Assembly (NCBI GenBank): GCA_964658305.1
Contig: OZ210884.1
Span: forward strand, 5,642,001 to 5,706,000
DNA length: 64,000 bases
DNA from: Leptogorgia sarmentosa
Lineage: Eukaryota
Direction: 5' to 3'
Shown: positions 1 through 64,000 of the stretch, piece by piece
Layout of the letters: each line of letters begins with the position of its first letter
Position numbering within the stretch: the stretch's first letter is position 1
Program-made: the position numbers and the translations under genes
Notes under the pieces: model-generated
Database searches by the model: none
Told to the model about the DNA's origin: nothing
What the model saw: the letters and a program-made list of their open reading frames with translations, nothing else

Positions 1-2
1 CG

Positions 3-632
3 ATTACTGTTGATCAGTATTTCTACATTGTAAAGCCTTTGAAATATCCAATGATTGTGACCAAAGAACGAGTGTTTAAAGCCATTGCTGTCATTTGGTT
101 ATGCTCCGCTTCTCTATACATTATACTGCATGTACATTGGAGGAAATTTGACGGTAAATTAAGAAGCTTCTGCTTCTTAATATCTGATCTCTTCTTTTCG
201 CTGCTCAACATTTTTGTCGCCTGTCTTCCACTTATTATCATCTTCATTCTCAATTTCAAAATTTTTAATGTTGCTCGAAAACATCGAAATCGAATCTTGG
301 ACGAAACAACCGTAGCTGTCGAGGTTTCCAATGAACATTCAACCAGGAGATTGATTGCTCTACTCCGTTATCATGTAGGATTGAAAGCTGCGAAGACATT
401 TGTGATCGTTGTCATGGTCTTAGCTTGCTGTGTTGTTACTCCGTCCATAATTGGGGTCATGATAGAAAATCTTTGTAGTTATTCATGTCGTCATATTTGG
501 TACGTTGTTTTCTGCTACGAATTTTATGGAATAAACTCGATCGTGAATCCCTTCATTTATGGAATAAGGCATGTAAAAGACAGAAGAGCGTATGGAGATA
601 TTCCTTTCAAAATATTTCGCTGCCGTAAATAA
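3..632 (+). CDS. Rhodopsin-like (class A) GPCR, 3' part (end of TM3 to C-terminus), truncated by the window edge
   Basis: Open frame from base 3 reads ITVDQYFYIVKPLKYPMIV...KAAKTFVIVV...YGINSIVNPFIYG, with hydrophobic TM4-TM7 and an NPxxY motif. Clear paralog of the ORFs at 3824 and 6765. Confidence 0.9.
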   Translation: MTVDQYFYIVKPLKYPMIVTKERVFKAIAVIWLCSASLYIILHVHWRKFDGKLRSFCFLISDLFFSLLNIFVACLPLIIIFILNFKIFNVARKHRNRILDETTVAVEVSNEHSTRRLIALLRYHVGLKAAKTFVIVVMVLACCVVTPSIIGVMIENLCSYSCRHIWYVVFCYEFYGINSIVNPFIYGIRHVKDRRAYGDIPFKIFRCRK

Positions 633-821
633 CGCGAGTCCGTAGAAAATGTCTGATAAAATAGCTATTTAATGGATTGGAATATAAGTAGATTGGAAGG
701 CTAACACCATACGTTTCTTTGCGTTTTGAGTTCAAATACTTAACGCCAAAGATTGTGCCTTATAATGAAATTGAAGCTGTTAAAAAGTTGTAGTTTAATA
801 CACAAAATTCAGGACTTTAAC

Positions 822-1181
822 AAGGCCTACTCCATGCAGGGTGCAAGATCGCCTAAAATAGCCTAACATCGGTTAAGATCGCCTGAGAACGCCTAAAATT
901 GCTCAAGATTGCATATGATCAACATATATTACCTACAAAGAAATAAGCATTCTGGACTTAATAGGGGGTCTGAATAGAGAGAAGGCATCAACTTTTTTTT
1001 ATAATCCCGAATAAACCTTAGTATATAATATCACCTAATATTGCATCGCTCAAGATTGCCTAAGATCGCCTAAGATCGGCCAAGATCGCATAAGAACGCT
1101 CAAGATCGCCTTGAATTTTGGCAGTTTTTCCCTAATATCGCAATTAATCACGGCGATCTTGGACCCTATAGAGAAGGCCTT
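822..1181. mobile_element. MITE-like element with imperfect terminal inverted repeats and internal 10-bp AAGATCGCCT repeats
   Basis: Left end aaggcctactccatgcagggtgcaagatcgcc matches the reverse complement of the right end, aaggccttctctatagggtccaagatcgcc. Many aagatcgcct-like decamers lie inside. Confidence 0.6.
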
Positions 1182-1596
1182 TAAGAAAACCTAAGAGTTC
1201 GAGTGGAAAGTTGCCACGTTCATTTTAAACAATGCGTATGTTTTGAATTTTTCTAGCATTTCTATTTTTTCTAAAACGTTGAAGTTTTTATAATAAATGC
1301 AACTTTTTAATCAAAACTCGGAAAAACTAGCTTATACGCGTAGTTTCTGCAGCTTCATATGTTATACGGGCCGGACTGTTTTAGTGTAGTTGTACTGAGT
1401 TGACGTTCCATACAAATTATATCAATGATTTAATATAGCCTAAACTTCTCATGAACGTTCTTGTGACATTGAGCTTAATGCTTTAATGTACTTTTTCTCG
1501 AAATATGACAACGCACAATTACTCCTGCTTCCATCTATAATATTTTTTCTCATTGTAAATAAACTCAAACATGTAAATGAATGGTCATGCCAGCTG

Positions 1597-2466
1597 CAGG
1601 GGCGTAAATATGGGGGGGGGGGGGGCGTGGGGGGGGGTGGTTTATCCCCCCAAAGGCACTGGCCAGTCGGTCTCAAAATACGTACAACAAGTCTCAAAAT
1701 ACAAAATTACGCAATAGAAGGATTAAATGCGTTGCTGAGCGAAGACCGACATATTATCTCGAGACCGACTGCATTCATAACAATAAATTATAAAAAGTAA
1801 AGTGATTATGCAGTTTACGAATGGTGTTATGCGGACAGGCGTCATTTGGGACCTTAAGATTGCGAGAAAACTGTGACGGCAACACCAACCGGAAGTAACG
1901 GGTGAACTATTTTTGCTGACTTTGCAGTAATTTCAAAAATTCGGGCACTGATTTTGAGCATAATTCGGGCACTGATTTTGAGCATAATTCGGGCAAAAAT
2001 CTGAGGAATAAGGTAATGTCAACAATCCTCCAGTCGTTCACCTGAACGAGCGTGGAAAAGTCCAAGAAAGTGGAGTTAGAACTCTGAAATCACCGTTTCC
2101 GGCAATCCAGAGGTTGTAAAAGTTCAAAAATTTCTCGCTCGGCGCCAACCATGATGGCGCCTCGTGACATTCGCTACCCTCAAATTCGGCCCAGCTCATT
2201 CCCCGTTTCAACGTTGCCGTTGGAGTCGCCGTCGTGTAATCTTAAGGTCTCTAATGGTGTTATGCGGACAGGCGTTTTAACACCTTCCTTCTAACAGATA
2301 ACATGCTCTCAAAATGCTGGAAATGCCATTTCCGAGACCCAAATTTCAAAATTTTCCCGGGGGGCATGCCCCCAGACCCCCCTAGGTTTCTCGTGCCTTC
2401 GGCACTCGAATCGGTCTACATTATGATTTACACCCCCCCCAAACAAAATCGATATGTACGCCCCTG
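1597..2466. mobile_element. Non-autonomous hAT-like DNA transposon
   Basis: TIRs CAGGGGCGTA(A/C)ATAT at both ends and a perfect 8-bp target-site duplication GCCAGCTG (1589-1596 and 2467-2474). Confidence 0.85.
1848..2251. mobile_element. Second inverted-repeat element nested inside the hAT-like element
   Basis: Ends GGGACCTTAAGATT...AATCTTAAGGTCTC. Flanked by a 23-bp direct duplication aatggtgttatgcggacaggcgt (1820-1842 and 2253-2275). Confidence 0.6.
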
Positions 2467-3823
2467 GCCAGCTGTTGTTTTAACTGTTAGATATGTTTGT
2501 AAAAATATCGTGAGGTTTTTTTGAATGGACCGAGCGACGAAGGAGTGAAGTCAATGCCAAAAACTGAGGTCTGATATTTCACAGTACAGACCGAACAAGC
2601 GACGTCAATAATTCGTTTATTATATGGCTGAATTGAGTATTTGAGCATATGCTTTTCGCACGAATTAAATCGGCTATCATCGGTCTCACTGCAGGTAATG
2701 GCGAGGAAAGTGCATTAAATTTTCAAAAAAATATCATGCACGATATAAACAGCTAAATTAGAAACTAAATTTGTTGTTTACAATGATAAAGTGTGAATGA
2801 ACATGATTGGTTGCTATTTGTCGCTCTTTCTTTGTAACTCGTATCTTATAACTCGTAAGTTCTGTACATTGCGGAACAAATTATTGATAAAAGCAGAAAT
2901 TATTGATCAGCAGAATTAAAACTATTTTCCGCAGCCATGTTGGAACTAGTCAGACAGCCAATCAAAATACTTGAAAACCATTATTTACCACTTAAATTAT
3001 ACTAAGTATATATATTTTTTGTCTCAGTCTATTAGTTGACATATTCAACTAATGTCCATTCCGGGCGTTATCCCAGGACGAGGGAACTAATTCTGCACTG
3101 CTATTTACACCCAAGTATAAGGACAGCATAACGGAGTCGATTTGGCCGCCATTTTGGGTTACCGTCTGAGGGTGGTCATCACTGATCTCAAAAATATGGC
3201 GGACTGTCGTTTTTGAAAAAACGAAAATAAAGACAAGATCTATGCTTAAAGACTAGTCTTGAAAATTAAGCCTTCTGAGAAAATATAAGTGTTGGGGAAA
3301 AGCTGAGATTAAACACATGGGATCTAACCAAAAATTTCTTCCCCAGAAACTCTGACAAAAGAAAGCCCAAAGACCCAAACAAGAAAGATTCTGGTAGTTC
3401 TACATCGGCATGTCTGTCTGCTTTCAAATAATGTATGTCATCTCTAAGAAATATGGCATTCTATATCTAGTTGAGATTCTTTTAGCAAAAATATAGTTAT
3501 TAAAAAACCCAGAAAAGTTTAGCAATGCCTTCTCCTTGGTTTGTCGTTAGGAATTAAACAACTTACAGAATAAACTCCACAAAATAACACCTAAATTAGA
3601 GCGAAATCCATACATTTTGACACTGGAAATGTGTTTAAACTATTGAAATTAGTTGATATAAACATGCCAAATATTAATAAAATCTTTACAGTGATTAATG
3701 TAAGAATTTATTTCACGCTTATACGGCAAACGTGAAATATAAGACTTGATTCTCAAAACAATAGATACAATTATCCAACCTCTTGAATCATGAATTGTAG
3801 CAAAACAGTTCGAAACATAATTA

Positions 3824-4816
3824 TTATGAATGTTCAGAGGCCACGCGTAAGCCGCGGTGTCGACGAAATATTCCTGAAAGAATATCTTTAAAGGCTTTTC
3901 TGTATTTCATATGCCTCATTCCATAGATGAAGGGATTCACAATTGAGTTTATTCCATACAGCTCATAGTGCAAAACTACGTACCAAGTGTGGCGGCATGA
4001 TTCGGTACAAAAATTTGTCAGAGCTAAACCGATTAGGGTTGGGGTTAGCACACAGAAAGCCAAGACCACTATCACAACAGAAAATGTCTTCGCTTCTTTT
4101 AAAGCAGAGAAAAAACGGCGTATAGCGATCAAGTTTTGGGAGGATTGCTCATTTCCGACCGTTATAGTTTCTTCTCTCAAGATTCGTTTTCTTTGTTTAC
4201 AGCCTACACTCAAAATTCGAAAGTTGAGCACAAACACTATAACAAGTGGAAGAAATCCAACAAAAACGACCAGAAACAAAAAAAAGTTTTTATGTACGAC
4301 ACGACACAAGCCTCTACGCGGAGAGTCAAATTTTCTTGAGTAAATTTGTAACACAGTTAAAAAGCCACAGGATATAAGCCATATTCCTGAAACAGCTACC
4401 AATACGCGTCGGTTGGTGACAATTATTGGATATTTTAGAGGTCGTACAATGTATATGTAGCGATCAACAGTAATTGCGAGAAGCGTAGCGATAGAAGCGA
4501 AGAAAAATGACCAGATAGTCGATCGACTTAACTTACAAAACAAATCTTGATCGCTGTCAATGTCTAATATCGTCCGTACGAACTCAGTTATCCAAATTGG
4601 ATAAAATGTTAAACACACAAGAAGATCTGCCAGTGCCAGGTTTCCGACCAAGTAAGATGTCACCGTCTTGTCTTTTTTCAAAAAAATTGTGTAAATTAGA
4701 ACAGCAATGTTTCCAATTGCTCCAATAATCATTGCAATGAATTTGAATGAAACTGATGGGAGAAGAATCTCTCTTCCTACTGCAAATAAATGTGTCGTGG
4801 TATTGCTCATAATCAT
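3824..4816 (-). CDS. Intronless rhodopsin-like (class A) GPCR, 330 aa
   Basis: Seven hydrophobic segments, GN in TM1, NLALAD in TM2, Cys at the top of TM3, DRY and NPFIY. Confidence 0.95.
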   Translation of the reverse strand: MIMSNTTTHLFAVGREILLPSVSFKFIAMIIGAIGNIAVLIYTIFLKKDKTVTSYLVGNLALADLLVCLTFYPIWITEFVRTILDIDSDQDLFCKLSRSTIWSFFFASIATLLAITVDRYIYIVRPLKYPIIVTNRRVLVAVSGIWLISCGFLTVLQIYSRKFDSPRRGLCRVVHKNFFLFLVVFVGFLPLVIVFVLNFRILSVGCKQRKRILREETITVGNEQSSQNLIAIRRFFSALKEAKTFSVVIVVLAFCVLTPTLIGLALTNFCTESCRHTWYVVLHYELYGINSIVNPFIYGMRHMKYRKAFKDILSGIFRRHRGLRVASEHS

Positions 4817-5504
4817 CCCCGGGTATAGAAAGCAAAGGATGTTTTACAGTACACTTGCCTGTTTGAAATTTTGAAACGACTTAAAATATTAACTAAAACG
4901 TCTTAATGCATCCACTTATCGTGAATTTGCATAAAGGTCATTAGCAAAAAAATATTATATAAAGTTATATAGCGAATTCAAAGTAAGCTTAGGCTAAAAT
5001 CGCGTCCGTATAACGCTACTTTTTGTGTCATTTACGAGAGTGTTTCAAGACATTGTGAAACAGTTTAAACAGAATAACTTTTGTGACATATTTTCGCTCG
5101 TATATACATGTCTTTATATTGCCATTTTTGCTTAATGGGTAATATAACATATGTACATATAGTAGTTAGTCAGTCGTCTAAAAATAAGCCATAAAATTGC
5201 TGTATGATAATTGAACAGCTGTTAAGAACTGTCCAGCATGCAAATAAGACGATGTCACGGACTGATGTCAGGCTATAATACGTTTAGCGCATTTGATCAG
5301 AGCAGCACATAATGCCACAAAAATAATAAGTAGTATTATTATAATTATATAGTAGACAGTAAGGTACCGAAAAATACACAGTGAGATATTTTCTATTACT
5401 TTACTAGTGAAGATATCAATCATGCGACCATTTCATGTCCAATTATTAATTTTCAAAATGGCGACGTTTGCCTGAGAGTGGCGAATTAATTTTTGTTTTC
5501 TGTT

Positions 5505-5950
5505 TAAAAAAGTTTAGGTTGGATATAAGTAGCAGTAGGCTCCCATCAACGGACAACTATTCTAGTGGTGAAAGCTACCGAGTTTGAAATGTGTTGGGCG
5601 TGGTTCAATTCTCGCTGCGTGCAGGTATTATTTTGTCTGTTGTATTATTAATACAGTGCTGAAAAAAATGTTAGGTTGAATAAGTAGCAGTATAGACAAC
5701 CATTAACGAACAACTATTCTAGTGGTAAGAGCTACCGAGTTTGAAATGTGTTGGGCGGGGTTCAATTTTCGCTGCATGCAGGTATTATTTTGTCTGTTGT
5801 ATTATTAATACAGTGCTGAAAAAAATGTTAGGTTGAATAAGTAGCAATATAGACAACCATTAACGAACAACTATTCTAGTGGTAAAAGCTACCGAGTTTG
5901 AAATCTGTTCAGCGTGGTTCAATTCTCGCTGCAGTTATTATTTTGTCTGC
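5505..5950 (+). repeat. About three tandem copies (157-bp period) of a unit with a tRNA-like core
   Basis: Cores near 5551, 5708 and 5866 read caactattcTAGTGGTaagagc...gcgtGGTTCAATTctcgc, resembling Pol III A and B boxes with a T-arm-like hairpin. Confidence 0.75.
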
Positions 5951-5984
5951 AAATAAGAGATCGCTAGAGTCGTTTTTGCCTTGT

Positions 5985-6130
5985 AGTTCAGAGTTCTTCA
6001 GAGTAATTCAGAGTTTATCAGAGTTCTTCTGAATAATTCAGAGTTGTTCAGGGTGATTCAGAGCAAATGAGAGATCGCTTGAGTAGTTCAGAGTTGTAAT
6101 TCAGAGTCTTCACAGTAATTCAGGGTAATC
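5985..6130 (+). repeat. Degenerate ~10-bp minisatellite (ttcagagt core)
   Basis: Repeated ttcagagtt / ttcagagtaa / ttcagggt units immediately after the tRNA-like repeats. Confidence 0.65.
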
Positions 6131-6764
6131 TATAATACAACAAGCTTGAACTGTATGGCCATTTAATGAATGAAGTACTATCCAACACTGGAATTTAGTC
6201 GAAGTTTGGGTTGGGAAATAGGAATAAGAACCCCCCTTCAAGAATCTCTTAAATGTGGTGAGCATATATACCCTGAGAACATTTCTACGTCGTTAAATGG
6301 ACGAATGAAAAAGCCTGCTGTGCATTACTTGTGCGATGCCAGTAGCTTTACTTTGACCACCACAGTTTTAACTGTTACACGCCAACCTGAATTTTTAGTA
6401 TATACACTTGTTGTTTTATTAACTGTAATTATAAATATCTGACTACATATATCTTATACAATTATATAATGTTCGTTGTTTGTCGTTTTAATTCTATATA
6501 TAGCTACATACTGATAACATTTTGATGTCTTTGTATAGGTTCGAATGCAAGCTTCCCCATTATCACATTGGTTAATGCTTGGTAAGGTTTGCTTGTTTAA
6601 ATTTCTTGGCCCCAGTTTTTTTCCATAATTATAAATTAAGTTTGAAATTGAAGGCTATTTCTTGTGATAGTATGGAACCTTATTTCCATCTTTATATACA
6701 CAATATTTTATTAGTCTTTCTCCATAAGGACTCAGTTTTGAATTTGAAAATATCACGAAAAATG

Positions 6765-7718
6765 TTATTGGCAGTGGAGTATTCTCAAGATGGCATGTCC
6801 GTATGCTCTTCTACACTTTACATGTCTCATTCCGTAGATGAAAGAATTCACAATAGAGTTAATACCATAAAGTTCGTATTGAAAAACAACAAACCAAATC
6901 TGCTGGCAAGACCGATTACAAAAACCAAAATCTACGAATGATCCCACGAGAGTTGGAATAAAACAGCATAACATCAACACTATGACAACAATAAAAAATG
7001 TCTTAGTTGATTTCAAAGCTTGGAAGAGTTGAATTCTAGTAGTCATGATGTTGGCCGACGATTCAACAGAACAGGGTGCCATATTTGTGATGCGTCTACG
7101 TTGTTTCCGAGCGATATTTAAGATGACAAAATTAAGAAGAAATATTATGAAAAGTGGTATGAAGCCAACAAGCATGTCCGACAACAAAGCAAAATGTGCG
7201 GGTAGATCGCAGAAGCTTCTTAATCCAATGCTAGACTTGGTGAAATGTGCTTCAAATAAAACAAAAAGACAACAGAAAATCACCCAGATTGCAAAAATAG
7301 CTTGAACAACCCGTCGTTTTATGACGATAAGCGGATACATGAGGGGTTTTACAATAAATAGAAACCGGTCTACAGTTATTGCGAGAAGTGTAGCAACTGA
7401 AACAAAGAGAAATGACCAGATGGTTGAGCGACTCAATTTACAGAATAGATCCTGATCACTATCAATGTTTAGCATAGTCCGAATAAACTCAGCGATCCAT
7501 ATTGGATAAAACGTTAAACACACGAGAAGATCTGCCAGTGCCAAATTTCCGACCAAATATGTTGTCGCTGTTTTTTCCTTGCTTGTGAATAATGTACAAA
7601 TTAAAACTGTCATATTTCCCAAAATTCCAATAACCATTGCGATAAGTTTAAATACCACTGAAGGAAAGAGAATGTAATTGGGAAGCGACACTGACTTCGT
7701 TAAGGTGATATTCTCCAT
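6765..7718 (-). CDS. Intronless rhodopsin-like (class A) GPCR, paralog of the 3824-4816 gene
   Basis: ATG at 7718 (MENITL). TM2-TM3 is nearly identical to the neighbour (YLVGNLALADLLVCLTFYPIWI...DSDQDLFCKLSRSTIWSF). Has DRF, and TM7 reads NSFIY. Confidence 0.93.
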   Translation of the reverse strand: MENITLTKSVSLPNYILFPSVVFKLIAMVIGILGNMTVLICTLFTSKEKTATTYLVGNLALADLLVCLTFYPIWIAEFIRTMLNIDSDQDLFCKLSRSTIWSFLFVSVATLLAITVDRFLFIVKPLMYPLIVIKRRVVQAIFAIWVIFCCLFVLFEAHFTKSSIGLRSFCDLPAHFALLSDMLVGFIPLFIIFLLNFVILNIARKQRRRITNMAPCSVESSANIMTTRIQLFQALKSTKTFFIVVIVLMLCCFIPTLVGSFVDFGFCNRSCQQIWFVVFQYELYGINSIVNSFIYGMRHVKCRRAYGHAILRILHCQ

Positions 7719-9605
7719 TATTTTCTTTGTACTACAGTAGGTCCTCAGCTTTGTATGGGTTGTCAGGGTTACCAAAGCCTGTAACTTACGCAGAAGCTCT
7801 GAGTCAGCGTTGTTTTCACAAATTCTCGTTGGATCACAGCACGTTACTCAATCGACATTCACTTAGTCCATTGTGTACTTCGCACGATATTCAGGTTATG
7901 AATAAATTGAAATTATACTCGATGCCAAAGTTGGTAAATAATCAAAAATATAGACTGTAACACAGTAACCCATATAATATCTATTGCAAATGGAACTGTT
8001 ACTTCATGCACAATAATTATAAAAACCTTTGGAGATTAATAATTTTTCAAATTTGTGATTAATCATTCATGATGATAGATTAGTCAAACTTGATAAACTT
8101 ATCTGCAACTTCCTCAATTATAACTAACAGCAAATTTTCACTGAACAATGTACAACATACTACTTTCTCTTCAAGATTGACAGTGTGATATGCTGCAGCT
8201 GGCGACAGCTGCTCAGAATTGTAACTTTATCCCTATTACATGAAACTTTATCGTGTGATGAATTGTGTTCCAACACGGTTTTGCAATTTTATCATGCAGA
8301 AATAATCTAAACTCCAGGAACGATAGATAATATACCCGCGTTTTCTACCAGATGAAAAAAAAGTGATGGGTACAGAAAGTGTATATGAATATTAAAATTA
8401 GATGCCACTTTTTAAAGTAAAGAACTTTATCATGCCAATCACAATCTAAGTGATACGTTCAGTGTTTTATTCACATTCTCTGAGTCAACTAACAGGATGG
8501 CATTATATTTCCAGTGATTCTTGTTCAGTTAAAGTTACTCCTACGAGAGGAGTAAAACGTATACTTTAAGCGATTTATATAAAAAAATTTGGAAACTTAT
8601 GTAGGATTTCCTTAAAAAGAAATATTAAAATAGTACGTAGCTATAGGTAGCTATATATTACATATATTTATTACTTTCACGATTTGTATTTATGCATGGT
8701 GTCAACAATCTGAAAAATTACACAAATGCTTTAATCAAATTGCCACAGTTTAGGGCATTCACATTTTTCTCACTCAATAACTCGCTAGGCTCTATTAAAC
8801 TCGTAAGGTTCAGGGCCAGCTAGATGTTTAGATTCTTCATATTCCCCCATGCAGAATCCCGCAAATTATTTTGTTGAACTCGCGTCCGCCATAAATTTGG
8901 ACAATTATATTCGAAGCCTCATATGTAGTTTTCGAAAAAGGCACAGTTCACATTCACGTGAGAAAAGAAGCGAGAAATCAATGTCCATGTTTGATCGTGT
9001 ATTTTTAAAAAAACATCAATTTGTCTCGCATTGCATTGCATTGGCAAAAATATTTTTGCCAAATTTTTCAACACTTGAAATATAAAAAAAATACTCTGTT
9101 CGTTACAGAAATGTTTTTATTTATTCAGCATTGTTTTTCACTTCTTTTATTTTAGTACTGACGCCATCTCAAAAATGAATGGAAACTGAGACAATTTGAC
9201 ATCACTCATTCCAATTTTGTTTGGGGAACCAATAGTGCGCATTATTTACAGCTTCGTATTGGAGTAATTGGTGGAAGGCAGATAATCAAAACGCGCTTCA
9301 GAGCTTTTGCGAGTTGCCCGATATGTAGTATGGTTATTAACGGGTCTAATTGTGCTTTTCCACTTTCATTTTTTTTCATTATAAAAATGAAGACTACTAT
9401 TTGGAAAACATTGGGGGGCAGTTGCCCCCCCTTGCCCCCCCTTGCCGGCGCCACTGGTACCTCGATCGAAGACTGACGGGTAATGAAAGTAAAAAAAGGA
9501 ATGAAAAATACAACGCATTTGTTATAGACCCAGGCCATGTACTCAAGATCAGACGAGCAGTGAAGGCTTGCAAAAGTTGCAATACAGTAGTTCTCGATTG
9601 GATAA

Positions 9606-10003
9606 GGGACCGGTCATTATTTATGGCAGGGGTGGGGGCTGAAGAGAAAATGGTGGGGTAGCTAATTAACTAGGTATGTCTGGAGTGGGGTAAAGTAAAA
9701 AATGAGAAGGACATATGGGTGGAATAAAAATAACAATGTTTACCACTCGCTTATTTACCAAGTATTACTTGCAATATGCACATTATACATTTTAAAATTC
9801 AATGACGAAAAATCAAACCTCACTTGTTGTTATATAATTGCAAGGTTCATAAAAATTGGGGAAAAAATCGTTCGCCTTGTTTTAAAAAATGGGGTCAAAT
9901 GGTCAAAAATGGGGTGTAAAACGAAGGTTGGGTAAGAGAAAGTTTTGGCTTTGAAACATTTTCTTTTCAGCCCCCACCCCTGACATAAATAATGACTGGT
10001 TCC
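9606..10003. mobile_element. PIF/Harbinger (Tourist)-like MITE
   Basis: About 45-bp TIRs GGGACCGGTCATTATTTATGGCAGGGGTGGGGGCTGAAGAGAAAATG with the matching reverse complement at about 9957-10003, and TAA on both flanks. Confidence 0.8.
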
Positions 10004-10104
10004 TAAATTAAATATAAAATAATATTTTCCAATTATTTTAATTCGAACATTCACAGCTAAGTTTAGAGAATAGATAGAAACCTAGTAAAAAGTTCAGGTA
10101 TTTA

Positions 10105-13100
10105 CTATAGTTCATCTTTGTTTTCTTGAAACATATCTCCATACCCAGTGGCTCTGCTATGTTCAAGATGCTCCGGTATTGATGAAAATTCTTCATACGA
10201 CATTTTCCCGTCCTATAAAGCAAAATTGATCATTTCAATGTATTTGATCATGCAAATACTACAGTAAAATATGCGAATATTTATATATAAACAATAAATA
10301 ATCCTCGCCCTACTGTGTTTGTTCATACACATTTAAGAAAAACTCTGAAAAAATATTGCCCTTTTATAAACCCTGCACTTGGTTTTTGTGGCATAAACCC
10401 TGAATTGAATCAATCAATATACAATATTTATTTATTGCTCTCGTGTAAATAGAACGCCATCATGAATATCAATATGATTCTCGTCATAAGTGCTGACGCA
10501 TTTGCTGGCGCCTCGGTGATGGAAATGTGGCACGTTCGGATTGGCCGTTCTCGTGATAAAAAGAGATTGAAGAAGATTCAGATAATCCAAGTTTTCAGTT
10601 GAATTGATTAAGCGAGTCAGTCTTTGCTTACCTTATCCTTGTCTCCATGACTCATAATATGGTCTACTTCGTGTTTTGACGATGAAAAATCTGGAGGGAA
10701 CATCCAGTCTTTTACTTCATCCTAAAATAATTCGATAGATGACAGTAAGCCTAGCTGATTTAACAATGAATACTATCAATTAGACAGTATTGTAAGGGAT
10801 TAAAAGCTCTCTTTGTTCAAATAATGTTACAATGTATGCTCATCAGCTCATGCACTGTAGTAGCTACCAATAGGATGGGTCAAGTGATATTTTACAAGCT
10901 TAGATACTCTACATGTTAGGTGGTAAAGCCTCGAAAGACTTAGTAGAGACCTCTGCTTGAAGCAAATGGCTTCCACATATGTGAACAAGCAGCATTTAAA
11001 CAAGATAGGATAGTGTATCAAACATACCTCGACCCATAAGCCATCGACGTTTTTATCATGCTCTTTAAACTCTTTGACTTTAGCAACAAATTCATCACCT
11101 GACTTCATTTCAAGTATTCCTTCGCCTAAATTATGGTGAAATACAATTATTAGTATTAAAGGTACATCGATCACTGGATAGTTTCTAGCGAACATATATA
11201 TGTGTTCATGTTGCCATATACCAAAGTCTGTTTTTCACTTGACGAATTTTTTCGCGGGAACAAACAATAAGTGAATGTGATTGGGTGGTGATGTCGCAAG
11301 CGTTTGTCGCCAGTCAATCAAGTCGCTTTCTTCTCTATTCACGCAAATAAATTCGCCTAGTGGACGAATTCATAAATTCTCCGACGCAGTGAAATTCAAT
11401 ATGACGCACCGGGTGCACCGACTGTATTTAGCCGCAAGTATTACAAAACAAAAGTCCAATAATTTCGTACAGTATACTGTAACTTATACTGACTGTGGTT
11501 CCCAAGTTAGCGTGATCAGACTGACGTATACGCCTTACTGCTACAATTAATTATCATAACACATGTAAACTTGACTCAACTTTTCAGTAGTCTCCGATGT
11601 GAGTGATATTGTCATACCTATATAATCTTTAATGTTTAGAGCTCCATCTCCATCCAGATCCATGTTTTCAATTGTTTCCTAAAAGATGAAATAAACTTCC
11701 TGAGCCGGTTGTTTAAAACTCCAAACTACGTTTCGTAGTGAAATGGTAGTTAACTTTGAAATACGCGTTTCTGATTGGTTAACTTTCGCAGTTTATACAA
11801 CCGGCCCCTGGTGTCACAAAATTGCGCATGAACGCATAAATTTCATTGAATTGTTACAGCTATAACAAGCTGCAGGCAATTATCTGTACTGATCAAGAAC
11901 TATATTTGATATTTTGAGTTGGTGTAGCATCTCCGTGACTCGACCTTGAGGCCTGGATCCTAGCAAGACAATAAACGAAACTTACAAGTACTAAGCATTT
12001 CCTCATGTGCTTTCCTTCTTCAGGGTTGAGAAAGTAAAGAAACTCATGAATAGTCAGATGGCCGTCCTTATTTAGATCTGCGTATTCAAATCTTCTTTTT
12101 CCATGTTGATATCGTGTTGTATTTCTGAAATTCTTCGGCATTCCCGGTGTTCCTAAAATGTAAATAGTATAAATGATTTGTAGCAGTCCAGCAGGAAGCG
12201 AGAAAGTTATGGCACTTCGCACTTAAAATCTTCCGTATATTTATTCAGAACTCTTCAAACGCAGGTTCCATGCACAGCAATGATGTTTCACCAGAATTAT
12301 ATAGTGAAACCGCAATCATAAAGAAAACGTCAACTTTTTCCACTTTCAAAAATGTGAGCTACAAGCAGGTTTCGGCAAAGTGATTGTTACAACCACCATG
12401 TCACATGTTAGCACAAGTTGTGTGATTGAGTGAAGCTGTACTGTAGCGCGTATGTTGTACTGTATATAAGAAACCAATGCACAAAAAAAAAACAGAGAGC
12501 GCCCTGGAGGAACAAACTATTAATCACATGTGCAGGTGCAAAAGTTTGGGTTCATAGCAGATTAACGATGGTGGACAAGGATTAACTGTGGTAACAGGGA
12601 TCGTAGGTGAATAGCTCGAAGGCATTGAAAAGTTTCCCATGGATAGATATTTTCATCCTCGGGTACAACTGGTTCACCTATTGTGTACTATATAATCTCA
12701 TCAACGCTTAATATGTTGTTGTTACCTGGCACAAAATGTGAATCCTCGTATTCTTTGAAGGACATTTTACTGTCGTTATTAAGATCAACATCAGCAATGT
12801 AATCTACAGCGTTTTTAAGAAGATATTTCATATGATTTTCTTGAACCCATTTCTTCAGCTCTTCCTCAGTAAGGAAACCATCGTCATTTATATCAATTTT
12901 CTTGGCAATTTTTCTGAAAAACATTGATAATGCATCTTATTAAATTTAATAAATCTATATTTTTAAAATTTTTCCCAATTACTATCTACTCCATGCTTGA
13001 TACATCGTGCCGATCGCTATCTCCATCTTTGATACAACACGTAACTCCCGCGAATGCTTACTGGGGCTACAACAATAAGGCCGAATGGTGGAAAGTTTTG

Positions 13101-14558
13101 GCCTGTTTTTTACAAACATTTCCTGGAAAGCTTTCATACTACCTTTCTATACTCATCGTACTTAAAATGACCTCGCCCAGTTATTCCAAAGGAATGTTCC
13201 ATTTTGACAAGATTTTTGGCTAGATTGAATGCGTTTGATATTCTTGTGAATCTTATTTTTTTACGTGCGGTGAAGAAGATTGTGTTGGATTGGATTGGGT
13301 CTACTTTTCTATCAGTTCTCAAGCAAAGCTTGTCGAATATAACCTACACGAGGCCATTTAAGGAGCTAGTGAATCCTAACTTTCTTCCCAACGCCCTATT
13401 AAGGAAGTGGGTTGTTTCCTGTGCCCACCAATGATTTTGCAAAAAATGAGTTTCGTTAACGTTCATGATCACCTGGCGTTTTCTGCCTTGTGCTGGTGTG
13501 TACTTCCTGCTCACAATGCAATAATTATTATTGAGTGGCAATTGCAATGTGGCAAATAGAGCAATTATAATTTCTTAGATATATAAAATAACGCTGTATT
13601 TTTTGGCCTGGTTTTTATATTGAGTTCGGAAGATGATCGCTTCCCCCTACTAGACTTCCAAATTTGGTAAATTGTAACCTGTGCAAAAATTATGTAGCTA
13701 TACAATGACCTACAAGCATACACACTGTTAATGAAAATTTTGAGCGAAGGCTCTCCGCTGCATGGAAAATTCCTGACAGAGCCACAGAGGATATTTGTTC
13801 GAAGCGACATATTTCGATAGCCTTTTAATCTTTGTTTGCTAGCTATCCGAGCTACACACATAGGTATTGACGTTTCTATATAACACTTAGATTCATTTTA
13901 ATATCTTAAGCTACAGTATATTGATTGTAATCTTTCATCGTTTGACCTCATTACACCAAATTATTGACTTCATTTTACATTATAACAGTTATAACCAGAA
14001 AAGGACACGAGTTTATGCACATAGGCTACTAATATTATATGCGGATTGTATATGCATATTAACGCTTCCTGTTGAAGAATATACATGTTAAATTACAAAT
14101 TAACACATGGATCGATTATATAGTTATCCTAATTTTTGGCATGTTATTTAAAATATAGGCTATATACTTGTTAAACTCAGTTTGTGTCTAGTCATATAGG
14201 AATATAACTTAGCCTTGATCTTATGGTGGTGTAATAACAATGTATAAACATACATCGATCAAGTAGACACTATATAGATTGCAGTACTCAGCGATGGTGC
14301 CATATTGACTGTGAATACTTACAATAGTCGCTCAACTTTTTCCTCTCTTGTCAGTTCATCATAACCAGCGCCTTCCTCTTCTTCGCCAAGCAACACATTT
14401 TTTTCGTATTCCCTGTGTTCGTCTGTCTCATGCTCGTGGTCGTGTGAAATACCACCTGGCTTCAAACCACCATGGCCTCCATGGCTGTGAATTGACTGTA
14501 GACATAGAAATATCACAGCCGCCAAGCGTAACCACATCGCTTGTGTTTGTAGTCGCAT
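10105..14558 (-). CDS. CREC-family (calumenin/reticulocalbin-like) secretory-pathway EF-hand Ca2+-binding protein, 7 coding exons
   Basis: GT-AG exons in consistent phase: 14558(or 14537)-14323, 12913-12726, 12152-11986, 11678-11618, 11125-11028, 10721-10632, 10212-10105. Signal peptide, six EF loops (DINDDGFLTEEE, DLNNDSKMSFKE, DLNKDGHLTIHE, DLDGDGALNIKD, DKNVDGLWVEDE, DKDKDGKMSYEE), and C-terminus SRATGYGDMFQENKDEL*. Confidence 0.9.
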
Positions 14559-15884
14559 TTGGAGTAAATAAAACAATAAGAACGCAGGTAAAATTGGGTT
14601 TTAATGATATTGAAAATCTGGTTTGTAAGAGCTGCCCTTGACGTCCTCAAACCAAGCAGCAATATCGAAGAATACTGGATAAAACTTGCAGACAAACACA
14701 GACGAAAACGCTCTCCCACAATACGTAATGGGAAGTGAATGGCTCACGTATAGTATTTCATCAAATAAATAAGCACCAACCCGCTCTCTCAATGGAAATT
14801 ATTACTACCGGTGATTACACGATGGCTGTCGGCTTTCTTCGTTTATGTGTCTTGAATGTTGAATGAAAACTATTTTGCATCACAATGTTTATGTTATTGT
14901 TCAAATATAAAGAACGACTGTGTGTATGTAAGCTGTGGGCGGAACTGTGTGTATTTGAACATCTGTGTTGGCATTTTGGCACTTGGAAATACACCAAAAG
15001 CAGGTAATAAAATCGTGATCTGGTGTGCTGCATCCAAGCATATACATACTACATTCGCCATCCAAGTCATATCCACTGAAGTCAATCACATTTGAAACTA
15101 ATTTTACAGTTTTAACTGCCCCTTATTCTGCATATATTCAGTAAACTTATTATAGCTACTGTTGTATCGAAAACCTTAGATGAAATACTTTAATTGTTAT
15201 AAGGACCATTATCAACTGAATATGATATCCTAATATCGCCATGAATAATCTAAGGTGTTCAGCTACTGTGTTTTTTATGGATTGATTAATAATGTGAGAT
15301 AGTCCATCCGATCGAATAAACATCGCTATACAATTCGGTATAAGTGTGGATAAATTAAATTACATTAATATTTCATGATCCCATGAAGCAACGGCTGCCA
15401 CATTTGTCAATGGCAGGAGCAATTTATATACGAAAAAATCGGTTTTACAACCAATAGCAATTGCATCAGCTGAAGAAAAATCGCACAAATTGAGGATAAG
15501 AATCTGAGAGCGTTTGGATGTATGAGAATTTAGAAATCTGTTCCCTTTTGGCAATCGAATCGCGTTAAAGTACATTTCTTTGTGGAAACACATTTCTTAC
15601 GCCAAATTAAATTGAAGGGGTCTATTAATTCCCACGATAATATGACGAAACACAGTCAGGAAAATATTGAATTCACGTTTGTCAATTATTTTGCATTTTA
15701 ATTCTAATTACATGGTTAAAAAAATGAAAAAACTGATATACTTTCTACAAATTTAAATGCTTACAAATGCCTACTGTTTCTAACTTATTAAGTGACATAC
15801 GCACGAATTATGAATACTGAACACGGATCATTATTGCCGTTGGAACACAGAAACCATCTAACTATAAATCAATGTTCAGCCATA

Positions 15885-18800
15885 TTAGATCGCCGTTCCA
15901 TTTGGAACGCGCTCTGGAAGAAGATAGACGTACGGAACTTCCAGATTCTTGTTTCGTTCTTTTATTTTCTTTGAAACATCTTCCAACTTATCTTGGAAAC
16001 GGCTGATTGCGTCAAGAACTTCCCTGTCCTCCCAGGCTGTTGCACTGTAGTTGCCCAGATAGCGCTGAAAAAAAAATTAATCAACGACGCTTATTAAACA
16101 CACCACTAAGTCAACAACTTAAGTATGTACAGCCGTTCAATTCAAATACAGTATGCTTCATAAAGATCTGGTTCGAGCTTCATCGATAAGGCGTAGGCGA
16201 TTAAACTTGAATGTCTGCGAATTGTAGTAGTCAGGGAATGAAAAACAACTGGCTGTCGTTTAACCATTTCCAACTAAGCATCCTCTGCAATGTCACTGCC
16301 TTGTCACTGGATTGTAGTATTAGCAAGAAGCAGCAAAGTTGTACTCACTGTCCCAACGTTACGACGAAATTCCACGTTAGGAGCAAAGGCCCTTCGTCGG
16401 GAATCAGACTGCTTGAGGATTGTAGTATTACTCTCCTTCAGCTAGGCGTTATACAGGGTGTCCGAAGAAAAGTGACCTCTATAGGTCATCATGTGGTTTC
16501 CTTGACTTGTGCTAGTGGTAAAATATATGATATAGGCCGAGCGCTGCTTACGCCTGGAGTTTTAACAGTAAAAACACCGCCTACTCCAATTTTCATGGAC
16601 TAAGCTTGATAAGTAGGATAAAAGCCGTTTATAAAGATCATACGGCATAAATAGGAAAATGTAATTGACCAATTAATACGAGTTACCTCATCCTCAGAAT
16701 ACTTCGTCAAAATGTAGACGGTTGCAATAGCTTTGGCTGCCTGAGCTTTGCTTGGTAGAGTTGACAGAATTGACTGAAGGTTTGCTTCTCCTTTCTTTTT
16801 TGGTGGTGGCTTTCGCATGATGGCTGGAGCGTTTGGTGTGAATCCAAAATGATCTTTCTGGCTGAAATTCACTGCCGCATGTTGGCAAGAGAAGTTAAAA
16901 ATGAGTGAGGTGAGAACTTCAATAAGTTGCTCGCGGCTTTCAAAGGACGTTGGGACTCCATGATCTTTATGATCAGATTTAGCACGCCAACCATTTTTGT
17001 GCACGTCATAGATCCAGCTTTGAATCTCATCATCTCGTTTTACGTCGTCATCATTCTTGTAGAAGATCCCGATGATTTCACCAACAAATGCCTGAATGAT
17101 TTCCCACAGAGCCAGACCATCGTCTCGATAGTAATAACCTGGTAGCTTGGAAGTATCGTCAACACCGCGCTTCTTCAATGCATTCGGAAAGTTGTAGTCT
17201 TGAAGATTCACCTAAGAATGCAGAAATTTATTGAACGCGCTTTCATATTTCCAGCCTTCTTGCACGTTCGTGTAAATTAGCAAACTGACAATTCTGTGTG
17301 GACTGGGCACAAGTTTAACGTTGCGCTAAGAACGGCGTTAAGGATACCCTTCCCCTTCGGAGCACTATTTTTTGGCCTTGCATGACAAATTTCTTTGCAT
17401 GTCTGGAATTTCAAGCACATTTTGCTTCTGGTAATATTGTAACTCTTACGTTCTCCAGAGGGTGTCCCCAAAAGAATAATTATGTAGCATTCAGATTCAG
17501 GTTATATAGCTGTTAATTGAAACGAGTTATTGTAATGCATTCCACTTCCTTTTCGCTTTTGAACAATGTCGCAAACAGTTTATACCAAAGGGACATAAAG
17601 AGAAGAAGCTTAACGACATGAAACTCGGCATGTTTTGAATTTCTTCACAATAAGTTGTATCAACTAACGCACCAATTTGAATCTAAATACCACAGTATCA
17701 GTATGGCATTTTGGGGGATAAATGTCAAAAGTTAACCAAACATTGTTTTCAGAAATAATTTCACCATAATCAGTCATTATAATTAGGGTGAGTGAATTGC
17801 TTAGTGTACGTAGATAAAACGTCTAATTTTCATTTTTGAAGATGTTTACCTCTTTGAAACATTTCGCCATGAATGTGACATGACCACCTCCACCTAAAGA
17901 CAATGATTTATCCACGATTCCTCCCGATCCAATCAACTCTTTACGACCAATTGTATCGATAGCAAGGATGCCATAGACGTGAGGATACAGTAATTTAAAT
18001 ACCGGATGAGCTGAAGCAAGATTTCGCCATGTTGACAAGGCAAACGGCTCACAACATAGATGTGTCCGTAGTAAGTGAGTATTGAGCTGAAAAGAATTAA
18101 GTTCATTATTTTTACCAATTTTAAGCAAATTTAAATTATCATAAGGCAAATTTAATTTTTTTAATTATTCGGATTATACACGCTAGTTGCGATGATTAGG
18201 TGGAAATTTGTCTGACATTTGATTAACATTAATCGCTTCGTTTCGCATATAGACTGAAGAGCAGTTATAGATGTTTCTGGACATGCTCCTAACACTAAGG
18301 TGTGCCACTATAACGAGGTTATCAATTCAAAAACAATGATTTTACCTGGTGGTAATTTGATTCGGCAACACCAACCCAAAACTTCGCCAACATCCAGTCA
18401 TGTACATTCGGCTCCTGCGGTGTCCATATTGGATTTTCTGGACCAGGTTCTTGATTAATTTGAATGGCAATTGGCATAAGATGACCAACTTTATTGACAT
18501 AAAACAAGGCAAGTGGGGCAGCACAGTAACGGATGTCTGCATCATCGTTGTTTAAGTGATCAGGTACTTTATATCCCTCGTCTTCTAATATTCGTCCGCC
18601 ATAGCATTTAGCACCAACGAGTATTTTAAAATCAGCCAAGTAGATATGTCCATCCTATATAAAATATAAAATAAATGTTACCGAATCGCCTTGGATTATC
18701 TGAGAAAGTGGTGAGGCAATGAAATTTGGCATCATTGTGTGAAATAACTGTTGACTAATGTGAACTGAATGTAAATTCTATCGGATCAATGTTTGAAATA

Positions 18801-21800
18801 AACTTACCTTCATTTCTTGTTCCAAGGTCTTCCCACTATCCAAGGAGGCTTTCACATCATTATTTGTTACTGGAAAATTTTCAGGAAGGGATTCACAACG
18901 AACCAGAGCCACAGGATTTGCCCCATTTAAAAATTTGTAAGCAAACCAACGATCTTCGCTCCATCGGTCCGCCATATTGGGAGTATCACCGAGGATCCAA
19001 TTACGGTACATAATACGGTAATCATCATAATCATCCCAATCTTCGAATTCCGACAAAAACGAGCCAATGCCAAGATTAAACAGAGCTTCTTTTCTGCTTG
19101 ACTGGTAAGACCTGAGGTAATATTGAAATGTAAAATTCATAATTGGAGCAACATATAGAGAGTGACTAAAAAATCACTGGAACATATTGTTGGAACCTGG
19201 CAATTTCCGTGAGTACATTTCACCATTTTGCCTTTTTGAAGAACTGATACGGCAAAGTTAAAAGTTGTGCAGAGTACAGCGGAAAATACATTTTCACTCG
19301 TATAGGAAATTAAATCAGATCGATTGAGATAGTTAGTTCACATGATGTAAACTAAGATTTTTGACTGGACAATATAAATTTGAGGTATAAGAATTAATTT
19401 CATAACTGATTAATTTCACAACGACGATGATACAGTTGCAACAGTAGGCAACGAAATTAAACATACTTAGTTTTCTCGTCAGTAAATTGAACATCGCGTG
19501 GGAGATCGCTATGAGCTTTTGCATTGATATTTCCTGGCATGTCGTCTGACACATAGTCCCACTGATATGTCGCCTTTCTCTGCTTCAGTTCTTTCTGCCG
19601 CTGTTCACTAACTATCGCTGGCATTTCATAAAATGATAGGGTTGCTAGACATGAAGAAATGAAAAAATAATTAAATTATATTAAATTCACAGCCTATATG
19701 ACCCGTAAAGCAAAATATATAGCAGCTAATTTCGTGGGACATGAACGCATGCTCAATTTATAACAGCAATTCTATACAATACTATTCCTATACAATGGCA
19801 ATTTTTTTCTATCGTTATCTTTATCACGTGCCATATTTACATATCATGCATATCATATCCGTGTTAGTACTGAGTATTCGGCTGTCGCCGGTTTATGCGC
19901 TAACCAAGGCTTGCAAGACGTTTCAGTTATATATAGAATCAATGTCTAGGCTTTACCTTCACCAGGGAACAATACCATATCCTTGATTATCCATTGAAAA
20001 CATGGGAATGAATATACGCGGCCTTGAGTTGAGCTTAATACAGTTACCTAGGTTCAAATTTTAAACATTTAGTGCGCTATTTATAAATTATCATTAATAA
20101 AGGTGTAACCTACTCATTGCGTAATGTATAAGCTTAAGAAAAAAATGGTACATAAATTTAATGGTTTTAATTTCATTACTTTAATATCCTTTCGGAGTGT
20201 TTGGGAAGTGAAAATCCAACCTCGTTCCCAGGGTCTTGATGAAGACCCTGGGAACGAGGTTGGCGAAAATCTTTACTTTGGGGAATAAAGCCGGTTTTCC
20301 ACTTGCGAATTTTGTCCCGCAAGGGATTTTGATTTTGATTTTTTTCGAATGATTCCTACTCGTTCGTACCCGGCGAAAAAAGTCGCAACCTAAATAGATT
20401 TCAAAGCTGCTATCCAGTGATATATTCGATGTATTCAAAATCTTTCCTTAATAATACTTTGTACGTCGATTTTTAAGGTCGTCCGAGCAATCTTAGCAAG
20501 TTATTTCGGATAAACACGAGTCAACTGCGGTTCAGGGCCGCCATTTTGTTTCTGTAGCTTCCCGCGCGTAGCTATATAGGAAACAAACACCTATTCGTCA
20601 TTCAAGAAAAAGTCCGCCTCGCGCAACAAAATTCGCAAGTGGAAAAACGGCGTAAGAGGGAAGAATCGAACCTATGTATTCTTCAACGGTAATTTACCTT
20701 GTTCACAAACCAGTCTGGATCGCCAGACCAATATCCTCCTCCATCAGAATGAAGCTCAATAAGATGAATATCTCCAACGTCGAAAGCTTCCACTTTATAG
20801 TGCTCTTTACTTCCAGCTTCAAAATCATTATGGAACCATTTGTCGAGCGTTAGGTAATCTGTACGGCCTTTTGCACCTGAGAATTAAATAACGGAAAATA
20901 TACTTGTCCGTTATAATGTTATAATGTTGAATTACTGTTTATATGTACTGTACCTGTGATTCTGATGGTGATAGTTGCATCTGTCCCAGCATGCTCTCTG
21001 CTACCAGTTTCAACCCCAATATCATAAATAGCGTTTTTTGCAGCAGGGATTATGGAACCGAATTTCAACTTGCGAATATTTTGCACCCAAGAATATACTG
21101 CAGCACGTGTTTCCCCAAGGCTGTTGTAATCTTCAGGTGACGTAGCTTCAAGTAAGCCCAAGGATTCTGGTTGATTGATAACGTTGAAACCAGTTCTGAT
21201 AAAATAGAATTGTGCATGATCGCTGTTGAATTTCTTACCTCACATATTAAAACGAATTAATGTCGATTGCAGTGGAGCACAATTTTATTGGTAGCTCGAA
21301 ATCCATGACAGTTTTGTAGCAATTTGATATTTTTCCGCAATTTCAACTAAATAATTACTGTCAGCTCATTAACAAAATTTCTAAATTTCGCACCTTTCTG
21401 TAACATCTGGGGAAAGATGAGTCTTGATTGAGACTGTGGCCAGGTCAAACCAAGGATGTGTCTCCTTGTCCCACAAAATACCAGCATGAAAGATGGTTGC
21501 GGTGTCACTTGGGGATGCTTCATGAATTTGAATTTGCAAGCGGTAATTTATTGGACCTTTTTCCAGACGATTGACATACTCCTGTCGCAAGTAGTCCTTG
21601 GGTCGTTTCTCACTTTCATGCCGTTCAAGAATCCTGGAGAAAGCATAAGATAAACGAACAAGTGAACTAAATGGCGGGCATATGTTAGATAATACTCCAA
21701 AGAAACGCTAGGACTTGGCGTAATAAGCGTGATTACGTTAATTCGGCTACACAAACGCTACATTACCGTATTATAAAAAGGCAAATTATAACGTATTATA

Positions 21801-24772
21801 AAAAAGGACTAGTTATTTCGTATTAGTTTTTCGCCGCCTGAGAAAATATCAATTCTTCATTTGTTTATGACGTTACAACCTGCAACTTGTTAGGGCAACA
21901 TCTTGGTTAAGACTTTAAAATTTATTTCACTTATTACAGCGAATAAACTGAGTTCTTTGACCATTTGTTGGTATACTTGAAACTGCTAACCATGCCCAAC
22001 GTTTTATTGACAATTTAAAAAGTATCCATCATGTCTAATGCTTGTTCTGTTGTGCGCGGATGTTAAAATGTCAACCAAGACGGCGGCCAATTGCGAACCA
22101 TAATCTTTTGGAGAAGCCAAACAAGTGTACATGTTCTGCCTCCGAAAATACACTTAATCTATCTAATATACCATATTGCAAATGATAGCGATTCACAGGA
22201 TATCTTGACGAGGGGGATGCTTGACAACAGCAGTTACTGTCTGGCGGAGGGGGCTGGATGGAAGGTGCAAATCACCTCCGAGGGAATTTTCACACTGAAC
22301 AGCATGACAGTGTTTAAGAAGTTTAAAATTGGGACACACAAAGCGAGAGAAATCGTGTACCGGAGCAGAATGAATGTCAGCGTACAAGAACTAAATGATG
22401 CATGTCTACTTTCGCTATAGTTATCTTTGTTTAAAAAATAGAGATCAGGTACTTAAACTTGCATATTCAGCGTCCAAATGTACACTTTTATTATAAACCA
22501 AATTTGGTGCGAAATGATAGGTGATGTTATAGCCAATTTATTTTATAGGTCAAAGCATTTTGAAAATCTGAATCATAAAGTTGTATGCAAGTCATGGCTT
22601 TTATTCACTATAAAGTACAAAAATCCTCAAATAGTTACCAAATTTTTCTTTGTTCCTCTTCAGTTAATCTGCCACTTTCATCCTCCTCCTTGATATCAAC
22701 ATCTCCTGGGATGGCTCGATATCTGCAGTACCTCACCTTTCCATCTTTAGCTTTGAAATGCATCGTCAACTGAGAGTAGTAGTATAGGTGTGCAAATGTG
22801 TCAGGAGCACGACGTATGGCTTCGATCAGATAATAATAACTATAATTGAGTTGCAATAAATTAAAGGAATTTCAGAGAACGCCTGGAAAGTTAGGCGAGA
22901 TTGTTTATAAGCAGTTCTGCTGAAGTATGCAGGACAAAGAAAATCATTCCCACACTTTTTTGAGGGATGTCCACCGAAAACTGATAGCTATAATTGTATT
23001 ACATTAGGATGACTGTGCACTCGGAGCGTCCATTGTACAGTTATAAAGCATTACTTGCGCCGGAAACCACAGTCAGACCATTCAAAGCTAAAGCTCAACA
23101 CAGAGACTAAAATCTGGACGCAGATAAATTAAATTATTATACATTAATTTTGTAGATGGTAAAAGCAATCTGATTGGCTAAGAGCATACAGTTAAATCGC
23201 GCAATTACGCAACCCACAGGAAATCCAGTTATCTGCTAGCAGATAACTGAGTTATCTGCTAGCAGATAACTAATTACTAGGTACAAAATGAGCCTGTTTT
23301 CAGTATGGTTTCATAAATAAAGTTTTTCATGCGTTAATACTTGGTTTATTATTCTTCAAATGTATAATAAAACAATTATTGAATTCGGTTTTTGTGATAT
23401 GCAAAATTATCAAGGTCTCGGTAAGCGTTACCTCGACCTTGATAATTCCGCATATCACAAAAACCTCATCCAATAATTGTTAACAATTACTTACTAATAA
23501 GGGTTTTTGTAAACATAATCTTCAATAGTAGCCCCTCCTCGATTTCTCGATATAAAATCTTCGAAACTTTGGATATTCCAGAAGATATTAGCTTCACCAG
23601 TGTTCATCATGATATCCATTGGACTTTCATGATCACTGTCAGCAAATTTGATTGAAAATGATCTGCCATCCCCACTTGCGTCATCCTCATGCGTCAGATT
23701 AGCGTGACGTAATCTTGCAGGAAATATGCGACCTAGTGAAGTGGATTTTCACCTTTTATATTGCATATTGGCATATTCGCAAAAAAAAAGGAGAAACTGC
23801 CTTTTGATAATAAACGAGAATTAAAATTACACATAAAATTTCTTAAAAACTTTCGTAAATTATTCAACAGTTTGTAGCGATCTTCAATCCAATCGCAAAT
23901 TGTTGTATATTATACTTAAGTTTATTTTAGCCATGTTAAAAATGTTTTTAGCCTTTTTATATATGGCTAGTACTGTACTAACCAGCGCTAAAGAATTCAT
24001 GTTCTGGAAATTTTGGGTTATCAACAATTTTCACTTCACCAACACCACCAACACCAAAAGGATGACTAGCTCTACCGAATCCTTTAATACTTGTTGCGAG
24101 GCCAAGTAGCATTTTGAATTTTTCTTTTTTCATCTTCAACTTAAGACGCCCAAATATGGGAGAATCAGGTGGTGGCTGAAAGTTAGACAATTTTAAATCT
24201 GTGAGATTTAATTGCATAGTACTGTAATGAACAATTCCCATTGTAGACTAATTTTTGATCCAGAGAAATCCATAGGAAAAACGAAATTCTCGAAAAGAAC
24301 CTTTCAAAAGTAGTTGAGAGCTTTTTGCCCGAATTTCAGGGTAGCGAATCTCATGAGGTGCGTTTGAACATTTAGATCTAGGTTGCTGGAACAGAGTCCT
24401 AACTTCACGATAACTAACTTCATGGTACGTTCGTTCATGTGAACGAATGAATAATTTTTGATATCACCTTATTCCTCAGATTTTTGCCCGAATTATGCTC
24501 AAAAGTTGCCCAAATTTTTGGCCTTCGAATTTTGAGTGCAAAAGTGTTGATCACTTACTGTGAGTTCATCTTTCAATCTTTTCTCTAACTCTTCTTTTCC
24601 AAATTTCTCGGCATATATTTCAAATCCAAAATTTTTCCCTATAAAACAACGTGTATCCACTTGGAAATATACAATATATACATCTTTCATATATTTGATC
24701 TTCAATTGTGAAGTTGTAAATTTTCAATGACAAGAAGAGAAACTGATATTAATGGTTTTACTTACAAACCAT
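15885..24772 (-). CDS. Catalase-related hemoprotein-lipoxygenase fusion, copy B (divergent AOS/HPL-like domain + PLAT + 8R-type LOX), 1067 aa
   Basis: 15 exons: 24772-24766, 24638-24559, 24175-23983, 23732-23495, 22839-22639, 21633-21394, 21195-20954, 20876-20698, 20047-19957, 19644-19467, 19111-18808, 18654-18346, 18086-17850, 17211-16687, 16064-15885 (3204 nt). Starts MVWKNFGFEI. Retains the distal His (RASHPF), Asn (MNTGE) and proximal RxxxY. LOX iron ligands HLLRTH, QHAAVN and C-terminal PNGTAI are present. Confidence 0.93.
20217..20262. repeat. Short perfect palindromic element in an intron of copy B
   Basis: CAACCTCGTTCCCAGGGTCTT gatg AAGACCCTGGGAACGAGGTTG. Confidence 0.85.
20290..20652. 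mobile_element. Harbinger-like MITE in an intron of copy B
   Basis: TIRs GCCGGTTTTCCACTTGCGAATTTTGT...ACAAAATTCGCAAGTGGAAAAACGGC with TAA-like flanks. A related shorter element lies at about 11224-11365. Confidence 0.75.
23370..23483. repeat. Long imperfect hairpin (interspersed repeat end) next to an exon donor of copy B
   Basis: aacaattattgaattcggtttttgtgatatgc...gcatatcacaaaaacctcatccaataattgtt is self-complementary. Confidence 0.7.
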
Positions 24773-25569
24773 CCCGACAATTGATGTTGATCGTCAATAT
24801 ATCTTGTTGATTTCTGCCAAGTATAAAAACGTTTAGCATAAACGTTTAGTAAAGTGTAAGAATAGCTTTATGGGAACTTTATTTTGAGAATAAACATCAA
24901 TTGGCACGGATCTATGCACAAAACAAACTGTTTCCGTTCGGGTCCGGTCAATATGTTTTCATTCTTTAGCTGCACCAAATCAATTTTATACATGATATTC
25001 CTTAAATGGAGTGGCCGAAGCTGGCGACAGTGACCATTTGTCGCTGCGGGGGTAATCGTTCATTCTGGAGTGATGCTCTGGTTACGAGATTGCGAGAAAA
25101 CTTATATAATTGGGGTGCGTCCCTCGTTTCTTCGCTATACCGTGAAAAATTGTTTGAACGTGATCGTAGGTCCTACTTATGCCCAATGAGTCATTATTGT
25201 GTCACGAGTGCGGGGAGTTCGTTCCCTTTGTCGTGCTTTGTCGCATATTTTCATGGACTAGTACTTTTTGCATTCTGTTTATTTGCACCGCCTACATTTC
25301 TAATAACTTTTGATGATTTTCGATGGAACTAGTGGTACTTTTTGACTTATATTGGCATATTTTATATACTCTATAGCTATATCTCATTGCAATTATAAAA
25401 ATAATAATCTTGCATTCCTTTAAATTAAACTGCAAGCTTGTTTTGCTACACATCAATGGTTTGCATGACGTGGCGTGATGTCTTAATTTGCCACGCTATA
25501 TTTACAATATTTTAGTAAAAATCGTGTAAATTAGCAGTAAAAAACATACGCTACTGAAAGCACTATACA

Positions 25570-25765
25570 GCGGGTGCAACAAATGATCAATTCCGGCAGG
25601 TTTGGTCTTTCTGTAAAAGCAACATTACGCATCAAATGGATCGATTTGGCTAAAGAAAATTAAACAAGTAGCTATAATCTCTGCGAGTGCAACAAATTAT
25701 CAATTCCGGCAGCTTTGGCCTTTCTGTAAAAGCAATATTACGCATCAAATAGATCGATTTGGCTG
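25570..25765. repeat. Local direct duplication (~80-bp unit, two copies) between the two fusion genes
   Basis: gtgcaacaaat(g/t)atcaattccggcag(g/c)tttgg(t/c)ctttctgtaaaagcaa(c/t)attacgcatcaaat(g/a)gatcgatttggct occurs at about 25574 and 25687. Confidence 0.8.
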
Positions 25766-26816
25766 GAGAATCAAGTAATCTCTGGATTATCTGTGATATG
25801 ATGTACAATTTTCTGTGGAAGTATGACAACTGGTACATATTCGCTGTCTTCTACACTGATACTTGTTCTATAATTATGTTATTGGTCAGATTACGGTAAA
25901 TTACGGTTAACCGTGCTTTGGCTCCAAACTCGCCGCAAGTTCAGGCAGGTAGAATCGAGTTTCAATAAGTGAAGGATAAGAAGCAATGATTAAAAACGTA
26001 TATATTCCAGCTGATAATTATTATTGAGGCCAATATTTCTATGCAAGTGTCAAGTGTGACTAGGAGACATCCACTGCCCAGCAGTGTTTATATAATCCTG
26101 AGCGCTTTTAAACACTCGAAAGTCATTGACAGAGTTTTTACTCGAATCTCAAATGTTAGCAACTTCATAATTACATAATGTTACTTTAATGACGTACCTT
26201 ATTCCTTTCCGTGAAGTCTAAATGAAGTTTTGAAATGGTGTGTTTTAAAGACCTCATGCACGATTGTCTGACACTATCAGCTGCGCACTGACGCGTACAG
26301 TTGGATACACGGCAATGTTTTATCTCTATCGTGTTTGTCCTATTAATCATATAGGGGGCAAAATGACTAGAGGATGACAATGAGGAGGGCGTTTTTTCTT
26401 AATTCAGGGGGCAAAATTACTTGGCCCTGATTGGCTAAATTTTCAGAATGTTTTTGTGTTCATTTAATTTCATGTCGGACTAATGCTTCCCGGCAGTATT
26501 TACCGCGTGTGAAATCGACAAATTGAATCAGTTTCAAACAATTTGGTAAATATTTAAACAAATTTTTTGAATAAACCTGCCGTTTATATAATTTGTTATC
26601 GTTTATTGCATTTCCCAACGTTTTTTGCTATGACTAATGTTCTACAAAATTTATTTCATAATACTAGTTTATACACATATTTATGCTTGAAAAGTTACGT
26701 CACACATTGCTTGTAGGCCCAAAACTGATAAACCCGGCCATGGTTATAATATGTGTGGACAGTGTGCTATCCAAATCATTTGCTTTGCTTTACTGTTCAT
26801 TTTAAACTAGCTCACA

Positions 26817-29800
26817 TTAGATCGCCGTTCCATTTGGAATGCGCTCTGGGAGAAGATAGACGTACGGAACTTCCAGATTCTTGTTTCGTTCTTTTATTTT
26901 CTTTGAAACATCTTCCAGTTTATCTTGGAAACGGTTGATTGCGTCAAGAGCTTCCTTGTCCTCCCAGGCTGTAGCACTGTAGTTGCCCAGATAGCGCTGA
27001 AAAATCAATAAATACTATTTTCATGGCCAACATTTGCATTTTAGAGGGGAAGAAAGGAAAGTAACAATTTGTTGCGCCCCATTCCCCTGATAAATTAGAT
27101 GAATTGCGGTCGTTTGGCCCACAATCGTTTGGCCCACCGTTAATCTAACCCTATGCCTGACCCTCGGCGAAATAAATGTGTGCGAACCGACATGAGGGCG
27201 AAAGGACTGGTTACCAATTAATGTCATGTGTAAATAAATAGAGGCCGGAAAATGCGGTTGCAATAAAACAAACCCACACTTCCCATCCCGGATGCTACGG
27301 CTTACCTCGTCATCAGAATATTTCGTCAAAATGTAGACAGTTGCAATAGCTTTGACTGCTTGAGCTTTGTTTGGTAGAGTTGACAGAATTGACTGAAGGC
27401 TTGCTTCTCCTTTCTTTTTTGGTGGTGGCTTTCGCATGATGGCTGGGGCGTTTGGTGTGAATCCAAAATGATCTTTCTGGCTGAAATTCACTGCCGCATG
27501 TTGGCAAGACAAGGTAAAAATGAGTGAGGTGAGAACTTCAATAAGTTGCTCGCGGCTTTCAAAGGACGTTGGGACTCCATGATCTTTATGATCAGATTTA
27601 GCACGCCAACCATTTTTGTGCACGTCATAGATCCAGCTTTGAATCTCATTATCTCGTTTTACGTCGTCATCGTTCTTGTAGAAGATCCCGATGATTTCAC
27701 CAACAAATGCCAGAATGATTTCCCACAGAGCCAGACCATCGTCTCGATAGTAATAACCTGGTAGCTTGGAAGTATCGTCAACACCGCGCTTTTTCAATGC
27801 ATCCGGAAAGTTGTAGTCTTGCAGATTCACCTAACAAAACGCAATGTTTTTTTAAGAAAACGTGCAGAACGTTTCTCTTCCCAAGAAAACGTTTTGAAAA
27901 AGTACGGCAGATAATTTTTATTGGTTTCGGTTTTTCAGTAAAAGATTTGAACTTTATTGCTTCAAGGATTTCGCTTTTCATTGTATTTAAGTCTTTTTCA
28001 ATTTAGGAGCATGGTCGCCATGTTTGTTTTGTTTTGAATCCTTGATGATTTTAGTTGATTTCAGTTTCTACTGTTTCTGACAAATCATGGCAGATCAGTT
28101 AATTCAGCTAAATTATATCCATAAAACATTTTCTTTATTATTGGAAGATGTTTACCTCTTTGAAACATTTCGCCATGAATGTGACATGACCACCTCCACC
28201 TAAAGACAATGATTTATCCACGATTCCTCCCGATCCAATCAACTCTTTACGACCAATTGTATCGATAGCAAGGATGCCATAGACGTGAGGATACAGTAAT
28301 TTAAATACCGGATGAGCTGAAGCAAGATTTCGCCATGTTGACAAGGCAAAAGGCTCACAACATAGATGTGTTCGTAGTAAGTGAGTATTGAGCTGAAAGA
28401 AAATGAACGGTTTGATTATTGGTGTATAGACGTTAAATGGTACAGTATCGTCAGCTGATCTTAACACTTAGAGATCTTTAGAGATCTTTCTGCTTGTTTA
28501 AAACAACTGGAAATGAGGATTGTATGACTGTTCTAACACTGCATGAAGGCATTTACCCACCAAAACATGACATCAAATATATACTTGAGCAACTTTGTCT
28601 TGTCCTATGCATTCATACATGCTTTAGTGTATAAAAATTAAGCATTAATAATAAGTAATGCTATTCTACAAACTATATGTAATCAAAATGGTTTTATTTC
28701 ATTCAGGGGAGCTGGAGATTAGCCATTTAAATACAATCAACATACCTGGTGGTAATTTGATTCGGCAACACCAACCCAAAACTTCGCCAACATCCAGTCA
28801 TGTACATTCGGCTCCTGCGGTGTCCATATTGGATTTTCTGGACCAGGTTCTTGATTAATTTGAATGGCAATTGGCATAAGATGACCAACTTTATTGACAT
28901 AAAACAAGGCAAGTGGCGCAGCACAGTAACGGATGTCTGCATCATCGTTGTTTAAGTGATCAGGTACTTTATATCCCTCGTCTTCTAATATTCGTCCGCC
29001 ATAGCATTTAGCGCCAACGAGTACTTTAAAATCAGCCAAATAGATATGTCCATCCTATACAATGGCAAAGATAAAACTGACACTGTGCGCCGTTGGAAGA
29101 CAAAAGCATCTCTGTGTAGTATCGACGAAGACGGCACAAGTTTTAGTGTCTAATAGTAATTCATTATAGTTAATTTCATATGCAATTGGTCGGTTGTTTC
29201 CCTTCTATATTCCATGGGCTCCTTACAATCAATGCGCCGTATCTATTTTTATTGTTTTTTATTGTAGACAATTTACCTGTACAGACTGCTTGTCTGTATT
29301 TTCAGTATATTATAACGAAAAATATAAAATTCTTGGAAACTTCTCCCCCAATTCCTAACTTTTCCAACGAAAATGCACTGCCAATTGTAGATGACGTAAT
29401 TTCATCAATATGTAATGGTAAGCGCTGAAGTGCAACGAAGATCGGTGGATAACCGGGGGGCATTGGGGGAAAGTGCCCCCCCCCACTTTTTGTACAAAGG
29501 GTAAATGTGCGCTTTTTTGAAAGGAAAATGCTCTTTTTCATCTGTGCCCTTTTTGGTTTGTGCCCCCCCCCACTTTTGAGGGGCTTCCGCGGCCCCTGGG
29601 GATATATAAATCAATAACGCATCAGTTCGTGAACCAAGCGTAAGAGCCTAGGAACAAAGTTAAACATGTCTCTCACCTTCATTTCTTGTTGCAACGTCTT
29701 CCCTCTATCCAATGAGGCTTTCACATCATTATTTGTTACTGGGAAATTTTCAGGAAGGGATTCACAACGAACCAGAGCGACAGGATTTGCCCCATTTAAA

Positions 29801-32800
29801 AACTTGTAAGCAAACCAACGATCTTCGCTCCATCGGTCCGCCATATTGGGAGTATCACCAAGGATCCAATTACGGTACAAAATACGGTAATCATCATAAT
29901 CATCCCAATCTTCGAATTTCGACAGAAACGAGGCAAAGCAAAGATTAAGCAGAGCTTCTTTTCTGCTTGACTGGTAAGACCTGAGGTAATATTGGAACGT
30001 GAAACAACGATTTTTCAGGACGTTCAATGTCAACTTAATGGAGTAGAATGAACGTTTTTGCATCGAAATAGTACAATAGGCAATTAAATGGCGCGAGGTG
30101 TTGGATTGTGGTTTTAATAGTGGTATTCGATTTATGGCTGGGAAAGTGGTTCAACATGGAAATTTTTAGATACCCATGCATTTTAGATACCTGGATTTCT
30201 CGTCAGTAAATTGAACATCGCGTGGAAGATCGCTATGAGCTTTTGCATTGATATTTCCTGGCATGTCGTCTGACACATAGGCCCACTGGTATGTCGCCTT
30301 TCTCTGCTTCAGTTCTTTCTGCCGCTGTTCACTAACTATCGCTGGTACTTGATGGAAAGGCAAGGTTGCTACAGAATTCGAAAAAAGAGCTACAATTAAA
30401 ATTTGTGTAAATAATTGTTTCCTGTGCGCCTATGACATGATCAATTATCGCGATGATGATTGATCTATTATCAATTATGAATGATCAATTATCGATGATG
30501 ATATGTACGCCGCACGGCATAACATTGCATCTCCTGTTCCAAAGAAGCCAATATACGTACATCCCGGTTAGCCAAAGGTTTATTGCAAGAGCTGAGTCTT
30601 ACCTTGACCAGGGAATAACACCATATCTTTGAGTATCCATCGGAAACATGGGAAAGAGTAGACGCGATCTTGACTTGAGCTCAATATAATGACCTAAATT
30701 CAATTTATTGCATGATTTGGTTAACTTATAGCTATTTACTCTCATTTTGAATGCCTATAGATAATTCCATTATCCTTTTCGCAAATAGTGGCCACCACAA
30801 AATTGACTGACTTTTCAAATACGAAATCCCAAAGTATTATTTTCTCAATGACAAGCAAAATATCTAGCACTTATTTTGTTCGAAGCACAAATATTCATTT
30901 CCATTATGGTAATTAAAATCTTCATATTTTCTCAAAAGCTTATTGCATGTATAGGGTGATGAATAGTGTTCTATCTCTGTGCCTCATTTTTTACGTGGTT
31001 TAAAATTCTGAAATGCACGTGGTACACACCCAAATACATTAATTATAGATCACAATTTTAATCCTCAAACATCTAATCCTTTGATTGACAAAGAATTAAC
31101 TCTCGTTATCTTAAACCTAGCTAGCCTGCGCGCGCGTAATCTCAACGGAGGGAAAACTCAAGAAAGCTGTTTACGTAGACATTGTGTGCGCAAGCAAAGA
31201 TTCAAACGGTATGTAAGTATGCTTATGAATCTAATTATTTTTTAGCTAGTCATTGATTTACCTTGTTCACAAACCAGTCTGGATCACCAGACCAATATCC
31301 TCCTCCATCAGAATGAAGCTCAATAAGATGAATATCTCCAACGTCGAAAGCTTCCACTTTATATTGCTCTTTACTTCCAGCTTCGAAATCATTATGGAAC
31401 CATTTGTCGAGCGTAAGATAATCTGTACGGCCTTTTGCACCTACAAAATTATATAAATTGGCGCCTTTTTACTGGCAGCTAAATTTTGATTTTCTCCACG
31501 TACTCTATGATGTTTGTGCATTAGCTGTGCTTTAGTGCTGAGTTACCTAGCAGATTAAAATAGATCAACTAAATATACTGTACCTGTAATTCTGATTGTA
31601 ATAGTTGAATCTGTCCCAGCATGCTCTCTGTCACCAGTCTCAATTTCAATATTATAGACAGCGTTTTGCCCAGCAGGGATAACGGAACCGATTTTTAACT
31701 TGCGAATATGCTGCACCCAAGAGTATACTGCCACACGCAACTCTCCAATGCTGTTATAATCACCAGGTGATTTAGCTTCAAGTAAGCCTAAGGAATCTGG
31801 CTGGTTAACAATGTTGAAACAAGTCCTAATTGAAAAAAATTACGATTGGTAAGTTTTATTTAAGACTTCACATTTTAGTCAGATATTTTGATCTGTAACA
31901 TATAATTTTGTGTAAGATGGGTTACAAAATGTATTAACGTTTTTTGATCTTGGTAAATGTTGAAATTAAGAATGTCAACCACGTGTTGGGGTGATTGCGA
32001 TCAATGATACAACCCAGGTCATCTCGTGTACGTGTTTTAGCCAATCAGCGTTCAGAAAGGGTTGTATATAGTAGTGGATTTCTTACCTTTCCAAAACATC
32101 TGGGGAAAGTGGAGTCTTGATTGACACAGTTGCCAGGTCAAACCAAGGATGTGTCTCCTTGTCCCACAAAATACCAGCATGAAAGATGGTTGCGGTGTCG
32201 CTCGGGGATGCTTCATGAATTTGAATTTGCAAGCGGTAATTTACAGCTCCTTTGCTCAAACGGTTGACGTACTCTTGGCGTAAATAGTCGTCGGGACGTT
32301 TCTCATTTTCATGTCGGCTGAAAATCCTATAGAATGCCAAGCCACAGTTTGAGCGTCATATTGCAACACAAAAAACACGTTACACCATTAAACGCTTATC
32401 CGAATTCCTTTCTCACGATTTTAAATAGCTAGGTCGACAAGCCATGATGATATCGAAACATTTTCTTATTGAGATATTATATGCAGTTAATCTCTTATTT
32501 GAAGACAACGTGCCTGATACTGGAGTTTAATCATGAAAAAATGGTGTATAATAGCACCAACTTCTCTTTGGGACAGACGTCAGTAGTTCCGGAGTTTGAA
32601 AAAATTCACATTCGTTCACTTGACTGTTTTGTTTTATATCGCTCTTGATTGGTACCGAATATGAAAATTGATACTTACCAAATTTTTCTTTGTTCCTCTT
32701 CAGTTAATCTGCCACTTTCATCCTCCTCCTTGATATCAACATCTCCTGGGATGGCTCGATATCTGCAGTACCTCACCTTTCCATCTTTAGCTTTGAAATG

Positions 32801-35800
32801 CATCGTCAACTGAGAGTAGTAGTATAGGTATGCAAATGTGTCGGGGGCACGGCGCAGACCTTCAACCAGATTATAATAACTGAAATGGAATAGTTAAAAA
32901 TAATTTCTAGAAGAATATCGACAAGGTGATTATTTAAGAAATTAGAGTGCAACCGTTGCAGAATTGAAATCTATTTATCATGCCGACATGTACGTGTCTG
33001 GCAACCTCATGGAAAATATATGCCACTTTGACATTCTTCCCCAACTAATCTCTTATGTATTCGTTATGAAATGCATGAATATTCACTTTTAATTCCATGA
33101 ATACCGCTGCAAATAATAATTTTGAGAACTGTTGAGTGAGTGAAGGCCACTCCACTTGCAACAAGGCAAGAGCACGGACTTGACAAACCGTTCCAAGGTA
33201 TTATCTATCACGAGGTATGTAAACTGACTGTAAAGTATAGGTTTGGTGTACATGACTGTACATACCCTAAGTGCACAAACGACTGACGCTATTAATTTAG
33301 GAAAATAAAAGTCTCATCGAGAATAAAGACTTATTTTGATTGCATGTCTTACATTTAATCTAGGAAAAAACGATTACAATGAAGAAAGAATAAATATATG
33401 CAAATGAAGTAAATCAAAAGTTGTGAAGAAAAATGAATGATGCGTGAGGCCGTTCAGAAAAAAGTGCACATTTAATTGAAAATATTAATGATCAACACAG
33501 AATTTAACGGCCAACAACGCAAAACTTACTAGTAAGGGTTCTTGTAAACATATTTTTCAGCGGTTTCCCCTTCCTTAACCGGTACAAAGTCTTCCAAACT
33601 TGCGGTATCCCAGAATATATTAGCTTCGCCAGTATTCATGACGATATCCATTGGACTTTCACTATCATTGTCCGAAAATTTGATCGAAAATGACCTGGCA
33701 TCCGACCCTGCGTCATCCGGAAATTTGAGATTTCCGTGACGTAATCTTGCCGGGAATTCTCGACCTAGATTCAGACAGTTTTGTGATTAAGCTCATCGTA
33801 TTAATATTTTCAAATACAGTATTAGCTATACGCATTTCGGATTATCAAGATTATGTCAAGCGTTTAATATTGTGTGTCAAACCAACATTCAATTCCGTAG
33901 TCTTTGAAATTAAATCGGTCATATTATATCGAGTTCATCTCACAAGCATAATTGCTTTGAATCATTTAGTGAGCCTCATTTTCAAGTTATGGGGCATTTC
34001 TTCAGTAAATAAAGCAGGTTTTTGCGACATATCATCAAGTCTACGCAGTTGAAAACAATCGGATCACTATAATTATGACTAATTTGAATTTTAAACACTG
34101 CCGTTTTTTAGACACCTTGTGCTGTTACTGTAATGTATGGTACACTAACCAGCTGTAAAGAATTCATGTTCTGGAAATTTTGGTTTATCACAAATTTTGA
34201 CTTTTCCTACTCCGCCAGTGCCAACTGTGTGAGTGGCTCGGCGAAATCCTTTAAGAGTTGTTCCAAGTGTGAACAAAGTTTTGAATTTTTCTTTCTTCAT
34301 TTTTAACTTGAGCTCGCCGAATACAGGACATTCTTCAGGAGGCTGGAAACGAATGATTAAAGAACAATATGATATACCGCGCATAAATTCTTAGAAGAAA
34401 TTAAGTATCATGTGTCATAACTATGATTTCAATATCGTTCATTTTATAACAAAACGCAAAGCGAGCATTATTTGAAAAGATCATACACGTAGAGATGCTC
34501 CAGAGCGATAGATGGTGACTGAGTAATAGTTTGCAATATATACTAGGCTGGACTATATTGATAATTTGATATATCCCCTTATTTTCATACAATATTGACA
34601 GAGAGAGAGTTAATCTTCGTTGATATATGTTCTAACCAACATCAAGTTGTAGCTAGGTGATGCGAAAACATGGGCTTTGCGTGGGTCGAATTTTGTTTTA
34701 TCGTTTAAGTGGTGAGGGCAAATTTTGATCTTGAAATATTGATTATTCTGGTCTATCCGGCAATGAAAAAACCAGAGGCACAGGGTCTCCTGCGAGCACA
34801 GACTATGAATTTAAAGTCAATATGGCGACTGTCTGTATAATTGCTTCAATAGAAATACATATGAGCAAAAAAACATTTGATTTTATCCTTTATTGAAACG
34901 AAAAGCGGAACAAAAGCTGAAATGAACAGACTTATCAAAAGGCTTCATATCGAATTACCGACTTATTTCATTAATTTCAAGCCCAATTTTTAAAGTGATA
35001 AAAATATTTGGACGACTACTTACTGTGTGTTCATCTTTAATTCTTTTCTCTAGTTCGTCTTTACCAAATCTCTCAGCAAATATTTCGAATCCAAAATTTT
35101 TCCCTTGGATAAAATGGACAGCAATGGAATTTCAAGCAGTGCCAGTGCATGTGATATTATAATATACAGACGCATTTCTATCATGGGATTCATATCATAA
35201 TACTTAATCGGCATAAGCACATGCATGACATGATGCGAAAGTACCAATCTTGCATACACTGACTTTAACTTAGTTTTACCAGGCTGCTTAACGGAAGAAA
35301 TAAGACGATTATTGCTACCGAAAAGCAAATCGACCGGAGGTTATTCAGTGGTTCATTTTCTGAAGGGTGAACCGTAAAATGAATGTGTTATTACAAGGTG
35401 TTCAAGCAGGACCACTAAGCTACTGAGGAATATGTCTGACATAATCAGCCCTGACGGACGACTTGTATAGACTTGATGACCCTCCCGCAACTGTTCCCCA
35501 GTTAGAAAGAATTTCAACCTGCATGTGCATGATTTTCACACATGGACCTTTTAGAAAATGTTGCACAACGAGTCTTAGACTTGAAGAGCCAGGAAGTCAG
35601 TATGTTGCTTGATTCATTGGCTATCACAGTAATATCAATCATGAGTTGACCCAGGCAGCTTAGTTCGCTGCATATAACATCCATCTCAAAAGCGGGCACT
35701 CATTTAAATAACAATGTGAAGATGGCAAAAAGTAGTAAATATAGATTAACAGTTAAATTGAAGACAATAAAATTATAAAATACTAATACTCACAAGCCAT
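26817..35800 (-). CDS. Allene oxide synthase-8R-lipoxygenase fusion protein (AOS-LOX), copy A, 1066 aa
   Basis: 15 exons: 35800-35794, 35103-35024, 34342-34150, 33764-33530, 32879-32679, 32326-32087, 31825-31584, 31440-31262, 30693-30603, 30368-30191, 29980-29677, 29054-28746, 28392-28156, 27830-27306, 26996-26817 (3201 nt). Canonical coral AOS signatures: TLFTLGTTLKGFRRATHTVG, NLKFPDD, SLEDFVPVKEG, YYNL, ELRVAVY. LOX has IDTIGR (Gly at the Coffa site, R-specific) and all iron ligands. Confidence 0.96.
29435..29597. mobile_element. Short GC-rich hAT-like non-autonomous element or remnant in an intron of copy A
   Basis: On the minus strand it begins CAGGGGCCGCGGAAGCCCCTCAAAAGTGGGGGGGGC with poly-G/poly-C subterminal tracts like those of the 1597-2466 element. 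The other end is degraded. Confidence 0.5.
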
Positions 35801-38800
35801 TGCTGATAATCGATGCTCTATGACTATATCCACGCAGTTTCTGCGAAATAAAAATATATATCCGTTATACAAACTAGCAAAGCTGAATCTTTTAGCGATG
35901 CGAGAAAGTGAAGATGCGAGAACGTCACGCAGTCAATGCACATAAGCACAGAATAGCTATTGTTAAAAGTGCAACTAAAACAGATAAACGTATGTGATGG
36001 GTGGGCGTGTTACAGTAAGACCCCCTGTTAAGAAAGATTATCATAAAGTGGCGGAATTTTCAGTGGATTTCCATAAAAGGCTTTTTTTGAGAAGTATGTA
36101 TCAACAATGTCGTTGAAGGTGGAGCAATACGAGAAAAAATTATTGAATGATTGAAGTATTATTGTTATTATTACATGGCTAAAAGAAGTTAATATTGGCT
36201 GGTTAATGCGTTTTGAAACTTAGGAGAGTATATTATCCCAGTCAAGTCGTACACACTGGGAGAAGTTCTTGGAAAATTTGAATAATCTGATTTGAATACC
36301 GAACGCTTTTTTATTTACGACAGCTTGGAATAGCTATCATATAACAATGTTGTTTCAGGAAAGCAGTGTGCTATTGTTTTTGGCTATCAGATAGAAAGCG
36401 ATAGCGGACTTGGCGGTATAAGCACGACAACTGTCGGTTCTGATTCTTGTTCATTTTGTTTTGAAACCACTTGAAAATCTAATGCTGTTTTTTGGACAGC
36501 AAAGCGCGCCGCGCAGTTTTGTATCGATTACCGCCCAAAGCCAAAAAGGTATTTTGACTGTATACAGGTCATGTTTGAGCAGGTCATAAGAAAATTAACA
36601 TGGTGTTTAATGCTAATGATCTGTTTTTCAGCACTAAGACTAAATTATGTGTTGTTACTATTGTATACGCCTATAGTATACCGTTATATAGACTCCATAC
36701 GTATATTAAAGAAAACTTAACGCAAATTTACAGACAATATATTGAAGTATACAAGTGCAGTTAACAGTCACTATACATCATATGTTGATTAACATATATT
36801 TGCCTTAGTTGCCGAGGCTATATTGCCCACATTGCCGAGGCGTATAATACTATTTACAAAACGGCTTGAAAATAAAATGATTTAACAATGCTCCTCAGGC
36901 CCGAAAATCTATGGCATCAACATCAACGTCAATGAAAAATATATTTTCATTATGTTGTATCAGTAAACAGTTTGATGGACTAATAAGAGTTCTTTGTGCT
37001 CGAGTTTGTTCTTATAATAAAGTAAACACTGTGATTAGTCCTCGCTGTTCGGTTGATCGATGATATTTGTATTTTATTTACATACTTTGTTCAAAACTGT
37101 CCTTTTAAAAGACTCGATCGCATAGATTTTCGTTGAAATTTGCACACACTAATTTAGAAGTGCCCAATTTGTATAGAACTGAATATTTAAAATTCCTGGC
37201 AAGGACACCACTTACTGTTGTCATATCACCCAGGTGTAATTAATTCATTTGAGAAGGATCGCAGTTTGTTTAACTATTGTTGCATGTCGTACCTAATGGC
37301 TTGGTCTAATGTGCATTAAAACTTTATTGCTAGGCTTCTCCTTCTACGTAAATCCCCTGTGACTTTAATGACAGCCAAGTGATCTAATAAATAATATTAA
37401 CTAGAAGTCCACGAAAACCAGATAGTGCTATCTTCGCCAGGTCAATAAGATCAATACTGGAATGCTCTATCACAGTATAGATATGAAAAGTATGTGGAGC
37501 ACTGGCATTACACAACTGAGATCTTTTAGGCCGACCTCTCTGAAGTTTGCGTCTTCACACCTGATGAGCTATTACGCATGCATTACTATTATTCAAGTCA
37601 GTCAATTACATTTTTGGGCCAATGAAAACGTTAAACTTGCCAATTCTCCAGTACACTGAACCTTCTGTACAGCATAATATTCCGACACAATGCGGATACA
37701 AAAAGTAATAACCTTATATTAATTTACATAAGGCCGGTTTCACATGAAGCGACATACGTTTAGCGCTCGCATAAGTGTGTAACTATTAATTTAATTCAAT
37801 TCCTTGAAAATTAAAGCGTTTGTCGAAATTTGTTATAGACATTCTGGTTATACAGACAGACACCCAGGTCAGACTGACCGATAAGCCTGGCAAATCAAAG
37901 GAGGACGAGAGTGTTTGGGCGCAGGACTGAAAGTGAAGCAGCCTTGGTAATCAACTGTTCTAACTGCATTTCGTTTACAAACCATTATGCATTCAATTTA
38001 TTGTTAAGTAAAATACACAATTGATTTGCATGTTTTCTTAAACACTAATGAACAGTATTTACAAAAATTGATCCCTATGGACATTGATTAGCTATATATC
38101 GGCTTATCTAGCTTAGTGATATATGATACAAGCTTTGAAATTAACAGCGAGCCGCAATTCTACTTCGCCAGCCATTGTAACAATGCCGCGCATTAAATGA
38201 TCATAATAAAAATTCAATTTGGAAAATAATTCAAATTTTATGTAAAACAACCGGATAGTTATCATGTAATTATCGCCTTTCAAGGGAAGAAAGCATATCT
38301 AATTGCACATTTGCCGTCTTCAGACAAACCCTGCATGACACGTGGTTCATCTTAAATCACACTGGGAGCCCGAGGGAAATTGATGCCAAAGGTACGTTAC
38401 GAAGAAGTCACGAACAATAAATTTGTATTTCGTTGCACATGCGTTTAATTTAAGCTATTGAGAAATATATAAGTATAATCAGGTAATTCTCTTAAAATGG
38501 CAAGCCGTCATAATACTTTTTTCTAATATGTAATTTAGTGGACTCCTGCATATTAATTAGTTTAAAATGTGCCAATGGTTCCTCCTTCCGATGTCGTTAG
38601 ACTAGGGTTAGGGGGTAAGGTGGAAGTTTCAACAAAATTTTTGACCATTTTTTCATAAAAAGATATGTCCAAATTGGCCAGTTATCCCATAACTATTCGA
38701 TTTATTCCTTATGTATTCTGAACAAATTAACCCAAGACGCAGTCAGTTAGCATTGCATCTCTGAGTGCTCGAGTGATGACGCGTAATGTTGATATTGCAC

Positions 38801-39707
38801 TGGAAAACTTTCAACGATGATTCGCAATAGCTACAAGTTTAAATTGCAGGAGATTTGATGATTTGGCAGACCGTTGCCGCGTTGCGGTGTGAATTGTCGT
38901 GAAAAATCGTGTAACATCAGCTCAAGTAAATTTTCTGATTGAAGCACAATAGATAAGAGGGCACCATGTAGCTATTTACTAACCTTTGATGAAATTATGC
39001 CTGGCATGGTATTGTCTGCTTTAAAGTTGGACAAAAATTTAACTAATGGTTTGATTCGTGTTCGTATGTGTAAAAAAATCTCTATAGATAATATCAAATT
39101 ATATCTACGATATACTATGAACTGTATTGGTATAATCAGGCCTAGAATCGCCATATTGATGGCACTCGTATATAAATATTATAACCAAACTTGCATACCT
39201 GATTAGCGAAGATAGTTCTTTCGAAAGGGTTGTTGCTTCTTGCAGCTGATGTAAATGATGTAAGTGACAATGGCTCCTGCTCGGGTGTTAACATTTATAA
39301 ACGCTTTTTTACCCAGCGTATATTAATTATATGACGTCATAAATATCCTTTGACGTCCTTCAACTGGTGCTTATCTCCATATATACTTATAGTTTATACT
39401 GTCTGTATTTATACATGGTTTATATATGGAATCACCAAAAATGAGGTGATTACGGGCTCATATATTAGCAAACTATATTCGTTACCTTAAAAATAGATAT
39501 TTTCACTGGAAAATGATGTATGAATTGATTGGGGTTATTATGATCCAGTCATTGAGGGTTAGGATGTAATGCATGAGTAGGTCGTAGGGTGAGCAAACGT
39601 TATGACGTGCTTACGGCGAATTAAAGGTTAGGATGACGTAAATCAAATGTTATTTTTGTAGCACTTCACTAGATGTGGAAATTATTCTGGTGGGTTAATG
39701 TGTCTTA

Positions 39708-40026
39708 GGCCCCGTCCACACGTAGCCGGATACTTTTGAAAACGGAGACTTTTCCCTCCGTTTTGGCCTTGCGTCCACACGTATCCGGCGTTTTCGGCAA
39801 CCGAAACCGGAGCTTTTCGAAAACGCCTGCGATCGCTTTGAACATCTCATATTACTGGGCAATGCGCATGCTCTACGCTGGGCGCTATCAAATTTCCTCC
39901 GTTTTTGCGTTTACGTGTGGACGGGCGAAAACGATTCGAATACGCTACGTGTGGACGCGAATTTTTTCATAACCGGAGGGAAAAGTCTCCGTTTTCAAAA
40001 GTATCCGGCTACGTGTGGACAGGGCC
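39708..40026. mobile_element. PIF/Harbinger-like MITE
   Basis: Near-perfect ~53-bp TIRs GGCCC(C/T)GTCCACACGTAGCCGGATACTTTTGAAAACGGAGACTTTTCCCTCCG, with a TTA target-site duplication. Confidence 0.9.
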
Positions 40027-40847
40027 TTAGTATCAAGTGGAAATTAGGATGACGTAGAAATTGGTCAAAGAGCCAATTACATGAGAAAACATGCATCAAC
40101 CTTTTAGTTCAATTCACTTACACAAACACCGTGTGGGAAAAGTTTTCCGGCAAAACAATCTACCATTCTGATTTTGTAAAATGGATTTCGATTTGCCAGT
40201 ACGTTTCTACGTTTTCAGACAATCTGATTAGAAACACAGTGGAAAAATTGCTGGAAATATAACTTTACCCCGATGGATGGATTAGATAAGAAGATTACTC
40301 CTTATATTTGTATTTTAAAATTTTGACTGAGTAAAGATAAATAATTGTCTGAAATGTTCCTATTCACCTAAAGATTGGTAAAAACAACATAAAATTATAA
40401 TGATATGTAGGGGATGATATGTAGGGGATAACAATATGGGATGTTATTTTTAAATGTTTATTAAGTATAGTCGATACAAGCGTCACGATTATGTACTTAG
40501 CGCCCACGCCCGCGAAATGTCAGGTATTTCGTTGAGGTCATAAATTTCGTTCGACACCGAAAACTTACTCTGTATTTAATTTCATTCGTTAGAATTTTTG
40601 TGCACAATTAGCAGTGATTGAATCTTTTTTCAAGGGAATAAAACCGTCGTTTCCTACATATCATTAGACACTCCTGAATGTACTTGTTGAATCTTGAAGT
40701 AAAAAAAAAACGACCTCGAAACCTTCATTCCTTCAACAAAACAAGAAACTAAGAAGTGATATTTTGACGTAAATCATGACGTATTTACACGGATAGACAA
40801 AAACGTGGTTTGTTTTGTCATTCACGGGAATGTGATGTTTTTAAAAA

Positions 40848-41107
40848 CAACATATTCTAAAGAAATGCATCTTGTAAACTCAATATTCGAGAAATAAACC
40901 CGAAATATTACAGTCTCAATCCTTTCTTGTTCTCAACTCAACAATCCCGGCTTTGATTTGCGTACCCAAAGAATTTTGGACTGTGAAATGGTTATTTCCG
41001 GCGATCTAGAGACCTTAAATGTTAAAATTTTCGCCCCCCCCCCAATTTTCAAAACGTTCCTACGTCCCTGATTGAGTTTACAAGATGCATTTCTTCGGAA
41101 TATGTTT
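40848..41107. repeat. Inverted repeat pair (~35 bp), probable MITE
   Basis: aacatattctaaagaaatgcatcttgtaaactcaat matches attgagtttacaagatgcatttcttcggaatatgtt. Confidence 0.65.
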
Positions 41108-41480
41108 TATTTTATATTTATTATATTGTTGCCTGGTCAAGGTTCAGCCATGTTTTATGGCTTGGAGGAAAATTGACCTGCCAACGGACATTCGTTCTTC
41201 TGTCTTCCGGCTCAATTTCCGCCATGCACGTCAGTGATTTCGAATTTCACATCTACGAAATCCAAGTTGCGCATTTCTGTTTGTTGAGTTCGTCCGTCCG
41301 GCACAGTAAGATTGCTGAGTGCGCCAAGTAATCACTGCACACATCAGTCATTCAAATGGCAATTGAGGTGTATTTTAATCTACGCTATCAAGACCTAGCT
41401 AACTTGTGTTGATGATGATTACAATCTTAATTCTTTATATGAGTTATCTATATATTAACTTTAACATTCCCTAAGGGACT

Positions 41481-41914
41481 GCACTGACGAGACGGTTAGT
41501 TGTCGACAACTAATAGTTGTGGATTATCAAAAAACATCGTCTGTGGGACCAGTTGTCGACAACTAAATGCAAAAATTTTTAGTTGTCGACAACTAACAGT
41601 TTCCCTCGCAAAAAAGGGAAACTGCTCAGTTGTCGACTATAATTGTTGTTGAAAACGTCACGTCTGATAGGGGCAACGTAGACGCATGCACGCATTGTGC
41701 GTGCCTATTTTTATCGTTTGTGGAGGTCAACAGTTAGTTGTCGACAACTATCGGTATCTTCGTTGTCTCTGTTCAGCGGAATGAGCATGCGTGGGAACAA
41801 CAAGTTCTCAACTCTCGGTTGATTTTCCTTATTTATGGCTAACAAACTAAATGGTGTGTGAATGCATAAAAATGCCACAAAAAGTAGTCGACAACCTAAC
41901 CGTCTCGTCTGTGC
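41481..41914. mobile_element. Non-autonomous DNA element with TIRs and repeated internal palindromes
   Basis: Ends GCACTGACGAGACGGTTAG...CTAACCGTCTCGTCTGTGC, with several copies of TAGTTGTCGACAACTA inside. Confidence 0.75.
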
Positions 41915-42778
41915 CTAAACCTATATATTTCTCATACACACACTATAATATGGCCTATGTCAGCAGTCGGCTGCATCATACAAATGATTATGTCAAACAG
42001 CTGCACCTGCGGCAGCGACGAAATTAATTTTTTGGGTCAAGTGTTTGCTGAAATGGTTTTTATAATGTATGTAAACTGTCTGTTAATATCAGAATCAGTC
42101 CTGTTCCTTGCATGGTTTCCATGACATTGACAAGGGCTTCATACGATCAACACAATACGTTTTCGTATTTCAGCATCTTTTCCAGCTTTATTTTTTCTCA
42201 TCATTGAGATTTCAGGACAATCCAACTAAGAGACTGAGAGTGTAGCGTAAACACTAACACAATGTAATCTCAGCAAACCGATCCAACCAAATGAACCACA
42301 TTCGTTTGCGTTAATTATACAACTGTTTTCCATTCAGGAATTTTTCTTCAAGGACCGATCATAGGTTTCAAACCATCCCGAAGGCTCATCGGCGGTTTTA
42401 ATTTTGTTCCTATCTGGTCTGATCACATGTCTATTATCCCGGGTGGAAACCGGCCTTAAAGTGTGGTGGTAGGAAGGAGGGCAAGACAAAAATTTCTAAG
42501 CATTTTCCATGTGGTTGAGAGCAAGAATACTGTAATTGAAAGACGATCTAAATGTTCTTTTAGATTTTATAGGAAAAAGTAACTCAGGATTAAACTTCTG
42601 GAGTTTTTATATATACTTTGGTTGATATATTCATAGGCTGCTATGCCTTAAAGATGGGGTTGTACCCTTCTCGATCCTGGCCATCTGCTGTACCCAATCA
42701 ACCGACTCAATTGACAATCATAACGATCATGGTTATAAATAATGAAGTAAATATATCCTTTGCCATCCATCAGGGACC

Positions 42779-43696
42779 CTAAGCCTGTGTAAGATGTTCA
42801 TTGCGTGTGTTCATATTTTTTCTAAACAAAAGTCGATAGCACACATGTTTAAATCTTTCTGTGCGGAAGACATAGAACACGGGATTGAAACAACAATTGA
42901 CCGGGCTGAATGAATAAATCCAAGATCTTGCCGCCATCTGTAAATCATTTGTTTTCACACTCACTAAAGAATAGTGAGTTACGTAAATTATAACTGGCAA
43001 ATATGTTGCATAGAAGAAACAAACTAGAATGAATGTATTCATTGTTATTTTTAGCATCATCCGATGGCGAACTCGTTCTGTTTGGGTAATAGATTCACTC
43101 CTCCAAATTCGTCTTCCCTGCTTAAATGAGGATGAAAATATTGCCACGTACATCAAAGTTATTAATAACAACATAATCAACTGAAATGTAATCCAAAATG
43201 CCACGAATGGCTGGTAGAATTCAAATTCATATGCCATAACATTTAATATTCCAATTGAAAGTGCCAAAATCCAAAACAATGCTATCACTTTGTAAACAGT
43301 ATTTCGTTTGACCCAAGTCTGATACTTTAACGGGATGCTGACGGCAAGAAACCGATCTAATGCTATAAGGAACACAGCATGACCACTTGCCAGTTGAACA
43401 AAGGAATTAAGACCTTCATAAAAGAAATAGTATTTCATCCCAATGCTTTTGTCACTGATAATGGTTGTCAACCAAGGTTGAAAAGTTGTCAGCACTATGA
43501 GATCAGCTGTTGCTAGATTTAAGATCAGCAAATCGCTAGGACGTTTTCTCATCTCGCTTGCCAACAGGAAAATAACGATGATAAAACAATTCGATAATGT
43601 CCCAACAATGATTACAAGTGAGTTAAACACAAGAAGAAATAACACTTCCGAACTGCTCAGCGTCAGCTTAATATCACTCGAATTGTCTGAATTCAT
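42779..43696 (-). CDS. Intronless rhodopsin-like (class A) GPCR, not a close paralog of the 5' trio
   Basis: ATG at 43696 (MNSDNSS, with an N-glycosylation sequon), NLATAD, DRF, TM6 YLP and NPVFY, seven hydrophobic segments. Confidence 0.92.
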   Translation of the reverse strand: MNSDNSSDIKLTLSSSEVLFLLVFNSLVIIVGTLSNCFIIVIFLLASEMRKRPSDLLILNLATADLIVLTTFQPWLTTIISDKSIGMKYYFFYEGLNSFVQLASGHAVFLIALDRFLAVSIPLKYQTWVKRNTVYKVIALFWILALSIGILNVMAYEFEFYQPFVAFWITFQLIMLLLITLMYVAIFSSSFKQGRRIWRSESITQTERVRHRMMLKITMNTFILVCFFYATYLPVIIYVTHYSLVSVKTNDLQMAARSWIYSFSPVNCCFNPVFYVFRTERFKHVCYRLLFRKNMNTRNEHLTQA

Positions 43697-45860
43697 TTTC
43701 AAGAAGATAATGAACAATAGATCTTCTATAACACGAATGCTTGGCAAGAAGATTGACCCTCCAGAATGATCAGAATTAAAAATGATGTTTCTGGAGTTTG
43801 TTCATATTGAAAAACACAATGTCATCCATGTGATTATATTTAAACACAGCTCTTGATACCTCGTATCATTCAAATTTCAATTTTCAATGTTTTCCTTCAA
43901 ACTATTCATTAATACAAATATTCGGTCACGCTAATCGTACGTTCATTTGTACATTATGTATGCCACCTGCATACAATAAACAGTAATCTTCTTTGCGCAC
44001 CTTCTCAAAGCCGCAGGCTGACGCTTATTGGAGAATTGCAGCCCAACTTTGCAAATAAGATCGAAATTATTGGCTAGATTTATTTCTAGGTCCATGAAAG
44101 TCAAGTCATGACACACAACTGCCGCTATAAATTCTGCACATTAAAATTCTTTTCGGCTATGTTTATTGATGGAGACGCCCTATATTACGATAGGACGTGA
44201 GGACAAGTGCTTTTAGTATTTCGGTCAATTATAATAAAAGTATGCAGAAACGAAATTGCTAAATAAATATTAGCCCAAAAAAAAAGTTGACAAGTTGACA
44301 GAACGCACGTTTTGGAGTTTGAAAGTACATAAAAGCGATCTTTATCTCATGATTTATCTGTTCATCAGAGCCAAAAAAACGTGCCTTATGCAGATTTGCA
44401 TTTTTAAAAAAGTACAAAACGATATGAGGCTTTTACTTAACAAGACAACAGGTGAACGGTTATTCATGCTTTGCATAAAAACTAATAAGACTAGCTATGT
44501 TGCTAATAATGTAGGCGATAGAACGTCTGTATTCTTTCTACCAATTAACCCCTGTTAAATATATGAAATGGGAAACATGTAAGCTTACCTATATGCAATG
44601 CAAATTTCGCTTTTAATATACACTCAATACAGCATACATTAAAGCAACACTGTCACTCTTTTTGACTTGCCGCCGTCGTGACAATAACGCAACAACTTAA
44701 TTTAATATTATATATAACACGTTTGGAGACCAAAATTGAAGATATTTTATTTTAAGGTTTAGTGATATTTTGCCGACTATTTGAATAACGAGCCACAGAC
44801 AGCGGTATACAGGGTGTCCCAAAAAAGTTACCCCATAGGAATTAGCTCTTTTGCGGTTAAACGTCGTTTTTATACCTTTGAGAATTGAATTGAATGGTAT
44901 ACATGAACGGCAGAAGTATTCACAACATCACGTGTTTGTGTTGCTGTTTGTCAGCTGCCATTAAAAATTTCCAGAGGTGCAATAACCCGTGATATAAGCC
45001 ACAGATCCCAATAACGTTTCAAAATAATCGTAGGTTAACCGCATTTGACGATATATGTGCATGTGACATATACTTGAATAGACTAAATATAAATCTTGAC
45101 AAGATATATTGATAAGCCTCGTCTGTACTATTACTAATGATTACAGTTTTATTATTATATACATGATGTGTTGTGAAGAGCTAGGAGTGCAATTACTTTA
45201 GTTGCATTCATTCAAAAAAGCAATATAGCGACTCGCTCAATTGTCTATAAAAACAGTCAGTGCCTATGCATTAGCAAATATATACCCAGCATAAGCTGAA
45301 AAACAAAAGTAACACTTGCTTTGCAAATTGTGAATTGTTCGGAAATGAAGGGGCATTTCATGTATTTTGCAGCAATTCGCAACGTTTTGTCAGAAATGTG
45401 AATTTTCACAATCGAACAAGCGACAACGAACAACCTCGTTTTCATTCTCATTCATCAGCAAATTTTCAGTAAACAGATAAAATACAAGATGTAATTCTTT
45501 TGATAATATACATACAACAAAGCATAAATATAAACTCATAGTAATGTCCTCGAACTAAAATTATGATATTCTTCTACACAATAGATTATATATGTAGGTT
45601 CAATAAATGAATGTGGAATGTCACTTGGGACCTAAAAGTAACTATACCAGAACTAGTACTGTTTCATTAATCATTTGTATATCGATCTTCTTCTTTCTAA
45701 TGAAGGAATTTATCAGATAAAAACTCTAAGATTATTTACTGCATATCGTTTTTAATGTCCACCAAATGGACAATTCTACCCATAATATACAGTAATTATT
45801 GTTATAAGTTGGATATTTTAGTGTTACATAAAAATATTGTCCTCATGAATAATAATTTCA

Positions 45861-47473
45861 TATAAGTGTACATGATCTTTTAGTATGGTGACATTTCTTT
45901 TCTAGGTCGACATACTCACGACTTAGTTCATTATAATCATCATTCCCAGGATTCTCAGCACGTCCTTTCTTCACGAGCTTGTTTATCCGCTTTAACTCTT
46001 TTTCGTATCCTTGAAACACATTTTTCGTTTTCTGTGAAATTCAGTAAAGTGTATTGTTAAGCTGCCTTGCAAACAGAATACGCATAGTTACATGCATTAT
46101 CACACTAGAAACTTCCTTGTATTATGTCGTTTTCAATTTTGACACTTGCACATGCAATATGTTTAGCTCAATTTTCGAAGATTTGGAATATATAGCAACT
46201 AATGAACCTTGCTCATTTCGTAGAATTCTACTACTGTATTATTGCGAATGCTGTAATTTCATTGGTTGCTCTACTCGCCATGAATTTCTCAATGGATAAC
46301 GAGTAGCAAAACAAGTAAATTTTTGTTGAAATATGTTTTCTGGCTCGCGTTTTGCAATTATTTGTGCAATATTCCATGTGTGATCTTTCTTTTGTATCAC
46401 CACATAGAAATGATCGTTTTCATTAGACGTCGAAATGTTCCTTCAAATTAGTAATACGATGATCAAAACCACTAGATGATTGACATCGGGTTTAATTTGA
46501 GATCGAAATGAAGCAGAACACTTGAAACATTGACATATATATTTTTAAGGTTCTGTTAAAATAAAGTTCCTTACTTATTGCTCTATAAGAATACCAAGGC
46601 TATATAAATTTCCCATGCACGATTACCTGGGAATCCCATCCATTAGATTTAGCATCTCCTGCAAGATTTTCCAAATTCCTTTCAAGAATTTTCATGTTGT
46701 ACTTTAGAACGTCCAAAGAATCTTCATCTTCCAAATACAGGAGGTATTCCTCAACGATCTCCGTTACTATGGTGATTTCTTCGTTTTCAAATGATTCGAT
46801 ATAATCTTTAAAATTTATTTAAAATTTCACGTCAAATCATTCTGGACCGACAGTAACAAGTATATAAATATAACAGTATTACGTTTGGAGAGAAATTTAA
46901 ATAAATAACAGAACAGAAACATAACTAATGTCTACTTGAGATGTCGAACTTTTCGTGTGATGAACATATAATGCAAATGGCTCAAACAATGAACGTATGT
47001 AGCCAGGTCATTAAGGGCCTGTTCACTGATATGGGCAAAAGTTATGCCGGTTAGCGAGAAAACATTTCGACAAATTTACAAGCGCGATCTCGCCTTATAA
47101 TAAAATTAATATAAAAAGCTCTTTTCATTTCGTTCATTTGACACGAAAATTCGCGAGTACCGAGATATCGATCTCGCTTGTTGACAGGTGAGATCTCGGT
47201 GACCGAGATAATTTTTGTCCGATATGAACACAACAAAACCAGAACTTTCTTGCTTAACTGGAAACTTTCAATTGTTTCTTTCGTCAGTATAGTATATTTG
47301 AAATATAGAGGGTCTTCAAAAAAATAATTACAATCAACTTCATCATAGGAATATTTTACCAAACTTTCAGGATACTTACAAGAGTCCAAGCTATATTTCT
47401 CGTCTGCTATTTCATTCATGAGTTCTTTTGAACATTCCGTTATGAAGAAAAGTGGGTTGGTGCTCACAGCCAT
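45861..47473 (-). other. Possible orphan multi-exon gene or pseudogene (acidic, helical-looking fragments)
   Basis: Three open, coding-like stretches, the last two preceded by AG acceptors: about 47473-47254 (MAVSTNPLFFITECSKELMNE...), 46805-46627 (YIESFENEEITIVTEIVEEYLLYLEDEDSLDVLKYN...) and 46031-45861 (KRKNVFQGYEKELKRINKLVKKG...). No family recognised. Confidence 0.35.
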
Positions 47474-49782
47474 AAGAATTTCACTGCAGCAGCTATAATG
47501 AACAAATAACAAAGATTTTAATTTTGGAAATAAATCAATTGATGATTGAATAGGTTTTTAATTTCATGATAAGCAAAAGATGACACGAATTTCCTGCATC
47601 TGCATGCACAATGTTTCTACTTTATGAATCATGGTCATGTTGGCCCATGCAAATTGGGAAAACCACAAAACGCTCTGGTGAACTTCATGTTCTGTGTTTA
47701 CATGCACAGTGTTTACTAAATATTTTGGGAGGACTTGGAAACTAACGAGGTGGTAATACACGGAGAGGGAACAATACTAAATTCATGAATTCACGTTACG
47801 TTTGGCGTAAATATCTCGACAGACTGACAGAGTAACTAATGATTCATCGATTTGTCTCCAATTCAACTGCCAATATTATTGCCTTTGTGCCAATAATTAC
47901 TGTCACGCGTAAACATCATGACACACTCGTGTCACACAAAACATACGGATCGAGTATCGCATATGCATGGTAACGAAACTCCCCTAATATGTAACAACTT
48001 ACAGCTATTCAACATTTGAGAAAAAATACTCCGCTAGCTTATCTTGTTTCTTATGATATTTGTTGCTTGAAGATATAATTACCAGACTGTAATTTTTTAT
48101 ACGATTAGTGAACAGTGATAACGAATAGTACGGCATGTTTACATGATGTTGAAATTAGAGCCAATTCTGTAGGTCAGTTGCCGCCAAATTATTTATCGTT
48201 GCTGCCTTTATATTTCACCACGATTGTTTGAAAACGACAGCCGGTTTAGACACAGTGTAATTTATCCGGTAATTATTGAAAGAAACTGACACAAATTGCA
48301 TCAAAAAGCGATTCAAAAACCTTTATAGCATTGTGATGCATGCGTGTAGACACAGACATACATTTGATACGTATACAGCAATAGGGTACCATATAAATTG
48401 TTATTATTTCCCTAAATAATAATTGTAAGAGGTTTTTGGTTACTGAGAAAATATGCCATATAATAATTGTATTTTACTTTTGCCCTAGTTAAGACTTTAA
48501 GACTGAAAGGGAGATATTACAAAGGAACTGTTGACCAGCAGTATAGAACATAATCATTATATATGAAAGTGTATACATGTGTGCAACAACTAGCGTGATA
48601 CCAAAACATGCCAGTGATATCTCACGAAGACTACTGTTTATTCAGACAAACATTATCGCACAAACCTTAACTGTAATCACTGATGAAGGCGATCAACTCT
48701 TGAGAACCAAAAATGTAAAAGCAACAACGTTAAAAACACAAAAGTGTCGACGCTTTGCTCATAAATTAGCCGAAATATTATTCGGAATATTAATTTCACA
48801 TTAACACATGTGTTGAATATTGACCGGATGTCTTAAATCGTCATCATTCTTTTTTGAATCTTTTCATATTACCAGCCAATATAGAATTCTTGTAGTGTAT
48901 AGTCACTATAGTGGCCGTAAAGACTGTACAGCATGCGAATGAATACTCTACAGTAGATACTGATTACAACCAGTTACATGCAACTTTAATAGTCGACGGG
49001 AGACAGCCAACGCTTTCAATTCCGAACTTGCTGACCTACAATTTGTACTACAATTTATGTGCATCAATACGAGTATGACTATGCCCGACTGAGCTAGTGT
49101 ACACGTGAAGTCAGGTTTGTCTCTCGTTGGTCAGAATGTTGTTTCTAAGGTTGACCAATGCTCCATGTGCTCCTGAAAAGAATCAAAGCAAAGTGCTTCA
49201 AATGTGAGCCAACAACCAAAGAAAAAAAAAGAGACGTCACATTACCAATTTCCCAGACCTTAATCGTAAATTTTTAGTGAAAGATTATTGGCTTTGGTAG
49301 TACTAATTTTCCTTGCAAAATTACTATATAGCTGCACTCAGAGCCTCAGAGGAACATGTGTATGTAGTCCTTAAACATCATGCTTGCCTTGAGAAAGTTT
49401 TCCATCTAATAGCATTATAGAAATGTCAAACCAGGATGAGAGTTAGCCAACGAAATGAGAGTTGGATGGGATTCACGAATCACAAGAAAGCTAGGTTCAC
49501 AAGCGTATTATCTACAGTTGGGTGTGATTCACCCAAAGCCAAAGTGTTATAATTTTTTACTTATAAATAAATATATGCGTGTGCACAAACAAATATGTAT
49601 ACGTTTTATGGAACTGAGCAAGTGGTGGATTCATGCCTTGCAGTAAAATAATGATGAATAAGTTTTTATTCATTTTTATTTAACCAATGTCAGCGAGGCA
49701 TGCGTGACGTCGCAACGTGTTTTCCAGATTAGCAATGCAAAATAGGTCACGAACAATAAAATATTCGCTCTTTGGACCGAGA

Positions 49783-52700
49783 ATGTCGGTAAGTTTGATA
49801 AATTTTTATATTCGCTGAGTACAATTATTGTTATTTGTCTCTCGTATTCGGCCAGAGTTGATTATGGCCATTATACCTCAATATCTATAGCTTTAAAAAT
49901 CCTAGACACCAAATTGAATTAACCAAGAAACATAGAGATTGTAACTTCCCTAAGTTACATGCATGCACTCGGAATACCGATTAATTCCTTGCCGTCATTG
50001 TGTACCACCGACAAGATCTGCGATCAATTAAATATTTCCTTTGAAAGCAAGTATCAAGTATGTCAGTGCCCATTCGACTGATTCGACAAGTCTCGTGACG
50101 TCGTGTACATATTGAGCAATTGCTTTTGTGGAACCACGGTGATCGATATTACGATTTAGTGTAACTGCTCAATACTATTATTGCCATGGTATATGTTGTT
50201 TCAGCTATATCTTGTTCCCGTAAGCCGTACGGGAATGGAAATTCATGTTGTGATGCTGATGTACTGTATGCTTGTAGATCTATGATCTACTACAGCACTA
50301 ACTAACCTACACGAGTTTAGCATTTTAACATTCAATGGGGCTATAACTAACAGCGAAGTTAGTGTATCCATACTGAAACATGACACTGAAATCAATTCGC
50401 TTGCAATTGTCGTACAGCATGTGGAATGCTCTTTTTCAATTGTCGAGAAAATAATTGTATCGATTCATATGTTCCTTATCTTAAAACACGACAGTTAGCC
50501 ATGTCATGGTCCGACATCATCATTTTCGTTTTTTAAAATCAATGTTAAAATTGATCTTCGAAACCTGCGATTGTTGCTTGCTGAGTTGCTCTGCTCGTCC
50601 TTTGTTCGTGGGCTCGCTTGGTTGAGTATATTCTACGAACTCCGTTTTTCATAATCTTTTTTTTATTAATGTACAATGTTCGGCACTCGTAAAATTCTCA
50701 GAACATCTAGCATACAACTAAATGATCACGATCATTCATCATATCTTTAATTGCCAAATTTCAGGTCTTGATTCTTACCGTGAAATTAAAACTTGGCGTA
50801 TCACTCGATCTACCTTAAGGATTCCCCTCTCAAGGAATTATGCCATGCATTCGGCTTCAACATGCCTAATATTCAATACTAGACGTTACCAAACTACATT
50901 TTGTGTTAAGTCATAGCCCTCAAAGTCTTAGGGGCATGCTTAGCCCAGGCTGGGGGCAAAAATCAACTTTGGGGCCCATCATTACATTCTTATGGAATGG
51001 TCTTGCATGTCTCATCATCAGCTATAAGCTGTTGTATTATCGTAGTTAATACATTTCTTTATTGAACTTTTTGTTGTATTAGTATCCTGGAAATGATAAA
51101 ATCAAGGACGAGAAAGTTCAATCGTGTTTACTGCAACCAGAAATATATGTCAACACAGATCAACCAAAAACGTATAAAAAGCGATGGTATATTTTATTCA
51201 CGTACTGCTTATTAGCCATCCTACAAAATGTTATGTGGAACACTTGGGGACCAATTCAAGCGACAGCCAGAGCAGTGTATGGCTGGGATGATTACGTTAT
51301 TGACTTAATGGCTGCTTGGGGATGTATTACATTTTGTATCGCAATGATACCATTTGCTTGGATCATGGATGTCAAAGGTATGAAGAATATTTTTTATATC
51401 TCGTGTTCGAAAGTTGGATAACTTTAAATAAGTATACAAAAACCTATCAAATTCATTGTAGAGTCCGGAAGGGGTAAAATGGGAATAGGGAGTTGCTTAT
51501 TTTTGGTTGGGAAAATGGGATTTCATGTACTTGGAATGGCCAATCACTGAGATGGTGGGATTTGTGCTCTGGGACACTGGCGTTTAGTCAAAATTTGGAC
51601 TGGGAAATGAGAATAGGAACCACCCGTAGTATTGAAACATGTTTTCGTTTTTCCCTGACACCGTTCCAGCTACAAAATGTAGATTTTATAAAGCATTCCA
51701 GCTAGACCAGTCTGAGGTATGTACTTTGGGAAGTGAGGTATCCTCAAAAAACACGTCCTTAAAATTCTGGTTTTAAGGTTCCACAACGCATGGTGAAATA
51801 TCTGAACGATCAATCACCTGGTCAATGTTTATCATTTAATGAGCATGATGTTATTATGACTTATAGGTCTGCGAGTGGCTATGGTCCTATCATCTACGTT
51901 GCAATTCCTTGGAGCTGCCTTGAGATGCATTCCAACAGACGATAATACTAAAACGACAGTTTTGATGCACTGCGGTCAGTTTATCATTGGAATTGCAGGT
52001 GGAATGTACCCTGCCGCTTTGATATCTTCAACCTGGTTTCCTCCAAATCAACGTACGACTTCCACAGCCTTGTCGACTGTTGCTGGATACATAGGATCGG
52101 CTCTTGGATTTATCATTTCACCTGCGTTTGTTGATGATGTTAAAGATTCAAATACTCCCAAGTTGGACAATCACTATCAATTAAATAGCACCGAGATAAG
52201 TATGTATAAAGAACAGATCAACAATCTTCTGTACTTGGAAGCTGCTCTTCAGTTAGTTATTCTTCTGGCAATCGTCATTTACTTTCCTGCAAAGCCAAAG
52301 AAACCTCCAAGCCTCTCGGCTGCTACTGGACGCGTTGATTTTAAAAACGGAATAAAGAAACTCTTCAAAAATTACAATTTTCTGTTACTGGCCACAATAT
52401 ACGGAGCGGGTACTGGCGTGTATGGGGGATGGTGTTCAGTGCTGTATCAAAATTTATCTGAGTATGGTATATCAGTGAATGCGAAGTTTGCTGGATGGCT
52501 TGGTTTTGTTGCTGTCATCAGCGGAAGTTTTTCAGGAGTCTCATTCTCATTGTAAGTACAATCACTTTCTCTACTACGTAAGGTTTTGTAATGCTGGTCG
52601 GATTTTTAAAGCTGGGTAGTATCCCCCCCTCGGTGTGCACATACTATTGTTCAATGCATTTCGACATTATTAAACTGGTCAAATGGGGTGAGACATGATC

Positions 52701-53673
52701 AGAGTTGAAACCCTCTAGATCTGGTTAATATTTTGCTGCCAGCTCTCGTCCACTCAATTAAAACATAGTTATTTAATTGAACAATTACTTGCAGGGATAA
52801 CATCGATTTGAAACCCTATTTTAGTAGTTATATTGGATTCATTTACTGTCATTTTTAATTTTAACTTGTTCAATTTTGACAAGAAATCCTTTGAGAAGAA
52901 ACTTTGCACTCAGCTGCATGCTCAGGAAAATAATGCAAAATTACTCTAATCTTCCTTTTGACATCGTGTAGGAAAACTAAGCAGCCAACGGTGAAAAATT
53001 TACGTTTAATTATCATTTGTTCCTAAATCATTTGCTGCCATCTGATTTCTTCGCAATTTTAATTTGCCTGTACTGTATAGTTTTATTACGATACCATACT
53101 GTACTCCACATATTAACCATTGGCATAAAGTACAACTATACAAATGTACAATTGTATCCCTAAACGTAGTCATTTTGATAGGAAGATTTAGGTTCGTAAT
53201 GTTATTCTAAATTTTTTTCACTTAGGTTTGCAGATCGTTTTTCAGGTCATCACAAGTTATTCCTCATTGTGTTCATGGCACTGTCATTTTACACAATGTT
53301 ATTAATCTGCTACGTTTTTACTGGAGTTATCTCGTTCAACGAGATCGCTGTCTACATCATGTTTGCATTGAGTGGTTTCTTTCTGAATGGCACTATTCCA
53401 TTCTTCTTTGAACTTGGTGTAGAGATCACTTACCCGGTCGCTGAGGGAATAACTGCTGGGATGATCACATTCTTTAATAACATTTTACAAACTGGATTTC
53501 TTGCTATACCGTTAGGGAATTATGGGACGAAATGGATGTTGTGGACGACCGTTTGTACTTGTGGAGTTTCAACAATTTTGTTGTTATTTGTTAAGGAAAC
53601 GTATCGTAGGTCATCCATAGATAGACAAAGAACACATGAATCGGGATTGAATCAAAACAGCATAAATTCCTGA
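49783..53673 (+). CDS. SLC49-family MFS transporter (SLC49A4/DIRC2-like, FLVCR-related)
   Basis: Exons 49783-49788 (ATG TCG|gtaag, tentative), 51083-51377, 51867-52551, 53226-53673. Motifs YKKRWYIL, WNTWGPI, STWFPPNQRTTST, YFPAKPKKPPS and PFFFELGVEITYPVAEG are typical of SLC49. Confidence 0.88.
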
Positions 53674-56540
53674 AACAGGCCAATAAATTTGTCCCACAAG
53701 CCCAATGTTTTTGCCCTGGAATGATAGCTTACTTTATCAGATATGATGCCCAAGGCGACGCCATGAATTTCAGGCATGACAAAACAGGGACTACAAGTGT
53801 TTTGATCCATCTAATTCTTATTAGTTCACTGTCGTTCGTCAATAATGAGATGAATATTTAGGCAAAAGTTGTCGTTTTCACTGAATTGCACATGCACATC
53901 TAATCTCTATTGGTGTAATTCCCATGACAACACCTTAAACGCTGATTCCATAACATGGTTGTGAATGTTTTTGTGAAATTAATAATTTAGTTGCTAAGAA
54001 GCCATGGTGAACGCGTTGTGAAATACACGCATCCCACCTTACAATGAAAACGATAGGCAACATTCGCTAAAGCCCGAGAAGTTTCGCTCGCAAAAAAATC
54101 AATTCGTCGTTCTTTCAATGAAACAGAAAGCACAATGATGAAGGTTAGGGTTTAGGGGTGAAGGGTTAGGGTTAGGGTTAGGATTAAGGTTGGGGTTAAA
54201 AAGCACAATGGAAACAAAATAGAATTTTCAACAACTTGAGAGGCAGAACAAATTTCTTCTTCGGCGAATGAATGTAAAAATGATTTGTTTGTCAAAATTT
54301 TTCACCCACCGGCGAGATAATGGGGAGGAAAATGGCATAAAATGGTGATTACACTTGATTAAAATGGTGTTTTGTGTAATCGTTGCCCTCAGGCTTCTAT
54401 GGTCTACATCAAATAGACCTCGGTCAAATATTTCACTGTAGCTACACACCTTCGGTTAATAAAAATATTTTCAGACAAAACAAAGTTCATATATGTATTA
54501 ACAGTTGATTAACGTCTGCGTTCATTCGCGAGAAAATGGCGCCGGTAAGACGTCATATGCAAACGAAAATAGACAGATTTTCTGCATTCCACAAATCCGC
54601 AAACTGACATAAAATTGCAATAACATGCACGATATCAGAAGCGTAACCCGCGAAACGGCGAGTAAATCTCGAACAAAATGAATTTAATTTGTTTTTTCCT
54701 TGTGTTTTTTAATTGACAGACATCCAAAATACAGTGAAAAGAGCTGAAATGTATAAAAAGTTAAGAAAGAATCAAGCAAAAATGTTAAAAAACCCATAAT
54801 CCCACCTAATTTCGCTATTTCTTCAGTTTTGAAAATTTAAACAAAATTAGGTAGTCCTCGCTTCGCAAACTTCATGTTATTTACACTATAGTTCCCGCCA
54901 TTGAAGAAGGCTTAATTATTATTGAAACAAAACGGAGCAATTGCCCCCAGGGAACCTGACTGAACCCCCCTCTGAAAACAGTAAACAATATAAAGTAGGG
55001 TGGGTTTAATGATGTAACTTTCATAAATTGTATAGACATGGAAAAAGAAAGGAGATCCTGTTCTTCATATCGAGGTATGAGTTTAATTGCTTCACTCGCT
55101 TGTACTTTGGACTTTCTCACGGACTATGTGACATATATAATTTATTGGTACGAGAAAACACTCCTTAAAAATTGGCAGGGCATGCAGGCTTTTGCAGGCT
55201 AAAATGGCGGCTCCCATCATTCAGTGCGAGATGAGTAAGTGACTAAGTCAGATTTTTTCCCGTCGCCCAGAAGTGAATTATGGCTGTTTAAAGCAAATCC
55301 TGATTCACAAGATAATAGAGCATTGCTAATAGAGATACTTCCTGCTATTCTGTTTTACCCTTGGTGTAGGTGCATGTTCCCCTGTAAAGTATATCAGTGG
55401 TTGGAAAACACCGTGAGAGGTGCCTTAACTGATTTAGCCATTAGTCATAATACTCTAATGCTGTTATTTTACAGACAAGCGTAGCTCGAGCATGGGATTC
55501 TGCGAAGCCAGTTTATTTCTGCCCAGCAATGAACACTCACATGTGGGAACACCCACTAACACAAGAACATCTCGACAAACTATACAGTCATTAAAATACA
55601 CCAGATTCCTCCAGTCTCCAAAACTCTAGCGTGTGGAGATTGTGGTAAGATATCTTATGTTCCTTATCGTTGTAGTCGAATTTCTAATCATTCGAGATGC
55701 ACCGTTTTACTTTTGCAAGCTTGGAAGAGGCGAATTACAAGACATACCAAAACACAGTATTCACGGGACCTCAAAAGGTTGCGAAAGAAAGTATATTTGA
55801 TGGACGCATTACTACAGGAATTACCAAATTAGAGATGTAGGAATGTTATCGCTTGTGCTACGTGTCTTTTCTCTAAATGTTTTAATTGTACATACTACAT
55901 ACTGTTAATTACCGCAATGAGTTGCAAGTTTTTTACTTTTGGCATGGATTGGTGCCATGGTGGAGGTTTCAACGATTATCGAAATAATTCAAGAAAAAAT
56001 CGACGCGGGCAAGTGCTGCAAATAACAAGTTGAACTTGAACATTCGATGATTTTGTTTGTTGAATGAAATACATCATCTGCATAAATTAAAGCAGGAAAT
56101 CGGCTGCCTGGATCATATCATACCTTAGTGTCCAGGTCACTCACTTATAAACATACCTACGTCAGGATGTTGTTGACACGACAAGGAACCCTAATTCAAA
56201 CAAAACAGAAAACGTAAATAATGGATGCGTTTATACCAGGCAAAGATTAGAAGACTTTAAGCAACAATAAACATGAAACTAAAACAAACTATGTAAATGT
56301 TCATTGTATAAACTTGATAATAATAAAAAAGACTTTTTTTTGGTATTTTTTCCTATATTAATATGCATATCTTGATAGCACGGCCAAACTTCCTTCAGCA
56401 AAAAGTCAAACATTCATTGACATATACATCATCATATTTGATTTCTTCAATACAAATGTATTTTCATGACGAAAATTTCGTCATTTGTGGTTTGCCTGAG
56501 CAAGAGAGAGGAACATTTTATTACTAAAGCAAAATTTAAA

Positions 56541-59500
56541 ATGAAAGCATTGGTAGCAGTTTGGGCGTTAAGTCTCTTTACAACGCTTTTCGCTGTGAGT
56601 ACATATAACTGTTTCTAAACTACTTTATATTTTATTTCATCTAAAGTCAAATATGTTGTGGGTATGCCTAGGTGACTCGACTATTTTAAATGTTCTTAGT
56701 GTTTAAGTGTTCTTAGTTTACCACGTATTTACGACCTAAGTCAAGCAAATTTGGTTGCATTTTTCTGAAGCAAATTGCGATTAGTGACGAAGGAATACGT
56801 CAAAGCTGAAACCAAGTCTTTTCTTTTCTACAATAACTGTTTGGGGCGTGTCTAATTCCATCTCATGAAAATTTAAATATACAGGTAAATCCATACGATC
56901 CTGGCACCTACAAAAGACGGAAGAGAGGCAAGTACTAGTTTGGAAACCACTTTATTACCCTAGCACAATATTTTTAATGTTTGAATAATTATTACACGAG
57001 GGAACGTCTGCACGGCAGCGTGTTTGTAGAATTATTTTTGTTGCGAATTATGTGAACTGATGTAGTTTATTTGTGGTAAAAAGTTCTAAAAAATCAACTC
57101 AATTTGCCAATTACCTTTCCACGCAGAACTAGCGCTAATAATTAATGGTTTGAACAAGTGGCGACCAGGCTTCTAACTTCCCGATTCAAAGCGTTATGTC
57201 GAAACGTCATCAATCTCCTGAGTTTTTCTAGATTGTTTCAAATGCCAGCTACGGCTTTAAATATTACACATCGCATTATTTCGTTGAGTTGAAAGGAATT
57301 ACTATTAATGGTTTGAGTGGCATAATTGATTTGCATATCAATACCCTGTTGTTCACACTTCCTTCCAGGAGAACTAACTACGGCACGCAATAATCCCTAT
57401 GGTATAAAGTTCGTACGCCTGTCGCAAAAGTTCATGCTTGCAGACTCTTTTAATTCGACAAAATCTCATCTATATATTTCGTTCTATTAAACAAGATATT
57501 TTTTCAATACTTTGCATATTTACTCTATAGTGCATGGTATGTGTGTTGCATCATATAATTGTACTATGAAAGTAACGTCCTATGTATGTATAGAAGGAAC
57601 CCTTGTTTGTTCCCCTTCGACAATAGTTGTCTTCTGTGCTCAGAAATGGGTTATATAACGTGGCTCACCAGCAAATGCTTTGAAATATTGAATGTTGAAT
57701 TTAATTGTTAATTTATGTACTAAAAGTCAATTAGAACGAGAGTTATGTGTTAATTGGTACAAAGTGAACCTTTATCACATATAAAAATTTTGTTACCATT
57801 GTACATGTGAATTCCTTTGTGCATGTTTTTCTAATACCGAAATACAACTTCAACTTTTTAATAGATCAAACCAGATATACATGCAATATAGCTATCATCA
57901 TCGATATTGACTTCGCCTTGACTGTTTATTTGTGTAGCTTGAATATTAATGTCCCTGAATCGGATATCCTCTCTCCCAATTAAAATGTCTTTATATTTGA
58001 ACAAGTCCTTGAAGGGGAAACATCGAACTGCAGCCACTACAAAGTATATACGCAAATAGAAATCAAAGAAACATCATGCAGAACTTGTTGTTAATTTATC
58101 TTTTGATTGCTTTCATTTGTACAGGTATATAATAAATTATTCACATTCATTCATGATGCGTATTTGCATTTTTTAAATAGGCCTTTCCTCAAATGCTGAG
58201 CAAAGCGCGTCATTCCTGGCATTTCAATCATCCTCAGCTTTTACCACCACTACTTTGAAAAGCATTAAATCCGTACATACAATATCGATTTCTAATTCAA
58301 ACTGATAAAGCTTATATTTACTATGTAGCTGACTTTTCCCTGCTTCCACAAACCATTTCTAACGAGTCAATTATTAATTAGGGCTTTCAATTTAGACATG
58401 TAATGCCGGCTGTCTGGATCTATATCTATATGTATACATTTGGTTTATTCTTTGTTGTCTCAAAACATGTCGTTACACAAGGCAGAGTCTGCATGGCAAA
58501 TTACATGACATTGTGCAGTTTGACTTACTCATGAAGGATGAACTCATATTGGATGACCTCGCTTACTCGTCGCTAGGGTAATTTTTCATGGGGGGGGGGG
58601 GGAGATGAAGGGCGGTCTAGGACAACGGTAATTTACACTACCGCAAATGCTATCAGTTTCCTCCATTTTCCACAATAAATCGGAATTCTTAAGATTATAT
58701 CGTACATGAAAATATAATTTTTGATGATTTCACAATCGTACCAATTGCTTCTATTTCCCCAAACCTCTTTTTTTGGAGGGCGCATCTTTTTGTTCAATTG
58801 ATGCAGTTGTTGCAAAAACAAAATCCAAATTAGTCAATTCTTTTCCTTTACTTTAGTTGTTACGGCAACAAACCCAAACTGGTCAATAATTCCAGGGAAA
58901 CTGACGCAACTTGATGTTAGTCCAGCAGACATTGTTTGGGGCGTGAACAGACATCACCGAATCTATATCAGCAATGGCAATGGATGGCACAACGTGCCGG
59001 GTCTTTTGGTACATGTGACAGTTGGCAGCGCTGGCGTCTGGGGTGTAAATAGCGGTGGAAATATTTACTACCGTGAAGGGGTGACATTAAGTTCTCCATC
59101 TGGCGCGTCCTGGACACATATACCAGGTAATTTTAAATTCCGGCCGCTACTTTTCTATTTGTGGTTTGACTAGAATTTATTTGCGGCCCAACCTCAAATG
59201 AATTGTACAAATTATTGTACGATTATGCTATTGTACAAATTTATTGTGAAGCACTAGCTAGATCAAAGTACACACTGAACATTTGACTTAATGTGCCCGT
59301 GTCCTATTCAAATTTGACCCGGATAGTATTGAGCTAATTAGAACGATGAGAACTTGGTAATCTAAACTAAAAGTTCCTTTTAGTTTCGTGGAATTGAAAT
59401 AAGCAGTGATTACAGCTTTTCCACAATATATTTATATATGTGGGATTCAATAATGTAGAGAAGGAAAGAGCTTTTGATAAATTATACAACATAAGCTATT

Positions 59501-62263
59501 AATATTAACCCCTCCCCTACAGCGTTTCCACAGTTGATAGGAAAATGAAACCGTGCCAGTGAAATCTTTTCTCCAATATTCCAGGTCGTTTGATGCAGAT
59601 CGATTCAGGCCCAAAAGGAATTGTGTATGGAGTGAACAGTGGGCATTCGATATACTGCAGACTCGGCATTACGACTGGCAATCCTAAAGGGACATCATGG
59701 CGCCATATACCGGGGGGTTTAAAATACGTCAGCTGTGGCAGTTACGGTTGCTGGGGAACGAACAGAGCAGATGATATCTATTTCCGAAGTGGCGTGACGC
59801 CTGCTAGGTGTGAAGGAGTATCTTGGAAAAAGATTCCTGGCAAACTGAGCGAACTTGAGGTTTGTTAAATTCTCAGAGATCCCAATAATAATGAAGTCGT
59901 AGCCCAGGAATTATCTTCCTAACCACATACCATATATCAGACCGTATTTTAATATAATATCTGGTATATTCCCTTGCCGTAAGATAATTGTTTCGCTATA
60001 TAGTTTTTTTTGTAGTTCTCATTAGACATTAGTAGTATATGTAGTCTTAGTAATGTTAGTAGTGAATTGAGCTATTCAGAAACACACGTGATGAAAGATG
60101 TTCAACGATCATGTTCAAGAGATATTTAGATATGCATTTCAACATAACAGGTAAGGAACGATGGCACAGTGTACGGAATCAATGCAGCAAAATCTGTTTA
60201 TGTTCGGGACGGTGTAACACCGCAGACACCAACAGGGACAAGATGGAGGGCAGTTTCTGCTATTAGCCTCAACCATGTTTCCGCTGGATCATCTTCTCTG
60301 TATGGTATTAACTTATACCAATCCATCTTTCAATACAAAGGTGAGATGTCTATACAGATTAAACCACATTTAGTCCGAACAGGCCTTAAGTGGAGTGAAG
60401 ACCACAAAGTTAAATAGCACAGAAACTGACTGCAGTGACTGGGGACACTCTCATTTTTATTTTCATTTATGAAGTCAATGAAAGGCATTTACTTGCTGCA
60501 GTGAATAAATAAACAGGTGGATAAGTTGAAAAAATAAAGCTAAAATTACTTGACGCTGAAAGTAAACCATACAGCAGTATCTTACGTTCATTTTCTCACC
60601 TGGAAAAGCCCTCACGAGGCGCTGTTCGACGAGTATAATAATTTATCTTTTTTTTCTTCAGGCAAATGGTCAACTATTGCAGGTGCTTTATCGCAAATCG
60701 ATCATGGCACGACATCAGATGTTTGGGGTGTTAATTCTAACGAACGCATCTATCGTTTGAAAGATGACCGCACTTGGATGAACATACCAGGGTTATTGAA
60801 GCATGTAACTGTCGGAGAAGCAGGGGTCTGGGGTACAAATAGACACGACAATATCTACTTTAGGCGTGGTTCATCTTGGGTCCATATATCAGGAAAATTG
60901 AAACAAATAGATTCAGGAACTGGAAGTATAGTGTATGGGGTGAATAGGAACGACAACATCTACTGTCGTTTAGGTAAGACCTAAGGGTAAAGGTTAGGTT
61001 AAGTTTAAAAAAAATAGGGAGGAAATTACACCTGTATAGCAGTAATTGTACGTCAGATGAAAGTATTGACTCCTGAGTTGCATTTCTTAGCAAGTGATCC
61101 CCAAATAACTGAATAGAAATATTCAACAAATGTTTTTAATGGCTATTTTACATTCTTTTCTGCTTTCTAAGCATTTTGGGCACAGTTAGTGGAGAATAAT
61201 TTGAATTCGTTTCGCAGGTATCGAGGCAGGAAGACCTGAAGGTGTAACCTGGAAACATGTTCCTGGTAAATTGAAGTACATCAGTTGTGGAGTTCTGGGC
61301 TGTTGGGGAGTAAATGTCCATGATAACATATATTACCGATCCGGTGTGACTGATGAGAATTGTGCTGGTGCACGTTGGCATCACATACCGGGAAAACTAA
61401 GACAGATTGAGGTAATTGTAGGTTACGCTAGCGTACGTCTACGTCTTCAATATGTTTTGTGCCCAGTCAAATTTGCAGAACTGGGAGAAAGTTTTATTCG
61501 AGGACCCTCGAGATTCTATCTATTCTATCTTACAAAGCCCTTTCCTTTAGTTTTCCTCTTCCCCAGAAAAGATTGAATCGTTAAGAAGCTTCATGTTAAA
61601 TGCATATACCTTACTTGTTATCACTGGTTTCATTGAAAAGAGGAAATATATAATTCAAACAACGAGATTGATCATTTATTGATCACTGATGCCTCAATGT
61701 TTGTGCATGATGACAAAGAAAATGAAGCTTAACTTTATCTGTTGTCATGCTGTCTTTTGAACCTATGAAGAGTTTTTGCCAAATAAAATTGACAGTTGGA
61801 AATCAATTTTCGAAATTGAAATTGTTATAGGCGGGAGCATTGGGGGACGTATATGGTATTAATCGAGATAACAGGGTATATCGGCGTACAGGAATCACTG
61901 AATTCTCTCCCATGGGATCTGGATGGGAACAAGTTACTCACTACGGAAATCATGTGACCACTGGAGTAAATGGGCAATATTTATTGATCAATGGTGCTAT
62001 CATGGAGTCAGACAAAGGTATAAACGCTGGTGAATTTTCAAATTGCACCAAATATTTCATAACACACCACCCATATTGAGATTTCATGTGATGACACTAA
62101 ATTCGGAGCTGGGGGGTGCAGCTAAAAAGGGGCTGGTGTTATTAATTCTATATAATTGCAGTTTTATTTTCATGCCAGTGGCACTGGTTCCTTGCAGCTT
62201 TTGCTCAAGTTTGATGAATAAATATTTCATTTTGTTACAGATTGTTTCAGACGTTTTCCGTGA
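56541..62263 (+). CDS. Secreted tectonin-repeat beta-propeller lectin (tachylectin-1/L6/fish-egg-lectin-like) with two tandem propeller sets
   Basis: Exons 56541-56594 (signal peptide MKALVAVWALSLFTTLFA), 56885-56927 (tentative), 58857-59126, 59585-59859, 60151-60340, 60662-60973, 61218-61411, 61831-62017, 62241-62263 (tentative). Repeated WxxIPGxLxxIxxGxxxVWGVNxxxxIYxR tectonin motifs. Confidence 0.88.
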
Positions 62264-63253
62264 ATGGCCTGCAGGAATTATGGAAAAGCAAAATACTGAA
62301 TTACATTTTTTTGTTATATGCATTCGAACACTACTTCGAAATTAATTGTTTTCAAATTAATTGGGGCACTTGGTCTTAGAATATGATGCACGTTAGATTA
62401 GAAGAAAAAATCATAATAAACAGCTTTATTGGTGGTATGTGTTAGATTGAATTTATGGATGAAGAATGTGCTAGTTTTGTCTTTGTTTTTTGTACACCTC
62501 CATGTTGTTTTTCTTTCATGCTTCCCCCTCCTTGAAATGTTTACGAACTTAATTTAAGCACCAATGGCGTTACTACTAGAACATTTTGGTTGCCTTTAGA
62601 TTGTGTTCGCATGTTGACAGAAAATTAATTGGTGTATGTTATAGGTGGAACTTTTATTGAGGTCATTGTTTCTGTTTTTAAGCAACATATGAAAACGAAC
62701 CATTTTTAGTGTATTTTTATAGGTATAATTAATGTAGTATATTAAATATAGCTATAGTATTTTCTCGAAAAAAAGTTCCGCAGAATTCAGCACAATGTTT
62801 TAGAGTTGGCATGGTAAAAATGTGAGGCTAAGAGTTATAATCAAGGCGCCTCCACACCAGTTCAATCGGGGGGCCCATAGCTGAGGATTTACGCCACTGG
62901 TAAGCACCATTACGTTGCTGATGTTAATTCAATTTGCATTTTATAGTTATAATTAAGAAAATAAAGGCAATAATGTTGCACTGTACCATATTTCAAAGAT
63001 CCCTAAAGGGATCTAAAAGTAGGTATATTCCAAGGAAGCTCGAAATCGTTACGATTCTAATCTCATTTAGCGTTCAAGAATATTTGCTATTTAAATCAAA
63101 ATTGCGGCCATGAATGAAAATTAAAAACATGTATTTTAAGAGCCTGGCAAGAGTCTATATTCACAGTACTAGTTCTAATGTAACGTTATACATGAAATAG
63201 GAAGAATTAATTAGGACAAAGTTCTTACTATCTAAATGAACCCTCCGGTGCAA

Positions 63254-63980
63254 TCATTCACACTCTCCTAAACGCTCACAATCACTTGGTTTGGCTGGCT
63301 GTGGTGGACTTGGTTTTTTATATTCACATGGACAATCAGATAACGTAACGAAGTACATCCATTTATTGTAAATCATGTAACCACTCTGACCTTCGCGATA
63401 CCATCCCCGCCAACCGTTACGTAGTCCTGGAACTAGTAAAATTGAAAATGTATGTGTTAAATGGACATAGAGTGGATAGCCTATCGACCAATTCTACCAA
63501 AGAGCGGTGGTGTATCCACGACCATATTGGGAGAGGAGGGAAGGGGGGCACAATTTAAGAATGTAAACAGATTTTCGAACAAATAGTGCAGGAATTTAGC
63601 GATATTTTTTCAAAAATGTTGTGTGGATTAATTAATAAGAGTTGTACCGTTAATCTAGCTTTCAGCAGCTGTCACAGTAGTTCATTTAAACGTTTCTGAC
63701 TGTGCGTGTGTTGCCTAGCTTACAGTACTTACCCACACAAACTTTTCTAAAGCTGTAACAAACTTGCCCAACATTATCACCAGGTTTATAAGGCAAATAC
63801 ATCACGTCACCATTTGCCGAGCCAGATGGACCAATTTTACCCGGCAAACCAACATCTCCTGGGTCTCCTCTCACTCCCTCGAGGCCTGGAACTCCCTGAT
63901 TTCCAGGATAACCTGGTCTTCCAACGTCGCCTTTTTCACCAGGAACGCCAGTCGGGCAGGGTCCTTCGCCACATTGTGAT
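63254..63980 (-). CDS. Short-chain collagen-like protein, last two exons (5' part outside the window)
   Basis: Exon 63980-63733 reads [10 protein letters not shown] followed by 15 uninterrupted Gly-X-Y triplets (GVP GEK GDV...GPS GSA). Exon 63432-63254 continues in phase to [26 protein letters not shown]. Confidence 0.8.
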
Positions 63981-64000
63981 CTAGTACCACGAAAAAATAC

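What the first reader, a model, noticed from the sequence alone, without database searches (positions are those of the whole stretch)
20954..24772. Copy B carries a remodelled catalase-like active site: candidate third type of coral oxylipin enzyme
Seen: copy B keeps the heme machinery (distal His67, Asn137, proximal Arg/Tyr, Tyr193), but pocket residues differ sharply from copy A. TLFTLGTTLKGFRRATHTVGT becomes MLLGLATSIKGFGRASHPFGV (Thr66 to Ser, then Pro-Phe). NLKFPDDAGSDA becomes NLTHEDDASGDG (Lys107 lost). SLEDFVPVKEGETAEKY becomes SFEDFISRNRGGATIEDY (Leu150 to Phe plus a one-residue insertion, exon 238 vs 235 nt). YNLVEGL becomes YYLIEAI, WIFSR becomes WILER, and IGELRVAVY becomes LGETRAAVY. 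Known, from memory: the Capnella imbricata catalase-related hydroperoxide lyase differs from AOS at Phe150, the 155-160 loop, YS for NL, and positions 56, 59-60 and 65, and the Thr66-His67 pair governs hydroperoxide versus H2O2 reactivity. Copy B shares Phe150 and the Tyr, lacks the other lyase changes and adds its own. Inference: it may be a divergent lyase or make a different product (for example epoxyalcohol, ketone, divinyl ether or a different allene oxide) from the same LOX hydroperoxide.
Basis: partly seen in the sequence, partly recalled or inferred. Interest (0 to 1): 0.88.

Follow-up and report, generated by a model that had tools for sequence, protein, structure and literature searches.

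The report
Coral oxylipin enzyme with reshaped pocket
This genome, likely a soft coral's, has two neighbouring copies of a known fatty-acid signalling enzyme: their lipoxygenase halves are nearly identical, but one copy's heme pocket differs from both characterised coral versions, so it likely turns the same peroxide into a different product, most likely cleavage aldehydes.

Summary
Copy B (24772-15885, minus strand) is an intact 15-exon, 1067-aa catalase-like heme domain / C2 / lipoxygenase fusion, tandem to copy A. All heme and iron ligands are kept and every listed pocket change is real.

New here: A/B introns are essentially unalignable, yet the LOX exons are nearly identical at silent sites (28 of 527 differ, against 68 of 285 in the heme domain). 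That pattern points to gene conversion that spares the pocket. Around literature pocket residues B is only 59% identical to Plexaura AOS and 56% to Capnella lyase; proven AOS enzymes are 84-90% identical to Plexaura AOS.

B shares the lyase's published one-residue loop insertion, Ser155, Phe150, Tyr176 and Ile178. Ser66, Phe150 and loss of Lys107 are common in the wider family. Dendronephthya also has uncharacterised remodelled paralogs.

The product cannot be read from sequence. My odds: lyase-type 0.35, retuned AOS 0.28, epoxyalcohol or other third product 0.27, peroxide sink or inactive 0.10. It is a new variant of a known family and a good, cheap assay target.

The parts
15885..24772 (-). 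Copy B gene: 15-exon catalase-like heme domain / C2 (PLAT) / lipoxygenase fusion, 1067 aa, open frame, all 14 introns GT-AG
24766..24772 (-). B exon 1 (start codon)
24559..24638 (-). B exon 2
23983..24175 (-). B exon 3, residues 30-94: entrance helix, Arg64, Ser66-His67-Pro68-Phe69; 71.5% nt identity to A
23495..23732 (-). B exon 4, residues 95-172: Arg102, Thr107, His/Tyr108, Asn137, Phe150, loop 155-161 with the one-residue insertion; 76.5% nt identity to A
22639..22839 (-). B exon 5: Tyr176-Leu177-Ile178, then a 155-nt run identical to A (inferred conversion tract)
21394..21633 (-). B exon 6: Leu242-Glu243 in place of Phe-Ser
20954..21195 (-). B exon 7: proximal helix Arg350/Tyr354/Arg361 (349/353/360 in Plexaura) and start of the C2 domain
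19957..20876 (-). B exons 8-9 (20876-20698, 20047-19957): C2/PLAT domain
   Evidence: the homologous region of Capnella P0029 is PLAT
15885..19644 (-). B exons 10-15: lipoxygenase domain with all five iron ligands and Gly at the R/S site; 96.5% aa identity to A over residues 580-1066
26817..35800 (-). Copy A gene: same 15-exon structure, 1066 aa, canonical AOS-type pocket (21 of 23 literature pocket residues as in Plexaura)

Best explanation
Copy B is an intact tandem paralog of the octocoral AOS-LOX fusion whose lipoxygenase likely makes the same 8R-hydroperoxide as copy A, and whose reshaped heme pocket most likely cleaves that peroxide to a C8 oxo-acid and a C12 aldehyde instead of making allene oxide. 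Shown: intact frame, all heme and iron ligands, Gly at the LOX R/S site, near-identical LOX exons with unalignable introns, and divergence concentrated at the pocket. Inferred: (1) gene conversion keeps the two LOX halves alike while selection keeps the pockets apart; (2) the heme still breaks the O-O bond to give the 8,9-epoxyallylic intermediate, with Ser66 standing in for Thr66; (3) Phe150, the longer 155-161 loop and Tyr176, all shared with Capnella cHPL, hold the intermediate away from His67, so C9 is not deprotonated and the C8-C9 bond breaks; (4) the carboxylate anchor moves from Lys107 to Lys60 or the new Arg156/Arg158. That B differs from A in product or substrate is about 0.8-0.9 likely. 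That cleavage is the main route is only a plurality.
For: Among 16 octocoral rows only B and cHPL have the longer loop. Both also carry Phe150, Ser155, Tyr176 and Ile178, and both replace Phe241 (insertion published). In a tree of residues 140-185, B and cHPL fall outside the other 11 octocoral rows (support 91/89). Phe150 and YS176-177 are the only tested changes that shift cHPL products (PMC5617202). A known AOS/lyase pair shows the same pattern of alike LOX and unlike pocket (Capnella a/b: 75% pocket segments, 92% LOX). Silent-site contrast 68 of 285 vs 28 of 527, p=5e-14; run-clustering permutation 0 of 10000. 12 of 14 intron pairs score no better than shuffles. dN is below dS in exons 2-15.
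Against: B has Leu177, whereas the authors name Ser177 as the lyase determinant. B also lacks Arg56, Met59-Glu60, Pro65 and Ile357. Its pocket is only 56% identical to cHPL, while proven AOS orthologs are 84-90% identical to Plexaura AOS. The loop swap did not change cHPL products, and cAOS L150F still made only AOS products. Whole-domain trees do not group B with cHPL; forcing it costs 10.4 log-likelihood units, though it is not rejected (p-AU 0.19). Phe150 and a longer loop are the family-wide states, so the sharing may be retained ancestry, and the 140-185 tree has long branches and only 47 columns. Unconverted exons can also persist simply because they are too divergent to convert; exon 9, outside the pocket, is unconverted too.
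Confidence: 0.35

Rival explanations
1. B is a third product type. After O-O cleavage the epoxyallylic intermediate is captured by oxygen rebound or water, giving epoxyalcohols and trihydroxy acids (or another rearrangement product) as the main output.
For: The cHPL mutant with Phe150, the long loop and Leu177 (YS176-177NL) gave 46% trihydroxy plus 15% epoxyalcohol products, 18% oxo-acid and 9% ketol (PMC5617202). B naturally has Phe150, the long loop and Leu177. B is equally far from both characterised pockets (38 and 40 of 68). It has changes next to His67 (Gly63, Ser66, Pro68, Phe69, Val71), four of which (all but Pro68) no other row of the 16 octocoral rows has. It has the longest single end branch among the octocoral rows.
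Against: That mutant has Asn176 where B has Tyr, in a different background, and the authors read its products as uncontrolled catalysis. No natural coral catalase-type epoxyalcohol synthase turned up in my searches. Most of B's residues are states common in the wider family.
Confidence: 0.27
2. B is still an allene oxide synthase but retuned: a different fatty-acid preference (for example EPA- or DHA-derived hydroperoxides), different kinetics or different regulation.
For: At 56, 59-60, 65, 177 and 357 B is AOS-like (Ala, Ile-Lys, Ala, Leu, Val). cAOS L150F, which has Phe150 and the same Leu, makes only AOS products. Ser keeps the hydroxyl of Thr66 and is the second commonest residue there (47 of 133). 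Many B changes lie at the channel mouth (56, 107-109, 155-161), where cHPL mutations changed rates but not products.
Against: Both copies carry almost the same LOX, so the in-cis substrate should be the same, which leaves less reason to keep two pockets for one reaction (inference). Proven AOS enzymes from three species keep 22 of 23 core pocket residues against Plexaura; B keeps 12 of 23.
Confidence: 0.28
3. B's heme domain is a peroxide sink (catalase- or peroxidase-like) or is weakly active, so the fusion mainly releases 8R-hydroperoxide or 8R-HETE.
For: Thr66 and Lys107, both named as substrate contacts, are changed. Capnella cAOS itself shows measurable catalase activity (kcat 303 per second).
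Against: Position 66 is Ser, not the Val associated with catalase activity (the T66V mutant is mentioned; that true catalases have Val there is recalled). All heme ligands are kept, and dN/dS in the pocket exons is 0.13-0.34, which is not the pattern of decay.
Confidence: 0.1

Closest known systems
Capnella imbricata HPL-LOX (AOS-LOXb, AHK60923; catalase-related hydroperoxide lyase)
   Same: Same fusion architecture and 1067-aa length; one-residue insertion in the 155-161 loop, Phe150, Ser155, Tyr176, Ile178; paired with an AOS paralog that has a similar LOX.
   Different: B has Ala56, Ile59-Lys60, Ala65, Ser66, Pro68-Phe69, Thr107, Leu177 and Val357, where cHPL has Arg, Met-Glu, Pro, Thr, Thr-Val, Lys, Ser and Ile. 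Domain identity 76%, pocket 56%. They do not group in whole-domain trees.
Plexaura homomalla AOS-8R-LOX (PDB 1u5u, 3dy5; O16025) and the Gersemia and Capnella AOS-LOXa orthologs
   Same: Architecture, all heme ligands, LOX iron ligands and Gly800; domain identity 78% to B and 86% to copy A.
   Different: B keeps 12 of 23 core pocket residues, copy A 21 of 23.
Uncharacterised Dendronephthya gigantea paralogs XP_028395850 and XP_028395852/853
   Same: Also remodelled at the same hot spots: 850 has Phe150, Tyr175-Leu176, Ser113 and a changed 63 and 348; 852 has Pro68, His108, Phe150 and Ile177. Their scaffold and LOX are near-identical to their AOS-type neighbours.
   Different: They keep Thr66, Lys107 and the short loop, and their pockets are less divergent (65-72% to Plexaura).
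Paralogs kept distinct under gene conversion (Innan model; human RHCE/RHD example)
   Same: Divergence, including silent divergence, peaks at the selected segments while the rest is homogenised (PMC3966226 passages).
   Different: Here I had one genome sequence and no population data separating fixed from shared polymorphisms.

Membership tests
Coral catalase-related heme domain-lipoxygenase fusion family | N-terminal catalase-like domain + C2/PLAT + LOX in one reading frame | tested here: met
Coral catalase-related heme domain-lipoxygenase fusion family | Heme residues Arg64, Arg102, Arg360, His67, Asn137, Arg349, Tyr353 | tested here: met
   residue list from PMC5617202 and PMC5793058
Coral catalase-related heme domain-lipoxygenase fusion family | Thr66 next to the distal His | tested here: not met
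   B has Ser66; Ser is the second commonest state in distant relatives, 47 of 133
8R-lipoxygenase domain | Iron ligands His757, His762, His943, Asn947, C-terminal Ile; Gly at the R/S site | tested here: met
cAOS (allene oxide synthase) | Leu150, short PV-EG loop, Asn175-Leu176, Lys107 | tested here: not met
   only Leu176 is kept
cAOS (allene oxide synthase) | Forms allene oxide (alpha-ketol, cyclopentenone) from 8R-HpETE | not testable with these tools
   needs an enzyme assay
cHPL (hydroperoxide lyase) | Phe150 | tested here: met
cHPL (hydroperoxide lyase) | Tyr176-Ser177 (Ser177 named as determinant) | tested here: not met
   B has Tyr176-Leu177 (PMC5617202 abstract)
cHPL (hydroperoxide lyase) | One-residue insertion in the 155-161 loop | tested here: met
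   the loop sequence itself differs apart from Ser155 and Gly159
cHPL (hydroperoxide lyase) | Arg56, Met59-Glu60, Pro65, Ile357 | tested here: not met
   these did not alter products when mutated (Ile357 is not named in the product list, but only two mutants are said to shift)
cHPL (hydroperoxide lyase) | Orthology to Capnella HPL-LOX | tested here: inconclusive
   not grouped in whole-domain trees, not rejected (p-AU 0.19); separated together from the other octocoral rows in the 140-185 tree
cHPL (hydroperoxide lyase) | [quoted passage not shown] | not testable with these tools
   needs an enzyme assay
True catalase | Val next to the distal His (recalled) | tested here: not met
   Ser66

The most novel reading that the evidence does not exclude
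Copy B is the first natural member of a third product class of coral catalase-type enzymes, for example an epoxyalcohol/triol synthase. Octocorals would then keep tandem arrays in which gene conversion holds one lipoxygenase constant while selection diversifies interchangeable heme pockets, giving several oxylipin outputs from one hydroperoxide; the Dendronephthya paralogs would be further untested heads.
Probability: 0.27. Interest if true: 0.7.

Novelty: new variant of a known kind. Interest (0 to 1): 0.45.

Why it matters
The papers I could read describe only two product types for coral catalase-type heme domains (allene oxide and aldehydes), and what decides between them is only partly understood. 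B is a natural pocket equally distant from both, with an AOS-type sibling about 2 kb away and an almost identical LOX as a built-in control. One expression experiment would test the Phe150/Ser177 model and could add a new coral stress or defence oxylipin. The conversion pattern also offers a way to spot specificity-determining segments in other coral paralogs, and it warns that whole-protein trees and 'AOS-LOX-like' annotations hide such variants.

Tried and rejected
1. 'B keeps an ancestral pocket'. B is not closer than A to a profile of 144 distant relatives (36 vs 31 differing sites, p=0.63; against Plexaura 36 vs 37). Rejected as a general statement, although Phe150 and the longer loop individually match the family majority.

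2. 'B is an allele or assembly duplicate of A'. Rejected: introns and flanks do not align and independent contigs match B's own exon/intron stretches.

3. 'B is decaying'. Rejected: open frame, canonical splice sites, dN below dS.

4. Positive selection by pairwise dN/dS. Not seen (0.13 and 0.34 in exons 3 and 4); the test is weak for old divergence.

5. Searching for a B ortholog. Sampling is thin, so this is not evidence of absence.

6. No whole genome is held; no third copy in the window. No run was listed as RNA. A closer look at B-specific splice joints was not obtained, so they remain unseen.

7. The AlphaFold model was of the Plexaura domain, not of B (pLDDT 95). It gave secondary structure only, so no pocket geometry or docking was done.

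8. My first pocket definition was chosen after seeing B and is biased; I replaced it with literature-named positions.

9. Teder 2015, Mashhadi 2016, Tosha 2006 and Teder 2019 were not available. Searches for T66S data found nothing. Published Thr66, Lys60 and Lys107 mutant data in those papers may bear on the odds. The PDB supplement of PMC5617202 could not be read.

10. Earlier scan notes concern distant relatives in other genomes and were not used.
Full report
Gene structure. Six-frame motif scans found two copies of every quoted motif on the minus strand. Exon models with GT-AG at all 14 introns give open frames of 1066 aa (copy A, 35800-26817) and 1067 aa (copy B, 24772-15885) with matching exon lengths, except exon 4 (235 vs 238 nt). 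B exons 3, 4 and 7 match only the Plexaura homomalla AOS-LOX entries in the PDB and fix the numbering. The heme domains are 78-87% identical to octocoral proteins and about 40-48% to hexacoral ones, so the host is likely an octocoral. No third copy lies in the window.

The observation. His67, Asn137, Arg64, Arg102, Arg349, Tyr353 and Arg360 are kept, as are all five LOX iron ligands and Gly800, the R-specificity site (residue roles from PMC5617202, PMC3925239 and PMC5793058). I defined the pocket without reference to B, as the 23 positions named in PMC5617202 and PMC5793058, plus or minus two residues (68 sites). There A and B share 40 of 68 residues, against 250 of 298 elsewhere in the domain (p=2e-5). 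Copy A versus Plexaura shows no such contrast (60 of 68 vs 254 of 298, p=0.70). The characterised Gersemia and Capnella AOS enzymes keep 57 and 61 of 68 against Plexaura; cHPL keeps 47; B keeps 40 against Plexaura and 38 against cHPL. B is therefore the most divergent pocket among the 12 octocoral rows scored there.

Real and likely expressed. B's exon-3 peptide is on record from 4 contigs. I laid 4 of the 18 listed runs. One DNA-type run matches B exon/intron stretches with 0-3 differences. Three runs of unrecorded kind show joints at the predicted introns and so are RNA. In them a position in B exon 4 (only 76.5% like A, below the 93% threshold) is covered at contig depth 89, 78 and 14, against 3, 4 and 0 in a bin inside intron 5. 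One contig equals B exon 14 with 3 differences. Limits: contig depth shows presence, not level; the listed joints in B's LOX exons cannot be told from A's; 28 joints were not shown; no B-specific joint in the heme-domain exons was seen. Position 23691 reads as Tyr108 in two runs from different studies, so His108 is one allele.

Gene conversion. 12 of 14 intron pairs align no better than the best of 20 shuffles; the other two exceed it slightly and share bases beside the splice sites. Yet silent divergence is 0.03-0.11 in exons 11-15 and 0.36-0.65 in exons 2-4, 6 and 7, with identical runs up to 203 nt and a 155-nt run starting just after the Tyr176 helix. Silent differences: 68 of 285 codons in the heme domain, 28 of 527 in LOX (p=5e-14); 0 of 49 in codons 190-240; run clustering exceeded 10000 of 10000 permutations. 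The LOX tree joins A and B (SH-aLRT 100) while the heme-domain tree is a star. Capnella and Dendronephthya paralog pairs show the same contrast, whereas AOS orthologs from different species are at least as alike in those pocket segments as in LOX (segments chosen after seeing B). This fits an old duplication homogenised by conversion except where selection keeps the copies different (PMC3966226 passages). Against this: divergent exons also resist conversion mechanically, exon 9 in the C2 domain is unconverted too, and I have no population data. dN/dS in exons 3 and 4 is 0.13 and 0.34, so B is not decaying, and there is no pairwise sign of positive selection.

Relation to cHPL. However, cHPL has a one-residue insertion at 161 (PMC3925239), and among 16 octocoral rows only cHPL and B have it; they also share Phe150, Ser155, Tyr176 and Ile178. 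In a tree of residues 140-185 both lie outside the other 11 octocoral rows (91/89), but the segment is short and B is a long branch. Whole-domain trees do not join them, and the forced clade is worse by 10.4 units but not rejected (p-AU 0.19) (isoform XP_028395853 left out). B shares about as many unusual residues with Dendronephthya XP_028395852 (7) and XP_028395850 (6) as with cHPL (5 plus the insertion). Orthology is unresolved.

The wider family. Among the best 150 of 569 representatives related to the Plexaura domain (155 aligned stretches), position 66 is Thr in 76 and Ser in 47 of 133; position 150 is Phe in 117 of 143; Lys is not among the nine commonest residues at 107. The span 145-182 is 38 residues in cAOS, 39 in B and cHPL, and 40-41 in 86 of 142 rows. 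A nemertean AOS-LOX-like protein has Ser-His-Pro, and one octocoral-like exon fragment has Pro65-Ser66. These residues are therefore family-permitted, not inventions. B is not more ancestral overall.

Mechanism. From PMC5617202: both known enzymes form an epoxyallylic intermediate from 8R-HpETE; His67 removes the C9 hydrogen in AOS, and C8-C9 cleavage follows in the lyase. Only F150L and YS176-177NL shifted cHPL products. The latter gave 18% oxo-acid, 9% ketol, 46% trihydroxy and 15% epoxyalcohol products. cAOS L150F gave AOS products only, and the loop swap left products unchanged. B has Phe150, the long loop, Tyr176 and Leu177, so it lies between wild-type cHPL (aldehydes), the NL mutant (mostly oxygen-capture products) and cAOS L150F (allene oxide). 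Loss of Lys107 and Arg63 and gain of Arg156/Arg158 suggest a shifted carboxylate anchor (inference). I commit to lyase-type cleavage as the single most likely main route (0.35), because of the cluster shared with cHPL and the precedent of an AOS/lyase pair. Retuned AOS (0.28) and a third, epoxyalcohol-type product (0.27) are close behind; a peroxide sink or inactive domain is 0.10. These odds are judgement, not computation.

Novelty. The family, the fusion and both known reactions are published. I found no paper on this variant or on conversion in coral AOS-LOX arrays in nine searches; the library lacks most subscription papers. It fails the sequence tests for both cAOS and cHPL, so I file it as a new variant of a known kind. 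Other remodelled paralogs are already in public databases, which lowers surprise but widens the test.

Papers seen. PMC5617202: parts 1-4 of 5 of the text plus S1 Text and S2 Table. PMC3925239: passages. PMC5793058: passages and section 2.1.2. PMC10813956, PMC11719350, PMC3966226: passages. Teder 2015, Mashhadi 2016, Tosha 2006 and Teder 2019: nothing seen; anything attributed to them is recalled.

Noticed in passing
window 17450-17744 (-), inside intron 13 of copy B: In three RNA-type runs this unique intronic stretch is spliced to exon 14 at a canonical donor, at contig depth 666-1735, and exon 14 is far deeper than the upstream exons. The stretch has stops in frame with exon 14; the only long ORF is the last 104 codons of the LOX domain. 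It may be an abundant short, probably non-coding or truncated, transcript from an internal promoter.
   Followed up: partly
window 23691 (B exon 4): His108/Tyr108 polymorphism at the channel mouth; the Tyr allele is in contigs of two studies.
   Followed up: yes
B exon 13 (18086-17850) and A exon 13 (28392-28156): Both copies share LOX residues unlike eight other octocoral LOX domains, including Cys764-Cys765 (Thr-Thr elsewhere) right after iron ligand His762, and Tyr787. This might tune LOX specificity in this lineage.
   Followed up: no
A exon 11 (29980-29677), residues about 561-571: A local cluster of A/B amino-acid differences inside the otherwise homogenised LOX. Here copy A is the odd one (Cys563 where B and the other octocorals have Gly).
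   Followed up: no
proteins P0017, P0019/P0015, P0016 (Dendronephthya gigantea): Several AOS-LOX-like paralogs annotated on contigs of the same length carry differently remodelled pockets on near-identical scaffolds; all are annotated only as AOS-LOX-like.
   Followed up: partly
proteins P0075 and P0193: Unnamed octocoral-like exon fragments: one with Pro65-Ser66-His67-Ala68, one a more divergent heme-domain paralog (69% to Plexaura).
   Followed up: no
proteins P0076, P0078, P0079, P0085, P0080: AOS-LOX-like fusions in lancelets and a nemertean; several appear to lack the usual Thr/Ser-His motif or the proximal Tyr in my alignment.
   Followed up: no
window 3824-4843 (-), 6765-7847 (-), 42779-43801 (-): Three single-ORF rhodopsin-family GPCR genes flank the pair.
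   Followed up: partly
window 51083-53673 (+): MFS transporter gene in several exons.
   Followed up: partly
window 58802-61576 (+): Tectonin beta-propeller (lectin-like) gene exons.
   Followed up: partly
window 47051-47557 (-): 168-codon open stretch with no Pfam match.
   Followed up: no
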